From NCBI GenBank assembly GCA_025061115.1, contig JANZKC010000001.1:32001-96000 (forward strand): a DNA stretch of 64,000 bases, in the 5' to 3' direction. The notes under the pieces were generated by a model. It worked only from the letters and a program-made list of their open reading frames with translations, was not told where the DNA came from and made no database searches. Of the stretch, positions 1 to 64,000 are shown piece by piece (positions within the stretch are counted from its first letter, which is position 1; each line of letters begins with the position of its first letter). A program made the translations under genes and the position numbers. The DNA comes from Candidatus Culexmicrobium cathedralense (GTDB lineage Archaea > Thermoproteota > Methanomethylicia > Culexarchaeales > Culexmicrobiaceae).

Positions 1-1756
1 CAATTAACTCTTTACCTTTATCTTTAGATAGCTTGTCTATGATTAGTTTTCTTTGAGCTCTGAATGGACTTATGATTCCAATTTCTGATTTGCTTACTCC
101 ACATCTAATTAGCTCTCTTACTATTTCAACAGCTACTTCAGCTTCTTTTTCATTTAACCTTGAATTATCAACTACTTGATCCACTCCATGAACATGAACA
201 AATACTACTGGCTTCATACCATTAAGAAATTCATATTTGGGCTTAATTCTTAGATTTAGAACTTTGCTTGAGCACGATTTTGCTGCTTTAATCTTACCTT
301 CATAAACATATTTTGCTGAGAATCCTATGATGTCCGGATTACTTCTATAGTGAATTTGAAGCCATAAATGTCTATGATCATACTTGTCTTTTAGTCCTGA
401 AAATGCACTTAAACTTGTTCTCAACTTTAAATCCCTAACCGTCTTAAATATTGGTAATAGCTGTTTGTGGTCTCCAACTACTATCCACTTTTTACCTTTA
501 ACCATCGCTAGCAGTGCTAGTGTTATTGATGCTTGACTTGCCTCGTCAATAATTACTGTGTCAAATTGAATACCTATGAGTGGGGGGAGCTGAGACTTAA
601 TTAATGTTGATCCAATTATAGGGATTTCAAATATAAGTTCTTCACATTCCTTCCTTATCATTTGATTTCTAAGCTTAATTAACTCCCTTAACTCCATCTT
701 GTAGTTACTGATTATTTGCTTTAATCTCCTCTTCTCATGAACGCTCTTAGATCTTCTTAGCTCTTTAATTAAATTCTCAATGGCCTTAGAGTAATCTTTC
801 ACCTTCTTATCTATCTCTAAAATTTTTTGTCCGAGGCGCTGTCTAGCTTTATAACTTAGCAGATACTTTTTTATGTGTTCAAGAACTTTCTCTGGTCTAC
901 CAACCCTTAATGTTTTTTCTAATGGAAGAATTTCTACTGCATTATCTACTGCTCTATTAGTGTGTGATGAAATTAGTATTTTCTCGCCTCTCTTCATTAA
1001 CTCATAAGCTATTTTTGCTATAACTCTAGTTTTACCAGTTCCTGGAGGACCAACAATCAATAACAGTTCATTATCGTTAAGAGCTAGTGCAGCCTCAACA
1101 GCTTTAATTTGAGAGAAATCTAGCTCAAAGGCATCCTTAACATCTCTTGTGTTTTCTAATTTATGGTATTTTAATGATGGTTGCTCAAGACTGTCTAAAA
1201 CTAGTTCTATAGCATTTGGGTTGAATATTTGTATAATTGCTCTTTCAACATCTTTTTCTCCCTTTATTTGTTTAATTAAGTCTAATTGAAGATCATAGCT
1301 AATTAATGGTTCATAATCAAAGATTGTTATTGGCATGTCTTCTTTAATTAAATTGCTTGAAGTTAGTACTATTAATGTGTCTGAGTATGAATCAATTACT
1401 GTTCCTAGATATTCTGGTATAATCTCACCTTTAACTTTCAAAATTATTCCTATAGGATCTCCAGCTTGAAATTTCATTGCATACTTTGTCTCTGTTGTAG
1501 CAACTCCGTGAGATACATCGATTACCCTAGCTTCATAAACTTCCTTAAATGCTTCTCTTTTAGCATACCTTCTTTCCTTGCGAATTATCTCTTCTAAATA
1601 ATTTAGATTACTTAGTGATATTGCTGGTACTAATTTCTCTGCTAATTCAATTTGCTTTTTAAATCCACAATAAATGCAGTAAAGATATAGCTCACCATCC
1701 GATCTGCGTAATCTTAACAATCCATCACATTTAGGACAGAAATTAATTATATTCAT
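1..1756 (-). CDS. SF1B (Upf1/DNA2/IGHMBP2-like) helicase with N-terminal zinc ribbon; 3' end lies outside the window
   Basis: Translated by hand from ATG at 1756 (not in ORF track): MNIINFCPKCDGLLRL...YCIYCGF; Walker A VGPPGTGKT (1028-1051); motif Ia SHTNRAVDN; II VIIDEASQ; III GDHKQLLP; IV IHYRSNPDI; then NEKEA and GIISPFRAQ. Frame open to position 1. Confidence 0.93.
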   Translation of the reverse strand, partial: MNIINFCPKCDGLLRLRRSDGELYLYCIYCGFKKQIELAEKLVPAISLSNLNYLEEIIRKERRYAKREAFKEVYEARVIDVSHGVATTETKYAMKFQAGDPIGIILKVKGEIIPEYLGTVIDSYSDTLIVLTSSNLIKEDMPITIFDYEPLISYDLQLDLIKQIKGEKDVERAIIQIFNPNAIELVLDSLEQPSLKYHKLENTRDVKDAFELDFSQIKAVEAALALNDNELLLIVGPPGTGKTRVIAKIAYELMKRGEKILISSHTNRAVDNAVEILPLEKTLRVGRPEKVLEHIKKYLLSYKARQRLGQKILEIDKKVKDYSKAIENLIKELRRSKSVHEKRRLKQIISNYKMELRELIKLRNQMIRKECEELIFEIPIIGSTLIKSQLPPLIGIQFDTVIIDEASQASITLALLAMVKGKKWIVVGDHKQLLPIFKTVRDLKLRTSLSAFSGLKDKYDHRHLWLQIHYRSNPDIIGFSAKYVYEGKIKAAKSCSSKVLNLRIKPKYEFLNGMKPVVFVHVHGVDQVVDNSRLNEKEAEVAVEIVRELIRCGVSKSEIGIISPFRAQRKLIIDKLSKDKGKELI

Positions 1757-1767
1757 ATACGCCACCG

Positions 1768-2229
1768 TTAAATACTTAATTTTAAATTGAATTTCTTTTC
1801 AAATGCTTCTTTAATTAAATTAAAGTCGTGATGTGAAACTTCACCAATACCATATCCATCAATGTAATTCTCTATTTTTATAAAGTGGGTTAGTATTGGC
1901 TCTAGTGAGAAGATTATTATTGAAAATTCAATTTTCCATGGAAATAGTACTTTATTCTCTTTAATTTCAGCTGGCCAGATAGGGGTTTGATCATCATAAT
2001 GCTTACTTTTAATTAGACCAATTGCATGAATTTCACCAGTTCCAGCTATTTGAAATGTAGCGGAATCAAATGGTTTAATTTGATTATATAACCTAATGAA
2101 AGCCCTCCAATTTCTCCTCTGCTTATCACCTGCTTCCCTATCCCAAAACCCCCATAACAATCTTTTATATGCAACTTCAATATTGTCAATATTCCTCGAT
2201 GAGAATAGCCAGACTTTCACATAATTCAA
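1768..2229 (-). CDS. EVE/PUA-like domain protein (putative modified-base reader)
   Basis: WLF..N..N......LWG, IKPFD...F, G.I.S..Y.D.TPIWP.E......FPWKI pattern typical of archaeal EVE proteins; 11 bp upstream of the helicase. Confidence 0.75.
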   Translation of the reverse strand: MNYVKVWLFSSRNIDNIEVAYKRLLWGFWDREAGDKQRRNWRAFIRLYNQIKPFDSATFQIAGTGEIHAIGLIKSKHYDDQTPIWPAEIKENKVLFPWKIEFSIIIFSLEPILTHFIKIENYIDGYGIGEVSHHDFNLIKEAFEKKFNLKLSI

Positions 2230-2532
2230 TTTCTAAATTGATAAAAATAAGTTTACTGTTTAATTATTATCTCTTTAATAAAGAGCAAGATTGAGCATAA
2301 CGATATGAAGCTGAGAGACTTGGCAAATTAAAGAGGTTACTTCATTGAATTAGAAGGACTGGCTTCTTGGATGATGCCTAATATTTATCCGCCTAGACTT
2401 AAAGTAACAAGCTAACCCCATCTAAGACTTTTGTTATGTTCATAATTCAATGTCGAATTTTTGTTTAGATATTTAAATGATTAGAAGAAAATTTAAAGAA
2501 AAACATATATATCATCGAATTAAAGTTTAGTT

Positions 2533-3129
2533 ATGATGTCTAGTCGAATTTATTATATTGAAAAAGCAATTATGATTCTACTGATATGCGTAGTAATTTT
2601 AGAGGTCTTATTAAGTGCCAATACTTTTGCTTACGAACTTCTAGGTGGGAGGTGGACTGATAGTGATGTAAAGGATCTTTCTTATCGTGTTAAGTCGGGG
2701 ATACCTTATGTAAGTGATATACGTGAAGTGTTTGCAGATGCAGCAGCATCTTGGGAAAACACTGTAGCTTATGGTGTTCCACATTTCTATGAAGTAAGTT
2801 CGGGAGAGAAGATAATTGTGAATGCATATTATGAGGAGTATGGTGCATTAGCATATGCTTATGCGGATCCAAGCCTTTACGCCTATCCTTACGAGTATGC
2901 ATATATTCATGTAAATACATATTACTTAGATGTAGCTTATTACTTGAGTTATGAGCATTTTCAAGGTGTATTGGCACATGAAATAGGTCATATTCTTGGC
3001 TTAGCTCATGAAACAGAGTACGGACCAATAGTTTTAATGTGGCCAACTGATGAATTCTACATTGAATGTGGCATATATGAACCAACACTAGATGAAATTT
3101 ATGGCGTAATGGATCTTTATGGGGGTTAA
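2533..3129 (+). CDS. Secreted matrixin-like (M10) zinc metallopeptidase
   Basis: Signal peptide; HEIGHILGLAH zinc motif; Met-turn VLMWP; C-terminal DEIYGVMDLYG. Confidence 0.9.
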   Translation: MMSSRIYYIEKAIMILLICVVILEVLLSANTFAYELLGGRWTDSDVKDLSYRVKSGIPYVSDIREVFADAAASWENTVAYGVPHFYEVSSGEKIIVNAYYEEYGALAYAYADPSLYAYPYEYAYIHVNTYYLDVAYYLSYEHFQGVLAHEIGHILGLAHETEYGPIVLMWPTDEFYIECGIYEPTLDEIYGVMDLYGG

Positions 3130-3132
3130 TGC

Positions 3133-3789
3133 ATGGTTAGATTTAAATACTTTATTATTTTGAGTGGTCTAATAGTGGCATTAATGGTCTCTATTGGATC
3201 ATACATTCCAAGAGTTGAGGAATCAGAAAACATTATGATTTATGACATCTCAAATCTAAATAACGTTAAAATCGTTAAAGCATATGCTATCTATCCAAGC
3301 ATCATGTATAAGTCATTGACTTATCAAAAACTTCTTAGTGAAAGAGATTTAATTGCTATTGTAGAAATAAGTTATCCAATAAAAACATACCATGTTATAG
3401 AAAAGAACTTCTACTTTACATTATATAAAGCTAAGGTAATTAAGGTGATAAAGGGACCTAAAAATATTAGTGAAATATATTTGTATCAGATAGGTGGCTA
3501 TAAACCGGAAAGAAATGTTTTCTGGACTCTTGAAGGTCTACCGGTATTTAAGCCGGGTGAAAAATGGCTATTATTTATGAAGAAAATGACTTATGAAATG
3601 AATGCCAAAATAAACTTACCGCCAAACACGTATCATGCTGGAGGTTTAGAAGCAATAAAAGTAATTAATGGGAGAGTTTATTCGATGGATAATTTTGAGA
3701 AAATAGCAGAAATTGTATTGCCAGAACAATTAAAAGTAAAGGGCATACAACTACAAGAGTTCATAAACAGCATTCTAACAAAACCATAA
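3133..3789 (+). CDS. Membrane-anchored matrixin partner protein (possible TIMP/NTR-like OB fold)
   Basis: N-terminal TM helix; starts 3 bp after the matrixin stop; DLIAIVEI...YKAKVIKVIKG...PGEKWLLFM pattern. Confidence 0.7.
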   Translation: MVRFKYFIILSGLIVALMVSIGSYIPRVEESENIMIYDISNLNNVKIVKAYAIYPSIMYKSLTYQKLLSERDLIAIVEISYPIKTYHVIEKNFYFTLYKAKVIKVIKGPKNISEIYLYQIGGYKPERNVFWTLEGLPVFKPGEKWLLFMKKMTYEMNAKINLPPNTYHAGGLEAIKVINGRVYSMDNFEKIAEIVLPEQLKVKGIQLQEFINSILTKP

Positions 3790-4027
3790 TTTAACTTTAA
3801 CAAATAAAAGTTATTTTCACCTCCATTAAATTGTATAATATTGATGTTGACTGCAAATGAAAAACTCGAACGAAGCTTTTATAATATATATATGCTGTTC
3901 CGGTGACTGCTATTGCTGCTCAGAGAGGATGGAAGTTAGAATTTGCAATTTTTTCTTTAAGATTTAAATTTTATTATAACTTAATTAATAATGAAAAATT
4001 GGAATAAATTGTGTTGGGTGATTTAGC

Positions 4028-4492
4028 GTGAGATTTGAGGGTCATGCTGGTTTGTCTTTGTTGATTGTTTCTGTTGTTTTGTTTATTTTTGATTTTAGAA
4101 ATTATGAATCCATTATAGCTGGTTTGCTTGTTGTTGGTTTTTCTAGTTTACCTGATTTGGATTTAAGTTGGGAAATCCCGCATAGAAGATATACCCATAA
4201 TATTTTGTTTGGATTTATTTCTGGATTAATTTTTGGTTTCTTATTTATGTACAGTGGTTTGAATTTTGTATTAGGTTTTGTAGGTGGTTTTGGTGGAACC
4301 ATATGCCACTTAATTGGCGATAGTTTTACTTTTATGAAGTTTAAGCCATTATGGCCTTTTAGTAATCTCGAAGTTGGTTTGGGCTTTTTTAAGTCAAGCG
4401 ATGTGAAAATTAATGAAGTATTTCTCACTATTGGAGCTCTATCTTTCGTTTTCCTTTATGTGATTAAGCTTGGTATTTTAAAATTTCCTTAA
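4028..4492 (+). CDS. Membrane-bound metal-dependent hydrolase (YdjM/DUF457-like)
   Basis: GH, LPDLD, HRRYTH, HLIGD, PLWPF motifs. Confidence 0.88.
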   Translation: MRFEGHAGLSLLIVSVVLFIFDFRNYESIIAGLLVVGFSSLPDLDLSWEIPHRRYTHNILFGFISGLIFGFLFMYSGLNFVLGFVGGFGGTICHLIGDSFTFMKFKPLWPFSNLEVGLGFFKSSDVKINEVFLTIGALSFVFLYVIKLGILKFP

Positions 4493-4672
4493 CTATTATT
4501 AATTAATTCTTAAATATTTAATTTTTATATTGTTTAATTGAATTTTATATTAGATGTTTAGTTAGAATTGCTAAATCTTTTTTCTCTAGTGGTTGTTCTA
4601 CTTTTTCTGTTAGGGTTGTTCCGGTTGTTAGTGTTATTTCGATTGTTGTTGGCCATTTTGTTGGTTATTGTT

Positions 4673-4748
4673 AATTGTGCCCCGCCGCTGACACTCGACT
4701 TCATGGTTGGCTTTATGCCTCTTTGTCGAGCTCTTACCGGCGGGGCTG
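4673..4748 (-). ncRNA. Box H/ACA pseudouridylation guide sRNA (single hairpin), predicted target 23S rRNA helix 69
   Basis: Minus strand: GCCCCGCCG-GUAAGAG-CUCGAC-AAAGAGG...AUGAA-GUCGAG-UGUCAG-CGGCGGGGC-ACA-AUU. This gives a 9-bp basal stem, a pocket, a 6-bp upper stem, a K-turn-like element and an ACA box. TATA-like TTTAATA about 25 nt upstream; GC-rich island in an AT-rich spacer. Confidence 0.8.
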
Positions 4749-5005
4749 GGTTAAAAGGTGGTGAATGTTAGTATTAAATTTAATTTATTGTGTTGAGGAT
4801 AAGTGAAATTAGTAGTAATTTGGGTTGTTTGATCTTGGGTTATAAAGTGGATTTGCATCAGTCATCTATGTTTTTATGATTTCAATTTTGATTTGTTTAC
4901 TTTGTTTTGTGAAGATATTATGTTTAGGTTGATCCCTCCTCTCATGGAGGATGGTTTTCCTCTCGAGCGAGGATCATCTGTTTGTTTATTTTGTTAGTGG
5001 GTATA

Positions 5006-5417
5006 TTATTTTTGTTGTCCAGTTTTCCATGATATTTGTTTTAGTGTTAGTAGTTCTTCGTCGTGGGTGTATATTATTGGGATTCTGTTTGCTATGTAGT
5101 TGGCTATTATTAGGGCGTCTCTTCCGTCGAGGCTGTGTTTTGCTGCTAGGTTTAGGGCTATGTTGCATATTCTTTTTGTGTGGTTGTAGAATTCTATGTA
5201 TGGGTGATGTAGTAACATTTGTAATCTTCTTTTGGCTTCGGATGGTATCCATTTTTGGCTGTATACGAGTATGTAGTATGTTTCGTGTATTACTGTTGGG
5301 TTGATTGCTATGCGGTTTTCTGGTGTTAGGTTAATAGGAGTGTTTTGAGTTTTTGTGTTCTGGATAGGCTGGGTCGAGAGCGTAGCATAGTATGTTAGTG
5401 TCTAGTCTTGTGATCAA
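5006..5417 (-). pseudogene. vapC: Frameshifted PIN-domain (VapC) toxin
   Basis: TTG start MITRLDTNILCYALD; frameshift near an A-run at about 5350; later frame ...VIHETY...LDGRDALIIA...IYTHD. Confidence 0.8.
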
Positions 5418-5655
5418 TTAGGTTGGCCTTCATATCGCTTTCATTTTTGATGGTGACCAGTTTTCCGGTTTTCCTGTTCTTGGTGGCTCTGATGTTATTA
5501 TTCTTTTGAATTCTTCTAGAAAGTTTATTGTTTTTCCTGGTTTTAGTATGTAGCCTCTTCTACTTTTCTAGGATGATGGAGTCTCCTATTTCTTCTCTTA
5601 CTTCTCTTGGGAGGTAGATTCGTCCTTTTGAATCTACTTTTAATTTGTACTGCAT
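5418..5655 (-). pseudogene. Frameshifted AbrB/MazE-type antitoxin
   Basis: MQYKLKVDSKGRIYLPREVREEIG (AbrB signature), then frameshift at GAAAAG (~5565) and a TGA near the 3' end. Confidence 0.8.
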
Positions 5656-5923
5656 TTCCAACTAATATTTTTGGGATTTTCTTTATCTTTAGTCTTTCGT
5701 GATGGTGTTATTGTTGATTAAGTATGGTTAAACTATATGGACTGATTCGCTGGATTTTATTGGGGTTTAGGCTTTGGATGAAGTTGGAAAGTTTTTGAGA
5801 TGGAGCTTCGTGGTGGGGATTTTGTTTTAAAGTATTGTGGTGCATATACGTTGAGTTGGTTGTGTAGAAATTCTCCGTTTCAAAACTAGTTTTCTCTATT
5901 GATTTTATTATAGAATTGTTAAT

Positions 5924-6364
5924 TTATTGATTAGTTAGCCATGGACTTAAAATCCTATGTCCTTCATTTATTCCTCTTAATTTCTCTACAAGCTCTCTAT
6001 CAATAGTTAATAATTTTACGCCATATCTTTCCGCTAATGCTAGGAATAGTGCATCGTAAACTGTGACTTTAAGTTTTATTGATAGTTTTATGGCTTCCTG
6101 GATATAGTCGAGATCTCTGTGAGTTATGCATATGTTTTTCATGAATTCATGAAGTAATTCGAGATTCTTTAAGACGATATTGCTTGGCTGCTTAAATACC
6201 ATTATTCTCTTCCAAGCGGCATTACTTGTTTCTAGGAAAGCTAGTTCAGGTATGTGAATTTCAATATATCTTTTAACCTCTTTTTCACACCACTCACTAT
6301 AGTCCTCCGGGAAGAACAGTGCGAAGAGAGCTGAGCTGTCAATGACAATGCTTTTAATGCTCAC
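5924..6364 (-). CDS. vapC: PIN-domain VapC toxin
   Basis: IVIDSSA, E..NA.W, TVYDALFLALA, LLTID motifs. Confidence 0.92.
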   Translation of the reverse strand: MSIKSIVIDSSALFALFFPEDYSEWCEKEVKRYIEIHIPELAFLETSNAAWKRIMVFKQPSNIVLKNLELLHEFMKNICITHRDLDYIQEAIKLSIKLKVTVYDALFLALAERYGVKLLTIDRELVEKLRGINEGHRILSPWLTNQ

Positions 6365-6581
6365 GTTCCCTATCCTCGCGAATCATTCTATCAACTGGTA
6401 CTGGTAGCTTTGATAATTGTCTACGCGCATCACGAGCAGCTTTAAGATATGCTTCCATTAAGATTTCCCTCACCCTTCTAGCAATAAATTGTCTAACCTC
6501 TTTGCTCCAATCAACATTTTCACATTTATCCATCAATTCCTTGAGTCTTTTTGAAACTCTTATGCTTATGACAGTGCTCAT
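6354..6581 (-). CDS. vapB: Ribbon-helix-helix antitoxin (VapB-like)
   Basis: MSTVISIRVSKRLKELMD...VDWSKEVRQFI...IREDRE; overlaps the vapC start. Confidence 0.85.
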   Translation of the reverse strand: MSTVISIRVSKRLKELMDKCENVDWSKEVRQFIARRVREILMEAYLKAARDARRQLSKLPVPVDRMIREDREREH

Positions 6582-6809
6582 AATACATTACCTGTAGACA
6601 ATGAATGTATACTTTAATATAAGCATTTCCTAAACAAATATTAATTTACATTCTCATTTAGTAAGAGCTTAGGCTTTTGCAACTATATTTCCCAACGACC
6701 CAAGAATCTTAGCAACACATAAAGAGGCAGAATATAAATCTTTAACATCAATTTTATAGTCCTCAACAACTTCACTATAGGAGGCACTACTTATGACTGA
6801 AACTTGAAT

Positions 6810-7313
6810 TTATAGTTGTGTTTTAACTATATTTTTATGATCCTCCAGTTGTAGTATGTGTTTCATAATTGTTAGACCAATGTAGGTGATACCTGCTATC
6901 AATATTAGCCATACTCCTATTCCCGGATAGTATTTGTAATACTCCACACCCTCCATTCCCTGAATTACTATTTTCATACTTGAGATAATTGTTCCTGCAA
7001 ACCAGAGGTATGATGAAATTATTGCCGATAAACTACTAATCACCGCAATTTTCCAATCTTTTTTGAAAAGTGATAGCATGCAAAAGAGAATTGATGCTGC
7101 GTAGAGAATGATAGAGGAAATGGCATGTAAAAATCCTTTTTCACTGTAGATTGGTGTTGAAGTATCAAGGAATGAAAAACTTTTAACAATAATAACTTTA
7201 AAACCAGGTTTTATATCATCATACTCGTATGTCCAGGGTAGGAAAGCTGATATTAGTAGAATAATTAGAGTTAAGAGTGATGCTCTATCTGTTATTATCT
7301 TGAGTACTTTTAT
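6810..7313 (-). CDS. Hypothetical multi-pass membrane protein (start uncertain)
   Basis: Frame of track ORF 6810..7079 stays open to 7358 with further TM segments (LIILLISAFLPW); AGGAGG RBS precedes an in-frame ATA at 7313. Confidence 0.6.
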   Translation of the reverse strand: MKVLKIITDRASLLTLIILLISAFLPWTYEYDDIKPGFKVIIVKSFSFLDTSTPIYSEKGFLHAISSIILYAASILFCMLSLFKKDWKIAVISSLSAIISSYLWFAGTIISSMKIVIQGMEGVEYYKYYPGIGVWLILIAGITYIGLTIMKHILQLEDHKNIVKTQL

Positions 7314-7363
7314 GAAAATCCTCCTACCCTTCTCTATTATGGTGATACCCCCACTGATTTAAG

Positions 7364-7861
7364 TTAATCAACTCCAATAACATAAATATTCTCTACTCCA
7401 TCTGGTTCTGATGGTATTTCATATTCATTTAATGCTATTACCCTTATATTATAATAAGTCCCGCTTGGTGATGTAGATGAATCCCAGTAACCAACCCATA
7501 ATCCTAGAGTTGAGTCATAAAACATTGATTGCCTGCCAGAATTGTAATTCGTATTATAGACATGATAATCCACTGAGCTTATGGTTATTGTAGATGTAAC
7601 TTCAGCTTGAATCTTCACAATTCCAGAAACAGTTTCACCATCGTATGGGTAGACTATATTTACAACCGGTCTTGATACTATTGGATAAAGATATATTACA
7701 CCTCTAATATCCCCTAAATTAAGGTCATGTTTTAATCCAGTATAGTGATAGTACATTACTTGATAATAATTATCATCCAAGTAAAGGTCCTTTAAACCTA
7801 TGACATGGCCTACTTCATGAGTAGCTGCAGTCTGTACATCATAGTCATTCCCATACTTCCC
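7364..7861 (-). pseudogene. 5'-truncated matrixin-like metallopeptidase with C-terminal Ig-like domain
   Basis: Frame extends upstream of the track ORF: YDVQTAATHEVGHVIGLKDLY (7787-7819), then VMYY Met-turn and Ig-like VNIVYPYDGETVSG. In-frame TAA at 7862-7864; no start codon or signal peptide. Confidence 0.75.
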
Positions 7862-7872
7862 TTATCACCTTT

Positions 7873-8625
7873 TTAGCTTATTCTTTTTATTAGTGTTTTT
7901 TCGTGTATTTTTATTGCAGTGATTAGGAATGTTATTGTGAAGATTATAAGGGCTGTGTAGTTTATTATGGGTGGGTAGTAGCCTTTGTTTAGGATTAGTT
8001 GTCTTGTTAGGTCTGTGTAGTAGGTAAGGGGTGAAAGTGAGGCTATTATTCTTGCCCATGGTGGTAGTTTTTCTATTGGGATGAATATTCCGCTTATGAA
8101 TATTAGTGGGAATTTTATGAGGGTTGAGATCATCATTATGGTTGCTGGTATGTCTGTTGGTGGGTATGATGATAGGAGTATGCTTAGTGCTGAGAAGCAT
8201 AGTGTTGCTAGGGTTAGGCTGAAGAGTAGTGATATGAAGTTTATGGGGTTTATGTTTAGGGTTAATGTTAGGGTTGTTGGTATTAGTGTTATTAGGAATC
8301 CGAAGATGAATGATGATAGCATGTCTCCCAGTAGGATTGCCCATAGGGTTATTGGGCAGCATAGGAGTCTTTCAAGTGTTTTTGATCTTGCTTCCCATGG
8401 TATTATGGATGGTCCTACTGATGTTGCTGTGAAGAAGGCTGTCATGCTTATTAGTTTTGATAGCATTTCTTTTATGGGCATTTCTCTTCCTATTGTGTAG
8501 GCTAGGAATAGGAAGAGTGGGAGAATTAGGCCGAATATTACTACTGGTCCCTTTGAGTAGTAAATTTTTATGTCTTTCTTCGCTATTGTCATGGAGCGTT
8601 TAACTTGTTTGAGTATATGATTCAT
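7873..8625 (-). CDS. ABC-2 type transporter permease
   Basis: Six TM segments; E....TLERLL..P; FISGIFIPIEKLPPW...SPLTY. Confidence 0.93.
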   Translation of the reverse strand: MNHILKQVKRSMTIAKKDIKIYYSKGPVVIFGLILPLFLFLAYTIGREMPIKEMLSKLISMTAFFTATSVGPSIIPWEARSKTLERLLCCPITLWAILLGDMLSSFIFGFLITLIPTTLTLTLNINPINFISLLFSLTLATLCFSALSILLSSYPPTDIPATIMMISTLIKFPLIFISGIFIPIEKLPPWARIIASLSPLTYYTDLTRQLILNKGYYPPIINYTALIIFTITFLITAIKIHEKTLIKRIS

Positions 8626-9560
8626 TTCTCCATGTCCTCCTGTCCTTTTATTAATTTCATGTAGACTTCTTCTAGAGATGGCATCATGGTGTTTAGGCTT
8701 AATACTTCTAGGTTGTTTTTCCTTGAAAAGTCTACTATGAATTCAATTACTTTGCTTGGAGTGTTTGTGTAGAGTCTAATTTTGTTGCCAGAGTACATGA
8801 TTTTTGCCACATAACTGTTGGTGGAGAGTTCAGCTACTTTGATGGGCTTGTTGAATAGGACTTCTATGTATTGGAGTTCACTGTACTTCATTCTCAGTCT
8901 TTCAGGTGTGTCTATGGCTGCTATTACTCCATGGTTTATTATTGCTATTCTATGGCATAGTTGGTTTGCCTCCTCCATGTTGTGTGTTGAGAGGAATACT
9001 GTTTTTCCCTCTCTACCGTACTGTTGAATCATTTCTCTAACTTTTCTTGCACTTTCAACGTCTAGGCCTGATGTGGGTTCGTCGAGGAATAGTATGTCTG
9101 GATCATTTATCAGTGCCATGCATAGGAGGAGTCTCTGCCTCATCCCCTTTGAGAATCCTCTTACAAGTCTATTTCTAACCTTGTATAGTTCGAGTTCTTT
9201 TAGGAGTTTAATTGCCCTTGCTGTACGCTCTTCCTTGGGTATGCCGTTGAGTTCTCCGATTAGCATTAAGTTTTCCCATGCAGTTAAGTCTACATATGCA
9301 TTTGATACTTCGGGGACAACTCCTATGCGCTGCTTAACCTTGACCGGTTCTTCTAGAACATTGTAGCCTGCCACAATTGCCTTTCCCTCATCTGGCTTTA
9401 GGATTCCAGTTAGAATTCTTATGGTGGTTGTTTTTCCAGCTCCATTTGGACCTAGGAAGCCAAATATTTCTCCCCTCTTCACCTTGAAGCTTATGTGGTT
9501 TACTGCTATTACTCCATTGAATTTTTTGGTTAGGTTTTCAACTTCTATGGTGTAGGTCAT
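8622..9560 (-). CDS. ABC exporter ATP-binding subunit (DrrA-like)
   Basis: GPNGAGKTT, FSKGMRQ, LFLDEPTSGLD, STHNMEEA. Confidence 0.95.
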   Translation of the reverse strand: MTYTIEVENLTKKFNGVIAVNHISFKVKRGEIFGFLGPNGAGKTTTIRILTGILKPDEGKAIVAGYNVLEEPVKVKQRIGVVPEVSNAYVDLTAWENLMLIGELNGIPKEERTARAIKLLKELELYKVRNRLVRGFSKGMRQRLLLCMALINDPDILFLDEPTSGLDVESARKVREMIQQYGREGKTVFLSTHNMEEANQLCHRIAIINHGVIAAIDTPERLRMKYSELQYIEVLFNKPIKVAELSTNSYVAKIMYSGNKIRLYTNTPSKVIEFIVDFSRKNNLEVLSLNTMMPSLEEVYMKLIKGQEDMEK

Positions 9561-9896
9561 CTATAAGTCCTCTAGGAAGTTTATCTTTATCCCCTTAATT
9601 TTCAGCCTCCACACCTTTTCAGGCGCTCCTTTGCCAGCCTCTCTATACTCAGCGAGTTCTATTATTCCTGCATCCCTCAACTCTGAAAGATGGTAGTAGA
9701 GGGCTGATTTTGAAATATCTTCACCTATATTCTTTAATGAATTGAAAATTTCATTTGTAGTTAACTCTCCACTTGTTAGTGACTTAATTATTATCCATCT
9801 AATTGGGCAGTGGAGGGCTTTAAAAATTTTTAGAGTTTCTTGCAGCTTCTCTTGTTTAATTAGATTCATACCATGATTGCATTCATTTCTGCACAT
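9561..9896 (-). CDS. ArsR-family winged-helix transcription regulator
   Basis: IFKALHCPIRWII...ISKSALYYHLSELRDAGII; Cys/His-rich N-terminus MCRNECNHG. Confidence 0.87.
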   Translation of the reverse strand: MCRNECNHGMNLIKQEKLQETLKIFKALHCPIRWIIIKSLTSGELTTNEIFNSLKNIGEDISKSALYYHLSELRDAGIIELAEYREAGKGAPEKVWRLKIKGIKINFLEDL

Positions 9897-9919
9897 TATA
9901 ATTCACTTATTATTGAAAT

Positions 9920-10075
9920 TTATTTTAAGTGTTTTTCCAAGCTTTCTAGTTCAGCTTTTGCCTCTTCAATTTTCCCTTGATCTAATAGTTTGCGGGCAGC
10001 CTCTATATGCTTCTTTACACAACTCCTTAAGTCATCTTTATATTCACATTCCGTACAGGCAGTTTCGCGACACAT
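9920..10075 (-). CDS. Small Cys-rich protein (51 aa), first gene of the ArsR-ABC operon
   Basis: GAGGTGA RBS then ATG; MCRETACTECEYKDDLRSCVKKHIEAARKLLDQGKIEEAKAELESLEKHLK*; not in ORF track. Confidence 0.78.
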   Translation of the reverse strand: MCRETACTECEYKDDLRSCVKKHIEAARKLLDQGKIEEAKAELESLEKHLK

Positions 10076-10098
10076 GGTTATCACCTCAAAACTTCTGT

Positions 10099-10124
10099 AA
10101 TATTACAAAATTTTTTGTAATATT
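10099..10124. promoter_or_regulatory. 12-2-12 inverted repeat operator overlapping the operon TATA box
   Basis: AATATTACAAAA-TT-TTTTGTAATATT, perfect arms; minus-strand TTTAAATA at 10121-10128. Confidence 0.72.
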
Positions 10125-10658
10125 TAAACTTTTTTGAGTGCCCTTGAGTTTGTTAGGCGTGTCCAGAGTGGTTAGGGTTTTCTAGGAGGGAACTTTGCAT
10201 GCTACTTGAACAATTTTCTGCGAATATAAGGTGCTTTTACTTGGTTCTCGCATGGTTTCTCTTAATAATCTAGATTTTTGCATTGTTAATCTGGGCGAAT
10301 TGGATATTTTAAGAGGTAGGATGCTGAAAATATGATGATCGATATTATGAGAGCTGCAATTCCTATAGAGAACATTATTGTAAACCATTTTCTAACTTGA
10401 TGCTTATTTCAACTTACTTTGGCTTTACCTCATTTATTGCTAAGCCTTCTTTGGCCTGCTCATGAGGAATCCTCATTATAAGAGTTAGCAACATAGTCTA
10501 TGGAAACAGGAGGAGTATGAATTAGAATTGCATGTTAAAGGAACGAGTTAGAGGAGGCACTCTACTAAAATTACATTTATTAAAAGATTTTGAGTTTAAC
10601 ATAGAAATATATGAAAAATATTTAGTCGTTATGTTTAAATTTTATCTTAATCTAAGTT

Positions 10659-10835
10659 GTGAAGGGATATAAGATTCCATGTCCTTGGCTTAAGAAGGAA
10701 GGCGATAAATATTATTGTACAGCTTCAACTCCTCCAATAGAGGTTGATATTAGGAAGGAGATTTGCAAACTTCCGCAATCACCATTTGATCCGACTAGAC
10801 CTTACTCCATGTGTAGAAGATGGAGACCTCCATGA
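10659..10835 (+). CDS. Small four-Cys (putative Zn-binding) protein, paralog of 35759..35959
   Basis: (I)PCPWLKKEGDKYYCTASTPPIEVDIRKEICKLPQSPFDPTRPYSMCRRWRPP*; start GTG 10659 or ATT 10674; not in ORF track. Confidence 0.72.
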   Translation: MKGYKIPCPWLKKEGDKYYCTASTPPIEVDIRKEICKLPQSPFDPTRPYSMCRRWRPP

Positions 10836-10957
10836 CAATAGTTTCAATAACAAAATATTGCAATAGCCATCAAAATCAAAATTTCATCATTTTTATTATA
10901 TACATATAATTTCAAATCTTAATTAAATTTTATGCACATTTTTAATAATAAAGTTAT

Positions 10958-11779
10958 TTAGGAAGGGGTTAACAAATCGGGAGTGTTCAAGGGGGCTATG
11001 AGATTGACCCCAACTATGGGCAGCCTTGAAAGAACTGTAGCATTGATTGATCCTACTCGCTTAGCCATTTTTAAGCCTAGGATGTAAGAGGGTGTCAATT
11101 TTTCTTGGTCCGACGCAAAACTTGATGTAGAACCAGTAGGAGAGAAATCTTCCAATAAATGGGTCGTCGAGAGCATCAAAGGCGGCTACAATTACAAACC
11201 TACTCAAATTCTTACCGATATACTCATACTCCGCCTCCTCAACGGTCACAATACCTTCATCACTCTTTGATAACTCTCTCCATCTCTCCTCTCTTAATGA
11301 AATTGTGAGATATACACATGCAAAACCAATGAGAGAGATGATGAAGACTGGCTGGTAGGAGCTTATAATGCTGGTGAAATCTGTCGTCTTCTCAGATAGC
11401 ATTGCCTGCTCAGATGGGCTGCTGAGATATACTGAGCCTAATCCTCCAAGAGCACTTGTGATCAAGTGAATTGGTAAATTTCGAGTAGAAGCATATATTG
11501 CCCCTGAAATAGCAATAATGCCGTGTAATAAGAATAGGAAGGGTTTTGTGCCGAATCTATCTGCGTGCATGCCCTCTAATAGACTTCTTATTGCAGCGAT
11601 GAAAGCATATGCGGTGAAGAGAAAATCCATGGTTAGGGGTGGAACACCGAGTTAGCTATGTATATTGTAAAGATAAAGATAATGGATATAAATCGCTAAT
11701 GAAACTTCTAAGACCTCGAGCCAATATCAGTAGCTTCGCATCCCTATCCAGTGAGATAAGCAAAAAGAACTTTGCCCAT
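10958..11779 (-). pseudogene. Degraded MFS transporter
   Basis: Fragments in different frames: LDRDAKLLILARGLRSF (~11700-11755) and ADRFGTKPFL...SPSEQAMLSEK (11061..11630); several frameshifts and stops. Confidence 0.75.
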
Positions 11780-11840
11780 CGCTATTTTTCCTAAAATTTT
11801 ATTTAAATTAATTATTAAATATTTTATGAAAAGAATTATT

Positions 11841-12506
11841 TTATTTTTCTTTATATATTTTTTCAGCTCTAATGCTTATTGGCAACCCAATTACACTTAA
11901 TATTGTAGCAATGAAGATGTTGTTTATTTTTGGTGCTGAATCAAAAATATCATATATGCCATCTCCGTCAGAATCTAGGGCTTCGATTCTTATCTGTGGA
12001 TTTCTTATTTGTAATTTAAAGCTTGATTCACTTTTTAATAATCCTTTCTGCAATATTTTTACATTTATAGTTAATTGATTTTCATCTTTTAGTAGTTCAG
12101 GTTTTATTATTGTTTTGGGAAGGGATCCTGCGATTTTAAAATACGTGCCTTCAAAGTCTTCTCTTATGGATCTAATTGGTTTACCGTTAAGAATTAGCGT
12201 ATAATTTATTATTGTTGTTCTCCATTCTTCTGTTTCTATTTCAACGAAATATTCGTAGTTGACTTTTATATTTGAATTGCCTATCCAGTTTCTTGGCATT
12301 GTAAATGGTAGTTTGATGCTTATTTCTTCACTCCAAGTTGGTGTGGTTGTGTTTTTCTCAATGTCGTATGTTGGTGGCGATGATGTGAATATGATTATGA
12401 TAGGTTTATTTATTTGCATATACATTGGAATTAGGATTATTAGGCTTGCTACAACAATCCATATGAAGAATGTGATTAAAATTAATTTATTTAGCTTCAT
12501 GAGCAC
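11841..12506 (-). CDS. Hypothetical membrane protein with Ca-binding DxDxDG (TSP3-like) motif
   Basis: N- and C-terminal TM helices; DSDGDGIYDIFD. Confidence 0.7.
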   Translation of the reverse strand: MLMKLNKLILITFFIWIVVASLIILIPMYMQINKPIIIIFTSSPPTYDIEKNTTTPTWSEEISIKLPFTMPRNWIGNSNIKVNYEYFVEIETEEWRTTIINYTLILNGKPIRSIREDFEGTYFKIAGSLPKTIIKPELLKDENQLTINVKILQKGLLKSESSFKLQIRNPQIRIEALDSDGDGIYDIFDSAPKINNIFIATILSVIGLPISIRAEKIYKEK

Positions 12507-13240
12507 TCCCTAAACATTTTTGTTTTGTTTGACATATTTAGTTTTTGGTATATGCGTGATATGAGGTTTCATCTGGGTGCTATTAGTCTCTGCGTTTTGT
12601 TGCTTATTTAATTGATGAAATAATTTTGAATTAATCATAATGCATTTCCAATGTATAGATCTCCAATACCCATTTTCTACCAACTTATTTCCATCCATAA
12701 TTCCCTTTATATGGTTCTTAATGTTGTCGAAAAATTAAATTTGTAACTCAGTTAAAGAGATGGTCAAATATTGTAGATTATGCTTCTTTCATTTGAAAAT
12801 AAGGATCATTTATTGTCAAAGTCAGTACAGTTTCTCATGATTATTTCAAAGTAAAGAATGAATTACTAATTGGAAAGTCCTCTATCAATCCTTACAATTA
12901 TAACTCGGTAATTATAAGTATTTCATCTTCTTATGAAATTATGCAGTGCTGAAACATTTATAACTTCAATGTTTAGGATGACTCTGTTCATGGTTTAAGT
13001 GGTGTTTTAAAGAAGGTGAAAATGTGTTATTATGTCCTCAGATTTTAAGATTACTATTAGTCACGTTAGCTATTATTACGCCTTCTTTTTCACAAAAATT
13101 TCTCCGAGTAGGTTTTAATCCTAGTTATTCTTAAACTTAAACAGTAAAACTAATTAAAATAATCTTGCCCTATGATGGTTAAAGTACTATCTTCACATAA
13201 ATACTGGAAAGTATGTATTAGAACTCTAGGAGGCTTATCC

Positions 13241-13819
13241 TTATTCATTGATTTTTAGGTGGATTGTGTGTTGGATGGTTTGTATTGGTAGGTAGCCTAT
13301 TGGCATTAAAGCGTATATTTTGAATTTTATGGTTATGGGTAAAATATGTTCTTTTGGTGGATTTTCAGATTTAATTAAATATATTTTTAAGAGTATGTGG
13401 TCGTCCATATTCCACCAGTAATTGGTTGGACATTCAATTATAAAGTACACATCATTACATGTTACATCTATTATTTCAATAGTGAAACCTGTTACTATTG
13501 GAAGTGAAATATTTTCAGAAACTTTTCCAAGAACTATTGTATATAAATATAGTGAACCCTGGACAAGTTTAGAGGCATTAATGTAACCTGGATGAATGCC
13601 TAAAATTAACCTTAATGATCCAGCATAAGTATTAATTGTCTTATACTCAAAATACCATGGATAGAAAGAATCCATCTCTGTCAGCTTATTAAAGGTATCC
13701 TTTCCCATAACATTCAAACTTCTGGGAGAATAATATTGCCACAAGAAAAGAAGTATAATAAGAGAAAAAATAAAAATGAGGAGAAAAGACTTAGTATGTC
13801 TCTTCACGTTTTCCACCAC
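13241..13819 (-). CDS. Hypothetical membrane-anchored extracellular protein
   Basis: N-terminal TM helix followed by a beta-rich domain. Confidence 0.65.
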   Translation of the reverse strand: MVENVKRHTKSFLLIFIFSLIILLFLWQYYSPRSLNVMGKDTFNKLTEMDSFYPWYFEYKTINTYAGSLRLILGIHPGYINASKLVQGSLYLYTIVLGKVSENISLPIVTGFTIEIIDVTCNDVYFIIECPTNYWWNMDDHILLKIYLIKSENPPKEHILPITIKFKIYALMPIGYLPIQTIQHTIHLKINE

Positions 13820-14078
13820 TTATCAATACTCATGGCGGTATGATGTTTACGCGGTAAGTGATGTTTTCACCATATTTCTATTTTTAAACTTATTTATAAA
13901 TTTTTATGTAACCCTATTTTTAATTAATTAATTAAAGATAATTTTTATAAATTTTTAAACATAAAAAATTACTTCTCCAGAAAATAGAAGAAGATAATAT
14001 TTTTGATGAGAAACATCTCGAAGAGATAAAGCGGATTGTCGAATGGATAAATAAAATTTCTAAGAGGGAGAAGAAGAA

Positions 14079-14297
14079 ATGAGCTTCGACATTATAAGTA
14101 AACCAGCATATAATCAAGCATTAGAGTATTTAAAGGCTAAAGGCTTTAAATTCGAAATAAAAGAGAACCCACCATACTATACCCTTAAACTTACAGCTCC
14201 AAATGGGGAAATTCACATACAGAAATGTGAGCATAATGCAGGGTATAGTCCAACATTAATTATGGATTTTGTAAAGAATGAAGATGAAATAAAATAG
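14079..14297 (+). CDS. Hypothetical protein
   Basis: 72-aa ORF with ATGA overlap to a start-less upstream frame (13951-14082). Confidence 0.5.
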   Translation: MSFDIISKPAYNQALEYLKAKGFKFEIKENPPYYTLKLTAPNGEIHIQKCEHNAGYSPTLIMDFVKNEDEIK

Positions 14298-14587
14298 TTC
14301 ATAGCTGCCATAAACACCATTATTGATTACAGGCTTCTTAAGAAGAATGGGTGTTAAAGGAAGATTTTTTCCACGGTGTTCTTAGCGTCACTTCAACGGC
14401 TTTTCTTAAATTATTGGAAGAACCTAATAGAGCGTTATGGCTTTTGAATCATTTCTTCTAGGCGTATAATTTATTCTTGATATAGTTTGTTAAAGATTGA
14501 GATGTAGCTCGAAGGAGAAAGGAATTTTGTTTTGCTTTATTGTTTAAGTTATAAAAATTGATTGTATGTTTAAGTAGATTTTATTAT

Positions 14588-15760
14588 TTATTTTTTGGTG
14601 TAGACGATTTGTCCGTCAATTATTACCATTTCCACGTTAGTTTTGATGTCTAGTGGATCTCCATCTAGTATTCTTATGTCGGCGTCTTTGCCTTTTTCTA
14701 TGCTTCCAACTCTATCGGCTACGCCGAGTATTTCAGCTGCATTTATGGTTATGGCTTTTAGCGCTTCTTCGTATGGTAGTCCATGTTTTGCTGCTAGTGC
14801 TGCGCATATTGGTAGGAATGCAATTGTTTGTCCAACTGCGTCTGTTTGTATTGCTAGTTTTACTCCAGCTTCATATAGTATTCTTGGAGTGTTGAAGTTG
14901 AGTTCTCTCATTTCCCATTTTCCTCTGCTTAAGAGGCTTGGACCCCAAACTGCTGGCACACCTTTTTTGGCTATCCATCTTGCTATTCTGTGTCCTTCGG
15001 TTGCATGTTCCCACGATATTTTTACATTGAATTCCTCTGCAATTCTGATTGCAGTTGCAATATCATCTGCTCTGTGGGCGTGTGCTCTAAGTGGAATTTC
15101 GCCTCTTAGAACTTTTTCTAGGGCTTCAAGCTTTAAATCTATGTCAGGCATTTTTGATGGATCATCCTTTGCAAGTTCCTTCTTTCTCATATAATTCCTT
15201 GCGTTCTGTAGCCATTCTCTTATTAGGCCAGCTATCCCCATGCGTGTGCTTGGAGGCTTTTTCAGCTCGAGGCCGTATACTCTTCTTGGATTTTCTCCTA
15301 ATGCAATTTTCATTCCTGAAGGTTCTTTTAGCACCATTTCATCAACCACAATTTTAGGTGCAGTTTTTATGACTACTCCCATTCCACCAATGACATTTGC
15401 GCTTCCCGGCAGTATTTGAACGGTTGTCACTCCTGCTTCTAATGCTGCTTGAAGTCCCTTTTCATCTGCATTTGCCTTTATTGCATCAATTGCTCTTAGG
15501 TGGGGTGTAATTGGATCTGTTGCTTCATTTCCATCGCTTCCAAACCAGCCTACTGTTTCCTCGAATATTCCAATGTGGCAGTGGGCATCAATTAGTCCGG
15601 GCATAACTACTTTATCCTTGGCATCAATAACTTCAGCATTTTCTGGAATCTTTATGTCTACACCTACATCCACAATTTTGCCATTTTCTATAAGGATTGT
15701 ACCTCTCTTGATTACTCCTTTAGTTATGGTTAAAATTTTTCCATCCTTTATGGCTAACAA
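14588..15760 (-). CDS. Metal-dependent amidohydrolase (imidazolonepropionase-like superfamily)
   Basis: MPGLIDAHCH, GVTTV, K.ALGENP, HAHRADD, EH, TD, GSIEKGKDAD. Confidence 0.92.
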   Translation of the reverse strand: MLAIKDGKILTITKGVIKRGTILIENGKIVDVGVDIKIPENAEVIDAKDKVVMPGLIDAHCHIGIFEETVGWFGSDGNEATDPITPHLRAIDAIKANADEKGLQAALEAGVTTVQILPGSANVIGGMGVVIKTAPKIVVDEMVLKEPSGMKIALGENPRRVYGLELKKPPSTRMGIAGLIREWLQNARNYMRKKELAKDDPSKMPDIDLKLEALEKVLRGEIPLRAHAHRADDIATAIRIAEEFNVKISWEHATEGHRIARWIAKKGVPAVWGPSLLSRGKWEMRELNFNTPRILYEAGVKLAIQTDAVGQTIAFLPICAALAAKHGLPYEEALKAITINAAEILGVADRVGSIEKGKDADIRILDGDPLDIKTNVEMVIIDGQIVYTKK

Positions 15761-15934
15761 TTAAAGCCCGCCTCAACATTTATCATAGAATGTATTTAAG
15801 ACTAATTGAAACATTATGAAGATGCATTATTGGTGTACTCAGCATTAGAATTGTAGATGCTGTTCTTGCGTATCAAGTTGCTGCAACTTCCTAACAAGCA
15901 GAGCACTCCACAACTCTTTGCAAATTTTTAATAT

Positions 15935-16222
15935 TCAAACTAATTGCTTCTGCGATTTTAAGCGGATATGAGGAAGCAGCAACTTTAAGTGCTTATACGT
16001 TCCAAGCCACTCATAGCCTCTTTCGGTGATTCTATAATATTTTTTATTGTTTGCCTCATACATGACTATTAATCCGTATTTGGTTAGGTGATTGATTATC
16101 TTTTTACCTCTATCAACGGGAATTTTTGCCAAAAGGCATAGCTCCGTGATTCCTTTGCCGCCCTCCAAGAGTGCGTTAAGAATTGATTCAACAATGTCGT
16201 GCCAACATCTGTTTTTCCTCAT
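15935..16222 (-). CDS. Winged helix-turn-helix protein (COG3432-like)
   Basis: IVESILNAL...L..YGLI...YRITERGYEWL; divergent from the bactofilin-like gene. Confidence 0.8.
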   Translation of the reverse strand: MRKNRCWHDIVESILNALLEGGKGITELCLLAKIPVDRGKKIINHLTKYGLIVMYEANNKKYYRITERGYEWLGTYKHLKLLLPHIRLKSQKQLV

Positions 16223-16287
16223 TAACTAACAATTTGTGAGTCTAACTAATAAGATTAATTTAACATGCATTATGCGGAGGTGATTTA

Positions 16288-16926
16288 ATGCAGGAAATTG
16301 AGGAATTGTCAATTGGTGGATCGGCGAAATTTAGGGGACCGGTAAAGTTTAGGAGAATAAGTATTGGTGGAGCAATAAAGATCGAAGGAGATGCTGAGGG
16401 GGATGAACTCTCCATAAGCGGTTCAGGCAGCATTGAAGGTGATCTTAGAGTTAGGGAGCTGCGCGTTTCAGGAAGCATTAAGGTTGCTAAGAACATAGTT
16501 GGCGATGAAATCGGCATATCAGGTAGTGCTTCAATAAGTGGCGAGTTAAAGGGAGTGGAAGTAGAGATGTTTGGAAGCTTGAAGACATCAAAAATACATG
16601 CTAAATTAGCTCATCTTGAAGGAAGCGTTAAAGCTGAAGAAATAGTGGCTGAGCAGGTGTATATAGGTAGGAGGTCAAAGGTTATTGGAACCATAATCGG
16701 ACGTGAAGTAAAGGTGGATAAGGAAGCCGAGGTTGAGGTAATTATCGGTGATGAAGTTAAAATTGGAAAGAAAGCTGAAGCAGAGCTAATTGAAGGTAGA
16801 ATTGTTAGAATTGAGAGAGACGCGGAAATAGGGGAAGTAAGGTACATTGAGGAGGCAGAAATAGATGAGCAAGCGAAAGTTGGCAAGCTAATAAAAATTG
16901 AGCAATTATCAAGAGAAATACCTTAG
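16288..16926 (+). CDS. Beta-helix polymer-forming (bactofilin-like) protein
   Basis: Repeated I/V.GS..I.G units; GGAGGTGA RBS. Confidence 0.78.
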   Translation: MQEIEELSIGGSAKFRGPVKFRRISIGGAIKIEGDAEGDELSISGSGSIEGDLRVRELRVSGSIKVAKNIVGDEIGISGSASISGELKGVEVEMFGSLKTSKIHAKLAHLEGSVKAEEIVAEQVYIGRRSKVIGTIIGREVKVDKEAEVEVIIGDEVKIGKKAEAELIEGRIVRIERDAEIGEVRYIEEAEIDEQAKVGKLIKIEQLSREIP

Positions 16927-17035
16927 TAAAAGCACTTTCTTTACATTTTTGAATTTAGCTTAAAGGGGATGCTTGTTGAGTTTCATCATTCATGTAATTA
17001 GTTGAAAAGCTTAAGTAGCATTTGGAATTTATCTG

Positions 17036-17962
17036 ATGTCGGCGGGTGTCTTTATGAAGTTGAGAATGAATATCGATAAGCTAGTGAAAGTGTCGGTTAT
17101 AGGTGAAGTTTCAAGTCCAATATCAACTCCATCGCCCTACAAGATATCCGCATTCGGCGAGCCACTAGTGCTGCCTGGTGTTGGTGGAATTAGATATAAT
17201 GTTAGAGTTGGTGATCCGGCTGTTGGATGGATGGCTGATCATGTTGAGCCTGGAGTAAGCATAAAGAACTTCACGACATATCCAGGTGCATCTGCAGCCT
17301 CCCCAAATCTTGCCTTAAACCTTTTGGCTTGCATTGGAAATGAAGCGAAAGTTGTCAGTGGAGATGCTAAGGGAAGTAAAGGTGTAGTTGTTGGGAAGCA
17401 TGGTGGAATAGAGCATGTAATGGTTGATTTTCCACCGGATGTTCTGGAAAAACTAGTTATTGGAGATAAAGTGTTGGTCAAAGCATTTGGAGTGGGTTTA
17501 CGGTTATTGGACTACCATCCTGACATTAAAGTTATGAATATTGATCCAAGCTTACTGGAAAAAATCGACATTAAACAGGTAGAAGATAAGCTTGAAGTCC
17601 CCGTAACCCACCTAGTACCAGCATCAATTATGGGCTCAGGGATCGGAGCAAACCACGTCTATCGGGGAGACTACGACATACAATTATTTGACGAGGAGAC
17701 AAGGAAGGAATACGGACTAGATGATCTGCGCCTTGGAGACCTAGTAGCCATACTCGATGCAGATCACAGTTACGGCAGAATATATAGGAAAGGCGCAATC
17801 TCCATTGGAGTTGTAGTCCACACAGACTGCATAACTGCTGGCCACGGTCCAGGAGTAACAACAATAATGACTTCAAGCAATGGTAAAATAATTCCAAGAA
17901 TTGATCCGAAAGCCAACATAGCATACTACCTAAACTTGAGACCAGACATATTCAAGCAGTAG
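17036..17962 (+). CDS. DUF4438 family protein (TM_1086-like)
   Basis: LPGVGGI.YNVRVGD, DHVEPGVS, GKHGGIEH, MGSG.G, GDYDI, AGHGPGVT. Confidence 0.85.
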   Translation: MSAGVFMKLRMNIDKLVKVSVIGEVSSPISTPSPYKISAFGEPLVLPGVGGIRYNVRVGDPAVGWMADHVEPGVSIKNFTTYPGASAASPNLALNLLACIGNEAKVVSGDAKGSKGVVVGKHGGIEHVMVDFPPDVLEKLVIGDKVLVKAFGVGLRLLDYHPDIKVMNIDPSLLEKIDIKQVEDKLEVPVTHLVPASIMGSGIGANHVYRGDYDIQLFDEETRKEYGLDDLRLGDLVAILDADHSYGRIYRKGAISIGVVVHTDCITAGHGPGVTTIMTSSNGKIIPRIDPKANIAYYLNLRPDIFKQ

Positions 17963-18118
17963 CTACCAATCATCATTACTTCCCCTGTAAATTCTTTTTA
18001 GCATTTTCAACTTGAACTCAAGTTGTTATTCGGATTTATTTGAAGCATAGATTCCAAAGAGCATGGCACTCGTTTGATTTAAATGATTGCTGTTATGATA
18101 TTTGTTTGGTGGTTGCTT

Positions 18119-19051
18119 ATGGCTTTCAGGTTTTTGATCGTTGAGCCAATCCATAAAGATGGCATCGATATTCTTCGCAGATTTGGCGAAGTAATTGAGC
18201 TTCCTCCCATGAGTAAAGTTGAAGATTTGAAGGAAGCCATCGTTGATGTTGATGCGATTGTTTCCAGGGGATTTATAAAGATTACTAGGGATGTTTTATT
18301 GGCTGCTAAGCGCTTGAAGGTCATTGGCGTTCATGGCGTCGGCATTGACCACATTGATCTTGAGGCTGCCAAAGAATTGGGAATTAAGGTTATTAATACT
18401 CCTGCTGCTTTAACTGACACTGTTGCTGAATTTACTATCGGTATGATTCTTTCATTGCTTAGACGCATTCCTCAAGCTGATAGGGCGGTTAGGTTGGGAG
18501 AATGGCATCGCAAATTCAGTGATTTGATCGGCTTTGATTTGGCCGGCAAAACTATAGGTATTGTGGGTTTAGGTAGAATTGGTAGTGCTGTAGCTTGGAG
18601 ACTAAAAAATTTCAATGTTAAGTTGATTTATTATGATAAGATTAGGAAGCCTGATTTAGAAAATGAATTAGGTATAGAATTTAAGTTGTTTGATGATCTG
18701 CTGAGGGAGTCTGATGTGATATGCATTCACGTGCCTTTAACTGAGGAGACTTTTCACATGTTTTCAAGTAGGGAGTTTAAATTGATGAAGGATGGCGTTT
18801 TCATTATCAACATGGCTAGGGGCTCCGTAATTGATGAAAAGGCTTTAGTTAAATATTTGAGGGGTGGTAAGATTGGAGGAGCTGCTCTCGACGTCTTTGA
18901 AGCTGAGCCACTACCTAATGATAGTCCTTTACTTGAATTTGATAATGTAATTTTAACTCCTCATCTGGGTGCTTCTTCGAGGGAGGCTCTTAGGAGAATG
19001 GCTATTGAAGTTGCAGTAGGAATTTTGAGGGAGCTCGGCGTTAATTTATAA
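18119..19051 (+). CDS. D-isomer-specific 2-hydroxyacid dehydrogenase (SerA/glyoxylate reductase family)
   Basis: GVGIDHID, GLGRIG, HVPLT, INMARG, LDVF..EP, TPHLGA; probable start 18119 (track start 18083). Confidence 0.92.
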   Translation: MAFRFLIVEPIHKDGIDILRRFGEVIELPPMSKVEDLKEAIVDVDAIVSRGFIKITRDVLLAAKRLKVIGVHGVGIDHIDLEAAKELGIKVINTPAALTDTVAEFTIGMILSLLRRIPQADRAVRLGEWHRKFSDLIGFDLAGKTIGIVGLGRIGSAVAWRLKNFNVKLIYYDKIRKPDLENELGIEFKLFDDLLRESDVICIHVPLTEETFHMFSSREFKLMKDGVFIINMARGSVIDEKALVKYLRGGKIGGAALDVFEAEPLPNDSPLLEFDNVILTPHLGASSREALRRMAIEVAVGILRELGVNL

Positions 19052-19111
19052 TACCTTTTACGTGATAATTCTTAATTTCATTTTAATGATTTCTTTAATA
19101 GATTAATAGGT

Positions 19112-19576
19112 CTAGTCTAATACATCTGGCCACTCACAGTATCCCATGTAACTTACTTCGGGGGGTTCTGTACCTTTAGGAGGATTAAATTCATCGCCAA
19201 AATAACTATAGTACACTATTGTAATATGGGTTGCAGGATATTGATAGTATCTGAAGGGGACATAACCGCCATTCTCCCCAGCAGCCCAATGCTCATTATC
19301 CTTAAGCACGTCACCACACCAAATTTGTATTTCAAGCTCAGTGTATGCTCCTTCCCAATAGAAATCTTGGATATAAAATGAAGTTACTGGATTGGGAAAT
19401 TCATGTGTTTCGTATGAATCTTCGTAAGGTAAATAACCAGCAAGCCACATATAGTTATTTCCTATTGATTGAGTTTCATCGGATTTTGTAATCGCCCTGT
19501 AGTTGGTTGAAATTATTATTGATGATGATATGCAGCATGCAATTAATAATATTAAATTTATTTTTTCATTTTTCAC
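19112..19576 (-). CDS. Hypothetical secreted protein
   Basis: Signal-like N-terminus; acidic, Tyr/Trp-rich domain. Confidence 0.65.
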   Translation of the reverse strand: MKNEKINLILLIACCISSSIIISTNYRAITKSDETQSIGNNYMWLAGYLPYEDSYETHEFPNPVTSFYIQDFYWEGAYTELEIQIWCGDVLKDNEHWAAGENGGYVPFRYYQYPATHITIVYYSYFGDEFNPPKGTEPPEVSYMGYCEWPDVLD

Positions 19577-19644
19577 GAAATATCACAAAAAATTTATAAT
19601 AATACACAATATTTAAATTTTTCTATGAAGATAATATGTAACTG

Positions 19645-20730
19645 ATGGTAAGGCATTTCAGTTCATCGGATTTGAAGGTGCATGTAATAGCATATTTAAT
19701 ACTCATTAGCATGCTCGTTCAATATGGTTTGGTATTTGATCCATCTTTACAGTTTTTGCGTATTGCTCATGCTCAACGTGAATTTGACTACTTTTATATT
19801 TTTGTTAAAGCTGATGGCACTGTAGTTGCTGGAATAAAGTGTAATTATATTGAGCTGCCTTTCTACATTCCCTATATTCCCTCTTCAGAGTATGCTGATC
19901 ATTACCTTGAAGTTATGTATGTTGTGGATGATGGTTTAAGTTGTGAACTTATGTTAAATCTAAATGTTATGAGTGAGAGTGAAGCTGATGTTCATGCTGC
20001 AAATATCAAGAAGGCTCTTGAAGATTGGCTTGGAATTCAATTTGAATTGAAATCCAGACGTAGACAATCCGTCTTTGCAGCACCTCTTGGAATCACAATT
20101 AAAAATATATTTTATAATTTTACTTCCGAAAATTTCAATCAAGATGTAATTATTGATAAGTTTCTAAGCTTAAAACCAGATCAAGGATGGATGATATTAA
20201 TAAATAGGAAAAATTTGTCTAAGGGCGATCGCTTTTTACTACAGATTTATCCCGGCTCACGTTTCGGTAGACTTCTAATACTCAAATACTTTTATAATTA
20301 CTTTAATTTTAAAGTTGGAAACACTTATACACTAGATGTATTTAAACTATTCAACTTCACTGGTCCACTAAAGATCCATCCTATGGCAGAGCATAATAGT
20401 AGAGTAGAGATATGGCTTTTAAGTTACGGCGCACCCTCCAATATTCAAGCTCAAATAATTAATATAGAAATCCCATTTGATTATAGAGTTCTTAAGCGTA
20501 CCTGTGCAAATAGACAATGTTTCACAATAGAAAATTTCGATGGCCGTCAATATACTCTTACTGGCGGTGATGTAGTCGAATATTTGCGTGTAACCTTTAA
20601 AATTGTTGAGTATGGATATAAAATGCCGGATATTGGTGTGCAGAATGTTATTGGCATAATACTTGCCTGTATGGCTGTACTCTTATCAGTGGCGTTAGTG
20701 TATAGAATTCGTTCGAGGAGGCATGGCTGA
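19645..20730 (+). CDS. Hypothetical cell-surface protein
   Basis: N-terminal signal/TM; C-terminal TM with basic tail RIRSRRHG. Confidence 0.7.
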   Translation: MVRHFSSSDLKVHVIAYLILISMLVQYGLVFDPSLQFLRIAHAQREFDYFYIFVKADGTVVAGIKCNYIELPFYIPYIPSSEYADHYLEVMYVVDDGLSCELMLNLNVMSESEADVHAANIKKALEDWLGIQFELKSRRRQSVFAAPLGITIKNIFYNFTSENFNQDVIIDKFLSLKPDQGWMILINRKNLSKGDRFLLQIYPGSRFGRLLILKYFYNYFNFKVGNTYTLDVFKLFNFTGPLKIHPMAEHNSRVEIWLLSYGAPSNIQAQIINIEIPFDYRVLKRTCANRQCFTIENFDGRQYTLTGGDVVEYLRVTFKIVEYGYKMPDIGVQNVIGIILACMAVLLSVALVYRIRSRRHG

Positions 20731-20731
20731 T

Positions 20732-20872
20732 TTATCTAACTTCCTCTCTAAGGAATTTTATGTGCGAGGCTGCTATTAATGCTATTAGTATTGATGTTAT
20801 TATTGCCATATTTGGCCATAAGAGTGCTGGACTCCCTATTACTGTTAGTGGTCTGCCTAGGGAGCCTATTAG
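20732..20872 (-). pseudogene. 3' remnant of an ABC-2-type permease-like gene
   Basis: LIGSLGRPLTVIGSPALLWPNMAIITSILIALIAASHIKFLREEVR* with no evident intact 5' part. Confidence 0.45.
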
Positions 20873-21065
20873 GAATCGAATTTTGCATTTAAAAGGTTCA
20901 TGCTGAATAGTGCTGTTTTATTCGTGAACTATGTAAAATTTAGTAATTCTACCCTGTGTTTAGTAATTGTAGTAATATGTGTGGATAAAAATGCACATCT
21001 ATTTCATGAAAGTCAGTTGTTGATCATTAATTCATGCTAATAGATGTTAAAATAATTTTAATTTA

Positions 21066-21464
21066 TTATTTTATTAATTTATCGATTATTTCTTTGATCT
21101 TTTTGAGGTTTTCTATCGCCCATTCTAGGTAGTCAAGTCCTTCTTCGGTTATTAGGTATATTCTTTTTGCTGGGCCTCCTTCCTCTATATCCCATTTTGA
21201 TGTTAAGAATCCTAGCTTTTCCATTCTCCTTAGCACTCCGTAGATTATTGGTTTTGGCGCGTCTACATCATATTTATCTTTTAGTTGGCGATAGATTTCT
21301 CCGCCGTGTATTTGGCTTTTCTTTAAAATTTTTAGTATCAGTATGTGTAGCAATCCCCTTATTGGTGTTTTTGTGAAGAATATGTGTTCACGTTTTTTAT
21401 GATGCCTTATCTTATGATGGTGATGTTCATATCCTCCATATATGTTTTCGAGCAAAAATGTCAC
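21066..21464 (-). CDS. PadR-family transcription regulator with His-rich N-terminus
   Basis: ILILKIL...HGGEI...IYGVLRRMEKLG...GPAKRIYLITEEG; true start may be TTG 21455. Confidence 0.92.
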   Translation of the reverse strand: MTFLLENIYGGYEHHHHKIRHHKKREHIFFTKTPIRGLLHILILKILKKSQIHGGEIYRQLKDKYDVDAPKPIIYGVLRRMEKLGFLTSKWDIEEGGPAKRIYLITEEGLDYLEWAIENLKKIKEIIDKLIK

Positions 21465-21465
21465 C

Positions 21466-21492
21466 TATCTATGAATATAATATTCTTAGATA
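21466..21492. promoter_or_regulatory. Palindromic operator in the padR promoter
   Basis: TATCTA-T-GAATAT-A-ATATTC-T-TAGATA between the TATA box and the RBS. Confidence 0.6.
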
Positions 21493-21612
21493 TAAAATTT
21501 ATCCTAGTATAATGGCTTCCATTTACATTTTTGGAATTTGGTTGGCGAAACAATTTAGGTGTATTGGGTATGATTCAAGAATTTTGGTTAAGAGTGAAAT
21601 TGCATTATTATT

Positions 21613-23301
21613 TTAGAGTTTTACTAGGACTTCTGAAGCTGCTTTTACTTGGGTTTTCACATCTACTATGGCTGTGCATTCATTTTCAGTTGCTGCTTTG
21701 ATTGCTTCTTTAATTGTTTCTTTGAGTTCGCTTGGCTTTTCAACTCTATAGCCTTTGCATTTGAATGCTTCGGCTATTTCAGCGTAGTTTAGCTCTGTGA
21801 AGTCTGTTGAAATTGTTTTCCCAAAGTAGTTTAGTTGGGCCATTTTTATCCATCCAAAGGAGCCGTTGTTTAGTACTATGTAGATTGTTGGGATTTTCAG
21901 TCTGCGGGAGGTTTCTAGTTCGTGGATTGAGTATGCGAATCCTCCATCTCCTCCCATTCCTACTACTAATTTGTTTGGTGAGGCTATTTTTGCTCCTAAT
22001 GTTAGTGGGAATCCGACGCCTATTCCGGCCATTCCTCTTGGCGCTATGAAGTATCTACCCTTTGATTGGATGGTGTAGTATATTGCTCCGTAGAATGAGG
22101 CCATGCTGCCATCACATATGAATACTGCATTTCTTGGCAGGATGCTTCTTAGCTCTTTAATTATTCTTGGTACGCTTATTGGAGTCTCATCTGAGCTCAT
22201 TATCTTCTCCGCTTCTTTCCTCCATTTCTCCACTACCTTTTTAATTTCAGCTCTTCTTTGAGATACAGTGAGTAGGTGATCTTTATTGGCGATGTTCTTA
22301 ATGGTTTTAATTAATTGTTGGAGCGTTGCTTTTGCATCTCCTATTAATGGGACTTCGGTGGGAAAGTTTCTTCCAATTTCATTTGGATCGATGTCTATGT
22401 GAATTATCTTGGCTGTTTTTGATGGTAGTGTCCAGTTTAACGTAGCGTATTGTCCTGTTTTGCATCCTACAATTATTGCCAGATCGGCTTCTTCTAGGAA
22501 TTTGTTTGCGCACTCCTTTAGGGTGGCTCCTCCCACGCCTACACTTAATGGATGGTCTTCGGGGATGGATCCTTTGCCAGTTATTGTTGTTACTACTGGA
22601 ATTGTTAGCAGTTCTGATAGCTGGATGACTTCGTCCCAGGCTTGGGAAATTATTACTCCTCCGCCAGCAAGTATAACTGGCTTCTTTGACTTCAAAATTA
22701 GCTTTGCTGCCTTCAAGATATGGTCATGGCTTGGAGTTGGTCGAGCTGATGGATATGTGGAGTATTTTGGATTAACTGAGATTTCCTCCTCTTTGATGCC
22801 TGTTTCTCCCATTAGGATGTCCATTGGAATGTTTAGGTGGACTGGGCCTGGCCTACCGCTTGTGGCGATTTTGAATGCTTCATTTACATGTGGCATTATT
22901 TTTGATGGTTCGGTTATGTTGAAGCTTGCCTTGACGAATGGCTTTAGCATTGAGATTTGATCGCAGCTTTGGGATGCCCACTTATTTGCCGTCCAGGTTG
23001 GATTGTCGGATGTTATTGCTATTAGTGGAATTGAAGCTCCCCAAGCCTCTGCGACACTTGGTACTAGGTGGGTTGCACCTGGACCTACAGTTGCATCACA
23101 TACTCCTGGCTTGTATTTGATCATTGAATACGCCATGGCCGCGTAGCCGGCGCAGCGCTCACATCTAAACATGAGATGATCTATTTTAGGCGACTCCAAT
23201 ATTCCCCAGTACAATGCCAGCGTTTGTCCTCCGGGAACTCCAAATACATGTTCAACTTCATATTTCTCCAGCATTTTTGCGAGTAGGAAGCCTCCAATCA
23301 T
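21613..23301 (-). CDS. Thiamine pyrophosphate-binding enzyme (acetolactate synthase large subunit-like)
   Basis: FGVPGG, R.E..A, GPGATH, GRPGPV, GDGG...NN TPP motif. Confidence 0.92.
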   Translation of the reverse strand: MIGGFLLAKMLEKYEVEHVFGVPGGQTLALYWGILESPKIDHLMFRCERCAGYAAMAYSMIKYKPGVCDATVGPGATHLVPSVAEAWGASIPLIAITSDNPTWTANKWASQSCDQISMLKPFVKASFNITEPSKIMPHVNEAFKIATSGRPGPVHLNIPMDILMGETGIKEEEISVNPKYSTYPSARPTPSHDHILKAAKLILKSKKPVILAGGGVIISQAWDEVIQLSELLTIPVVTTITGKGSIPEDHPLSVGVGGATLKECANKFLEEADLAIIVGCKTGQYATLNWTLPSKTAKIIHIDIDPNEIGRNFPTEVPLIGDAKATLQQLIKTIKNIANKDHLLTVSQRRAEIKKVVEKWRKEAEKIMSSDETPISVPRIIKELRSILPRNAVFICDGSMASFYGAIYYTIQSKGRYFIAPRGMAGIGVGFPLTLGAKIASPNKLVVGMGGDGGFAYSIHELETSRRLKIPTIYIVLNNGSFGWIKMAQLNYFGKTISTDFTELNYAEIAEAFKCKGYRVEKPSELKETIKEAIKAATENECTAIVDVKTQVKAASEVLVKL

Positions 23302-23425
23302 GATGTGAACCCAAATAGTATTGTTGGTATTGGAGATTTAAAATGTTCAGTATAGGCTAAATTCATTATCAATATGATTGATTATCTGTTAAAACTTAAA
23401 TTTGTAGAGCTGAAATAATTTTGCT

Positions 23426-24313
23426 ATGAAAGTTACTGTTTTAGGCTCGGCTCAGGACGGCGGCTTTCCAGAGTGGGATTGCAATTGCTTAAACTGCCGC
23501 CTATCTAGGCAGAATGCCTTGAAGTTTAGGTTTAGATCTTCATTAGCAGTTGAAAGCGAAAATGGCTGCATTGTAGTTTTAGATGCATCTCCAGATCTTA
23601 AAAGCCAGATTAGCATGCTTAGGCCTTATAGCAGGAGAATTAGTGAAGCCTATGCAGGTAGAGTTGCGCCCATCGATGCCATCCTAATTACTCATGCACA
23701 TTGGGGACACATCATGGGTCTTTTGGAGCTTTCAGCTGGATATCCATTCAAGATTCCAGTTTACTGCTCACATTACGTAGCTTCAATCATTCGCAGTTCA
23801 CGAATTTTCAAATCGCTTGTTGATGGCAATTTCATTGATATTATCGAGTTTGGTGATGGCGATGTTCTTGATGTTGTTGATTGGAGAGGTAGGAGAACTG
23901 GTTTGAAGTTTGAGGCATTCAAAGTTCCCCATAGAGAAGACTTTACCGACACTTATGGATTCAAAGTATTTGACAAAAAAGCGTCTATTGTGTACATTCC
24001 CGACATTAAAACGTTGAGTAACAATATTTTAAGTAGAATTGAAGGTTCTAATGCACTATTTTTTGAAGGAACATTCTATTGGGAAGATGAATTGTGGAGA
24101 ATTAGCGGCATAAGGAGGACGTCGACTGAGCTTGGCCACATTCCAATGGTTGAAAGCTTATCGATTTTAAAGGAATTACAGGTCAATTTAAAGTACTATA
24201 TTCACTTAAATCACACCAACCCCACTCTTAGAAGCAACAGTGATGAAAGAAGAACAATTGAAAAAGCTGGATTAAGAATTGCATTCGATGGCTTAGCCAT
24301 CGAATTTAGATGA
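23426..24313 (+). CDS. PqqB/PhnP-like metallo-beta-lactamase fold protein
   Basis: LGSAQDGGFPEWDCNCLNC, DASPD, THAHWGH, GH, HLNHTNP. Confidence 0.88.
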   Translation: MKVTVLGSAQDGGFPEWDCNCLNCRLSRQNALKFRFRSSLAVESENGCIVVLDASPDLKSQISMLRPYSRRISEAYAGRVAPIDAILITHAHWGHIMGLLELSAGYPFKIPVYCSHYVASIIRSSRIFKSLVDGNFIDIIEFGDGDVLDVVDWRGRRTGLKFEAFKVPHREDFTDTYGFKVFDKKASIVYIPDIKTLSNNILSRIEGSNALFFEGTFYWEDELWRISGIRRTSTELGHIPMVESLSILKELQVNLKYYIHLNHTNPTLRSNSDERRTIEKAGLRIAFDGLAIEFR

Positions 24314-24416
24314 GCACATTGATGTAATATTTTGAGTTATGTTAAATTAAATTTTTCATAATGTTTTGAATGTAATTTTACATCAAAAATATTAACATCA
24401 AATTTCCTATTATGCG

Positions 24417-25193
24417 TTGAGAGTGATGGGTTTGGTGGATTTAAATGTTGAATTGGCTGGATTGCCAAAAACTGGTAAGCTTTACCTTGAAGATTCTTAC
24501 TTGAAATGCTGTGAAAGTAGGGTTTTGAAGGTTATTCGTGATAGGGGTTCGAGGGCATATGTAGTTCTTGATAGAAGCGTTTTTCATCCTAGGGGCGGTG
24601 GGCAGCCTAGTGATGTTGGAGTGATTAGGTGTGGCAGCTTGGTTTTCATGGTTAGAAAGGTTTTGAATGTTAATGGAGTTTTGGCTCACTATGGAAAATT
24701 TGTTGATGGTCAATTTGCTGAAAATTGTTTGGTTCAATGTGAGGTTGATTGGGGTTTTAGATTTAAGGTAATGAAGCTGCATACTACAGGCCATATTTTG
24801 GATTATGCTTTGCGGGTTGTTTATGGTGAGGTTGTTGACACACTTGCAGCATTTCATGGGCCGCCGAAAGCATATACCATTTACGCTGCAAGAGTTCCAT
24901 CAAATAATGAAGTCAAATTAATTGAGAAAATAGCTAATGAGATTGTAAGTGAAAATAGGCCCGTCAAGATTATATTCGTTAATAGGGATGAATTGCTTAG
25001 AATTACATTTAATGCTCCAAATTTAGGAAGATTGCCTAAAAGCGATCTTTATAGGGTTGTTGTCATTGAGGGAGTTAATGGCATTCCATGCACTGGAACT
25101 CACATTAGAATGACCGGTGAGATCGAGAGAATTAAAATTGTTGATGTAGAAGAAGTTGAAGGTGGATTTAAACTATATTATGATGTTAGTTAG
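24417..25193 (+). CDS. alaX: Alanyl-tRNA editing protein AlaX-M
   Basis: LYLEDSY, FHPRGGGQPSDVG, HTTGH, CTGTH. Confidence 0.9.
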   Translation: MRVMGLVDLNVELAGLPKTGKLYLEDSYLKCCESRVLKVIRDRGSRAYVVLDRSVFHPRGGGQPSDVGVIRCGSLVFMVRKVLNVNGVLAHYGKFVDGQFAENCLVQCEVDWGFRFKVMKLHTTGHILDYALRVVYGEVVDTLAAFHGPPKAYTIYAARVPSNNEVKLIEKIANEIVSENRPVKIIFVNRDELLRITFNAPNLGRLPKSDLYRVVVIEGVNGIPCTGTHIRMTGEIERIKIVDVEEVEGGFKLYYDVS

Positions 25194-25218
25194 GATTGAA
25201 AGAAGAGTTATTTAACTT

Positions 25219-27006
25219 CTATTCGAAGTCCATTGCATTGTATATTTCTTCGGGCAGTCCTGGACAATTTTTGTTTAAGTAGTATTTGCTTTCTTCTATT
25301 TGCGCTTTAAGTAGTGCCTTGAATTCCTCCATTGATAAGTATGTTGTTGGCATTAATTCTTTAAGTCTCTCACTACTTATTCCTGGAACTTCCACTGGGA
25401 TTAACACTTTTTCTCCCCATACTGGGTGCGGCTTATATTTTACTGCTCCACGCACTGCTTGCAGGAGAAACAGTTCTGTTTCTTCTATTGAGGGCCTAGT
25501 TCCACCAGTTGCTTTAGGTATGCCGTCAACTTCAACTAAAACTGGTTCTGGAGCCATGATTGTTTTATTGCCAATCTTCTTTTCAACCCACTTGTATTTT
25601 GCAATTATTCTTCCAGTAGTATTAAATTGATATACTTCTATTGGATCTCCCTTTTCTTTGCGCTTCTTTAGGTATTGATAAAATCTTACTACGTGTGCAG
25701 TGTTTGTCACTCCCATCGTAAATGGATGCGCATATCTAGCAACATACCTAACTTTACCTACAACTTCCTTTGCTTGCGCGGGATGTCCAATTGTTCTTCC
25801 ATCTGCAAGTACCTTTGCAGCTAATGCTTCATCTACAATTTTAATCCAAGCGTAATCTGTGAAGTATCCTGGAGTTAGGAATACTGCTGTGGTTAATGGT
25901 CCACTTGACGCTACATCACCATCAAAGTATCCGGTGTCCTCTAGGTAAATTACGCTTCTTGAATTCTTGTTTGGAGCGCCGAAATATTGGAATAATTTTC
26001 CTTCGAAGCATGGAAGCCCTTTTTCATTAAACTCGGTGTTTTCATGTAGTGCTCTTGGACTCATGGCTGCATTCCACATTGCCTCTTGCTGTGGAGTAAG
26101 GTCTTCAGTTTTTGTCCAGCATCCCCGTTCGGAGCCTATTACTTTATCTTCAAATATTGCTACTATATCATCATTTTTTATAGCTTGATCTTTAACGTAT
26201 TCGAGTGGATTTACACCGAAGTTTTCGATGTATAGTTTGGAATTTCTTTCTGTCCATACATATAATCCATGAGTTGATTTTCCAGTTCCAGTTAATCCCC
26301 ATACGCATAGTACTATTCTCTTCCATGTTCCATCTACCCGTTTAACCGTAAATTCTCTTAATGATGCATGTTCACCTGTTCCTCCACGCTGATAGACGTG
26401 GTATATCCAGTGGGTTAGAACTGCTTTCTTGACTTCTCCTTGATATGATGATGCAGTTATAATGGTGAAATTGTGATGGGGGAACCTCATTACCATTAGC
26501 ATTCTATTTGTGCCTGGAATATTGGGATTTTTGAGGTAGTGTGGGATTACGAATACTTCTACATCAGGTTTTTCATTTGGTGGAGCTTGAAATACTAGTT
26601 GCTTCCACCTATAAGCGATGTCCGGAAATTGCGGATCAACATAAACTGTAGCATGCATTTGGGCTTTCGTTCCAGGCTTACCAACATATCCATCAACTTT
26701 AATTAGTGGTCCTTGGGCTAAAATGTGCTCTAAAACTCTAACTAAGAGCAATTTATGTTCATATTGAAGCTGATCATCATCTTCAATAACGACCGTATTT
26801 GCAGCTGATCTGCTCCAAATATTTGAAGCCCAATTCCAAGATCCATTCTTATACTGATTGCCATAAAGCTTAGCTCTATCAAGAAGATCTGGAGGATTAT
26901 CAAGTATAGCTTTCAATCCAACTTTCTCTTTTACTTCAATTATTTTTCTAAATGCTTCCTTAAATTTAACTGGAGTCATATCCTCAATTTTGGGAATAAT
27001 CGCCAC
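25219..27006 (-). CDS. pckA: Phosphoenolpyruvate carboxykinase (archaeal ATP-type)
   Basis: SSYQGEVKK, H, GLTGTGKST P-loop, NDD, ENT, N.R, NTTGR. Confidence 0.85.
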   Translation of the reverse strand: MAIIPKIEDMTPVKFKEAFRKIIEVKEKVGLKAILDNPPDLLDRAKLYGNQYKNGSWNWASNIWSRSAANTVVIEDDDQLQYEHKLLLVRVLEHILAQGPLIKVDGYVGKPGTKAQMHATVYVDPQFPDIAYRWKQLVFQAPPNEKPDVEVFVIPHYLKNPNIPGTNRMLMVMRFPHHNFTIITASSYQGEVKKAVLTHWIYHVYQRGGTGEHASLREFTVKRVDGTWKRIVLCVWGLTGTGKSTHGLYVWTERNSKLYIENFGVNPLEYVKDQAIKNDDIVAIFEDKVIGSERGCWTKTEDLTPQQEAMWNAAMSPRALHENTEFNEKGLPCFEGKLFQYFGAPNKNSRSVIYLEDTGYFDGDVASSGPLTTAVFLTPGYFTDYAWIKIVDEALAAKVLADGRTIGHPAQAKEVVGKVRYVARYAHPFTMGVTNTAHVVRFYQYLKKRKEKGDPIEVYQFNTTGRIIAKYKWVEKKIGNKTIMAPEPVLVEVDGIPKATGGTRPSIEETELFLLQAVRGAVKYKPHPVWGEKVLIPVEVPGISSERLKELMPTTYLSMEEFKALLKAQIEESKYYLNKNCPGLPEEIYNAMDFE

Positions 27007-27083
27007 GGCCTACACCTCCACCGCATCTAGTAACTTTAAAACAAAGCAGGGGTATAAATTATTTTAGATGCTTGGTGAATTAA

Positions 27084-27872
27084 ATGATGAGTCTTGAAGA
27101 TTTGTTGCTGAATCTTTCTGGAGGAAATCCACTTTTATTGGGTCTTCTTGGAGGACTTGTAACTGCTTTACTTAATGCTTTGGGTGCTACTCCAGTCTTA
27201 TTCATTAAGAAGCTTCCTGAAAGATTAAGCGATTTAGGAATGGGGTTTGCAGCTGGAGTTATGCTTGCAGCCAGCTTTACTAGCTTAATTGTTCCTGGAA
27301 TTGAGATTGGAGGCATAATTCCAGTTATTATTGGCATCGCGTTGGGAGCAGCCATGGTGAATTTTGCGGATATGATTGTTCCGCACATGCATGTAATTAT
27401 TGGGAGGGAAGGAATTGCTACTGATAGGTTGAGGGGTATATGGCTCTTCGTGTTGGCTATGACTCTACATAACATGCCTGAAGGACTTGCCGTTGGAGTT
27501 GACTTTGGCTCTGGAAACATCAAAGAAGCCATAGTACTTATGCTTGCAATTGGATTGCAAAATATTCCCGAAGGCCTTTCAGTTGGCTTTTCAATACTTG
27601 CTGAGGGAAGTAAAAGCCGACTTTACGCTTATTTAGCTGCAGTCATCTCTGGACTCGTGGAGCCGCCCTTAAGCCTAGTAGGTGCAAGCACAGTAGTTTT
27701 AGCGAAAAGCATTTTGCCTTACGCCATGGGATTTGCAGCTGGAGCAATGATATTCGTTATAAGTGATGAAATAATTCCGGAGAGCAACAGAATTGGCCAT
27801 GAAAAAATCTCAACATATGGCTTGATTGTAGGATTCATATTAATGCTTTACTTGGATGTAGCTTTAAGCTAG
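27084..27872 (+). CDS. ZIP family metal transporter (GufA-like)
   Basis: FAAGVML, HNMPEG, QNIPEG, FAAGAM...EIIPE. Confidence 0.93.
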   Translation: MMSLEDLLLNLSGGNPLLLGLLGGLVTALLNALGATPVLFIKKLPERLSDLGMGFAAGVMLAASFTSLIVPGIEIGGIIPVIIGIALGAAMVNFADMIVPHMHVIIGREGIATDRLRGIWLFVLAMTLHNMPEGLAVGVDFGSGNIKEAIVLMLAIGLQNIPEGLSVGFSILAEGSKSRLYAYLAAVISGLVEPPLSLVGASTVVLAKSILPYAMGFAAGAMIFVISDEIIPESNRIGHEKISTYGLIVGFILMLYLDVALS

Positions 27873-27918
27873 CGAATTGCATTCAAATGCAAGTTCATTT
27901 TGAAACTGTATTGTTAAA

Positions 27919-28140
27919 TCATAAAAATGCAATGTACGTTATTAGAATGCCCAATAGGACGAAAAATGTTAGAACTGCCATGTCAACCGGCCTCAAAAAT
28001 GAGGTTATCAGCACTATAAAGCTAGCGATCGTGAGAAATGGAGGTTCCCTAAAGAATGACTCTGGAGCTACATAAAAAATAATTCCGATCCAAATTATAG
28101 TAAATAATATTGAAGGAATTAGCCTATTTCTAATCGACAT
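27919..28140 (-). CDS. Small membrane protein
   Basis: Three hydrophobic segments, 73 aa. Confidence 0.6.
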   Translation of the reverse strand: MSIRNRLIPSILFTIIWIGIIFYVAPESFFREPPFLTIASFIVLITSFLRPVDMAVLTFFVLLGILITYIAFL

Positions 28141-28295
28141 CGATAATAACTTCCATTAATACGAGGGTGGATGAACTATTTATAGATGTTGTACCAAATG
28201 GTCTGATCATAAATTAATTATTAATTAAAATAAAAATAAATAATTTTGACCATCTCATGTTAGCCTTTAAATTCAACTTTAAAATTAATATAGGC

Positions 28296-29258
28296 ATGGT
28301 GAGTGAATTGAAGCTGATCGATGTCTTAAAGGCAACAAAAAGGTTGAAGCAAGTTGCCTTTAGGACTCCGTTGATTCGCTCAAAAATACTAAGCGACATT
28401 GCAGGATGCGATGTTTACTTAAAGTTGGAGAATCTGCAATTCACCAATTCCTTCAAGTTTAGAGCTGCCTACAACCTGATCAGCTTACTATCCGCTGAAG
28501 AGCGGAGAAGAGGGATCATTACCGCTTCTTCAGGTAATTTTGGAATTGCGGTTGCATGTGCTTCTAAAATGTTGGGCTTGAAGTCCACCATAATCATGCC
28601 AAAGAATACTCCTAAGTGGAAGGTTGAGCGCTGCAAAAATTTTGGAGGTAAAGTTGTTCTTGCCGGTGATAATTATGATGATGCTGAGGAGCACTGCTTA
28701 AGAATAGCTGATGAGAAGGATCTTACTTTCATTTCTGGTTATTATGATTTTAGAGTTATTGCTGGCAATGCAACTATCGCTTATGAAATTCTTGAAGATA
28801 ACCCCAATATTAACGTAATTTTAGTACCTATCGGTGGTGGAGGATTAATTTCTGGCGTTGCTTATTGGGCAAAATCTTTGAATCCAAACATGAGAATTAT
28901 TGGCGTGCAGACTACTAAGGCGAAAACAATGTATGAAAGTTTTAAGGCAGGTAGGGTTGTTGAAGTTCCTTGTGAACCTTGCTTAGCAGAGGCCTTGGCT
29001 GGCAAGATATCAGAGGTAACGTTGAATTTTGTTTTAAAGTATGTTGACGACATTGTTTTGGTTGATGATGATAAGTTGATGGATGCAGTTATTTGGACAT
29101 TAAAGTATGAGCATCAAGTTGTCGAGCCGTCTGGAGTTGTGGGAATTGCAGCAATTATTCAAAACAAATTGGAATTTAATAGCGAAGATAAAGTTGCTAT
29201 TGTTGTTTCTGGCGGCAACATTGATATTACAAATATTTTCTCAAAAGGGGTAAAGTGA
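28296..29258 (+). CDS. ilvA: Threonine/serine dehydratase (PLP, no regulatory domain)
   Basis: LKLENLQFTNSFKFR, ASSGNFG, PIGGGGL, SGGN; probable start 28296 (track start 28257). Confidence 0.88.
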   Translation: MVSELKLIDVLKATKRLKQVAFRTPLIRSKILSDIAGCDVYLKLENLQFTNSFKFRAAYNLISLLSAEERRRGIITASSGNFGIAVACASKMLGLKSTIIMPKNTPKWKVERCKNFGGKVVLAGDNYDDAEEHCLRIADEKDLTFISGYYDFRVIAGNATIAYEILEDNPNINVILVPIGGGGLISGVAYWAKSLNPNMRIIGVQTTKAKTMYESFKAGRVVEVPCEPCLAEALAGKISEVTLNFVLKYVDDIVLVDDDKLMDAVIWTLKYEHQVVEPSGVVGIAAIIQNKLEFNSEDKVAIVVSGGNIDITNIFSKGVK

Positions 29259-29381
29259 TGAAAAACCTAATTACATAATATCTTTAGTTTCAACTCATAA
29301 TAGGGCTTAAAGACGTGTGCTGATAAACATTAACGTTAAAATCTATTATTATAATAAAATAAATAATATTAAAAATGGAGA

Positions 29382-30125
29382 TTAATTTCTATTCTCTTCA
29401 ACATCTATTGTTTCTTTTAGAGTTTTTAGTATTCTCTCAGTTACTTTTTCTATGAGTTGCTTTGCGAATTCAGCTGATGATTTTGTTGGATCACCTATAC
29501 CTCCAGTGTTTGTTATTTCATTAAAGTACCTGAAACTTGATATTGGAGGTCTACTTCTAATCTTTGGTTTAACAATTTTTTGCTTTCTTACGAGTTCTGG
29601 TCTGTAGTAGAGTATTATGCTTGTCTCGTGTTCACATGCGTGGCCCCAGCCAGGCGTAGTCCATGCATCTATAAGGTCTCTTGCATATGAAGTCCAGTGA
29701 ACAAGATATGTTTTCATTCCTGTCTCTCTTCTTATGATTTGCATTGCTATTGAAAGTGCTGATAAGTTTCCTCCGTGGAAGTTCATTATTAGAAATCTTT
29801 TAGCTCCATGTCTATAAACGCTTAGACCTATGTCTTTAATTAATTGGATATATGTTTCAGGCTTGATCGTTATTGTTCCAGGAAACTTCATGTGGTGTTC
29901 CGAGCATCCGTACGGGAGTGTTGGTAGTTTAATTAATTTCAAGCCATACTTATCTGAGCTTTTTAGTACTTCATCTACTAGATATGTTGCTCTTAATGAA
30001 TCTACGTTTAATGGTAGGTGCAAGCCGTGCTGTTCCAGACTTCCTGTCGGCAATATCACGTAGTCTGCTTCTTTAAATGCTTTTTCCGCTTCTTCCCAGG
30101 TTAGTTCCTCTAATTTCCAATACAT
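29382..30125 (-). CDS. Creatininase/creatinine amidohydrolase family protein
   Basis: GSLEQHGLHLP..D, SEHH..FPGT, NFHGGN, HA.E.ETS. Confidence 0.93.
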   Translation of the reverse strand: MYWKLEELTWEEAEKAFKEADYVILPTGSLEQHGLHLPLNVDSLRATYLVDEVLKSSDKYGLKLIKLPTLPYGCSEHHMKFPGTITIKPETYIQLIKDIGLSVYRHGAKRFLIMNFHGGNLSALSIAMQIIRRETGMKTYLVHWTSYARDLIDAWTTPGWGHACEHETSIILYYRPELVRKQKIVKPKIRSRPPISSFRYFNEITNTGGIGDPTKSSAEFAKQLIEKVTERILKTLKETIDVEENRN

Positions 30126-30181
30126 ATTCTCACCACTATTTTAAGGATAAAAATAAATAAAAATAAATAATTTATTTCAGG

Positions 30182-30856
30182 TCATTTTGACTTCATTTTC
30201 TCCATGTATATTGCTATTCCTAGAAGGATGATTGCTACCGGTATCATGTAGTATGCAGGTTCGGTGAAGAATAGGAATTGCAGCCTTCCTATTAGCAGTG
30301 AGATTCTTGCCATTACGGTTGTTCCGAAGGCAGCTCCGAAGGCAATCATTAATACGTATCTGCCTATTTTAGCTGAAATTCCAACTATACCTTTGTGTTC
30401 AACTGTTGCGAAGAAGTATGATAATGCGGTTGCCAATCCAAATACTAGCACTATATTGCTAAATGTTGTTTGCGGATCCCCAGTCACTAGCGGAACTATT
30501 GTATATCTTATCTGCTCCATAAATCTCGTCTTTAACATGTATACTAAGGACACGCCTATTCCTGATCCAACTGTTATTGCCATTGGATATCTGTAAACCC
30601 AGAAGTACTTTCTTGAGAAGTAGAATAGGAAAAGCAGTCCCAGAAGTATTGGTAGGTACCATTCAAACCTTCCTTCGGAAATTGGCTTTTCAACTATTCT
30701 TCTAATTGAATCCATTGAGAATACGAATCCGTAGCCAGCTGCCATTCCAATGAATAAATGCTCTGCTATTCTATATGCCCTGTTTTCCCTCCATAGGTAG
30801 CTGAATAGGGCGAGCGTCATTCCAGCAGCAATTAGAGTTATTATAGTCTCCTTCAC
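30182..30856 (-). CDS. Integral membrane protein, 4th gene of DUF6754 cluster
   Basis: FSYLWRENRAYRIAEHLFIG...GRYVLMIAFGAAFG.TVMARISLLIGR. Confidence 0.85.
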   Translation of the reverse strand: MKETIITLIAAGMTLALFSYLWRENRAYRIAEHLFIGMAAGYGFVFSMDSIRRIVEKPISEGRFEWYLPILLGLLFLFYFSRKYFWVYRYPMAITVGSGIGVSLVYMLKTRFMEQIRYTIVPLVTGDPQTTFSNIVLVFGLATALSYFFATVEHKGIVGISAKIGRYVLMIAFGAAFGTTVMARISLLIGRLQFLFFTEPAYYMIPVAIILLGIAIYMEKMKSK

Positions 30857-31680
30857 TTTTCACTCCTCCTTTGCGCGAAGAAGTATCCGATGTTGCCTAG
30901 AATGACGAATATTATAATTAGCATGTGTCCTAGAGATTGTGCATCCATTGCTTTAACTGCACTTCCAGGTCTGCCAATAAGCAGTTCATATTCTGCGCCG
31001 CCTCTAAGCCCATTTAGGAAGCCTATAACTTTCTCTGGCCAGTAGGCGTAAACTCTGCTGGATAGTACTGCTGTGACTAGACCCGCTATTGGCGTGCCAT
31101 ATGGGTCTGTTATTAGCATGACGTAGCCGTCAACTGATGAGCCAGTTGCAACAGCATATAGTGCAAAGTCAGCTGCAGTTTTAACGCCCTCCATTATTGG
31201 AAGCTTAGTTAAGTCGTTTCCATACACGTCCGTTTTCATGTAATATACGTCTTCGGTGAATGATCTTAAACCAACGGAGCCGCCTGGCCTATATCCTAGA
31301 TTAACGAATTTCTTTCCGTAGTCCGGGTGGTCTTTCGTGCCTCCAAAAACTTCTTTCATAGTTATTTCTATGAATTGAACTCCTTCAACTCTTGATGCTA
31401 TGAATATTATTCTTGCTCCCTTCTCAGCTAGATGCCTCGTAACTGCTATAAACTGGGGTAGGCATTCCGCTGCTGTTGAAGGATTCATATCTGAATCCAT
31501 AACCACTACGCTTCCAGGAGATATCCTCTCTTCAATGAAGTCATATAGAGTTTTTGTTTCTGGGCTAATTGATATTGGTAATCTAATTGGCTTGAGTAGT
31601 GGGACACTAACTACAATGAACATTAGCAAGTATAGAATTCTTGGATCAATTTCCTGCAATTTAATTAGTGCTTTACTCAC
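30853..31680 (-). CDS. Membrane-anchored protein, 3rd gene of DUF6754 cluster
   Basis: N- and C-terminal TMs; DYGK.FVNLGY, GLRGGAEYE, MDAQSLGH. Confidence 0.85.
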   Translation of the reverse strand: MSKALIKLQEIDPRILYLLMFIVVSVPLLKPIRLPISISPETKTLYDFIEERISPGSVVVMDSDMNPSTAAECLPQFIAVTRHLAEKGARIIFIASRVEGVQFIEITMKEVFGGTKDHPDYGKKFVNLGYRPGGSVGLRSFTEDVYYMKTDVYGNDLTKLPIMEGVKTAADFALYAVATGSSVDGYVMLITDPYGTPIAGLVTAVLSSRVYAYWPEKVIGFLNGLRGGAEYELLIGRPGSAVKAMDAQSLGHMLIIIFVILGNIGYFFAQRRSEK

Positions 31681-32332
31681 CTTCCCTCACCCTCCCCATC
31701 CAACCTCGCTCATAGCCTAATAGCGTTCTAATGTATAGTGCCACTGTTGCTAGAGTTGCGGATATCATGATCACTCTAGCTCCAGCCTTATTTGGAACGT
31801 CAAGTAGCCAGTGAGCTAGCGGCGGAAGGCCGCTCCAGATAAGTTCACCTAATGGTATTTTGCCGAGCATCACTATTATTCCTGCGGTTAATAGCAACGT
31901 TGATTCAAGAGTTCTAGCTCTAAATGCTCTGTAGGCTGCAGAAGCTATGAAGAAGCATAGCAGTGAAAATATGGTTGCATCTCCTGGAGTTAGGAATGCG
32001 TCGTACAAGTCGCTTAAAACCGGATTATCACCGGGCAAAATGCCTATAGCCCAGTAGCCGAAGCCAACAATAATCGTCGTGAACATTATGCCTAATAGCA
32101 TCAAGCTTTCAACCCATCCACGCCTTCGCTTAATAACCCTATAGATGTGGATTCTGGCTAATGCGATAGTTGAAATTAGAATTGTTAAACTTGCAATTAC
32201 ACTTGCTGATTGAGTTACTGATCCCGCTATTGCATTGTACTCCGGCCACTCTAGAACTCCATCAAGAATTATGAAAACTGCAGTTAAAGTTGTAATTATT
32301 AGGGGGATATCTCGAGTGTAAACTCTAGACAT
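31673..32332 (-). CDS. Integral membrane protein, 2nd gene of DUF6754 cluster
   Basis: ATIFSLL.FFIASAAYRAFRAR..E..LL...IVMLG. Confidence 0.85.
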   Translation of the reverse strand: MSRVYTRDIPLIITTLTAVFIILDGVLEWPEYNAIAGSVTQSASVIASLTILISTIALARIHIYRVIKRRRGWVESLMLLGIMFTTIIVGFGYWAIGILPGDNPVLSDLYDAFLTPGDATIFSLLCFFIASAAYRAFRARTLESTLLLTAGIIVMLGKIPLGELIWSGLPPLAHWLLDVPNKAGARVIMISATLATVALYIRTLLGYERGWMGRVREGE

Positions 32333-32340
32333 GATCCCAC

Positions 32341-33162
32341 CTACATTTTAATTATGTCAACGATAATATTCATTCCAAAGGATAACAGTATTGCTCCTAG
32401 AAGCAATATTGCTAGCGATATGACTCTGAGAATATCCTGTGAAAACACTGTTCCAACTTGGTGGGGATCGCCTGAAATGTATGCTCCGGCAGTCATCAGC
32501 TCTTCAGATATCAACGTGTAATCGCATGCAGCTACGAAGAAGGGTATTTGATAGCTATTTGCAGTTCCAGCTATTTGAATAGCTCCAACTAGGTTTCCGG
32601 ATTCAGCTATCAATAGAGATTCTGCTGCGAAGTAGCCTAGAAGCATGCTTGCAGCAACTCGCTCTCTTTGAATTATTCCCATTACTCCGCTTGCAAAGGC
32701 GAATTGCCTTGAAGTCACCCAAATAATGTTTTCAGGTTTGAATTTCTCAGGCTTGCCAGCTTCAAGGTAAGCTTGACGTACAACTTCCGTTGCAATCATT
32801 TGGAGGCCAGGCCACCTAAATGTAACTATTAAAGGAGTATCATATTCAGCGCATTTCCTTGCAACATATTGGAGTATACTCAGTGAAGCTATTGTTTGAG
32901 GCACGTCATAACCTGAAACTAGGTCTCCCAATCCAAGGCAGTAATGCACTGGCCTCCCCATCTCAGTTGCCCTTCCGATAGCCTCATCTAATGCATCAAT
33001 AGCTGCAAGTCTCCTAATTTTTGGAATGTATATATTCCTCTTAATCAGTGTAAGTGCTATGCCGAATGCTATCACTGTAATGATGAACAGCGCAAAAGGT
33101 GTTGCATATCCCTCTTTGAAAGCTACTTCTCCAATGATTGAGGGGAATTGCATCAATGGCAT
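32341..33162 (-). CDS. DUF6754 domain-containing membrane protein
   Basis: IRRLAAIDALDEAIGRATEMGRP, QFAFA, AESL..AE.G, QIPFFVAACDYTLI.EE. Confidence 0.85.
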   Translation of the reverse strand: MPLMQFPSIIGEVAFKEGYATPFALFIITVIAFGIALTLIKRNIYIPKIRRLAAIDALDEAIGRATEMGRPVHYCLGLGDLVSGYDVPQTIASLSILQYVARKCAEYDTPLIVTFRWPGLQMIATEVVRQAYLEAGKPEKFKPENIIWVTSRQFAFASGVMGIIQRERVAASMLLGYFAAESLLIAESGNLVGAIQIAGTANSYQIPFFVAACDYTLISEELMTAGAYISGDPHQVGTVFSQDILRVISLAILLLGAILLSFGMNIIVDIIKM

Positions 33163-33277
33163 CTCCCCTCTTACTTTTAAAAATTTGCCAAATTATATAT
33201 CTTTGCAGCCATTTATAAATTTCTATTATTAAATCAATGTTTCCGAATCGAAATTTTACAATAGCAAAGACGACAAA

Positions 33278-33294
33278 TGTTCACCAAGTGACCA
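33278..33294. promoter_or_regulatory. Imperfect palindrome upstream of the three-gene wHTH module
   Basis: TGTTCAC-CAA-GTGACCA next to a TATA-like TTTTATTA; related half-site GGTGATCA at 33319-33326. Confidence 0.4.
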
Positions 33295-33353
33295 CTTTTA
33301 TTATTAAAAATCTAAGTAGGTGATCATTGCATTATCATATGGAGGTGATTTAA

Positions 33354-33704
33354 ATGGGCGAAGAGTTTGAAGAAAAGAGAGAGAATATTGAGGAGCTGAA
33401 AAAGGTATTCTCAACCATTGTAAACTTCGTAAAGGAAGTGAAAACACCTCTCATAGATCTGATAAAGTCAATAATGACAGTAGTAAGTGGAAGTGACCTA
33501 GGTGAAGACGTAGCGACTTTTTATAAGAAGTTGAAGGAAAGTGGAATGCCTCAAGAAGTAGCAGTAAACTTAACCAGCAACTATCTTTCAGCTAGACTAA
33601 GCATTCTTAAGGAGTTCGGATCAATAATTTCAAATCTTGCATCGAAGAAAAAGTGGAGCCCAGAAGAAATAGAGGAGCTAATTAAAGAAGCTAAGGAAAA
33701 ATAA
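33354..33704 (+). CDS. Conserved archaeal amphipathic helical hypothetical protein
   Basis: GGAGGTGA RBS; G.DVATFYKKLKESGMPQEVA..LT..Y. Confidence 0.8.
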   Translation: MGEEFEEKRENIEELKKVFSTIVNFVKEVKTPLIDLIKSIMTVVSGSDLGEDVATFYKKLKESGMPQEVAVNLTSNYLSARLSILKEFGSIISNLASKKKWSPEEIEELIKEAKEK

Positions 33705-33753
33705 AGAAGAAGGAATAGGAAAACGATAAGCAAGTCGTATAAAAGAATAATGT

Positions 33754-34191
33754 GTGATCCAATTGAAAAGTGAAAGAGAGACACTTGAAGGATTCAGAGA
33801 ACTTTTAAAAGCGATACTTCAAAGACTCGAGCGAATAGAGAAAATGCTTTATGCAACTGGAGTGAGTGATGCCGAAGTAGTGAGTATAGCAAGTAAGCTT
33901 ATTTTGGCCTTTTCACTCCCAGCTTTAAGGGCATATGAAATTACATCTAGAATATTGAACTTGATAGGAAGCAGAAGATTAGACGACATTTCAAAAACCA
34001 TTATCGAAGTTTTAGCAGTTAAAGGTCCACAAACAATATCTGAACTAACAAGAAATGTAAGAGAAATTAGGGGAACAGCTTCTAGAAGAATCATAGGTGA
34101 AAGGATTAGAAAGCTTGAGGAAATAGGGATAATAGAAACTGAGAGAAGAGGCACCAGAGTTATAGTTAAGCTAAGTGATGAAAATGGCTAA
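33754..34191 (+). CDS. Winged-helix transcription regulator with N-terminal coiled coil
   Basis: LDDISKTIIEVL...TISELTR.VR..RGTASRRII.ER...LEE.GII. Confidence 0.82.
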   Translation: MIQLKSERETLEGFRELLKAILQRLERIEKMLYATGVSDAEVVSIASKLILAFSLPALRAYEITSRILNLIGSRRLDDISKTIIEVLAVKGPQTISELTRNVREIRGTASRRIIGERIRKLEEIGIIETERRGTRVIVKLSDENG

Positions 34192-34432
34192 AATCATACA
34201 AGCAATTAAAGCAATAATTTTATTAATTTACCTTTCAGTCGAAGTAGGTTTAATATACTTGAAATTTAAACTGTGGTTCTTAATTAACAGAATGAGACTT
34301 GTAAGAGAATTTAAGAAGCAATTAAAAAAGCAAGGATTAGAAGGCGATAATCTAAATGAATTAGTAAAAATATATTCAAAATATTTAAAAGAAATAGAAA
34401 TAAGCATATTAAAACAATTTAAAATTAAATAA
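34175..34432 (+). CDS. Small hypothetical protein with hydrophobic N-terminal helix
   Basis: Overlaps previous gene; FKKQLKKQGL...L..L...Y. Confidence 0.7.
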   Translation: MMKMAKIIQAIKAIILLIYLSVEVGLIYLKFKLWFLINRMRLVREFKKQLKKQGLEGDNLNELVKIYSKYLKEIEISILKQFKIK

Positions 34433-34614
34433 AAATATTATCTTGCTTCCTTAAGTAAATTATTATTGATTAAAGTCTTTGAATAGGTATTCTTCGAGCT
34501 AATTAAGCCATATTTCGCATACTTAAAACTTCACATAGTGTAAATCATTTAAGCAAAATTGTCGCTATAATTTAAAGATTCATATTGAGCAACGGTTGAT
34601 GCGAGGAGTAAGTT

Positions 34615-35781
34615 ATGGACGAGAAGACAAGTGCATTAATGAAAATAAAGGAAATTGCACTTCTTTCAATCGCTCTTTCATTTACAGTTCTAATTAGCAT
34701 GAATGTTGTTCTACCAAACTACATAGCGAATCTTGGCGCCGACATTGCTTTGATTGGCTTAGCATTCTCGCTTCGCTCCATAGTTAGATGCATTGCTAGG
34801 TTAATTTGTGGGTTCGGCTCTAATTTTCTAACTAGGAGACTGATTATTTTACTTGGCTTATTCATTAAGGCTTTAGCGTTCTTCATAATTTACTCTGCAA
34901 TTAATGTTATTATGGTTGCTGTCGGCATGATGTTTTTAGCCTTTTCTGAAGGACTGATTGAGCCTATATTTTTGTCTAGTACTGCTGATGTTTTCGCGGA
35001 AACCTCAATGGCTGCAATGGCTTTTGGCATTGCATTTTCCATAAGGAGAAGCCCAAGCGTTATTGCTCCAGCATTTACTGGCTTTATAGCGGATAACTTA
35101 GGGGTTAGATTTACCTTTCTACTTGGCGTGATATTTTCAATTCTTGGAGCAATTGTTTCTTTGAAAATCAAGTTTGAGAACTACAATCATGGTAATGAGA
35201 ATAAAATTAATTTGATCAACATTAAAAGTTTAATGAATAGGCCATTTATTTTACTGCTCTTATCATCAGTTTTCCTATTTATGGCTGTAGGCGCGTTGGG
35301 ACCAATATTTTCTTATTGGGTTGTAAATGAACTTGGATATAGTTACACAATTCTAGGCATGATTCTTACTGCAGGAGCTTTCGTGGGACTACTATCTAGA
35401 ATTTATATTGGTTACGTTTCAGATAAAATTGGTCATATAAATACGCTAATTATTGTAGGTTTAATTAGAATACTTTCAGTTTTACTTTTAATCTTTGTAA
35501 GAGATCCTGTTTTAATAGCAGTTTCCTATTTGCTTAGAGTTTCAGTTGTGGCGGCGCCACCTAGAAATGCTCTAATTTCTACTCTTTGTGAACGTGAATT
35601 CTATAATTTAGCGTATAGTGTTGTTGGAATGTTTATTGATGTTGGTAGAATTATAGGCCCCGTATTTGTTGGATACATCATAGATCTATATGGGTTTAGT
35701 TTTGGATTCATAGTCATCTCGCTTTTTCTGTTTGCTTTCATTTTAGCCCTATTATTTCTCAAAATAATTCTACAAAAATAA
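34615..35781 (+). CDS. MFS transporter
   Basis: About 12 TM segments; GYVSDKIG motif. Confidence 0.9.
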   Translation: MDEKTSALMKIKEIALLSIALSFTVLISMNVVLPNYIANLGADIALIGLAFSLRSIVRCIARLICGFGSNFLTRRLIILLGLFIKALAFFIIYSAINVIMVAVGMMFLAFSEGLIEPIFLSSTADVFAETSMAAMAFGIAFSIRRSPSVIAPAFTGFIADNLGVRFTFLLGVIFSILGAIVSLKIKFENYNHGNENKINLINIKSLMNRPFILLLLSSVFLFMAVGALGPIFSYWVVNELGYSYTILGMILTAGAFVGLLSRIYIGYVSDKIGHINTLIIVGLIRILSVLLLIFVRDPVLIAVSYLLRVSVVAAPPRNALISTLCEREFYNLAYSVVGMFIDVGRIIGPVFVGYIIDLYGFSFGFIVISLFLFAFILALLFLKIILQK

Positions 35782-35959
35782 AAATGTTGATATTTGATTG
35801 TGGCGACTTCCATTTCGTGCACCTTGAGTGAGGTTGACTTGGGTCTAGATTAGATTGAGGAAATAGGCGAATTCCTTTGGTTGAATCAACTTCTTCAGGC
35901 GACGCAACTGATGTACAGAGATATTTGTTATTTTCCTTCTTTAGCCAAGGACATGGCAT
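35759..35959 (-). CDS. Small CPW-motif Cys protein (paralog of 10659..10835; possibly decaying)
   Basis: MPCPWLKKENNKYLCTS...PQSNLDPSQPHSRCTKWKSP; third Cys is CGC (Arg); extended tail overlaps the MFS stop. Confidence 0.6.
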   Translation of the reverse strand: MPCPWLKKENNKYLCTSVASPEEVDSTKGIRLFPQSNLDPSQPHSRCTKWKSPQSNINIFIFVELF

Positions 35960-36029
35960 AAACAGACCCGATAGAATCCCATCATTTACATATTTAAATA
36001 TATCTTTTTACTTAAATTAAGTTTCAATT

Positions 36030-36234
36030 TTAGAATGAAGTCATCAATGACATCATCGATTTAAATTGAATTGTTCCGCCGAGAGCTTTAATACATCTTA
36101 TATCGAAGTTCTTTCCTACTTTAATTATTACCCTAACCTTCTCGTCAAATTTAATTGCATTCGCAAATTCAATTGTTGAAGCTAATACTAGCAGCATTAC
36201 TAAGAAATACGATATTTTTAATATTTTTAGCCAA
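36030..36234 (-). pseudogene. 5' remnant of a secreted protein (signal peptide plus subtilisin propeptide-like segment)
   Basis: KISYFLVMLLVLASTIEFANA-IKFDEKVRVIIKV...IKALGGTI then early stop; TTG at 36234 is out of frame. Confidence 0.4.
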
Positions 36235-36373
36235 GAAAGTCCCCATACATTACTGCCATTATTGATATTTAAAAATAGCGAAATTTAACACTATAGTAAC
36301 TTCACTCATTACATACATCAAGTTGTAAAGCAAAAAATTGTAAGTTACTGTTGAAACTAAAGGTATCCAATAG

Positions 36374-37795
36374 CTATTTTTGCCAAATGTCCAGTGGCGG
36401 CTTTACTTCTGGCGGAATTGGCGACCTATACTTTCTGCCTCTAAGTCTTCTTCTATGTTCCTCTTGTGCTTTTTGAAGTATTTCAGGTTTAGTTAGTAGG
36501 TCTAATGCTGTTGCAGCCATGATTTTAGCAGCAAAGATAAGCGATTTACGGGATATGCCTGCTCCGCTTTGAGCAGTAGCTTGCCATGAGTGGCCAGGCG
36601 TTCCCAGAACCCAAGATGCTGTGCTAAATTCCACTGTTGGAGCCTGCCAGCTTACATCTGCTACATCAGTTGAACCATACATTACTTCTCCTTCGCCCCA
36701 TGGATCTGGAACTTCATCATCTATAAGTTTATCAACTAATCTCTCCCATCCGGGTCTCTTAGATTTTCTAAGTTGATTTATTTTCATCTCGGGAGTTATT
36801 GTCTTAGCTATTTCCTTTGCAAAATTCAGCTCTTCCTCATCATATTTTGGTAAGCCTATTTCCCTCATGTTCTTAACTATAAGCTCGGCTATTGTTCTGT
36901 TAGGTATTAAGTTGTAGGCTCCTCCAATAAATTCAATTTTAACTTCAGTTCTTGTCATTAATGCAGCTCCTTTAGCTATATCAAGGATCCAATTGTAAAT
37001 GTGTTCTACTTGATCTCTTTCAGGTGCTCTTATGTAATACCAGCTTCGGGCATAGTCTGGAACTATGTTTGGCTGGGCTCCGCCCTTCTCGATTACGTAA
37101 TGGATTCTTGCTTCTTGGCTTACATGCTCGCGCAGGTAGTTTACTCCTATATTCATGAGCTCAACAGCGTCAAGCGCACTTCTACCTTCTTCTGGCGATG
37201 CAGCAGCGTGACTTGCTTTACCGTAGAAGTGGAATTTAACTGAATTTACTGCTAAGCAGCTTTTCAGGGTTACTGCATTCATCGTTCCTGGATGATGACT
37301 TATGATTGCATCTACATCCTTGAAGCATCCTTCCCTCACCATGTAGACTTTTCCATCGAAGTTTTCTTCCGCTGGGCATCCGAAGAACTTTATCGTTCCC
37401 TTCAATCCATGCTTCTTCATAGCTATTTTAACGGCTATGGCAGCTGCAGCTCCAGAAGTTCCATGCAAATTGTGTCCGCAGCCATGGCCTGGGGCTCCTG
37501 GAACTAAAGGCTCTTTCCATGGAACTTTCTTTTGTGATAGTCCTGGTAGTGCGTCGTATTCTCCCATTATTCCTATTACTGGTTTTCCTTCACCCCACGT
37601 GGCAATGAAGGCTGTTGGCATACCAGCAACTCCACGCTCAACCTTAAAGCCGTGGCGCTCCAATTCATCAGCTAATAGTGCTGATGATTTGAATTCAATT
37701 AGTCCTAGTTCTGCATACTCCCAAATTTTATCGCTGATCTCAATAATTCGACCCTTATTCTCCTCAATCCACTTAAAGGCGGTTTCCTTAACCAT
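36374..37795 (-). CDS. M20D amidohydrolase (p-aminobenzoyl-glutamate hydrolase AbgB-like)
   Basis: EYDALPG, HGCGHN, PAEE, GRSALDA, GSTDVADVSW, HSWQ. Confidence 0.92.
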   Translation of the reverse strand: MVKETAFKWIEENKGRIIEISDKIWEYAELGLIEFKSSALLADELERHGFKVERGVAGMPTAFIATWGEGKPVIGIMGEYDALPGLSQKKVPWKEPLVPGAPGHGCGHNLHGTSGAAAAIAVKIAMKKHGLKGTIKFFGCPAEENFDGKVYMVREGCFKDVDAIISHHPGTMNAVTLKSCLAVNSVKFHFYGKASHAAASPEEGRSALDAVELMNIGVNYLREHVSQEARIHYVIEKGGAQPNIVPDYARSWYYIRAPERDQVEHIYNWILDIAKGAALMTRTEVKIEFIGGAYNLIPNRTIAELIVKNMREIGLPKYDEEELNFAKEIAKTITPEMKINQLRKSKRPGWERLVDKLIDDEVPDPWGEGEVMYGSTDVADVSWQAPTVEFSTASWVLGTPGHSWQATAQSGAGISRKSLIFAAKIMAATALDLLTKPEILQKAQEEHRRRLRGRKYRSPIPPEVKPPLDIWQK

Positions 37796-37879
37796 TAAAA
37801 TTCACCTGGAGTTGACTATATTAGCTTAGCTAATAAAGCTTTAAGATTTGACATTATCAACTAAATTTTATTTCTCTGC

Positions 37880-38485
37880 TCACATTCTCCGATACAACTT
37901 CAGTGCAGTATGGATATTCCAGATGGAAGCTGATATTGAAGATAGAAGTTCAGGTATTGCTACACCATGTATTCCATAAGTTTTCCATGGAATCAGCCAT
38001 GGAAAGATTGCGAGTACTGCAAGTATGAGGGTTGCTGCACCCAACTTAATCTCCCTGCATTCTTTAATTAGAGAAATTGCAAAAAAGATTAGCGAAATTG
38101 GAGTTAAAGTAAAGAATGAAAGCGAAACGTAAAAGTGAATTCTCCCAGCACTTTCTGGAAATACGCCTATTAATGCTAGGGATGTTGATGAAGCGAAATA
38201 AAAAGTAGATCCAATAACGCCTATAAGGCCATTAAAGTAATTTGAAAGGCTGAATGTAAAAATAATTTGTATCGCTCCAGCTAAAATCAATCCAAAATTA
38301 AATATATATGCGGAGCTCTTCCACACACCTAAATCGCTTAAAGCATTTTTAAACCAGGAGAAATGCGGCATTTGCATGATCGCTAAGGCTATGGACGAAT
38401 ATGCAATTGCAGGAGCAATAAATCCGCAGATAGCAAAGTACTTTAATTTCATGCTCAAAATCATAACCTCAAATGAAATTATCAT
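37880..38485 (-). CDS. DUF998 family membrane protein
   Basis: FSW..NALSDLG...FN.GL...IGVFPE...H...S..FF...AIPE. Confidence 0.85.
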   Translation of the reverse strand: MIISFEVMILSMKLKYFAICGFIAPAIAYSSIALAIMQMPHFSWFKNALSDLGVWKSSAYIFNFGLILAGAIQIIFTFSLSNYFNGLIGVIGSTFYFASSTSLALIGVFPESAGRIHFYVSLSFFTLTPISLIFFAISLIKECREIKLGAATLILAVLAIFPWLIPWKTYGIHGVAIPELLSSISASIWNIHTALKLYRRM

Positions 38486-38536
38486 ATGCTACTTAAAATT
38501 TAAATTTTGAATTGCGATTGATAAGTTTTAATTTGG

Positions 38537-39715
38537 CTAGTGACTTGCAAACCTATTAGCAAGGTCTACCAATTGAACCGTAATTAATGATGCCGCTGGA
38601 AATATTGGGAGAAGCCACAAGATGGACGTATAGCCGCCACTATATTCAATTAGTAAGCCGAAGAGGATTGGTCCAATTAGGAAGCCAAGTTCAAATGCGA
38701 TTGAATATATGCCGGACCCTAGGCCACGCATTTCAGATGGAAGCCCCCCTAAAGCTAGTAATTGAATTGCTGGAACGGTTAGTCCTAAACCCACGCCAAA
38801 TATCGTAGCACATAGATATGCAGTTGGCGGTAAGTAGTTTGAAGTTAACAGCACGTATGCTAGGGTAATCAGAGCTAATCCACTGGAAGCAATGTGTATC
38901 GGTCCTTTGCGATCTGCAATTTTTCCACTAGTAGCTCTAGCTATGATGCTTGAGCCCCCTTGAACACTAGCATAAATACCGTAAATACTAGCTCCAAATC
39001 CAATTTCATTATAAATTGCTGGAAGAAAAGTGTTTAAGGCACTATATGAAGTGGCGTAAAGTGCAACAGCAATCATTGCACCGGTGAAATTTAATGTTAG
39101 AAGCTTCTTGACATTCCTAACCTTACTTCCAAAAAGTTTATCGTTTGATTTTAGCATCCCCTTCGCCCACCGAGCTGCCAGAGAGAGAATTAGAATTGAA
39201 ACTAAAGTTAAGGCAAATGAGCTAATGAAAGTTGCTCTATAATCTAAAATGTCCGACAAGTAGCCACCCAATCCAGGGCCTAAAAGCTGGCTTACACCAA
39301 ACATCGTGCTCCTCCAACCCAAAATTTCGCCAATGCGATTTAGTGGAGCTAGATCCATAGCTGTTGAAATTGAAGAGGGCAAAAATGAGGCTGAAGCTAA
39401 ACCTTGAATTATCCTAGCAACGGCAAATAGCAGTAGGTTGTTTGAAGCAGCATAAATGAGTGAGGCAATGCAGCTTAATATGCAGCCTAACATCATCATC
39501 TCAAATCTATGACCTCTATCACTTATGAAGCCGAAGATTGGCCTCATAATAATTGCAGTGGCTGATGTAAGAGCGGATAATAATCCTAGAACTGCTGGAG
39601 TAGCACCCAGATTAATAGCGTATGGCGAAATTATGGGAGCTATAACCGTAACTGCGAAAAAGTACGTAAACGTCGCTAGTAAAACTGACCATATTGCTTT
39701 CGGCTGACTGCCCAT
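38537..39715 (-). CDS. MFS transporter
   Basis: GFISDRG, ARIIQG, GKIADRKG. Confidence 0.92.
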   Translation of the reverse strand: MGSQPKAIWSVLLATFTYFFAVTVIAPIISPYAINLGATPAVLGLLSALTSATAIIMRPIFGFISDRGHRFEMMMLGCILSCIASLIYAASNNLLLFAVARIIQGLASASFLPSSISTAMDLAPLNRIGEILGWRSTMFGVSQLLGPGLGGYLSDILDYRATFISSFALTLVSILILSLAARWAKGMLKSNDKLFGSKVRNVKKLLTLNFTGAMIAVALYATSYSALNTFLPAIYNEIGFGASIYGIYASVQGGSSIIARATSGKIADRKGPIHIASSGLALITLAYVLLTSNYLPPTAYLCATIFGVGLGLTVPAIQLLALGGLPSEMRGLGSGIYSIAFELGFLIGPILFGLLIEYSGGYTSILWLLPIFPAASLITVQLVDLANRFASH

Positions 39716-39807
39716 GGGAAGTCCCCGTCATTGATGGATTAACTAGATTAATCGAAGGTGAATTATAAAGATTTTCCAGCAAGCTATCCTTTATGCGCAA
39801 TGCATAC

Positions 39808-41004
39808 TTACATGAAGCTGAAAATTGCAATTGCAAACAATATTGTAGAAATCATGCTTGGAAGCAAATACTTATAAACTTTATCCATTGAGCATTCAAA
39901 GTACTGAGCGGTGTACACAAAACAGAGGTGAGCTGGGGATCCGATGTAACTAACATAGGATGATACAAACAGAATATTCACATCATTAATTAGCAGGTGT
40001 TTAAATCCACTCATAATTGGCAGCGAAATTACTATGCCAGTTAATGGAGATCCAGTTGAAATGCTTATAACGGCCGGCATAAGTATCTCCAACACAATTA
40101 ACGGAACACCGCTTGAAGAAAGTGCTTCAGTTATTAGCTGAGAAGCTCCAGACAATATAAATGCCTTTTGTATGTACATTATGCCAAATGCAGCCAAACC
40201 GATGCCCAAAACTCTCCTATTAAGGAAAGAGTTGCACAGCATACTCTTGCAGGGCTTTACAATTAAAGTTAAAATTAAAATACCTAGAAAGATTCCTAGA
40301 ACCATACCCCAATCGCCTACACATATTTTTAGGAGAATAGCTGAAACTAAAGCTGTTATTAATGGGGCAGATGTCATGCTCAACGGCTTAGAATTAACTT
40401 TTAGTGAAGCCTTACCAGAGGATTTTGCGCTTCTCAAAGCAAGTAGGTAACCAACCATTATCATAAATATTGCAACTGGAAGCTGCCTCAAAATCAAGCT
40501 TTCAATGGAATAGCCTGATAGCGTTGCAGTTACAATAACTAGTTGGCTTATCGGATATACGAGAAATATCGTGTGCCTGAACCAGACGTTAGAGTAAACG
40601 GCTAAAGAGCTGGTGAAGCCCAGATCGGAGCTTAATACACCTATTATGGGGGCTGACATTAATGCTCCACCAGCAACTGGAAGCAAACCTATAACAGCTG
40701 GAGTTAAAATTACTGCAATCTTCGAATTTCTCAATGTACGAATAATTCCCAGCCCTAAGTCCTCTATTAGCTTGCTCAACCGATAAAGCTCAGCCAGTGA
40801 AGCAATGCCGATGGAAATTGCAATTAAAAACCAAGTTCTGTTGGAACTCAATGTCACCGCCAATATATCTAGAAAGTTTTCGGGTGAAAGCGCTAATGTA
40901 ATAATAGCGGCTGCCGTGATGAGGGCGAAGCCAATTTCAATTCCCAATTTAATTAGGATTAAGGCCAACGCTAGAGCCACTATTACTATGGCCAGCATTA
41001 GCAT
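39808..41004 (-). CDS. DUF401 family membrane protein
   Basis: PA.IGLLP..GGA.MSAP, N.WFRH....YP, SP.HLC. Confidence 0.88.
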   Translation of the reverse strand: MLMLAIVIVALALALILIKLGIEIGFALITAAAIITLALSPENFLDILAVTLSSNRTWFLIAISIGIASLAELYRLSKLIEDLGLGIIRTLRNSKIAVILTPAVIGLLPVAGGALMSAPIIGVLSSDLGFTSSLAVYSNVWFRHTIFLVYPISQLVIVTATLSGYSIESLILRQLPVAIFMIMVGYLLALRSAKSSGKASLKVNSKPLSMTSAPLITALVSAILLKICVGDWGMVLGIFLGILILTLIVKPCKSMLCNSFLNRRVLGIGLAAFGIMYIQKAFILSGASQLITEALSSSGVPLIVLEILMPAVISISTGSPLTGIVISLPIMSGFKHLLINDVNILFVSSYVSYIGSPAHLCFVYTAQYFECSMDKVYKYLLPSMISTILFAIAIFSFM

Positions 41005-41175
41005 GGAATTTGCACCTCAACTACTAGCTGCGCATTAACTTAACAAAATGCGGCAAAATCCACTCAAAAAACTTTTGGTTCAATATATTATAATACATTT
41101 ACATTATCATAATATTTTAATTTTTACTAAAAATAAATATAAAAGTGTTATAGTGAGAAATTATGATCTACACTT

Positions 41176-43050
41176 TCATACTGACATGCCAAGCACGTTG
41201 TAGATAAATGCCAGTATATCGGCGTTCTCTTTAATTTTTGTTTTGGGCGTTGCTCCTGAATGTCCACTTGAGGTTTCTACTCTCAAGTAGATTGGAGCGT
41301 TTACTTCCTTGAGTTTTGCCACGAATTTGAAGGCATGTGCTGGATGTACTCTGTCGTCGTGGAGTCCAGTGTATACTATTGTTGGTGGGTACTTGGCTCT
41401 ACGAACGTTATGATATGGAGAATACTTAATGAGAAATTCCGCATCCTTCGGATTTTCTGGATCCCCATACTCTGGAATCCAGGCTTTACCAATGTAGAGC
41501 TTGTGGAACCTTAACATATCTATGACAGGATATCCTATAACTGCTCCATCCAATAGTTCGGGTTTTTGAGTGAGAACTGCACTTACTAGTAAGCCGCCGT
41601 TACTTCTACCTGTAGCTACTACTTTAGCGCCCTTATCTTTAAAGTACTTTATTGCTGCCATGAAGTCGTTGAAAACGTTTTGCTTTTTATCTCTCATTCC
41701 ATCCTTATGCCACTTTTCGCCATATTCTAGCCCTCCACGTATATTGGCTACTACATACACTCCTCCATCCTCAATGAAGGGCATTATACTTGGCTCAAAA
41801 ACAGGTGTTTTTGAAATTCTAAAGCCACCATACCCGTAAATTAGCACATTATCAAGCTTCGCATCACTCTTCTTTGCAATGAACATGTGTATTTTTGTTC
41901 CATCAGTTGATGTTGTCCATGCTTCTTCAATTACGTAATCACCTCTAATTTCTTTTGAGTCTATTAGCCTGAACGCCTCGCCGTTATAAGCGTACAATCG
42001 ATATGGCGTGAAGAATGATTCGTAAATGAAAGCTGCTTCATCTTCAATTGAATTTAAAGATCGAATTGTTCCTGGAACAGGAAAATTCACTTCATCTACA
42101 AGCTTGCCCGTAAATGTGAATGATTTGATAAGTGATGCTGCGTCTTTGAGGTAGTGGACGATTATCCTTCCATTAGCTGTGACTGCTTCTTGAAGTGGAC
42201 ATTTCTGCTCATCAATGATTGTCTCGATCACATTGTCAGATACTTTTAATATTTTGCCAAGTCCGTCATCCTCATAAGAAGCTATCAAGTATGCTTGATC
42301 CACATAATCTATGGGATTTGCAATAAATTTGCCACCATAAATTTTATTCCAGCTTTCGGGATTCTTCAATTCTCCTCCATAAACAGTGCTTTTACTCCAG
42401 CCGTATCTGACTGTAACGAGAGCCTTTGAATCATCGCTTGAAGATTTTATGTCAATGAAGTGTGAGGTAGGGATACCTTCACCCCAAACTACTTCATCTT
42501 TGCCATTTTCTCTAATTAATACTCTAGTAGTTGGAGGGGAAACTCCGTCAGGAGGAGGCTCTTCACGGAATAACTTGACGTAATAATAACTGTCTTTGTT
42601 AAGCCAAACTATCCCCCAAATAACGCCCTTTAGCTCGTCTACTACCTCTCTAGTATCTACATCAATTATCTTCAATGCTCCTACATCTGCACCTCCATAA
42701 GAGTAGGAGAATGCCAGTCGATCTCCTTCTTTAGATGCATGAATTCTCTGAATAACTGCATCTTCACCTAGATCTCTTGAATCTATGAGCTCTATAATTT
42801 CGCCGCTTCGCTTGTAAAGTTTGATTTTGAAGGATTCTTCTTCACGTATAAGTGCAAAGTATCCTCGCCTTGATATTGAAGTCATGACGATATGGAGAAT
42901 TGAATAGTACTTGGCTATTCTAGGCTCAAGCTTGCGGGATAATTGCCTTAAGAAATCACTTGTACGCTTGTGCTCATTTAAAGCCCAATTTAAAACCTTA
43001 GGGTCTTTAAGATTCTCCATCCATAAATAAGGATCTTCCAGTACGCTCAT
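41176..43050 (-). CDS. Prolyl oligopeptidase (S9A)
   Basis: EDPYLWME, YGYGGF, RGG.EYG, GRSNGG, HDDRV, GH. Confidence 0.95.
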   Translation of the reverse strand: MSVLEDPYLWMENLKDPKVLNWALNEHKRTSDFLRQLSRKLEPRIAKYYSILHIVMTSISRRGYFALIREEESFKIKLYKRSGEIIELIDSRDLGEDAVIQRIHASKEGDRLAFSYSYGGADVGALKIIDVDTREVVDELKGVIWGIVWLNKDSYYYVKLFREEPPPDGVSPPTTRVLIRENGKDEVVWGEGIPTSHFIDIKSSSDDSKALVTVRYGWSKSTVYGGELKNPESWNKIYGGKFIANPIDYVDQAYLIASYEDDGLGKILKVSDNVIETIIDEQKCPLQEAVTANGRIIVHYLKDAASLIKSFTFTGKLVDEVNFPVPGTIRSLNSIEDEAAFIYESFFTPYRLYAYNGEAFRLIDSKEIRGDYVIEEAWTTSTDGTKIHMFIAKKSDAKLDNVLIYGYGGFRISKTPVFEPSIMPFIEDGGVYVVANIRGGLEYGEKWHKDGMRDKKQNVFNDFMAAIKYFKDKGAKVVATGRSNGGLLVSAVLTQKPELLDGAVIGYPVIDMLRFHKLYIGKAWIPEYGDPENPKDAEFLIKYSPYHNVRRAKYPPTIVYTGLHDDRVHPAHAFKFVAKLKEVNAPIYLRVETSSGHSGATPKTKIKENADILAFIYNVLGMSV

Positions 43051-43126
43051 ACTGATCTACCACTTTCACATTACTAACTTGAAACTTGCTGATTATAAGT
43101 ATTAGATAATTAAAGATAAATAGCAT

Positions 43127-43957
43127 CTAATTTTGTTTACGCTCAAGCTTCTTCATTATTTCGTCTGCTATTTGTAGAATTATCTTTGCTGCAGGCGCGT
43201 TTTCATATTTTAGTAAGAAGAGTTCACCCTTATCGTTGCACTCGCTTATCCTTGGGTCGATGGGTATTGATCCCAAATATGGAATGTTCATTTCCAAGGC
43301 TATTCTTCTTCCAGCGCCCTCACCAAATATATTATATGTTGTTCCGCATTTGGGGCAGGTGAAGCCATTCATGTTCTCTACTATTCCTAATATAGGCACA
43401 TTCAGTTTTTGGCAGAATTTAATTGCCTTTTTAACCACTAGCCTCGAAAGGTCTGAAGGTATGGTTATGATTACTGCTCCCGACATACTTTTAATGTATT
43501 GAGCAATGCTTAGCGGCTCATCACCAGTTCCAGGTGGAAGATCTATATATAGGTAATCCAATGCTCCCCAATTCACGTTAGCTAGGAACTCTGCAATTAG
43601 CCTCCCTTTAAGCGGTCCTCTCCATATTATTGGAGCATCCTCCTCTGGGAGCATAAATTGGGTTGATACTACCTTCAAGTTTAATGGCCCCAGAACTGGA
43701 GCTATGCCCAAAGGACTTATTAGCAATTTAGATTTTTCCAATCCCAGAATTTTGGGAATTGAAGGCCCATGAATATCTGCATCTAACAATCCCACCTTCC
43801 TGCCTTTAACTGCAGTTGCTAGTGCTAATGAAGCTGCAACAGAACTCTTCCCCACACCGCCCTTTCCGCTGACAATCATTATTTTGTGGGTTATTCCACT
43901 CATTTTACTTTCAATCATTTTAAGTAACTCTTCATAGGAGCGAGCAGCTTTACTCAA
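43127..43957 (-). CDS. mrp: Mrp/NBP35 Fe-S cluster carrier ATPase
   Basis: SGKGGVGKS, DADIHGPS, WRGP, DLPPGTGD, ENM...CPKC. Confidence 0.95.
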   Translation of the reverse strand: MSKAARSYEELLKMIESKMSGITHKIMIVSGKGGVGKSSVAASLALATAVKGRKVGLLDADIHGPSIPKILGLEKSKLLISPLGIAPVLGPLNLKVVSTQFMLPEEDAPIIWRGPLKGRLIAEFLANVNWGALDYLYIDLPPGTGDEPLSIAQYIKSMSGAVIITIPSDLSRLVVKKAIKFCQKLNVPILGIVENMNGFTCPKCGTTYNIFGEGAGRRIALEMNIPYLGSIPIDPRISECNDKGELFLLKYENAPAAKIILQIADEIMKKLERKQN

Positions 43958-44015
43958 GCAATCACCTCTTGAAATTGCATGTCAAATATAAAAATGGTGA
44001 ATTTAGCAGTTGCGC

Positions 44016-44285
44016 TTACCATCCATACATTTGACTTAGCCACAAGGAAGTAGGCACCCTATAACCCATAAAAGGCATCCGCATTTGCCATGGCATCATG
44101 TATGGACGATAAATCCATGGATATCCGTAGCTCATATACCCATATTGCCAAGGCGCTCCAAATAGCCACCAACATGATCCTCTGCCAAATAGCCATCCAG
44201 GCCTCATCCATGGCGGTAAATGGCTGAATGGACCCCTGCCAGGCCATTGTCCAATCCAACCTCTCCTACCCCAGCCCCACGCCAT
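44016..44285 (-). CDS. Gly/Trp/Pro-rich small protein (DUF5320-like) upstream of mrp
   Basis: WPGRGPFSHLPPWMRPGWLFGRGSCW; GGAGGTGA RBS. Confidence 0.75.
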   Translation of the reverse strand: MAWGWGRRGWIGQWPGRGPFSHLPPWMRPGWLFGRGSCWWLFGAPWQYGYMSYGYPWIYRPYMMPWQMRMPFMGYRVPTSLWLSQMYGW

Positions 44286-44325
44286 TAGCCCTCACCTCCT
44301 CATCAGGCATACTATAAAAGGAGAT

Positions 44326-44355
44326 ATAAATTTTGTGCTATTGCACAAAATTTAT
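44326..44355. promoter_or_regulatory. 13-4-13 inverted repeat at the promoter of the mrp operon
   Basis: ATAAATTTTGTGC-TATT-GCACAAAATTTAT overlapping minus-strand TTTATA. Confidence 0.7.
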
Positions 44356-44377
44356 GTGGTCATTACAGCAATAGAAG

Positions 44378-44395
44378 TGAAGGCTGCAGCCTTCA
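44378..44395. repeat. Perfect 18-bp palindrome in divergent intergenic region
   Basis: TGAAGGCTGCAGCCTTCA. Confidence 0.6.
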
Positions 44396-44475
44396 TTTTC
44401 ATTAGAACCACTCCTACGATTACGGGTAGACGTAATCAATAAATTTTGTAAACAACATGTGGTATTGGTGGTTAA

Positions 44476-45924
44476 ATGAGCTTAAAAACTTGGTCAAGGA
44501 AATATGAAGATGTTAGAGCAGCTCTAGTGGAGCAGTATTATAACCAAAGGGCAGGACTACCATACGACAAGGAGCTCATGGAGAAACTATCTAAGGATAT
44601 GGCAAAACTATGTAGAGAATTCCTAGAAAAATTCAATGAGCCAAGAAGCATGTATCTCGCATGCATATCTGAAGTAGCAAGAGATGAAAGGCTTAAAATT
44701 GAAATAGAATTTGAAGAGAAGAGAATGGAAATAATCAAAAGCGAGACATTCACGCTTAATGGCGCTCCCGTTAACTGGGGAAGTTGGCGTAAATTTAACG
44801 CTAGAGTTGATAATCCTGAGAAGAGGAAAAAGTTATTTGATGAATTCATTTCCAAGGCAAATCAATTAGCACACCTCGTCAATGAGAGAATGAGAATTTC
44901 AAGGGAAGTATATGCAAGATATGGATTAACGCCATTAGATGCATATCTTGAATTGGAAAAATTGACTTATGAAGAGCTTTACTCGATTGTTGAGAAAATA
45001 GGATTGGGTGCTAAGGAAGCATACCTGAAAGCCGCTGAGCAATATGCACCAGAAGTTCTCGGCAAAAGCAAAGTAGAGTATTACGATGACTACTATACTT
45101 GGAGAGGCAGAATCTACAGGCCTCTAAACAAATACTTTGAGCATATAGATCCAGTATCAAAAGTAATCGAACTACTTAGAGACTTGCAAGTTGATCCAAC
45201 AAAAATCAAAGTAGATGCAGAAGATAGAGAAAAGAAAAGTCCAAGTGCATTTTGCTTCTGGATAAGAGTTCCCGATGACGTTAGAGTAGTATACAGGAGA
45301 GTAGCTCCATTTACGGATTTCGGCTCAGTGTTCCACGAGTTTGGCCATGGACTACACGGCGTTTCAGCTAGGCGTGAAGATCCAGTATGGAAGAGATATG
45401 TCGTTCCAATGAGTGTAGCTGAGACGTTCAGCTACCTATTGGAATACCTACTGGAAGACGAATTCTTCCTAAAAGAAGAACTGAAACTGCCCAATGAAGC
45501 AGTTAGGGAAATTATTGATAGAAGAAGATTCATGCATCTAGTCTTCGCCACATTCTATGCAGCGAACAGCTTGATGAAATTAGAGTTCTGGAAATATGAA
45601 TACAATGCTGAAAAGGCAGCTGAAAGATATCAGGAATTAACAAGGAAGTTCTTCGTTGAAGTCCCAGGAGAGTATTGGCTGCTTCACCACGTGATGCCAA
45701 GCTATGACATATATTCTCCAAGCTACGTAGTAGCTGCCGTCAGAATGGCTGCTATAAAAAGGAAGCTTAAAGAGGAGTTTGGAGAGGCATGGTGGAGAAA
45801 CAGAAAAGCTGCTGAAATGATCAGAGAAATGGCATCAGCAAGAGGAGAATTCGACGTAAAAGCTTGGAAACTTGAACCAAAATTATACTTAGAGGAAATC
45901 AAAGAAATAAGCATTTTAAAGTAA
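44476..45924 (+). CDS. M3/M32-like (gluzincin) metallopeptidase
   Basis: FHEFGHGLH zinc motif; downstream AETFS third ligand; YSPSY. Confidence 0.82.
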   Translation: MSLKTWSRKYEDVRAALVEQYYNQRAGLPYDKELMEKLSKDMAKLCREFLEKFNEPRSMYLACISEVARDERLKIEIEFEEKRMEIIKSETFTLNGAPVNWGSWRKFNARVDNPEKRKKLFDEFISKANQLAHLVNERMRISREVYARYGLTPLDAYLELEKLTYEELYSIVEKIGLGAKEAYLKAAEQYAPEVLGKSKVEYYDDYYTWRGRIYRPLNKYFEHIDPVSKVIELLRDLQVDPTKIKVDAEDREKKSPSAFCFWIRVPDDVRVVYRRVAPFTDFGSVFHEFGHGLHGVSARREDPVWKRYVVPMSVAETFSYLLEYLLEDEFFLKEELKLPNEAVREIIDRRRFMHLVFATFYAANSLMKLEFWKYEYNAEKAAERYQELTRKFFVEVPGEYWLLHHVMPSYDIYSPSYVVAAVRMAAIKRKLKEEFGEAWWRNRKAAEMIREMASARGEFDVKAWKLEPKLYLEEIKEISILK

Positions 45925-45939
45925 AAACATAAAATTATT

Positions 45940-47103
45940 TTATATTTTTATTATTTGAACTATAATTAAACATAAAATGAATAATAAAATTGAAATTGGA
46001 AAAATTATCCAAATACCAAATAAGTCTACGAGTAACGATGCGATTATTGGCATTACAATTCCAGAAATGCTTACAGGCATGAAGAAGGCGCTGTAGGCTG
46101 TGCCTCTAGCTTCTGGAGGGATTATAAAGGCAACGAGGGAGCTTGAAATGGGCATGGTCATAGCGTTAAACAAGCCGTAAGCCAAATAGAAAATCACAAT
46201 TAGAAATGGAGCTGGAGATAAGAAGATCATAGTTAAAGTCAATGAGATTGATATGAAAATAATTGTAAATGATCTCCTCCATCCCAATTTATCTCCTAGA
46301 AATCCCCCTAAAATTGAGCCAACTAAGCCGATTAGAGGACTTAAGCCAAAAATTATGCTTGCAGTGCCTGGATCAATACCCTTACCCATCGATAAGTACG
46401 TTGTCATGAAAGTTGAGATACTTGAACTAGCGGCAGTTCTTACTGAAATAAAAATTAACAGCGAGATAAAAGTAAATGAAAGTATACTCCTTAACGGTGT
46501 AGAGATGCTTCGCACTGCTTCACTTTCAACACTATGCTTCAAATTAAACTTTAATAGTAGAGCAGAAATTGCAACTATAAATATTGGAATTAACCAAAAT
46601 GCGAAAACAAATTTCCAACCAAGCCAATGCAAAATTAAGCCAAGAGTGATTGGACCTAATGAAACCCCCAAAGTTCCACATGCACCATGTAGTCCAAGAC
46701 CCCTTCCTCTATAATTTTCAGGTAAAACACTTGTTGTAGCACTTAAAGCAGGCGGATGGTAAAAAGTTGAAGATAAAGCAATCAGAGTGAAGCCGACAAA
46801 TAAACTCCAAATAGAAGGATATAGATATATTAGAAGCCCAGCTAAACCTTCTAAAAACAAACTTGTTGAGATAAGCTTTCTAGCATTAAATCTATCTGCT
46901 ATGAGTCCACTGGGAAGCGACATCAGAAGTTGAATGAAGCGCGGAATCGAGACAAGTAGTCCTGCTTGAAAAACTGATAAATTGAATTCATCCATGAGAA
47001 TGGGTATTAAAGCGAAGGGCGCGTTAGTATAAACGTGAATCAACGTGTGCGTTGAGCATAGAAATGCCAATTTAAACTTAAAGCTACTGCGCAATCGAAT
47101 CAC
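45940..47103 (-). CDS. MFS transporter (Fsr-like)
   Basis: H...H, GLIADRF, FYHPPA, G.LGDKLG. Confidence 0.9.
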   Translation of the reverse strand: MIRLRSSFKFKLAFLCSTHTLIHVYTNAPFALIPILMDEFNLSVFQAGLLVSIPRFIQLLMSLPSGLIADRFNARKLISTSLFLEGLAGLLIYLYPSIWSLFVGFTLIALSSTFYHPPALSATTSVLPENYRGRGLGLHGACGTLGVSLGPITLGLILHWLGWKFVFAFWLIPIFIVAISALLLKFNLKHSVESEAVRSISTPLRSILSFTFISLLIFISVRTAASSSISTFMTTYLSMGKGIDPGTASIIFGLSPLIGLVGSILGGFLGDKLGWRRSFTIIFISISLTLTMIFLSPAPFLIVIFYLAYGLFNAMTMPISSSLVAFIIPPEARGTAYSAFFMPVSISGIVMPIIASLLVDLFGIWIIFPISILLFILCLIIVQIIKI

Positions 47104-47226
47104 CTTCTCAACCCAAGTATTTCATTAAATATACAGCGATTGCTTTAAATCATTTACTATTCCAACTTTAAACATTAACATCTTCAACTTAAACTAAGCA
47201 ATTAATCTTAATAATTAAACGAATAT

Positions 47227-47625
47227 TCAATTCTTTGCTGAATTTTGAACGCATCTCTCCTTTAATGTTCCTATTGAATGTGTATTTTCAGATTTTAGGT
47301 AGAGGATGCATGGTTGAAGGGAATACTCAATATAAGGTAGGCGTGCAAGAAATGCAATTATAATTGCACCTGCACCTGCCCAATCTGATGGTTTTAAATC
47401 TTTTTTATAATTAAGAGAACCCCTCCTTAGCAGGGCGTTCCAAAACGGTTTGAAGCGCTCCTTCTTCAGCACTCTGCGCTTTCCAGTTCGCTCAGAATAA
47501 ACAATTATTCTGTCATCTTTAACATCCTCGATTTTAACTGTGACGCCTAATCCTAAAGTTGAAATTGAACTCAACTTTTTAGCAATTTGCAAAATATCAC
47601 GCCAAACATACTCGAAACTGTCCAT
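47227..47625 (-). CDS. Hypothetical protein
   Basis: 132-aa ORF with GGAGG RBS. Confidence 0.65.
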   Translation of the reverse strand: MDSFEYVWRDILQIAKKLSSISTLGLGVTVKIEDVKDDRIIVYSERTGKRRVLKKERFKPFWNALLRRGSLNYKKDLKPSDWAGAGAIIIAFLARLPYIEYSLQPCILYLKSENTHSIGTLKERCVQNSAKN

Positions 47626-47862
47626 GGAAACCTTTCCTCCGCACTAGAATATATACTTGACATAAAGGATATTAAATATTTTTACAATCTATGAATTCAA
47701 TCTTCATAAATGATTATAATCTTAATAATACATCATCCAAATAAGTGAAATAATTTAATTGACAGTTTAACCTTAATACGATTAAGTTTATTTAAAAATT
47801 AGTATAATTGTAATTTTTACTTGATTACAATAACATTAATAACTATTTATGAGAGAATCTAG

Positions 47863-48831
47863 TTAGAAGTATTTCCATAAAGTTAATGGAGTCATCTTCC
47901 CATTCGCAGTTGTTGGAATTAAATGCTTCACGCGTATTCTCCTCAGAGCTGAAGTTAATGGTTCAGCATCTAAGGCCAAAGTTGTTATTATTGCAGCAAG
48001 GCCACCCCACCTACTCCATCTTCTAATCCACTCTCTTTCAGCATCACGCTCAGAAACTCCATAAACTTCGCATATGATTTTCTTTAACCATCTATCGACA
48101 GGAGCCAATTCATATTTCTTAGCTGAAAGAACGAGAGCTAGCCTTGCTGTATATGGGCCAACGCCCTTAATCTTAACGAAATCTTCTTCGCTATATTTAG
48201 CATAGTAGCTTAAATCGCTATTTCGCATCTTTTCAGCAATTCTAATAATAGTTTCAGCACGATATCCCAGTTTACAAGCTTTCAAAGTTTCGTAGCTTGT
48301 TTCCAAAATTTTATTTGGGGATGGAGGTATAAGCGTTGGACCCCAATCGTTAACATGAATCTTCATGCCAAGCTTTCTGTAAAGAGAAGCGAGCATGGTC
48401 CATCCTTGCTTGAAACTTGCATTCTGCTGACAAACGCCAATAAGAAGCCCAAGCCATGGCGAAACCCTCCTAACTCTAAAACCTCGCAGATGAACGAGAG
48501 ATGCTGATAGAAGCTTATCTTTTTGCCAGATTTTATAGAATTCACTTAAATCCTCATTGACACCAAGAATGTCTTCAATTAATTCGAAGTATTCTGAATT
48601 TATGGTCACATTGGATTTGGAATATATTGTTGCCTTAAACTTTCTAGGAGCAGCCTCCTCTATTAATGACACTATCGGCGCATCATAATCTAAAATGAGC
48701 AGCAATTTTGAGCCATTAAAATACCATGAGAAATTATATGCTGAAGCAGTTAAATAAAAGCTATAATCTTTAATTGAAGATTCGATCATTCGCGTTGAAA
48801 TGCTTGTTAATCTCAATTCACCCACCAACAA
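47863..48831 (-). CDS. HhH-GPD DNA glycosylase (AlkA/OGG1-like)
   Basis: LGYRA, IKGVGPYTA, PVDRW; no catalytic Lys in the HhH, so probably monofunctional. Confidence 0.85.
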   Translation of the reverse strand: MLVGELRLTSISTRMIESSIKDYSFYLTASAYNFSWYFNGSKLLLILDYDAPIVSLIEEAAPRKFKATIYSKSNVTINSEYFELIEDILGVNEDLSEFYKIWQKDKLLSASLVHLRGFRVRRVSPWLGLLIGVCQQNASFKQGWTMLASLYRKLGMKIHVNDWGPTLIPPSPNKILETSYETLKACKLGYRAETIIRIAEKMRNSDLSYYAKYSEEDFVKIKGVGPYTARLALVLSAKKYELAPVDRWLKKIICEVYGVSERDAEREWIRRWSRWGGLAAIITTLALDAEPLTSALRRIRVKHLIPTTANGKMTPLTLWKYF

Positions 48832-49104
48832 TTATCAAGTAGAATAATCCTTGAATTATGTTTCTACAAGCTAACTTAATTTAAAAACGATGAAAGAGAA
48901 TTATTAGGAGAGTTTAAGAAAAGGTTCATTGATCTAAATATTGACGATCATTAAATTAGGGCCCATTATGCTTAAGCATCAGTGAAATGTATTAATTGCT
49001 TTGAATTGCGCATTCTTTTTTAGATTGTTAGTATTCTCCTTATATGGTGCCCATCAAACATCGAGACTACTTTTAAACTAAAACTCAATCTTAGGTGATT
49101 AGCT

Positions 49105-49908
49105 TTGTTGGATGCGACAGCAAGGTTGATGTGGAGAAGAGTTAAGCGAGCAGTTGAACTAGCGGATGTAGTTCTTGAAGTTGTCGATGCACGTGATCCA
49201 TTAGGGACTAGGTGTAGAGAGGCTGAAAGACTGGTTAGGTTGATGGGTAAGAAGCTTATAATAGTAATCAATAAAGCCGACTTGGTTCCAAAGGAAATTC
49301 TTGAAGAATGGAAGAGGATTTTTCAAAAAGAGTATCCAACAGTTTACTTAAGTGCTAAGCATAGGCTTGGAACTAGAAAGCTTTGGATTGCAATTAAGAA
49401 AAATGCGCCAAAATTTCCAGTTAAGGTTGCTGTCGTGGGTTATCCTAAAGTTGGCAAATCCACGGTGATCAACGTTATTAAAGGGCGAAGTTCAGCTGAA
49501 ACTTCACCTAGACCTGGAGCGACTAGAGCTGAGAGGCTCGTTGCTGCAACAACTTGGCTTAAGCTTGTTGACAGCCCTGGAGTGATTCCCATTAGAGAAA
49601 ATGAAGTAAATTTAGCTTTAAAATGCATAGTCCCACCAGAAGAACTCAAAGACCCAGTAATACCTGCCATGGAGCTCATTAAAAGGGCTTTAGAGAAGAG
49701 GCCTGAAGCACTTCATGAAAAATACGGCTTTATAGTTGATGATCCATATGTGTTTCTAATTAAGCTCGCTAGGCGGCGAGGGCTCCTATCTAAAGGTGGC
49801 AAGCTCATCATAGAAGAAGCTGCAAAAATAGTAATAAGAGATTGGCAGGCGGGAGAACTTGTATTCTATTATACTCCACAGGATTATTGCTTTAAAAAGG
49901 AGGATTGA
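49105..49908 (+). CDS. Circularly permuted GTPase (YlqF/RbgA family)
   Basis: DARDP, NKAD, SAK, GYPKVGKS, DSPG. Confidence 0.93.
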   Translation: MLDATARLMWRRVKRAVELADVVLEVVDARDPLGTRCREAERLVRLMGKKLIIVINKADLVPKEILEEWKRIFQKEYPTVYLSAKHRLGTRKLWIAIKKNAPKFPVKVAVVGYPKVGKSTVINVIKGRSSAETSPRPGATRAERLVAATTWLKLVDSPGVIPIRENEVNLALKCIVPPEELKDPVIPAMELIKRALEKRPEALHEKYGFIVDDPYVFLIKLARRRGLLSKGGKLIIEEAAKIVIRDWQAGELVFYYTPQDYCFKKED

Positions 49909-50066
49909 ATTGCATTATTTAATAGAATTTAATCTTTCATAATCCACTTAAACTTCTTTGATCCACAAAAATCATTATTGGCTTTTAATTTTACATTTGA
50001 ATAATGTAAATTTATATAATGTAAATTCGCAAAATTTTTACAGTTCTATGATAAGTTTCTTATAAG

Positions 50067-50330
50067 GTGTTAATCGTGACGAAAAAAAGCAAGAAAAATT
50101 TTGAGGTTGTCGTTATCGCAGACAGATGTAAAGGTTGCGGCATATGCATTGGCATTTGCCCGGTTGGCGTCTTAGAGTTTAGTGCTCAATTCAATAGACG
50201 CGGATATCACTATTCAGAAGCCAAATATCCTGAAAAATGCATTGGATGTAAAAATTGTGAATTACACTGTCCAGACTTTGCCATATTTGTTAAGCCTTCT
50301 CATAAGCCCAAGTTCACTTTAATTCAATAA
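50067..50330 (+). CDS. 2x[4Fe-4S] ferredoxin (KorD/delta-subunit-like)
   Basis: CKGCGICIGICP and CIGCKNCELHCPDFAI. Confidence 0.9.
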   Translation: MLIVTKKSKKNFEVVVIADRCKGCGICIGICPVGVLEFSAQFNRRGYHYSEAKYPEKCIGCKNCELHCPDFAIFVKPSHKPKFTLIQ

Positions 50331-50737
50331 TTTGTTGGGTTTTCAATTGGTTTAAAGTAGTATCTAGGCCAATGCGGCCATCCTTCACCTTCAGCCTCTT
50401 CGAACTCAACTTTCACTTTTAAGCCAACTTTCAGCTTGTTTAGCTCTACATCCTTAATCATTCCCGGCAGCTTAACTCCGTCTTCCAATTCAACGATACC
50501 AACGGCATATGGTGCAAGGGACGCGAATTGCTGAGGGGCAACGTGAATTATGGTGAAAGTTTTAACCTCTCCTTTCCTCTTCAATTCAACCCACATAAAT
50601 TTCCTCGAACCACAGATTGGGCATGTCGGCTTAGGTGGCACTAGAATTTTCCCGCACTTGTTGCACTTTGCACCCATAAACTTTCCTTCACTACAAAACT
50701 GGTAGAAGCTTTCTATGGTAAATGGCTTCTCTTCCAC
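50324..50737 (-). CDS. DUF35 Zn-ribbon/OB-fold protein
   Basis: CNKCG...PP...CPICG plus OB fold; follows the thiolase. Confidence 0.92.
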   Translation of the reverse strand: MEEKPFTIESFYQFCSEGKFMGAKCNKCGKILVPPKPTCPICGSRKFMWVELKRKGEVKTFTIIHVAPQQFASLAPYAVGIVELEDGVKLPGMIKDVELNKLKVGLKVKVEFEEAEGEGWPHWPRYYFKPIENPTNY

Positions 50738-50738
50738 T

Positions 50739-51917
50739 TTAATCCCCCCTCACGTAAATGTGGACAACAGATGTGGCTCCGGACCCCCCTAAATTATGAG
50801 TTAAACCTATTTCTGCATTTTTAACCTGTCTTCTACCCGCTTCTCCAGTTAATTGAAGATATATTTCGTATGCTTGAGCAGCACCAGTAGCTCCAACAGG
50901 ATGACCCTTAGCCTTTAAACCTCCACTCGTATTAACCGGAACATCACCGTCCAGGAAGGTTACTCCTTCCTCAATTAACCTTCCTCCCTCGCCAGGCCTG
51001 CAAAAACCTAGGTCCTCATACTCAATTATTTCTGCAATTGTAAAGCAGTCATGCACTTCAGCTACATCAACATCCTTAGGCTCAACTTTAGCCATCTTAT
51101 ATGCTCTCTCAGCAGCAATTCTAGTAGACTTCATCGTAGTCAAGTCTTCCCTCTCATACAACCCAATAGTATCGTGGCCTTGGCCTGAACCAATAATGTA
51201 AACAGGAGTGTCGGTGTATTTTCTAGCTATTTCAGGTTTGGTTAGTATTAGGCATGAAGCGCCATCTGAAATCAATGAGCAGTCGTAAAGCTTAAGAGGC
51301 CAAGCTATAATCCGTGAAGAAAGCACTTTTTCAACAGTTACCTCCTTATGCATGTGAGCCTTTGGATTTAGAAGAGCATTTCTGTGGTTTTTAACTGCAA
51401 CTAAAGCCATTTGCTCCTCCGTAGTTCCATATTTATGCATGTGAGCAACAGCCATCAAGGCAAATAGACCTGGAAACGTTAAACCATGCCACTGCTCAAA
51501 CGGAAAGTCTGCGGCCATCGCTAGTATGTCCGTAACTTCAGGAGTGCTTCTATGGGTCATCTTTTCAACGCCACCGATGAGAACAACATCATAAAAGCCT
51601 GAAGCTATGGCCATTACGCCTAGGCGAAGAGCAGTGCCTGAAGATGCACATGCATTTTCAACCCTAATTCCTTCAGCTAATAGTAGATTGATCCACTCCA
51701 ACATTATCGGTGCATTGTGCTCTTGGTGTTCGAAGGAGCCGCTCATTTGACCAATGTATGCTACTTTAATTTCCTTAGGGTCAAGATTGGGGCATCGATC
51801 CAAAGCTTCTTGAAAAGCCTGAGCGAAAAGCTCCCTAGCATATTTACCATCAATTTTACCGAACTTCGATAAACCTGCGGAAACAATGGCAGCCAGAGGC
51901 TCTCTCATGCTCACCAC
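50739..51917 (-). CDS. Thiolase (acetyl-CoA C-acetyltransferase, SCP2-type)
   Basis: ENACASS, GVEKM, EVHDCF, NTSGGL..KGHPVGATG. Confidence 0.95.
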   Translation of the reverse strand: MVSMREPLAAIVSAGLSKFGKIDGKYARELFAQAFQEALDRCPNLDPKEIKVAYIGQMSGSFEHQEHNAPIMLEWINLLLAEGIRVENACASSGTALRLGVMAIASGFYDVVLIGGVEKMTHRSTPEVTDILAMAADFPFEQWHGLTFPGLFALMAVAHMHKYGTTEEQMALVAVKNHRNALLNPKAHMHKEVTVEKVLSSRIIAWPLKLYDCSLISDGASCLILTKPEIARKYTDTPVYIIGSGQGHDTIGLYEREDLTTMKSTRIAAERAYKMAKVEPKDVDVAEVHDCFTIAEIIEYEDLGFCRPGEGGRLIEEGVTFLDGDVPVNTSGGLKAKGHPVGATGAAQAYEIYLQLTGEAGRRQVKNAEIGLTHNLGGSGATSVVHIYVRGD

Positions 51918-52074
51918 CGCATTGCTGTAGCTAATAATAAATATTTTAGTTAATTAATTTGGTTTACGACTAAAGCAAAGCAAAAACGTTTTAAGTCCAA
52001 AATGATTGGGCGAAACACATTCACGTGAAATGATGATCATGTTATATTTTTAAGCAAGTGAAAGTTCACTATAA

Positions 52075-53007
52075 TTGGTGATTAAAGTGGCACAAGCAAA
52101 CAAGAGGAACTATGTGACATTAATTGCCGTTGTGAGTATATTGATAAATGCGTTCTTAGCTCCGCTAACGTTCATGTTATGGATAAGAAATGCTGAACTT
52201 TCAAATACCATTGAATTACTTTCTCAAGAAGTTAATAATTTATCAGGACAATTAAATTCGATTATTAAAGAGCTAAACTTTACTAAGCAGCAATTGGAGT
52301 ACTATAAATCCCAAGCAAAATACTATTCATCTCTAATTCATCGGGCTAGCGGAAACTTGACGTTTTTCGGCAAAACAATAATAAGCATAGTTGCTGTAAA
52401 GGCTGTTCCTAAAGGATTCTTCACAGTTACTTATGAAGGCGCAACACTTCGCTGTGAAGTAGAAATAATTGAAGGAGAGGGAAGGGTACTGGTAAATACA
52501 TCACCTAAAATTGGTATAGATTTGCAGGCAAGCGCAAGAACAGCAGTTTTAGTTGCTGAAAAAATCACTGAAACATCACTGGCTAATGCAGATGTTATAA
52601 TATCAATTTTTGCAGATGAGCCGATAGAGGTTGTGGACGGTCCAAGTGCAGGTGCAGCAATTACAGCTGCTATAATAGCAACAATTAATGGTGAAAAGCT
52701 TAACAGCAGCGTTTACATAACTGGGACAATAAATGCAGATGGGTCGATAGGGCAAGTTGGAGGAGTGCTTGAGAAGGCAATTGCAGCTGCGGAGTCCGGC
52801 TGCAAAATCTTTCTAGTTCCTCCTGGGCAATCAATGGTTACAGTGGCAATTCCCAAGGAATATCAAATTGCTCCAGGAGTTAAGATTGTAACGTATAAAT
52901 ATGAACAGGTAAGCTTAGAGCAATACTTGCTGGACTTAGGTTATTCAGTAAAAGTTTTTGAAGTTAGTAGCATCACTGAGGCGTACAAGTACTTCATCTC
53001 CAGTTAA
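52075..53007 (+). CDS. Membrane-anchored Lon-like (S16) serine protease without ATPase domain
   Basis: TM plus coiled coil; VDGPSAG (Ser) and GGVLEKA (Lys) dyad. Confidence 0.9.
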   Translation: MVIKVAQANKRNYVTLIAVVSILINAFLAPLTFMLWIRNAELSNTIELLSQEVNNLSGQLNSIIKELNFTKQQLEYYKSQAKYYSSLIHRASGNLTFFGKTIISIVAVKAVPKGFFTVTYEGATLRCEVEIIEGEGRVLVNTSPKIGIDLQASARTAVLVAEKITETSLANADVIISIFADEPIEVVDGPSAGAAITAAIIATINGEKLNSSVYITGTINADGSIGQVGGVLEKAIAAAESGCKIFLVPPGQSMVTVAIPKEYQIAPGVKIVTYKYEQVSLEQYLLDLGYSVKVFEVSSITEAYKYFISS

Positions 53008-53558
53008 AACTTGGATTGTAAGCATATTGTTTTTCAATACTGCCATAGTGAGATTCAAGCTGGAAATAGGGAGTTAAAAGCAAGCGGGTTAGGTTAAGAT
53101 ATGAGGAAGGGTTTTAGAGCATACCTTGAAAATCCTTGAAATGCTTAGAATACCGTACTTCGAGGTAATTCTGATGAACTAACATGCATTTCATGCAAGA
53201 GAAACATGCATAGAGTAGCTGAAAAATAGCTTTAAAATTCAGGGCTGAAGCAATAGTTGCAGTTGAAGATGCAGGAGAGTAGGCAAACCAAACAATCTGG
53301 AACTAGGAAGTTTATAGCTTCAGCAATATCCGCAATTCCAGTTCTGCGCCCAATTCTAACTTCGATAAACCTAAAAATGATAAGTTAGCACGTAAAAATA
53401 AACATATGAAATTTCAGCTAGAAATGTAGGTTGCCGCCAAGCATATTCTAGGAAAACCGCAACGAAAACTTCACTTAAAGAGGTTTTGGAAGCTGAAGCT
53501 AAAATAAATGTGGATCACCTAGTATATTATGCAGTTGAAAATGTAAAGGTGATTCCCA

Positions 53559-54383
53559 TTGGATGAGTCGGGTCAAGGCAAATATATAAATGCTATAGTT
53601 GACAGTCTAAAAGAAGCTCGCAAAGCAATTCTACATGGATTAAAGAGGCCTGATGCAGGAATAGCTCTAAAAACAGTTATGGGAGATGTAACCAAGTTAA
53701 TTGACAAAATCGCTGAAGACACCATCATAAACTGTCTAAAGAAGCACCTGAAAGACTTTCAAATATTAAGTGAGGAAGCTGGAAGAATAAGATTTGGAAG
53801 TGGATCGGGACCTATATTCATCATAGACCCGCTTGATGGAAGCACAAACGCCCTAAGAGGATATCCATGCTTTTCGGTTTCAATCGCAGCAGCACTTAAA
53901 CCTAGACTATCAAGCATAATTGCTGGTGGAGTAATTAATGTTGTTACTGGAGACATTTTTATAGCAGTTAAGGGTAAAGGTGCAAAACTAAATGGAAAGC
54001 CAATTAAGCCCTCTAAAGTCACTAAAATTGAAGACGCACTTATTGCTGCAGATTTAAATATTAGGTCTAAAATTCCAAATTACCTTGCTAAAGTGTGTAA
54101 GGTGATTGAAAAGGCCAAGCACTTTAGATTCATCGGTACGGATGCACTAGAAACGTGCTTTGTCGCTGCAGGAATATGCGATGCATTCATGGATTTAAGA
54201 GGATCCCTAAGAATCACCGACTTTGCAGCAGCATGCTTCATCGTAAAAGAAGCTGGAGGATTAGTAGTAAATGAAAAAGGCGAACCTCTAGACTTAGAGT
54301 TCGAAGGCAATGTTAGAGGGAAGTACATCGCTGCATGTACATCCGACCTCTTAAATGAAATCTTAAATAAACTTGAGGATTAG
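53559..54383 (+). CDS. suhB: Inositol monophosphatase / FBPase family protein
   Basis: SEE, IDPLDGSTN, D.AA...I..EAGG. Confidence 0.9.
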   Translation: MDESGQGKYINAIVDSLKEARKAILHGLKRPDAGIALKTVMGDVTKLIDKIAEDTIINCLKKHLKDFQILSEEAGRIRFGSGSGPIFIIDPLDGSTNALRGYPCFSVSIAAALKPRLSSIIAGGVINVVTGDIFIAVKGKGAKLNGKPIKPSKVTKIEDALIAADLNIRSKIPNYLAKVCKVIEKAKHFRFIGTDALETCFVAAGICDAFMDLRGSLRITDFAAACFIVKEAGGLVVNEKGEPLDLEFEGNVRGKYIAACTSDLLNEILNKLED

Positions 54384-54385
54384 TT

Positions 54386-55216
54386 TCATCCTCTAAAGAA
54401 TATCACAATGGTAATATTTAGATACGCAATTAAGAAGCCAATCAGCAACGCTCTCTCACTCCTCAAGTTCTTAGCAACACCTATTGCCGCTGAAAAAAGT
54501 AGACATGCAATAATTTGAGCAATAAACATTACAATGCTTAATAGATAATAATTATTGTTAAATAATTGAGTCAACGTAAGTGCCGGACATATTAGAAGCG
54601 GAATAGTCGAAAGCGCTAAGCCGGTAAATAATAATCGATAACCTCCAACTCTACCATGAAGTAGAAATGGAATAAGATTCGCTAAACCATAAATTGCTAG
54701 CCAACTTAAAATGAATTTTATAGCAGTTATCCAAGCCGGTTGCATAGGCCGGAAAGCAACGGTAAATAAAGTTAGTTCAGTTTTAGTATAAGCACAAAGC
54801 CAAGATCCAAAAGCCAAAATGAATAGAGAGATAATAATTGACTCATTCTTCATCTCAGAAAATGTCATAAAAATCCATCTCGGATGAAAAATTAGCCCAA
54901 ATCTGGATCTTAATTTGAAGGGAAAAGAGTATTTTCTATAGAATTTAGCATCTAAGATGCTTTCCCTACCATTTTTAAGCATGTTAAACGCAATCCAACC
55001 AAGCTCTGTTAAAGAATACTTCTTATCAACATCTCTATATATCAAGTCGCCTAATAAGTCCAAATTATAGTACAATGAGCCAGTGCTAATTTTTAATGCC
55101 CTTTTAATTTCAGTTACACTTGCCTTACCTCTTGAACCTAGGAACTCTATTATTCTCTGCCTAAGAGGATTGCTCAGCACTTGATATATCTTCGCTATTT
55201 CATCCTTGCTTGACAA
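54386..55216 (-). CDS. ArsR-like wHTH fused to multi-pass (Yip1-like) membrane domain
   Basis: LSNPLRQRII...STGSLYYNL..L...Y.LT..G followed by about five TM segments. Confidence 0.82.
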   Translation of the reverse strand: MSSKDEIAKIYQVLSNPLRQRIIEFLGSRGKASVTEIKRALKISTGSLYYNLDLLGDLIYRDVDKKYSLTELGWIAFNMLKNGRESILDAKFYRKYSFPFKLRSRFGLIFHPRWIFMTFSEMKNESIIISLFILAFGSWLCAYTKTELTLFTVAFRPMQPAWITAIKFILSWLAIYGLANLIPFLLHGRVGGYRLLFTGLALSTIPLLICPALTLTQLFNNNYYLLSIVMFIAQIIACLLFSAAIGVAKNLRSERALLIGFLIAYLNITIVIFFRG

Positions 55217-55326
55217 TGTCTATAGCACCAGCCCACCAAGAATACTCAAATGCACAATAATAAGACACGGAAAAATAAGTTCTTCGCAAAAAAAGAGTTT
55301 AAAGACTATTGACTTCGATGTGCACT

Positions 55327-55470
55327 CTATTTAATGCCTGCTCTAAAGTAAGCTCCACAGTTTGGACACTTAAACAGACCAATAGTGACTCCTTTCCTTC
55401 CTTTTGGAGCAAGAGTCCAAGTCTTCATTGGAGAGCCAACATCAGTACCGCATTTCGGGCATTTAGCCAT
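55327..55470 (-). CDS. creN7: Chromatin protein Cren7, zinc-ribbon (2x CxxC) variant
   Basis: Hand translation (not in track): [47 protein letters not shown]; [15 protein letters not shown]...G.YFR is the Cren7 signature. Confidence 0.92.
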
Positions 55471-55728
55471 TTTTCAACACCCCATTTATTGATGTTCAAT
55501 GAATCATGGTATTGTTAATGAATATAAATCTTACGATGGTTAACTTCAATTAACTCATCACAATTAAGATTCGAAATTATTTCTTTAATCTATTTACAAA
55601 ATAATATAAAAATATTTTAAAATTTTAATAATATTTCATGTATTCGTCAGCTAAAGCATTTCGACGATTGTCAGAAAAACTCATGTTCACTTTAAAGTTT
55701 AAATCAATTCAAATCGACAATCATCACG

Positions 55729-56229
55729 CTATGAAGGTTTCTTCTTGATTTTCTGAAGAGCTAGATTGAGGACATCAATGAAACTCAGTTCGCCAATCAA
55801 CTTGCCATTATCAGTAATAACTGGAATTTCATCCATTATTTTTTCCACCATTTTCCTGCAAGCCTCTGCAATTGAGTCATCAGGCTTCACTGAAACCAGC
55901 TCACCTACATAATCTTTAGCTGTAGTGCCAATTAGAAATCTTAGTCCAATAGCTTCTCCTTCACGCTTTAATACATCCGTCTTCCCAACTTTAAGCGCTA
56001 TGAATTCGAGTAAACGCCTTGGAGTTATTATACCTATAAGCCTGCCATCTCGCACCACGTAGAACACTCGCCTCCTTGGTTCGCTTGCCATGAGCTCTAA
56101 AACGTTAACTATTGGAGTTCCATCATCGATTACGCCGCCGTGAACAGGACGCATGATATCTTTAACTAAAATTCTCTCTAGATCCTTAAGTTTATTCAAA
56201 TCTTGCTTTTCCAATTCGGCCATCTCCAC
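55729..56229 (-). CDS. CBS-domain pair protein
   Basis: VKDIM, YVVRDGRLIGIIT, IPVITDNGKLIGELS. Confidence 0.88.
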   Translation of the reverse strand: MEMAELEKQDLNKLKDLERILVKDIMRPVHGGVIDDGTPIVNVLELMASEPRRRVFYVVRDGRLIGIITPRRLLEFIALKVGKTDVLKREGEAIGLRFLIGTTAKDYVGELVSVKPDDSIAEACRKMVEKIMDEIPVITDNGKLIGELSFIDVLNLALQKIKKKPS

Positions 56230-56343
56230 TAGGGAGACAAATGCTTATTAATTGATGTTCTATCTATAGTCTTGCAAAGCATTATTTAAGTGCTAGCGTA
56301 AAAATATTTTGCTTCAAAAACCAGCAACGGAGGGATTGTACCA

Positions 56344-57807
56344 TTGGAGAAAACTGGAAGACGAGTGGAGACTAAGATTCAACCTACATTCGCAGAAGTA
56401 CTGTTGGGTGTGCTGATAAAGAGGCAGCGTCCCTTAGTGTTAATCTTAGCTCCAATCATATCAGTACTTTTTACGCTTAACATGGGATTTGATTTAATGC
56501 AAATAGTAGCAGCTTCAGCATTTCTAATCTCCGTTTTGGGAGCATTTCTATATTGGAGGTACAAGTTGATAATTGCATTTGCAAGTATAACGATCTTGCT
56601 TATGCTTGGCGTAATGGATGTACATACTCTTGTCGAGTCCGCTGAGTTTGATATCATCCTATTTCTAATAGCGATGACGCTGGTTATAACTCCTTTAAAA
56701 AGATCTGGATTCTTCAGATGGCTAACAATTTTGCTTTTAAAGTGGTCTAACTTTAGTATTTCCAGGCTTTTAACCTATTTCATGTTCACCTCCATGATTT
56801 TAGCTGCACTCATGGGCGCTGTAACATCCATAGTCCTCACGTCAACCATGATAATGGAGTTCTGCAGCTACTTCGAATTAAATCCAATCATACTTCTAAT
56901 AGCCATAATTTTATCTACTAATATTGGAAGCAGCGCAACTGCCCTGGGAAATCCAGTTGGCTTAATACTTGCACTTGGAGCTGGATTGAGCTTCGAAGAA
57001 TTCTTGAGATGGGCAACTCCGCCAGCCATCTTAAGCTTGATAGTGTTAATTCTAATTTTTAGATGGAGGTTCTGGAGAGAGCTAAGAGAAATGCAGGTGA
57101 AGTTGCAGAGGATCGTTAAAGAAAGAGGGATAGTGCTGGATGTTTGGGCTGCAGTTGAAGATGTAAAGCGCTTCTCAATTTCAGTCTTCATATTTACGGC
57201 AACGATAATTACAATTGCACTTCACAAGTCCATAGAGTCAATTCTACACTTGAAAGGCATGACCATGCTTGTTGGAATATCATTTCTCGGTGCAGCAGTT
57301 GCTTTATACCTTTATAGAGATGAAAGCAAGGAGATCGTTGAAAGGGAAGTGGATTGGTGGTCAATTCTATTTATAGCATTTCTATTCAGCCAGACAGGCG
57401 CATTAAAATATACTGGCGTAACAGATAGAATTGCTGAAATAATCGTAAATGTGGTTGGAAGCAACGAATACCTATTAATTGCAATTGTAGCAATCTCAGC
57501 TTTTGGCCTTTCAGCATTCCTAGATAACGTGCCTACAGTAGCTGCATTCATACCCATAATTTTAAGTTTATCCCAAAGAGGATTGGAAGTTTATCCTCAG
57601 TGGTGGATACTATTAATTGCTGGGTGCTATGCAGGAAACTTGACGCCACTAGCATCAGCTGCCAACATAATTGCACTAGGAATACTTGAAAAAGGAAAAG
57701 TTAAGATTACGCTTAAAGATTGGATTAAAATGAGCCTATTCCCATCAATAATTACCTTCGCATTAGCACTGGCCATGATAATAACTCAATTTTACTTACT
57801 ACCATAG
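56344..57807 (+). CDS. ArsB/NhaD/SLC13 family ion permease
   Basis: TNIGSSATALGNP, SAFLDNV, GNLT...SAAN. Confidence 0.9.
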   Translation: MEKTGRRVETKIQPTFAEVLLGVLIKRQRPLVLILAPIISVLFTLNMGFDLMQIVAASAFLISVLGAFLYWRYKLIIAFASITILLMLGVMDVHTLVESAEFDIILFLIAMTLVITPLKRSGFFRWLTILLLKWSNFSISRLLTYFMFTSMILAALMGAVTSIVLTSTMIMEFCSYFELNPIILLIAIILSTNIGSSATALGNPVGLILALGAGLSFEEFLRWATPPAILSLIVLILIFRWRFWRELREMQVKLQRIVKERGIVLDVWAAVEDVKRFSISVFIFTATIITIALHKSIESILHLKGMTMLVGISFLGAAVALYLYRDESKEIVEREVDWWSILFIAFLFSQTGALKYTGVTDRIAEIIVNVVGSNEYLLIAIVAISAFGLSAFLDNVPTVAAFIPIILSLSQRGLEVYPQWWILLIAGCYAGNLTPLASAANIIALGILEKGKVKITLKDWIKMSLFPSIITFALALAMIITQFYLLP

Positions 57808-57871
57808 CTAAGATAGGTCAATTAGCTCAAGTTAAAATTAATTTCAACGTTTATACGCCTAATTATACTCA

Positions 57872-59221
57872 TCATTTCTGGAAGGGCTCGGTGTGCACAA
57901 CTACCTTGACATCTCCAAGGACCTTTTTAATCTCCTCTTCAAGCTTAGTAGCTACTTCATGAGCTTCTTCAACAGTTAATTCTTCATCTACTAAGCAAGT
58001 TATATCCACTACATGCTTACCTTTAATCTCATACGCTAAAATCCTGTTTATACCTTTAACTTCAGGATGCATGCTGACAAGCTCATGAATTTTGGATGCA
58101 ATCTTCTCCACGTCAACTAGCTTCACAGATTTCATGTAGCTTGAAGGCTCAATATGAATAGTTACGTTTAGTACTTCAGGTATTTCAGCTTTAATTGCCT
58201 TCTCAATTTCATCAATAATTTTATGGGCATCCTTCAAAGAGATTTCAGGACTTAATTCAACATGAAAAGAAACTATGATTTTTCCATTTAAAGTTGATAT
58301 GTTTAGATCGTGCATGGACTTAACGTCTTTAAAGAAGGATATTATTCGCCTAACTCTTGACGACATTTCCTCCCTATGCTGAGGTTCTACATGAATTGTC
58401 ACAACCGCATTTCTCAACTCTCTCCTAATTTTCTCCTCAATTCTCGTTGCAACTAGATGAGCCCTATTAATATCCATATCATCGACAACAATAACGGTGG
58501 CTTCAACAAAGTACATTTTACCTGCCTTTCTAACTCTTAAATCCCTATGTTCAAGCACATCTTCAACCTCACCAATAATTTCCCTAAGCCTATGAACTGA
58601 AACGCCGATGACAGCATCACTAAGCTCCATCGCAGAATTGTACATGAGCTTTACACTTAAAACTCCTAGAAAAGTAGCAAGAAATAATGAAGCTAACGAG
58701 TCTCCATTAGCAGATCCAAATTTCGCCGAAAATAGTCCCAAAAAGGCTATTAAGGTGGATGCGAAGTCGGTGATAGCATGCATATAACCTGCTTTAGTAG
58801 AGTGACTCAAGCTACATCTTTCATGCCTAAATAACGACACTCTAAAAACATCTATGCAAAGCGTATAAGCTATAGCTATAAAACCCCAATCATTCACTTG
58901 AAAGATAAATCCCTTCCAAATACGATTAATTGATTCAAAGCCGATAAAAACTGAAATTATAATTAAAAACACTCCGCCAACAAAGCCTCCTAAAGCATCG
59001 ATTTTCCCATGTCCATAGGTGTGGTTCTCATCTGGAGGCTTCATCGACAACTTGGCCGCAACGAAAATTATCAAGCTCGAAATAGCATCCAGGAGAGCAT
59101 GAGCCGCATCACTAATGAGAGCTAAACTTCCAATGTAAAAGCCTATGATCCCTTCAACAAAAAGCGTGGAAGCAATAGCTATACTCGACAATTTCAATGC
59201 TCTAAGCTCGGAGCTGCTCAT
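57872..59221 (-). CDS. Cation diffusion facilitator with three C-terminal ZT_dimer domains
   Basis: SDAAHALLD, PPDENHTYGHGK, HAITD; three AH.I...IE...V.IH.EP repeats. Confidence 0.92.
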   Translation of the reverse strand: MSSSELRALKLSSIAIASTLFVEGIIGFYIGSLALISDAAHALLDAISSLIIFVAAKLSMKPPDENHTYGHGKIDALGGFVGGVFLIIISVFIGFESINRIWKGFIFQVNDWGFIAIAYTLCIDVFRVSLFRHERCSLSHSTKAGYMHAITDFASTLIAFLGLFSAKFGSANGDSLASLFLATFLGVLSVKLMYNSAMELSDAVIGVSVHRLREIIGEVEDVLEHRDLRVRKAGKMYFVEATVIVVDDMDINRAHLVATRIEEKIRRELRNAVVTIHVEPQHREEMSSRVRRIISFFKDVKSMHDLNISTLNGKIIVSFHVELSPEISLKDAHKIIDEIEKAIKAEIPEVLNVTIHIEPSSYMKSVKLVDVEKIASKIHELVSMHPEVKGINRILAYEIKGKHVVDITCLVDEELTVEEAHEVATKLEEEIKKVLGDVKVVVHTEPFQK

Positions 59222-59510
59222 TGTATCAATTGAAAAGGGTAAACAAACCTAAAGGCTTTTCTATCGAGCTTTTAGTAATATATAAAAAATGAGTAAATAT
59301 AGTATAAAATCACAATTACCCGAAGTACCCCTAACTTCACGGACGAGTTAAATAGTAGAATCATTACCAAATTAATTCCCGATTCTCAGCAGCCCCGCTG
59401 GGCAATAAGAGTTTTAAGTAAATTTGCTTGAATAAATGAAGCTCTCAACACAACATTGAGCTGCGACGCTACTCTACTTTAAGCTACAAAATTGCCTCAC
59501 GGGTGAGACC

Positions 59511-61043
59511 ATGCCACAGTTTAAAAGCATAATTGAAGAGGAAGTTGAGGAACCATCCTTGAAGAGGGGATTAAGCCTATACAGCCTATTCTCCATAGGA
59601 TATGCGGATGTTGGAGCAGATGTCTATATTGCGTTAGGCGTAACTGCCATGTTTGCCGCTGGCGGTACACCTCTAGCATTTTTAATTGGATCAATACTCT
59701 ATATCTGCATTGGATTAGCCTACGCTGAACTAGCTTCAACCTATCCATATGCAGGCGGCGCTTCAGTTTACGCAATGATGGCCACAAATGACTTAATAGG
59801 CTTTCTCGCAGGATGGCTCGTAATGCTTGACTACGTTATAGATATTGCATTATTTTCGGTGGCAGCTGCAGGTTACTTGGGATTTGTATTTCCATGGCTT
59901 CTTAAATCGTCTCTGCCAACTCCATTAGGCGTAAGCTTATCTATGATAGGTATAGCGGCTATCGCGATCATAGCAGGTCTTGTGATCGTAAATTACATTG
60001 GGATCAAGCCTTCTGCAGCATTAACAGTTATCCTAGTAACTGGTAATCTTGCCATTTTATCGATGGTCCTAGGCTTAGGATATACAACAACTTGGAACTT
60101 TGAAAAATTCGTTACCAATTTAGCCGAAATTGGTGGCGACTTCATCAGCGAAGAAGTGGGCTATACAGGTTTACTAAGTGTACGTTTTGAGAATTTCCTT
60201 TACGGCTTAACGCTAGCCATGTCATCATTCATTGGAATAGAATCAATCGCACAAGCAGCTGAAGAAGCTGAAAAGCCTTACAAGAATTTATCTAAAGCAG
60301 CTGGAATTTCAGTTATCATGGTCGTAGTGTCAGTATTGAGTTGCTCTATACTTGGGTTAGGAGTACTAGGATGGAGAGGACTTGCAGAAGCTCAATTCAA
60401 TCCAGTTGCAGCCATCGTTGAGCGAGTCCCAATCATTGGATCACATGCAGCTATGCTGGTAGCTATAGTTGCTTTTGCCATGACAGTAGCATCAACAAAT
60501 ACAGGCGTAATAGGAGTTTCAAGACTAGTATTCTCAATGGGGAAATTCCTCCTACTTCCAAGGTGGTTTTACAAAGTTCATCCAAAATTTAGAACGCCAA
60601 CAAGAAGCATACTAATGTTCTCTGCAATAGCAATAGTTGTGGTTCTTTGGGGAGCACTTCAGCCGAACATTCTAGTGTTCATTTCAAGCCTATACAATTT
60701 CGGAGCACTCCTATCGTACATACTCGTCCTACTAGCACTCATCATACTTAGAAATGATGATAGAAAAACTAAGAGGCTCTACAAAGCACCAGGCACAATA
60801 ATAGTAAGGAGAAATGGCAAAATAATTGAGCTCCCAATTCTAGGCATTATTGGACTCATAGGAATTGGGAGCGTATGGCTATTAGTAGTTATATACCATA
60901 CAACTGCGAGAATTATGGGCTTCACATGGATCCTAATTGGATTGATCATCTACTCAATCTATAGGAGAAGAATCAACCTCTCAATAACTTCAAAGTTTGG
61001 AAGAGAAATGCTCGGTATTAAAGAGAACAACAATTCAAATTAA
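59511..61043 (+). CDS. APC family amino acid permease
   Basis: YADVGA..Y, YAELAS.YP.AGG, GIESIAQ.AEE, SRL.FSMG...HPKFRTP. Confidence 0.92.
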   Translation: MPQFKSIIEEEVEEPSLKRGLSLYSLFSIGYADVGADVYIALGVTAMFAAGGTPLAFLIGSILYICIGLAYAELASTYPYAGGASVYAMMATNDLIGFLAGWLVMLDYVIDIALFSVAAAGYLGFVFPWLLKSSLPTPLGVSLSMIGIAAIAIIAGLVIVNYIGIKPSAALTVILVTGNLAILSMVLGLGYTTTWNFEKFVTNLAEIGGDFISEEVGYTGLLSVRFENFLYGLTLAMSSFIGIESIAQAAEEAEKPYKNLSKAAGISVIMVVVSVLSCSILGLGVLGWRGLAEAQFNPVAAIVERVPIIGSHAAMLVAIVAFAMTVASTNTGVIGVSRLVFSMGKFLLLPRWFYKVHPKFRTPTRSILMFSAIAIVVVLWGALQPNILVFISSLYNFGALLSYILVLLALIILRNDDRKTKRLYKAPGTIIVRRNGKIIELPILGIIGLIGIGSVWLLVVIYHTTARIMGFTWILIGLIIYSIYRRRINLSITSKFGREMLGIKENNNSN

Positions 61044-61158
61044 CATTAAAATAAATTCTTCAAAATATTTAATAAATCAATGACGCTTAACTATAATGCG
61101 CAGGACATAATATTATTTTATAGCAATACAAGGTTAAACTTGAAGAATTGGTGATAAC

Positions 61159-61674
61159 ATGAAAAAGTTAAAGCTCAAAGGTGCCTTAAAACCAATAGGA
61201 GTAGTTCACGTCCAGCATAGTGATGAAGAAGTGTCATCATCACTCAATGGAGTTGATGGAATAGTCGAAGTTTATCCAGAGTACGCTGATGGACTCAAAG
61301 GAATTGACGGATTCAGCCACATAATATTATTAGCATACCTCCACAAAGTTAGAAGTGATCAAAGAAAAATTCTCGTAGTAAGATTCAGGAAATTTCTGAG
61401 GTTCGGATTTAAATTTGAAGAGCTACCTGAAGCAGGAGTTTTTGCTTCCGACTCTCCGGTGAGGCCTAACCCTATAGCAGTAAGCATAGTTAAACTTGTT
61501 GGAAGAACTGGCAGATTTCTACGCGTTTCCGGACTAGACCTCTTTGATGGAACGCCCATTTTGGACATTAAACCTTACACGCCTGATAGAGTTATAAATA
61601 ATTATCACCTACCTTATTGGTATGAAAGATTTTTGATAAAAGTAAGAAATAAATTAAATATTAAAGGGATATAA
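61159..61674 (+). CDS. tsaA: tRNA m6t6A37 methyltransferase TrmO/TsaA family
   Basis: PIG, GIDGFSHI, GVFA..SP.RPNPI, GLDLFDGTPILDIKPY. Confidence 0.9.
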   Translation: MKKLKLKGALKPIGVVHVQHSDEEVSSSLNGVDGIVEVYPEYADGLKGIDGFSHIILLAYLHKVRSDQRKILVVRFRKFLRFGFKFEELPEAGVFASDSPVRPNPIAVSIVKLVGRTGRFLRVSGLDLFDGTPILDIKPYTPDRVINNYHLPYWYERFLIKVRNKLNIKGI

Positions 61675-61764
61675 GCACATTCAGGACCTATGCCAGTAAA
61701 ATTTAAATTTAAGAAGTTATTGTTTATGCTGGCAGCTTCAACGCATTCACCCATTCGCTGTTAA

Positions 61765-62979
61765 ATGCTAGCAACAATTGTAATTCTCACCTTTTGGAGG
61801 ACGAGTAGGATGAGAGTAGACTCCCTACTCCAAATAGTTCTTCCATATGTGGAAGTGATCCGTGAAAGTATAGTTAGAATAGTGGAGCTCGGCTTAAGTA
61901 GAGTTCACCACGAGTTTGTTTCAGTTGCATTGGCAAGTGTGATTATCCTATTTGCTGCTATGATCAGCTTAAAAGTGGAGGTTACCTCAGCAATACTTGA
62001 AATTTCATTTGGAGCAATAGCAGCTACGCTGGGATTTGCACCATCCCATAGCCTCCACACCCTTTCATCTATGGGAGCAGTCTTGCTGATGTTTATTGCC
62101 GGCTCTGAAATAGATGTTAAATTACTTCAAAAATATGGGTTGAAATGCCTGGTAATCGGGATGATTAGCTTCACTGCACCCATGATAATAATAACCATGC
62201 TACTACATTATTCCGGTCATGAAATTGCTCAAGCAGTTTTAATTGCAACTGCCCTTTCAACGACTAGCGTTGCCATTGTCTACTCATTTATTGATCAAGC
62301 CAATTTAAGGGGTACCAAGCTTGGCGTAATAATGATTGCATCAGCCATGGTAGCTGACGTTTTAAGCATGGTTACGTTAACAGTTATATTCATTGGCGCA
62401 AACATAGCTACAGCGCTATATGTGCTAATAATACTGGCAATATTATACTTGCCAAGGATATTCAAGCGAGTTGCAGGGTTAAGATATGAATTCGAGCTTA
62501 AATTCATAGTTATGGTGTTAATATCGCTAGCAATTTTATCCGAATTTCTAGGTGTTCACGCAATCCTTACGGCGTTCATTCTAGGCATGTTCATATCAGA
62601 AATATTCCGCGAACACAGAATTCTCGAGGCAAAGATCAGGGGGTTGGCGCTTGGCTTTCTCACTCCATTTTTCTTCTTCGTAGCAGGAACCAACATCAAT
62701 TTAACGAAAATATTTGATTACACTGAAATCGCGCTTCTTTACACTGCACTTTCAATAATGCTAAAATACATATTCACTGCAATACCAATGGCATTTTATG
62801 CTAAAATTAAGAGCTCGAAAATGCCGATGATATTTGCAGCAAGGTTAACTTTGTCAACAATAGCTGCAATAACAGGATTAAATCAAGGAATAATAAGTGC
62901 AGATATTTACTCGTCAATTTTAATATCTTCACTCCTTTCAACAATGATTGTAGCTTTCATACTTAATAAAAATGAGTAA
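61765..62979 (+). CDS. Cation:proton antiporter (CPA2)
   Basis: LMFIAG.EID, LSTTSVA, AMVAD, FLTPFFF..AG; real start possibly ATG 61810 or later. Confidence 0.88.
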   Translation: MLATIVILTFWRTSRMRVDSLLQIVLPYVEVIRESIVRIVELGLSRVHHEFVSVALASVIILFAAMISLKVEVTSAILEISFGAIAATLGFAPSHSLHTLSSMGAVLLMFIAGSEIDVKLLQKYGLKCLVIGMISFTAPMIIITMLLHYSGHEIAQAVLIATALSTTSVAIVYSFIDQANLRGTKLGVIMIASAMVADVLSMVTLTVIFIGANIATALYVLIILAILYLPRIFKRVAGLRYEFELKFIVMVLISLAILSEFLGVHAILTAFILGMFISEIFREHRILEAKIRGLALGFLTPFFFFVAGTNINLTKIFDYTEIALLYTALSIMLKYIFTAIPMAFYAKIKSSKMPMIFAARLTLSTIAAITGLNQGIISADIYSSILISSLLSTMIVAFILNKNE

Positions 62980-63015
62980 ATAATATTATGCTAAAATAAG
63001 TAAAATTTATTTAAC

Positions 63016-63690
63016 CTAAACTTCTCCCGATTCCTTTTCAATTACTGCTTCAATGTCCTTTAGTACTCTTTCAGCTTCCTCTATTTTTGCTGTTTCACCA
63101 GCTTTCAATACCTCAGCAATATTCTCAGAGAGTAAATCGTCAATGGACCTTCCCGATAGCATTAACCTACCTCTCTTAATGATCACGGGTGCAGGCTCTA
63201 TAACAGCCCCCCTAATGAAGGCCATTTCCTCATTAATTGGAGTTACAATGAGGCTGCCTACAGTTCTATCGTCCAGCTTGATGTGATATATGTGGTCGCC
63301 GTAAGCAGTTGTGAGCACCTTTTCCAGCGAGTAATCTACAGCCTTCTCTATTAATGCTGACACATTGGATACTACGCTCTCAACAACTTTACTTACTTCC
63401 TCATCTGCCACTCTTTTGAAGTACTCTAGCCTCAAAGTGCCGTAAAGCCATTGAATTTTTCCATTCTTAACTTCATATTCAATTCTAGCTCTAATCACAT
63501 CGCCCTTATCAGACTTCAGCTTATCGACAATGATATAGTAAAGTATTCTGTTTAGCTCTGCAGATGCCCTGGCAATTTCTTGAGGAGCTACTTCTCCACG
63601 CTTAATAAAGTCTCTAAGCTGAGCAAACAGCGTCTTCCTAATTTTATCTGCATAAGCCCCTGCAATTATCAGTCCAGTACTCAGTTGCAT
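63016..63690 (-). CDS. DUF2258 / ThermoDBP-related single-stranded nucleic-acid binding protein
   Basis: LSTGLIIAGAYADKIR.TLFAQL...AELN..LY...DKGDVIR; ATG 63690 after GGGTGA (track start 63705). Confidence 0.88.
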   Translation of the reverse strand: MQLSTGLIIAGAYADKIRKTLFAQLRDFIKRGEVAPQEIARASAELNRILYYIIVDKLKSDKGDVIRARIEYEVKNGKIQWLYGTLRLEYFKRVADEEVSKVVESVVSNVSALIEKAVDYSLEKVLTTAYGDHIYHIKLDDRTVGSLIVTPINEEMAFIRGAVIEPAPVIIKRGRLMLSGRSIDDLLSENIAEVLKAGETAKIEEAERVLKDIEAVIEKESGEV

Positions 63691-64000
63691 CTTACGCTCA
63701 CCCACATTAAGTTATACATACATCGCTCAAAAACATTTCACTTAAATACGGTTAGCACAACGTCCGCTCAGACCACAACAACAATTAATTCAAGGTACAA
63801 CCGTGAATTCTAAGATAAGTAAACCTTAATTTAAAATGAGATAATTACAATGAGAAGCAAAATGCAGCGAAGCTAATATTTATCCAAAGGATGCTAAAAT
63901 GAATTGTGCTATACATAATACACACGACAGGCAAGTGCAATTTGAACTGCAAATATTGTGGGGGAAGCTTTCCGCCAGAAATCGTTCCTTGGAAAGTTCA

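What the first reader, a model, noticed from the sequence alone, without database searches (positions are those of the whole stretch)
1..2229. EVE-domain reader coupled to an Upf1/Sen1-type helicase carrying a TFS/Rpb9-like zinc ribbon: candidate modification-sensing defence or transcription-surveillance system
Seen: an EVE-like gene ends 11 bp before a helicase the ORF track misses. The helicase has all SF1B motifs up to GIISPFRAQ and an extra N-terminus FCPKCDGLL-x11-CIYCGF. Established: EVE domains bind modified bases and occur in modification-dependent restriction loci; Upf1/DNA2-like helicases occur in anti-viral systems; FCPKCGxLL...CxxCG is the N-terminal ribbon of archaeal TFS and eukaryotic Rpb9/A12, which docks on RNA polymerase. 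Inference: the helicase may be tethered to RNAP and triggered by EVE recognition of modified viral DNA or RNA, as a Sen1-like terminator or abortive effector. It sits at the head of an island with TA pairs.
Basis: partly seen in the sequence, partly recalled or inferred. Interest (0 to 1): 0.78.

Follow-up and report, generated by a model that had tools for sequence, protein, structure and literature searches.

The report
EVE reader gene beside Upf1-like helicase
A small archaeal protein of the kind that reads chemically modified DNA or RNA bases sits in one operon with a Upf1-type helicase carrying a small zinc ribbon, probably a new motor partner for a known restriction-associated reader rather than a new kind of system.

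Summary
On the minus strand a 150-153 aa gene (1768-2229) ends 11 nt before the ATG (1756) of a helicase that runs off the window edge (588 aa seen; full-length relatives are about 675 aa with no nuclease domain).

- **Small protein.** It misses the Pfam EVE model but is a divergent EVE-superfamily member by fold and by profile-profile comparison.
- **Helicase.** It is a Upf1/IGHMBP2-like SF1B helicase with a 1B barrel, a stalk and a coiled-coil insert. A flexibly tethered N-terminal Zn ribbon precedes these.
- **Ribbon.** As a family profile it best matches the N-ribbon of TFS4/RpoM and Pfam Zn_ribbon_RPB9. S27ae ribbons score nearly as well, and the window's own copy is below threshold.
- **Linkage.** None of 15 other loci with this EVE family has the helicase. 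Instead the EVE gene lies directly 5' of HsdR in type I R-M operons (8 of 15) or beside an SNF2-nuclease (2 of 15). Bell et al. 2020 already described these contexts.

The most likely reading is a modification-sensing, restriction-like module with a new SF1B motor partner. The effector is unknown and RNA polymerase tethering is untested. I rate it a new variant of a known kind, of moderate interest.

The parts
1768..2229 (-). Stand-alone divergent EVE-superfamily (PUA-like) reader gene, family of MJ_1369. The ORF runs from TTG 2229; the probable true start is GTG 2220 (150 aa). The stop is TAA at 1770-1768.
   Evidence: ORF and sequence. It has 166 homologues at 52-93% identity. The AF2 model has pLDDT 89.9. 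Foldseek finds EVE/YTH structures. hhalign to Pfam-EVE proteins gives 99.3%. The Atlas record starts at residue 4.
2241..2250 (-). A/T-rich TATA-like box (TTATTTTTAT) about 25 nt upstream of GTG 2220, as expected for a leaderless archaeal transcript. This is an inference.
   Evidence: Read directly from the sequence. No tool tested it.
1757..1767 (-). The 11-nt spacer between the EVE stop and the helicase ATG. It contains GGTGG (1766-1762), a Shine-Dalgarno-like motif 5 nt before the ATG. There is no room for a separate promoter, so co-transcription is inferred.
   Evidence: Sequence.
2..1756 (-). Upf1/IGHMBP2-like SF1B helicase: the first 585 of about 675 codons, cut by the window edge. ATG 1756 is the likely start; GTG 1765 is an alternative.
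   Evidence: Pfam AAA_11 and AAA_12. PDB sequence hits to IGHMBP2, UPF1, DNA2 and Sen1. Full-length relatives are 634-676 aa with no extra domain. AF2 pLDDT is 87.8. Foldseek to Upf1 and IGHMBP2 gives E 1e-26.
1664..1741 (-). N-terminal C4 zinc ribbon (FCPKC-x16-CIYCG; residues 9-34 of P0001). A low-confidence linker (residues 42-49) joins it to the helicase body.
   Evidence: Translation. Pfam on the ribbon alone is sub-threshold for both Top1 and RPB9 ribbons. The family profile hits RPB9 in 15 of 17 members and TFS4/RpoM-2. Linker pLDDT is below 50.
1265..1615 (-). Stalk helices plus the 1B beta-barrel (residues 51-167), the accessory domain typical of Upf1-like helicases.
   Evidence: Secondary structure of the AF2 model. 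Foldseek alignments to Upf1 and IGHMBP2 span about 570 columns.
626..829 (-). Long helical hairpin (coiled-coil-like insert, residues 313-380) inside RecA1.
   Evidence: AF2 model helices 313-338 and 342-380.
1028..1051 (-). Walker A motif GPPGTGKT (residues 239-246).
   Evidence: Translation. The motif is invariant across 40 family members.

Best explanation
This is a two-gene operon. A stand-alone, divergent EVE-superfamily reader is translated just before a Upf1/IGHMBP2-like SF1B helicase.

Elsewhere the same EVE family sits in the same position, directly 5' of an ATP-driven translocase-nuclease. That partner is HsdR in type I R-M operons, or an SNF2-NOV_C helicase in DUF1156-methylase/DUF499 operons. 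The pair here is therefore most likely a restriction-like, modification-sensing defence module in which the usual SF2 motor has been replaced by an SF1B motor.

**Proposed mechanism**
- The EVE barrel recognises a flipped-out modified base in foreign DNA or RNA (inferred).
- The helicase is then loaded or licensed on that nucleic acid. It translocates 5'->3' on single strands, unwinding or stripping proteins (inferred from the Upf1/IGHMBP2/Dna2 family).
- The N-terminal Zn ribbon is a flexibly tethered docking or nucleic-acid-binding module. It resembles the RNAP-docking N-ribbon of TFS4/Rpb9 (inferred, untested).
- The helicase has no nuclease domain. An effector, if any, would be encoded beyond the left window edge, or the helicase acts alone.

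**What is shown and what is inferred**
- Shown: gene anatomy, family memberships and the genomic contexts of the EVE family.
- Inferred: any binding, any triggering, the substrate and the defence phenotype.
For: **Operon-like packing**
- An 11-nt gap contains GGTGG before the helicase ATG.

**EVE superfamily membership**
- Foldseek finds 2p5d, 1wmm, YTHDF2 and VcaM4I.
- The A1 profile reaches five Pfam-verified EVE proteins among 1.84 billion representatives.
- hhalign gives 99.3% probability.

**Context of the family in 15 loci from GTDB species genomes**
- Eight have an HsdR-cluster gene starting within -17 to +17 nt of the EVE stop on the same strand.
- Seven have HsdS upstream, and five of those also have HsdM.
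- Pfam confirmed HsdR in the 3 of those 8 that I scanned (L006, L009, L001), and HsdS, HsdM and YgjP in L006. The other 5 HsdR assignments rest on BLASTP clustering.
- L013 has DUF1156-methylase, then EVE, then SNF2+NOV_C with a 4-nt gap. L015 has SNF2+NOV_C upstream.
- L014 lies beside BrxL and DUF499. L005 lies between an Eco57I/MmeI-type methylase and an N6_N4 methylase.
- In total 12 of 15 loci are in restriction-type contexts.

**Literature**
- Bell et al. 2020 describe exactly these standalone-EVE contexts in archaea and predict targeting of modified DNA (passages).
- Upf1-like SF1 helicases are already known as parts of restriction-like systems: CnuH in CoCoNuTs (PMC11090510, passages).

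**Other support**
- The best PADLOC match of the helicase core is MkoA at 4.4e-51.
- The first 4 kb has lower G+C (0.32) than most of the window. The other 30 two-kb bins range from 0.29 to 0.42.
Against: **Linkage and family size**
- None of the 15 EVE loci holds a relative of this helicase (tblastn, E<=1e-3), so the pairing is not shown to be conserved beyond near-identical relatives.
- The helicase belongs to a large archaeal family: 2011 proteins at E<=0.001 among 7998 scored, with the top 120 at 41-65% identity. That would also fit a housekeeping role.

**Missing parts**
- No nuclease, methylase or other defence gene was found in the window. The 64 ORFs of at least 75 aa and the helicase were all scanned. 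The only related item is one PIN gene 3.7 kb away.
- PADLOC and NCBIfam matches cover only the helicase core and are far below family cut-offs.

**EVE partner specificity**
- The EVE proteins are 52-67% identical whichever motor follows them. On the tree 7 of 8 type I rows fall in one 10-row clade, but grouping by partner is loose. This gives little sign of partner-specific co-adaptation.

**Caveat on the scan**
- The locus scan is not exhaustive. It used two strict peptide patterns and did not return the M. jannaschii homologue MJ_1369 that one search lists.
Confidence: 0.45

Rival explanations
1. The adjacency carries no system-level meaning. The helicase is a general DNA/RNA-metabolism helicase of a large archaeal Upf1-like family. 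The EVE gene is a mobile, defence-associated cassette that happened to land upstream of it, or is a relic of a lost R-M operon.
For: - The helicase family is large and well conserved: 2011 hits, with the top 120 at 41-65% identity over about 600 aa.
- 0 of 15 EVE loci carry it.
- The window to the right is ordinary chromosome.
- In 3 of 15 loci (L003, L004, L011) the EVE gene lies among genes with no defence-type Pfam match, including metabolic genes in L004 and L011.
Against: - The two genes are 11 nt apart on one strand, with a Shine-Dalgarno-like motif and no promoter space.
- In 9 of 15 other loci the gene that starts within 17 nt of the EVE stop is also an ATP-dependent translocase, so the position matches the family's habit.
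- A near-identical pair probably exists elsewhere: P0003 at 93% and P0123 at 88-92% are each on 6-7 contigs. Their adjacency could not be checked.
Confidence: 0.25
2. The helicase docks on RNA polymerase through its TFS/Rpb9-like N-ribbon. When the EVE protein detects modified viral nucleic acid, the helicase acts as a Sen1-like terminator or transcription-surveillance motor.
For: - The ribbon profile hits Pfam Zn_ribbon_RPB9 in 15 of 17 members, best E 8.7e-11.
- Its best PDB hit is the N-ribbon of RpoM-2 in 7oqy.
- That N-ribbon (ZR-N) binds between the RNAP upper jaw and lobe (PMC8448823, passages).
- The helicase fold matches Sen1 and SETX, including 8ram, Sen1 bound to Pol II.
- A low-confidence linker tethers the ribbon.
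Against: - S27ae/eS31 ribbons score almost as well: 29.1 against 33.1 bits.
- The similarity rests largely on the FCPxCG...CxxCGY knuckles of a 30-residue domain.
- The window's own ribbon is below the RPB9 cut-off and scores slightly better on the Top1 ribbon.
- 81 of the 121 proteins examined lack the strict CxxC...CxxC pattern, and many ribbon-bearers carry a short-loop type, annotated PF13240 or PF13248 on three of them. RNAP docking therefore cannot be a family-wide requirement.
- Upf1 and IGHMBP2 are closer structural matches than Sen1.
- No RNAP interaction was tested.
Confidence: 0.15
3. This is an RNA-level system. The EVE/YTH-like protein reads a modified base in RNA, for example m6A, and the Upf1-like helicase remodels or clears that RNA. 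That would be RNA quality control, or defence directed at RNA rather than DNA.
For: - Most of the top Foldseek hits of the EVE model are m6A-RNA-binding YTH domains.
- The closest solved helicases, Upf1 and IGHMBP2, are RNA helicases.
- The second-best class of ribbon matches is a ribosomal protein, S27ae.
- CoCoNuT systems with Upf1-like helicases are predicted to target RNA.
Against: - The same EVE family sits in type I R-M and SNF2-nuclease operons, which act on DNA.
- The best two structural matches are archaeal EVE proteins, not YTH.
- Upf1-like helicases such as Dna2 and IGHMBP2 also act on ssDNA (established knowledge, recalled).
Confidence: 0.1

Closest known systems
Standalone archaeal EVE proteins associated with type I R-M operons and with COG1743-methylase / DUF499 / SWI2-SNF2-nuclease operons (Bell et al. 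2020, BMC Biol 18:159, PMC7641849)
   Same: Both are small stand-alone EVE-superfamily proteins. Relatives of the window's protein lie in exactly these contexts: 8 of 15 loci are type I R-M and 2 of 15 are SNF2+NOV_C, one of them with a DUF1156 methylase. The gene sits directly 5' of the motor gene.
   Different: Here the downstream motor is an SF1B Upf1-like helicase without a nuclease domain. No methylase, HsdS or DUF499 gene is in the window. The paper's text does not mention SF1 or Upf1 partners (0 occurrences). Its supplementary figures and tables were not opened, so I cannot exclude that such a neighbourhood is listed there.
Upf1 / IGHMBP2 (SMUBP-2) / Sen1 / Dna2 clade of SF1B helicases
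   Same: It has the AAA_11 and AAA_12 core, the stalk plus 1B barrel, and a helical insert in RecA1. Foldseek gives E 1e-26 to Upf1 and IGHMBP2 over about 570 columns.
   Different: It has no CH domain, no R3H/AN1 domains, no Dna2 nuclease and no Sen1 N-terminal extension. Instead it has a single N-terminal C4 ribbon. It scores below the TIGR00376 'IGHMBP2 family helicase' cut-off (207.9 against 348.9 bits).
TFS4 (RpoM-2) / TFS / Rpb9 / RPC10 N-terminal zinc ribbon (Pfam PF02150)
   Same: It shares the FCPxCG-loop-CxxCGY pattern. The family profile's best PDB hit is the TFS4 N-ribbon, and 15 of 17 family ribbons match PF02150 at E<=0.01.
   Different: It is attached to a helicase, not to a TFS linker and C-ribbon. 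The window's copy is below the Pfam cut-off. S27ae ribbons are nearly as similar. RNAP binding is untested.
CnuH-CnuE modules of type II/III CoCoNuT systems, and Mokosh MkoA
   Same: Each uses a Upf1-like SF1 helicase as the motor of a restriction-like defence system. The helicase core matches PADLOC MkoA at 4.4e-51. CnuH also has an OB/stalk domain and a helical insert (PMC11090510 passages).
   Different: There is no McrBC (CnuB/C) in the window. The CnuE-like wHTH-effector or MkoB PLD partner cannot be checked because the downstream DNA is outside the window. The MkoA match covers only profile positions 589-1011 of 1112.

Membership tests
EVE domain (Pfam PF01878) | Match to the Pfam EVE model at or above the gathering score. 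| tested here: not met
   No Pfam family at E<=0.1 or at E<=10. Seven closer relatives also gave no EVE hit.
EVE / PUA-like superfamily | PUA-like beta-barrel fold closest to EVE and YTH structures. | tested here: met
   The AF2 model has pLDDT 89.9. Foldseek best hits are 2p5d (MJECL36), 1wmm/2hd9 (PH1033), YTHDF1-3 and VcaM4I, at E 1e-5 to 1e-3 and TM 0.5-0.6.
EVE / PUA-like superfamily | Sequence-profile homology to bona fide EVE proteins. | tested here: met
   The A1 profile finds P0171, P0174, P0176, P0177 and P0181 at library-wide E 5.5e-5 to 8.8e-4. All five pass the Pfam EVE cut-off. hhalign of A1 against A5 gives 99.3%, E 1.2e-20 over 133 columns. Caveat: A5 was chosen from A1's own hits.
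EVE / PUA-like superfamily | Binding of a modified base in an aromatic pocket. | not testable with these tools
   The family has several invariant tryptophans, including W7, W26, W41, W85 and W98. Their placement in a pocket was not examined, and binding needs an experiment.
Upf1-like SF1B helicases | SF1 core with AAA_11 and AAA_12 domains and motifs I-VI. | tested here: met
   AAA_11 at 3.6e-40 and AAA_12 at 1.8e-24. Motifs I-V are in the window. The final motifs are cut off here but present in P0123, P0125 and P0126.
Upf1-like SF1B helicases | Stalk helices plus the 1B beta-barrel inserted at the N-terminus of RecA1. | tested here: met
   The AF2 model has helices 51-72 and 152-167 flanking strands 77-150. 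Foldseek finds Upf1, IGHMBP2, Dna2, SETX and Sen1.
TIGR00376 IGHMBP2 family helicase (NCBIfam) | Score at or above the curated cut-off. | tested here: not met
   207.9 bits against a cut-off of 348.9. The protein is truncated by the window edge, which lowers the score.
TFS / Rpb9 N-terminal ribbon (Pfam PF02150) | Match to Zn_ribbon_RPB9 at or above the gathering score. | tested here: inconclusive
   The window's ribbon scores 16.3 bits against 25.2, and Top1 ribbon 18.4 against 32. In the family, 15 of 17 long-loop ribbons match at E<=0.01, best 8.7e-11. Three of the 120 listed relatives carry a precomputed PF02150 annotation.
TFS / Rpb9 transcript-cleavage factors | Two ribbons joined by a linker, with the C-ribbon reaching the RNAP funnel. 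| tested here: not met
   Only one ribbon is present, and it is followed by the helicase. The protein is not a TFS paralogue. At most it shares the N-ribbon.
TFS / Rpb9 N-terminal ribbon | Docking on the RNAP jaw and lobe. | not tested
   I judged the RNAP large subunits too long for the 1000-residue limit of complex prediction. No job was sent for this.
Type I R-M with standalone EVE (Bell et al. 2020) | hsdM, hsdS and hsdR genes beside the EVE gene. | tested here: not met
   No HsdM, HsdS or HsdR domain was found among the window's ORFs. The left flank was not seen.
Mokosh (MkoA+MkoB, or MkoC) | Full-length MkoA architecture plus a PLD nuclease partner or domain. | tested here: inconclusive
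   The PADLOC MkoA hit at 4.4e-51 covers only the helicase core, profile positions 589-1011 of 1112. Full-length relatives have no PLD domain. A downstream partner gene cannot be seen.
CoCoNuT type II/III | CnuH helicase with a CnuE effector and McrBC-like CnuB/CnuC. | tested here: inconclusive
   No McrB or McrC domain was found in the window. The position where CnuE would lie is outside the window.

The most novel reading that the evidence does not exclude
A family of archaeal Upf1/Sen1-like helicases uses a TFS4/Rpb9-type N-terminal zinc ribbon to dock on the jaw-lobe surface of RNA polymerase. In this locus the helicase is put under the control of an EVE reader. Transcription complexes on modified (viral) templates, or their transcripts, would then be dismantled. 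That would be a nuclease-free, transcription-directed immune mechanism and an archaeal counterpart of Sen1 termination.
Probability: 0.1. Interest if true: 0.85.

Novelty: new variant of a known kind. Interest (0 to 1): 0.5.

Why it matters
Standalone EVE readers beside type I and SNF2-type restriction motors are predicted to redirect those motors to modified DNA, but they have never been tested. Finding the same highly conserved reader (52-67% identical across archaeal phyla and some bacterial MAGs) in front of a third, unrelated motor class suggests it is a portable sensor. Such a sensor could license very different translocases. This bears on how modification-dependent immunity is assembled from modules.

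Separately, a Upf1-like helicase family whose N-ribbon most resembles the RNAP-docking ribbon of TFS4/Rpb9 is a concrete candidate for an RNAP-associated helicase in archaea.

If the pairing is only local, the finding is an ordinary helicase next to a known defence accessory gene.

Tried and rejected
**Sequence searches of the EVE-like protein that gave nothing**
- Against PDB with the single sequence: only a chance DNA ligase 4 match at E 0.019.
- Against PDB with the A1 profile: nothing better than E 1.4.
- PADLOC: 0 families.
- NCBIfam: only PRK00809 at 24.9 bits against a 139-bit cut-off.

**Search for fusions of the EVE-like domain**
- All 55 hits among 1.84 billion representatives are 33-172 aa long, apart from one 409-aa cytochrome-like chance hit.
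- No Rosetta-stone fusion to a helicase was found.

**Complex prediction**
- I sent helicase residues 1-588 with the EVE protein, each with its own alignment.
- The verdict was 'no answer', score 0.00, so it says nothing either way.

**Phage and plasmid collections**
- tblastn of the EVE protein against phages: no match.
- tblastn of the helicase against plasmids: 32 records, all below 60% identity.
- The best is a 953-aa 'AAA ATPase' on a haloarchaeal megaplasmid at 35% identity. It has a different architecture, so its neighbourhood was not informative.

**Queries that could not be made**
- The listing of cluster members was meant to test adjacency through accession numbers.
- As a result the left flank of the window and the neighbourhoods of the helicase's relatives (P0123, P0125, P0126, P0204 and others) stayed unchecked.

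**Other negative results**
- Rfam over the whole window: no match.
- Repeat scans of the odd-composition stretch 4400-6000: nothing of note.

**Ideas considered and dropped**
- A fused or adjacent nuclease on the helicase: none in the full-length relatives.
- A defence island to the right of the pair: not there.
Full report
**1. What is in the sequence**

On the minus strand an ORF of 153 codons (1768..2229) is followed by an ORF of 588 codons (2..1765) that runs off the left edge of the window.

- The first gene stops at TAA 1770-1768.
- The second can start at GTG 1765 or, more likely, at ATG 1756.
- That ATG is preceded by GGTGG (1766-1762) at a Shine-Dalgarno-like distance.
- It gives an N-terminus (MNIINFCPKC...) matching the starts of relatives.
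- The small gene probably starts at GTG 2220. Homologues begin there and so does the Atlas record.
- An A/T-rich box lies about 25 nt upstream. Its role as a promoter is my inference.

**2. The small protein**

Pfam finds nothing even at E<=10, and PADLOC finds nothing. NCBIfam gives only a sub-threshold match to PRK00809. The protein nevertheless belongs to a tight family.

- There are 166 homologues at E<=0.001 among 177 candidates. The 120 listed are 52-93% identical and 146-169 aa long.
- They come from Thermoproteota, Bathyarchaeota, Thermococci, Archaeoglobi and Methanocaldococcus (MJ_1369). NCBI names one of them 'EVE domain-containing'.
- The 22-sequence alignment has 35 invariant columns.
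- An AlphaFold model has mean pLDDT 89.9.
- Its best Foldseek matches in the PDB are the archaeal EVE-family proteins MJECL36 (2p5d) and PH1033 (1wmm, 2hd9). Next come m6A-binding YTH domains, then the EVE-HNH enzyme VcaM4I and DrmA. E-values run from 1e-5 to 1e-3 and TM-scores from 0.5 to 0.6.
- A profile search of 1.84 billion representatives returned 55 hits.
- I tested six weak tail hits, and five pass the Pfam EVE gathering score.
- A profile-profile comparison with those five gives 99.3% probability.

So it is a divergent EVE-superfamily reader that lies outside the Pfam model. No hit is a fusion protein.

**3. The helicase**

- Pfam gives AAA_11 and AAA_12.
- The nearest solved sequences are IGHMBP2, UPF1, DNA2 and Sen1, at E 3.5e-29 to 7.4e-20.
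- With a 40-sequence alignment the AlphaFold model has pLDDT 87.8.
- The model shows a three-stranded ribbon (residues 8-39), a low-confidence linker (42-49) and a stalk helix. These are followed by a beta-barrel (77-150), a second stalk helix and RecA1 with a long helical hairpin (313-380). RecA2 completes the fold.
- Foldseek aligns about 570 columns to Upf1 and IGHMBP2 at E 1e-26. Dna2, SETX and Sen1 follow.
- Full-length relatives are 634-676 aa and end with the normal motif VI region. No nuclease is fused.
- The family is large: 2011 proteins at E<=0.001 among 7998 scored.
- The top 120 are 41-65% identical to P0123, apart from P0123 itself. Every source name shown is archaeal.

**4. The ribbon**

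- Alone, the window's ribbon is sub-threshold for both the Top1 ribbon (18.4 bits) and the Rpb9 ribbon (16.3 bits against a 25.2 cut-off).
- Within the family, 40 of the 121 proteins examined have CxxC-x(8-30)-CxxC in the first 70 residues.
- About 16 of these have the long-loop form seen here. The rest have a short-loop form.
- A profile of 17 long-loop ribbons matches Pfam Zn_ribbon_RPB9 in 15 of 17 members. The next families match 8 of 17.
- Its best PDB hit is RpoM-2 in 7oqy. The N-ribbon scores 33.1 bits and the C-ribbon 16.6.
- S27ae/eS31 follows at 29.1 bits, RPC10 at 22.0 bits for its N-ribbon, and RPB9 with a whole-chain score of 25.3 bits.
- 7oqy is the TFS4-RNAP complex. [quoted passage not shown]

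The margin over a ribosomal ribbon is small, the domain is tiny, and the ribbon is optional and variable in the family. RNAP docking remains an untested inference.

**5. Linkage**

I spent the one genome-contig scan on the EVE family, and it returned 15 loci.

- None holds a relative of the helicase within the fetched flanks (tblastn).
- In 8 loci a roughly 1000-aa HsdR-cluster gene starts within -17 to +17 nt of the EVE stop.
- Seven loci have HsdS just upstream, and five of those also have HsdM.
- Pfam confirmed HsdR in the three I scanned, and HsdS, HsdM and a YgjP peptidase in L006.
- L013 has a DUF1156 methylase, then EVE, then SNF2+NOV_C. L015 has SNF2+NOV_C upstream.
- L014 lies beside BrxL and DUF499. 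L005 lies between DNA methylases.
- L003, L004 and L011 show no defence context.

Bell et al. 2020 described these two contexts, type I R-M and COG1743/DUF499/SNF2-nuclease with a standalone archaeal EVE. They proposed that EVE directs restriction to modified DNA (passages). SF1 or Upf1 partners are not mentioned in that text, and I did not open its supplements.

The window's pairing is therefore not shown to be conserved. It does fit the family's habit of sitting directly 5' of an ATP-driven motor.

On a tree of the EVE proteins, the window's copy and its 93% relative form their own branch, apart from a clade holding 7 of the 8 type I rows. The partner of that 93% relative was never seen.

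**6. Surroundings**

To the right of the pair lie:

- a matrixin-like peptidase, an unknown 218-aa gene and a YdjM membrane protein;
- one PIN gene with an overlapping small ORF at 5.9-6.6 kb;
- transporters, regulators and metabolic genes out to 64 kb.

This is not a defence island. G+C is 0.32 in the first 4 kb. The other 30 two-kb bins range from 0.29 to 0.42. Everything to the left, including any effector gene downstream of the helicase, is outside the window and could not be fetched.

**7. Reading**

- **Most likely (0.45):** a modification-sensing, restriction-like module in which a portable EVE sensor has an SF1B motor partner. There is precedent for Upf1-like motors in restriction-like systems: CnuH in CoCoNuTs, and the helicase core resembles MkoA.
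- **Chance adjacency to a general helicase (0.25).**
- **An RNA-directed reading (0.10).**

A complex prediction for the two proteins gave no verdict.

**8. Verdict**

The kind of system, a standalone EVE plus a restriction-type motor, is known. The SF1B, ribbon-bearing partner appears to be a new variant, but it is seen so far in one locus and its near-identical relatives. Interest is moderate.

Noticed in passing
window 5927-6364 (-) and 6357-6581 (-): A PIN-domain (VapC-like) gene (Pfam PIN 3.1e-14) with an overlapping 75-aa upstream ORF that has no Pfam match, probably a VapBC-type toxin-antitoxin pair. It is the only TA-like pair found in the 64 kb.
   Followed up: partly
window 2533-3126 (+) and 3133-3786 (+): A matrixin-like zinc metallopeptidase (Peptidase_M10 4.5e-7, HEIGHILGLAHE motif). 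It is followed 6 nt later by a 218-aa protein with an N-terminal hydrophobic stretch and no family match. The two are transcribed divergently from the EVE gene.
   Followed up: no
window about 4500-5900: About 1.4 kb with no long ORF and unusual composition: GC skew +0.31 and AT skew -0.40 in the 4001-6000 bin. The short ORFs there translate to low-complexity peptides. No tandem or dispersed repeats of note and no Rfam match. Unexplained.
   Followed up: partly
L001, L013 (WOR-3 bacterial MAGs) and L009 (Planctomycetia MAG): The same EVE family, 54-62% identical to the window's protein, occurs in contigs binned as bacterial MAGs, inside type I R-M or DUF1156-methylase/SNF2-NOV_C operons. This suggests transfer of the whole cassette between domains, unless the contigs are mis-binned.
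   Followed up: no
L014 830-6750 (-): In Candidatus Methanodesulfokora washburnensis the EVE gene lies next to a convergent cluster of DUF7680, a 300-aa unknown, a BrxL-like Lon protease and a 1075-aa DUF499 protein. This is a BREX-related or DUF499-type defence locus.
   Followed up: no
L006 9511-10053 (+); also L007, L008, L009: A YgjP-like metallopeptidase gene directly follows hsdR in four of the EVE-containing type I R-M operons.
   Followed up: no
window 63019-63705 (-): A ThermoDBP-related ssDNA-binding protein (ThermoDBP-RP_arch 1.5e-29). Together with the named sources of the closest homologues, it is consistent with a thermophilic archaeal origin of the window. No rRNA or other Rfam family reached its gathering score in the window to confirm this.
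   Followed up: no

Follow-up and report, generated by a model that had tools for sequence, protein, structure and literature searches.

Two genes lie in tandem on the forward strand near one end of the window, by which we mean the whole 64,000-nucleotide stretch of DNA that was analysed. The first encodes a matrixin-like zinc metalloprotease and the second a protein with an N-terminal membrane helix and an exported domain, which we call the partner (Table 1). The matrixin gene ends in a TAA stop codon at 3127–3129 and the partner ATG is at 3133, leaving a gap of 3 bp. An earlier note on this DNA had described a membrane-anchored protein 3 bp after the protease, and both the gap and an N-terminal hydrophobic helix are indeed there. 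An AT-rich intergenic region is present only upstream of the matrixin gene, with none between the pair, and from its sequence it is presumed to carry the promoter of a two-gene unit. The GGGGGT motif at the end of the matrixin gene is a putative Shine–Dalgarno sequence for the partner. The two genes have similar GC3 values (0.241 for the matrixin, 0.269 for the partner). The surroundings of the pair are low in GC and contain many toxin–antitoxin genes and gene remnants. A further matrixin-like stretch in the window, at 7367..7861 on the reverse strand, was considered as a second intact pair and set aside, being a remnant without a TIMP-like neighbour.

Table 1. Features of the matrixin–partner locus (positions in the window)
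Feature	Position	Strand	Basis
AT-rich intergenic region ahead of the matrixin gene	2230..2532	+	GC 0.274; TTTAAA/TATATA-like stretches
Matrixin-like (M10A-type) zinc metalloprotease gene, catalytic domain only	2533..3129	+	ORF, 198 aa
Predicted signal peptide of the matrixin, residues 1–33	2533..2631	+	Hydrophobic segment, Kyte–Doolittle 2.62
Zinc-binding motif HEIGHILGLAH (His149, Glu150, His153, His159), residues 149–159	2977..3009	+	Sequence reading
Met-turn VLMWP (Met169), residues 167–171	3031..3045	+	Sequence reading; aligns to ALMYP of MMP-20 and MMP-8
GGGGGT, Shine–Dalgarno-like, within the last matrixin codons, 6 nt ahead of the partner ATG	3121..3126	+	Sequence reading
Partner gene: N-terminal membrane helix and exported TIMP/NTR-fold domain, no Cys	3133..3789	+	ORF, 218 aa
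N-terminal hydrophobic helix of the partner, residues 2–23	3136..3201	+	Model; Kyte–Doolittle 2.33 over residues 7–25
Exported domain of the partner, residues 29–218	3217..3786	+	Model m3d3a2c9df77a and fold search

The upstream ORF scores 30.3 bits (E 4.5e-7) in the Pfam Matrixin family (PF00413), for which the cut-off is 24. A phmmer search of PDB sequences with the matrixin returned 113 distinct sequences at E<=1, and every one of the 60 listed is a catalytic domain of a vertebrate MMP. The closest among the matches listed is MMP-20 (E 4.5e-7, residues 48–197 of the query on 9–159 of the chain); residues 48–197 can also be aligned to the catalytic domains of MMP-8 and MMP-13, and residues 50–197 to that of MMP-10. 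Because of the PF00413 match and the alignments to MMP catalytic domains, the identification goes far beyond a chance HEXXH. At E<=1e-3 there are 14 relatives, 13 of which carry PF00413, and in the family alignment H149, E150, H153 and H159 are invariant (13/13 members). Read from its sequence, the ORF encodes a genuine matrixin that has a signal peptide and whose active site is intact. The secreted MMP-like protease of the earlier note, claimed from HEIGHILGLAH and a Met-turn, is thereby borne out, since the motif, the Met-turn, the Pfam match and the N-terminal hydrophobic segment are all present.

Nine of the 13 aligned relatives have an A-[YF]-E junction ahead of the GGxW block. In the matrixin itself this junction reads A|YE, from which the mature N-terminus is predicted to be Tyr34. 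A cysteine-switch prodomain is typical of animal MMPs, although membership of the family is possible without one. Here the prodomain is absent, as the conserved mature N-terminus is preceded by just the 33 residues of the signal peptide. It is therefore plausible that the latency of this matrixin is controlled in some other way.

Two AlphaFold2 models of the partner were examined, one of the full-length protein (pLDDT 92.3) and one of the ectodomain (m3d3a2c9df77a; pLDDT 95.1, pTM 0.90). The hydrophobic helix is predicted to be a signal-anchor or a signal peptide, uncleaved or cleaved, and the protein has no lipobox Cys. The exported domain is modelled as a beta-hairpin (residues 34–50), short helices (56–70), a long-stranded beta-barrel (73–183) and C-terminal helices (190–216). 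In the full-length model ∼60 residues lie between the anchor and the barrel; a low-confidence linker occupies residues 26–28, and residues 34–70 are modelled confidently within the folded domain.

The partner belongs to a so far undescribed family, and its model is very confident. The family comprises 24 representatives (25 members with the partner itself), to none of which a Pfam family was assigned and for which every source name seen was ‘hypothetical protein’. An N-terminal hydrophobic segment is present in 15 of the 25 members, the other 10 being short or 5'-truncated ORFs. There is no Cys in the partner; no alignment position has a conserved Cys across the 25 members, and 10 members lack the residue altogether. 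The statement of the earlier note that the partner lacks the N-terminal Cys-X-Cys of TIMPs is thus confirmed. Forms in which protease and partner are fused were also considered and set aside, as a family search without length restriction returned only proteins of 68–235 aa.

TIMPs are treated as animal proteins; in animals they are the physiological inhibitors of matrixins, acting through the TIMP fold. The earlier note proposed that the partner has this fold, and both models retrieve TIMP/NTR structures as their best PDB matches, albeit weakly and at the level of the fold only. In the Foldseek search of the PDB with the full-length model, ranks 1–37 (36 listed rows) are all TIMP-1, -2 or -3, agrin NtA, the PCOLCE NTR domain or complement C3, C4, C5 or CVF, with a best E of 2.0e-3 (probability 1.00) and a TM score by target of up to 0.51. 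With the ectodomain model the same kinds fill ranks 1–29 (28 listed rows), with a best E of 2.5e-3 and a TM score by target of up to 0.52. The similarity is moderate, with TM scores of 0.45–0.52 over both searches, rmsd values of 5–9 Å and no PDB match at E<=1e-3 for either model. The parts that match are the barrel and its flanking helices; compared with the vertebrate TIMPs and NTR modules (TIMP-1/-2/-3, agrin NtA, complement C345C, PCOLCE NTR), the partner has neither disulphides nor an N-terminal Cys-X-Cys, and its barrel is preceded by a membrane helix and by ∼60 N-terminal residues that those proteins do not have. A search of the viral structures in BFVD gave a best E of only 0.11.

A comparison by language-model similarity points the same way, in that the four nearest Pfam-bearing Atlas clusters all belong to the TIMP clan: a Bacteroidota cluster in which 25% of members carry PF00965 (0.84), NtA (0.82), TIMP/NTR (0.80) and C3 NTR (0.79). 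A distant family member (P0028) shows the same TIMP-clan pattern among its nearest clusters. Because the scores are below 0.9, these similarities are leads only. The clusters nearest to the partner consist of widespread bacterial hypothetical exported proteins, with Bacillota, Acidobacteriota and Bacteroidota among the sources.

At the sequence level we found no such relation. A phmmer search with the partner gave no match to PDB sequences at E<=10, and the profile of its family retrieved just two unrelated chains (E 0.69 and 0.77) and no TIMP chain. None of the 25 family members matched Pfam TIMP (PF00965), NTR (PF01759) or NtA (PF03146) at E<=10, and NCBIfam returned only a sub-threshold match to KefG (17.5 bits against 240). 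Since there is neither a sequence or profile link to TIMP/NTR proteins nor a conserved Cys, the partner is not a member of the TIMP family; the models hold to a TIMP/NTR-type OB barrel at the fold level only, with a weak resemblance. The by-eye alignment to TIMP-1 in the earlier note thus finds no support as sequence similarity in these searches, although the four segments picked out there (partner residues 69–79, 94–108, 112–118 and 141–150) do fall on four of the long strands of the modelled barrel (E73–88, E93–107, E114–124 and E144–155, respectively). Proteins of NTR fold often do not act as inhibitors. NtA is a laminin-binding domain, according to its PDB title, and the NTR domain of PCPE-1 is described as giving no inhibition of metzincins (PMC2871463), so that inhibition does not follow from the presence of an NTR fold.

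The closest known arrangement is that of Mtz and Tim (LMRG_00713/LMRG_00714) of Listeria monocytogenes, a secreted metzincin followed by a membrane-anchored TIMP-fold protein (Boichis et al. 2021; PMC8235301). The two genes are reported to be conserved as a pair across Gram-positives, the Listeria phenotypes to require both Mtz and Tim, and catalytically active Mtz to remove ∼50 N-terminal residues of Tim, cutting at aa 49–55 (PMC8235301). As presented in that account, the evidence is for cleavage of Tim and not for inhibition of Mtz (PMC8235301). The ‘possible prokaryotic MMP–TIMP pair’ of the earlier note stands as regards gene order and predicted fold, but it is not the first, the Listeria mtz–tim pair dating from 2021 (PMC8235301). 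A metzincin with a TIMP-fold protein was known earlier only from Listeria and its relatives, and the archaeal locus appears as a variant of that module.

The likeness, which is drawn from the published description and not from sequence comparison, covers several features. In both systems a signal-peptide metzincin with an extended zinc motif and a Met-turn is encoded first, and is followed directly by a TIMP-like gene without a promoter of its own; in both, the second protein is membrane-anchored, exported and TIMP-like in predicted structure, not in sequence. Both loci look accessory, that of Listeria being linked to mobile elements and that of the archaeon lying among the toxin–antitoxin genes and remnants already mentioned. 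The differences are that the host is an archaeon and not a Firmicute, that anchoring relies on a hydrophobic helix that has no lipobox Cys, and that the archaeal protease is a matrixin at the Pfam level. Moreover, the archaeal pair is not conserved in the two relatives examined, in contrast to the consistent pairing of the Listeria type.

Searches of mobile elements gave little. The partner had no tblastn match among plasmids; tblastn against phages with the matrixin and the proteins P0028, P0029 and P0036 gave nothing, or Gordonia sliding-clamp noise at E 0.3; and the 25 partner-family members had no meaningful match in PHROGs, three single-member matches lying at E>=0.027. In phage PSA there is no metzincin/TIMP-like pair downstream of the lysin.

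Two further bacterial systems are relevant. In Tannerella forsythia the gene for Potempin A (PotA), an OB-fold lipoprotein, adjoins that for the bacterial MMP karilysin, which PotA is reported to inhibit through surface loops and not by means of its N-terminus (PMC9890683). Both this and the archaeal pair link an MMP-type peptidase to a small membrane-anchored OB-fold protein, but PotA is a lipoprotein of 98 residues encoded upstream of its peptidase, whereas the partner has 218 aa, lacks a lipobox and is encoded downstream. In addition, neither partner search has a potempin chain in its list of 47 PDB fold matches. The partner thus does not fit the Potempin type, a minimal five-stranded OB lipoprotein encoded immediately upstream of its peptidase. 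The serralysin inhibitors AprI/Inh are eight-stranded barrels, periplasmic, which insert the N-terminus into the protease active site. They differ in fold from the partner, and none is among the fold-search matches listed. In Pseudomonas and related bacteria they do form, with an M10 protease, an operon-encoded pair of enzyme and cognate inhibitor of the kind that is proposed here (PMC8235301).

Our preferred explanation starts from four observations: the order and spacing of the genes, the identification of the first product as a matrixin, the presence of export signals in both proteins, and the resemblance of the partner to the TIMP/NTR fold. We suggest, with a probability of roughly 0.4, that the two genes form a co-transcribed export module of the metzincin-plus-TIMP-like kind, in which the tethered barrel is the cognate surface binding partner of the matrixin. 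The genes would be transcribed together, the partner being translationally coupled across the 3 bp. The matrixin would be secreted as the catalytic domain alone, lacking a prodomain for latency, and the cysteine-free barrel of the partner would be exported and held by its N-terminal helix on the external side of the cytoplasmic membrane, where it could bind the matrixin at the cell surface. The partner may then serve as an inhibitor or latency factor of a non-canonical type and so protect the envelope of the producing cell, with contact perhaps made through surface loops, by analogy with PotA on karilysin, and not through the amino group of a TIMP-type Cys1. By analogy with Tim, the matrixin might also cut the partner free of its anchor.

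We counted in favour of this explanation the common strand, the 3-bp gap, the Shine–Dalgarno-like GGGGGT, a true matrixin without a prodomain, the fold of the partner, the Atlas leads, and the precedents of Listeria and PotA. It seems unlikely that so particular a fold would lie by chance next to the very enzyme class that this fold is known to regulate. Counted against it were the unconserved linkage, the restriction of similarity at one related locus to the partner, the frameshifted matrixin of a sister strain, the want of a TIMP sequence relation, the existence of non-inhibitory NTR folds, the fact that the Listeria interaction is cleavage and not inhibition, and the wide spread of look-alike clusters, which can hardly all be matrixin partners.

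A pattern derived from a five-sequence partner alignment gave 134 matches, from which two related loci were confirmed, L001 (partner 77% identical) and L002 (39%). Within the DNA recovered around them, a matrixin lies beside the partner relative at neither (0/2), tblastn at E<=10 giving noise only, and the neighbours there are unrelated (M24 peptidase, SDR, GDT1 and MFS). This count covers the two loci, the other 22 partner-family representatives and 12 other matrixin-family proteins being outside it. The DNA similarity between the window and L001 (83%) is confined to 3133..3765, within the partner gene, and begins exactly at its ATG, so that at this locus matrixin and partner do not move as a pair. 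The sister strain has an intact partner (P0002, 99%, 5 contigs), while its matrixin ORF (P0005, 7 contigs) has a 1-nt frameshift near 2870–2873 and is cut off ahead of the zinc motif. The co-occurrence in other genomes that the earlier note had put forward as a check was therefore not borne out in these few relatives, and the linkage of matrixin and partner is weak.

These results would be expected if the two genes were chance or recent neighbours, the partner being an exported OB-fold protein with an envelope or ligand-binding job of its own, upstream of which a horizontally acquired matrixin has landed. Archaeal MMPs are described as sparse, a distribution attributed to recent horizontal transfer (PMC12587646), and both the low-GC, toxin–antitoxin-rich region with its remnants and the commonness of partner look-alikes in bacteria would fit. 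On the other hand, the 3-bp spacing with its Shine–Dalgarno-like motif suggests a single operon, the GC3 values of the two genes are alike, the best PDB fold match of the partner is the very fold of matrixin inhibitors, and the combination of gene order and fold type is that of the conserved Gram-positive pair (PMC8235301). On balance we regard chance neighbourhood as somewhat unlikely.

It is also conceivable that the partner is a substrate, as in Listeria. Here the matrixin would cut the tether of the partner (within residues ∼24–60) and the freed TIMP-fold fragment would act on the envelope or on neighbouring cells, with no inhibition of the protease. Archaea lack the type of peptidoglycan that is affected in Listeria, which counts against this. 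The ∼60 residues between anchor and barrel, including the low-confidence linker, would offer room for such a cut, but most of the stretch (residues 34–70) is modelled as part of the folded domain and not as a free linker. Cleavage is the only interaction described from experiment for such a pair (Mtz on Tim; PMC8235301), yet the likeness of the partner to Tim is drawn from the published description, and we consider release of this kind distinctly unlikely.

Two other explanations are very improbable. If the N-terminal part of the partner were removed, the new amino group might chelate the catalytic zinc in the manner of TIMP Cys1; apart from the fold resemblance to TIMPs, this could draw on the unverified alignment of the earlier note, by which TIMP residue 1 would correspond to about residue 56 of the partner, not far from the site at which Tim is cut (aa 49–55; PMC8235301). 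However, the partner has no Cys and therefore no Cys1–Cys70-type disulphide to hold the wedge, and residues ∼50–60 are poorly conserved across the family. Equally remote is the idea that the partner, without being an inhibitor, docks the prodomain-less protease to the membrane or helps it to fold, so that it is retained or matured at the cell surface: the anchor, the arrangement for co-translation and the missing prodomain would suit this, but we know of no precedent for NTR-fold foldases, and T. forsythia PotA is reported to make no contribution to the secretion or maturation of prokarilysin (PMC9890683).

If the preferred explanation of a cognate two-gene module is correct, this second, phylogenetically remote pairing of metzincin and TIMP-fold genes would suggest a repeated or ancient association of protease and regulator in prokaryotes. 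A bolder extension would be that such modules are old and widespread in prokaryotes (Firmicute mobile elements, TACK-type archaea), that the cysteine-free barrel is ancestral and the animal MMP–TIMP system descended from one of these modules, and that the partner family is the first archaeal proteinaceous matrixin regulator; we think this improbable. Our literature search found no paper combining ‘TIMP-like’ with ‘archaea’. The text of an evolutionary study of TIMPs in Metazoa contains no mention of bacteria or archaea (PMC10755359), and that of a recent MMP phylogeny, in which MMPs are argued to have arisen in bacteria and to have been passed on to animals and archaea, contains none of TIMPs (PMC12587646). 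Should the pairing prove accidental, the finding would be a new exported OB-fold family adjoining one more archaeal matrixin. In the cognate module, by contrast, the partner would represent a cysteine-free, probably heat-tolerant scaffold for contact between an NTR barrel and a matrixin without the Cys1 wedge.

The TIMP N-terminal OB-fold that the earlier note had proposed for the partner is borne out at the level of predicted fold, where its TIMP/NTR-like character is confirmed by Foldseek searches with two AlphaFold2 models. These were built with a 25-sequence alignment, for the full-length protein (pLDDT 92.3, pTM 0.81) and for residues 29-218 (pLDDT 95.1, pTM 0.90). The predicted structure begins with a helix (2-23), a short low-confidence linker, a beta-hairpin (34-50) and two short helices (56-70), followed by a barrel of long strands (73-183) and then C-terminal helices. 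Against the PDB, the top matches of both models were solely NTR-module proteins: agrin NtA, TIMP-2, TIMP-1, N-TIMP-3, PCOLCE NTR, C5 C345C and C3/C4/C5/CVF chains for the full-length model (ranks 1-37, 36 rows listed), and the same kinds of protein for the ectodomain (ranks 1-29, 28 rows listed). Apart from the entry consisting of that domain alone, the complement chains presumably match through C345C. Although NTR-module proteins came out on top in this search, which the earlier note had called for, the matches are modest, with a best E of only 2.0e-3 (full length) or 2.5e-3 (ectodomain) and none at 1e-3. The first rows have a Foldseek probability of 1.00, rmsd is 5-9 Å, identity is 10-18%, and N-TIMP and NtA give a TM by target of 0.45-0.52. 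In a viral structure library the best E was 0.11. The closest ESM Atlas clusters were bacterial hypothetical proteins (0.95), and the four closest clusters with a Pfam family all belonged to the TIMP clan at 0.79-0.84, where a match counts as more than a lead above 0.9. One TIMP-clan cluster, from Bacteroidota, has PF00965 on 25% of its members, and a distant member of the partner family, P0028, gave the same TIMP-clan pattern. We take this signal as a weak, independent lead.

Judged by sequence, the partner is not a member of the TIMP/NTR family, whose N-terminal Cys and disulphides it lacks. TIMP's Cys-X-Cys had already been reported missing, and indeed the partner contains no Cys at all; no Cys position is conserved among the 25 family members, whose top-conserved columns are G108, F148, P137, K107, G122, L146, F210 and T96. 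The partner matched no Pfam family (E≤1) and no PDB sequence (E≤10), none of the 25 members had a Pfam-type link to TIMP, NTR or NtA at E≤10, and from the PDB sequences the family profile picked up just two chains, both unrelated and close to E 0.7. The by-eye alignment to TIMP-1 thus stands in part: its four segments fall on four of the main barrel strands, but no sequence method links the partner to TIMP/NTR. Besides the partner itself, a word-indexed search returned only two sequences, a variant at 99% and a relative at 77%; an exhaustive search of 1.84 billion representatives gave 24 proteins at E≤1e-3 (16 at ≤1e-10). As all 24 are only 68-235 aa long, there are no fused forms. Their source names, where given, read 'hypothetical protein', one coming from Candidatus Culexmicrobium profundum. 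Both genomic relatives are MAGs of archaea, one under the label Nitrososphaerota and the other under Methanomethylicia, so that the window probably derives from an archaeon of TACK type. At the N-terminus, 15 of the 25 aligned members carry a strongly hydrophobic segment, the other 10 being short or 5'-truncated ORFs.

The neighbouring product is, as first read, an MMP-like protease. It matches Pfam Matrixin (PF00413) at 30.3 bits (E 4.5e-7; gathering cut-off 24), the NCBIfam metzincin models being all sub-threshold, and a PDB sequence search gave 113 distinct chains at E≤1, with all 60 of those listed being vertebrate MMP catalytic domains. The best match among those listed, MMP-20 (E 4.5e-7), aligns query residues 48-197 with residues 9-159 of a 160-residue chain and takes in HEIGHILGLAH and the VLMWP Met-turn. 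A profile search of 1764 candidates yielded 14 relatives at E≤1e-3 (PF00413 in 13), 126-206 aa long, or 179-206 when the truncated sister-strain ORF P0005 is left aside; H149, E150, H153 and H159 are invariant in a 13-sequence alignment. The family N-terminus is hydrophobic and leads through an A-[YF]-E junction (9 of 13 aligned) into a GGxW block. This layout and the MMP alignment therefore describe a signal peptide plus bare catalytic domain, leaving no space between the two where a cysteine-switch prodomain could sit. MMPs have been described in archaea before; they are reported to be sparse and are ascribed to horizontal transfer (PMC12587646).

The ORF coordinates confirm that the two genes lie 3 bp apart on the same strand, and to judge from the sequence they would form one transcription unit with translational coupling.

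Features of the gene pair and its surroundings
Feature	Position	Strand	Description
Superfamily-1 helicase (AAA_11/AAA_12)	2..1765	-	N-terminal Cys-rich stretch; runs off window start
153-aa protein	1768..2229	-	precedes helicase; weak PRK00809-like match
AT-rich spacer	2230-2532		upstream of matrixin gene; GC 0.274; only sizeable such spacer
Matrixin gene	2533..3129	+	ORF, 198 aa; TAA stop at 3127-3129
GGGGGT stretch	3121-3126	+	inside matrixin's last codons, 6 nt before partner ATG
Partner gene	3133..3789	+	ORF, 218 aa; start three bases past matrixin stop
YdjM-family inner-membrane protein	4028..4492	+	PF04307, E 1.5e-13; 238 bp downstream of partner
G+T-rich stretch	4568..5900	+	no ORFs but low-complexity ones, apart from the 70-aa minus-strand ORF
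70-aa ORF	5006..5218	-	by eye resembles C-terminal piece of PIN-domain protein
PIN-domain (VapC-like) gene	5924..6581	-	PF01850, E 3.1e-14; overlaps small upstream ORF, 75 aa
Matrixin-like remnant	7367..7861	-	last third of catalytic domain only, then Big_7 Ig-like domain
ABC permease gene	7873..8625		fills place of remnant's missing N-terminal part
Peptide/amino-acid utilisation genes	36374..43050 and 59511..61043		M20 amidohydrolase, S9 oligopeptidase-B-like protein, amino-acid permease

The original framing as a possible prokaryotic MMP-TIMP pair does not describe a first case, for Listeria monocytogenes mtz-tim came before and is the closest precedent (PMC8235301). In that paper, mtz and tim are a consistent pair across many Gram-positive bacteria, near mobile-element genes; both proteins are needed for the phenotypes, which are sensitisation to cell-wall-targeting agents; and the authors came across no previous description of TIMP-like proteins in bacteria. 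Set against this published account, the window pair is a variant, from an archaeon, of a module known from Firmicutes, with a partner that is free of cysteine and anchored by a helix. No archaeal TIMP-like case came up in the openly accessible literature searched. A second precedent is PotA, a 98-residue OB-fold lipoprotein whose gene adjoins that of the bacterial MMP karilysin and which blocks the karilysin cleft with two loops and a zinc-binding Asp; its authors note that PotA and TIMPs have the OB scaffold in common and are otherwise unrelated (PMC9890683).

Our preferred reading, with a rough probability of 0.4, is that the partner is a cognate surface-tethered regulator of the matrixin. 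Its TIMP-fold ectodomain would bind the freshly exported, prodomain-less matrixin and restrain it close to the membrane, making contact by its loops and not by an N-terminal wedge; the matrixin may clip the tether. The short gene spacing, the export signals on both products, the missing prodomain and a neighbour whose predicted fold is that of classical matrixin inhibitors all argue for a cognate pair.

Against it stand the relatives of the partner. A scan of one genome collection found two, L001 (77% identity) and L002 (39%), and no matrixin is present in the 8.6 kb and 12.6 kb of sequence covered for them, respectively, by ORF lists or by tblastn (E≤10, noise only). Nearby genes at L001 encode an M24 peptidase, an SDR, DUF4013 and a HepT/MNT pair; those at L002 encode GDT1, a flavodoxin, an MFS transporter and an exported protein of no known family. 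Convergent to the L002 (Methanomethylicia) homologue and 47 bp from it, 6681..7376 (-) of that locus encodes a 231-aa protein that has a hydrophobic segment at its N-terminus and matches no Pfam family. The window and L001 are similar at the DNA level (83%) only across 3133..3765, starting at the partner start codon. A sister population has a partner of 99% identity (P0002, 5 contigs), but its matrixin ORF (P0005, 126 aa, 7 contigs) matches the window only to residue ~113 and then follows the window's +1 frame from nt 2873 to a stop. This 1-nt frameshift at ~2870..2873, either real or an assembly error, ends the ORF early, so that the zinc motif is missing. The longest contig of each cluster has 158,483 bases, which suggests that the two genes share a contig. 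At the loci covered, which stand for two of the 24 partner-family representatives, the co-occurrence expected of a pair is thus not seen, with a matrixin at 0 of 2 related loci and the sister copy frameshifted; hence the partner occurs and persists where no intact matrixin lies beside it, and the linkage is fragile. It may still act on a protease whose gene lies at another place, as animal TIMPs do. Adjacency by accident, or of recent date, would fit these loci, and given the points in favour of a cognate pair we consider it somewhat unlikely.

A Listeria-type release of an active partner fragment, without inhibition of the matrixin, is less probable still. In Listeria, catalytically active Mtz cuts ~50 N-terminal residues off Tim, and inhibition was proposed, not shown (PMC8235301). 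Nor is the NTR fold an inhibitor by default, because the PCPE-1 NTR domain did not inhibit MMP-2, BMP-1 or ADAMTS enzymes (PMC2871463). The inhibitor-like predicted fold speaks for the cognate regulator. A canonical TIMP mechanism, acting once a new partner N-terminus is unmasked, would suit the fold and is highly improbable for a protein free of Cys, and a partner serving its exported neighbour as dock or foldase is equally hard to credit.

The surroundings of the pair suggest a variable, accessory region, as GC is 0.32-0.34 across 1-8 kb (0.373 for the window) and the PIN-domain gene and the 75-aa ORF are probably a VapBC toxin-antitoxin pair. The helicase and the 153-aa protein are divergent from the matrixin gene, and the YdjM-family gene, on the same strand as the pair, has no evident link to it. 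The G+T-rich stretch (4001-6000: GC skew +0.31, AT skew -0.40) looks like decayed genes. The matrixin-like remnant, with no TIMP-like gene adjoining, covers PF00413 profile positions 105-158 at 20.8 bits, under the cut-off of 24; its zinc motif, HEVGHVIGLKD, has Asp where the third His is expected, and two stop codons lie directly upstream. The peptide and amino-acid utilisation genes are compatible with a life based on peptide degradation, to which a secreted matrixin would be suited.
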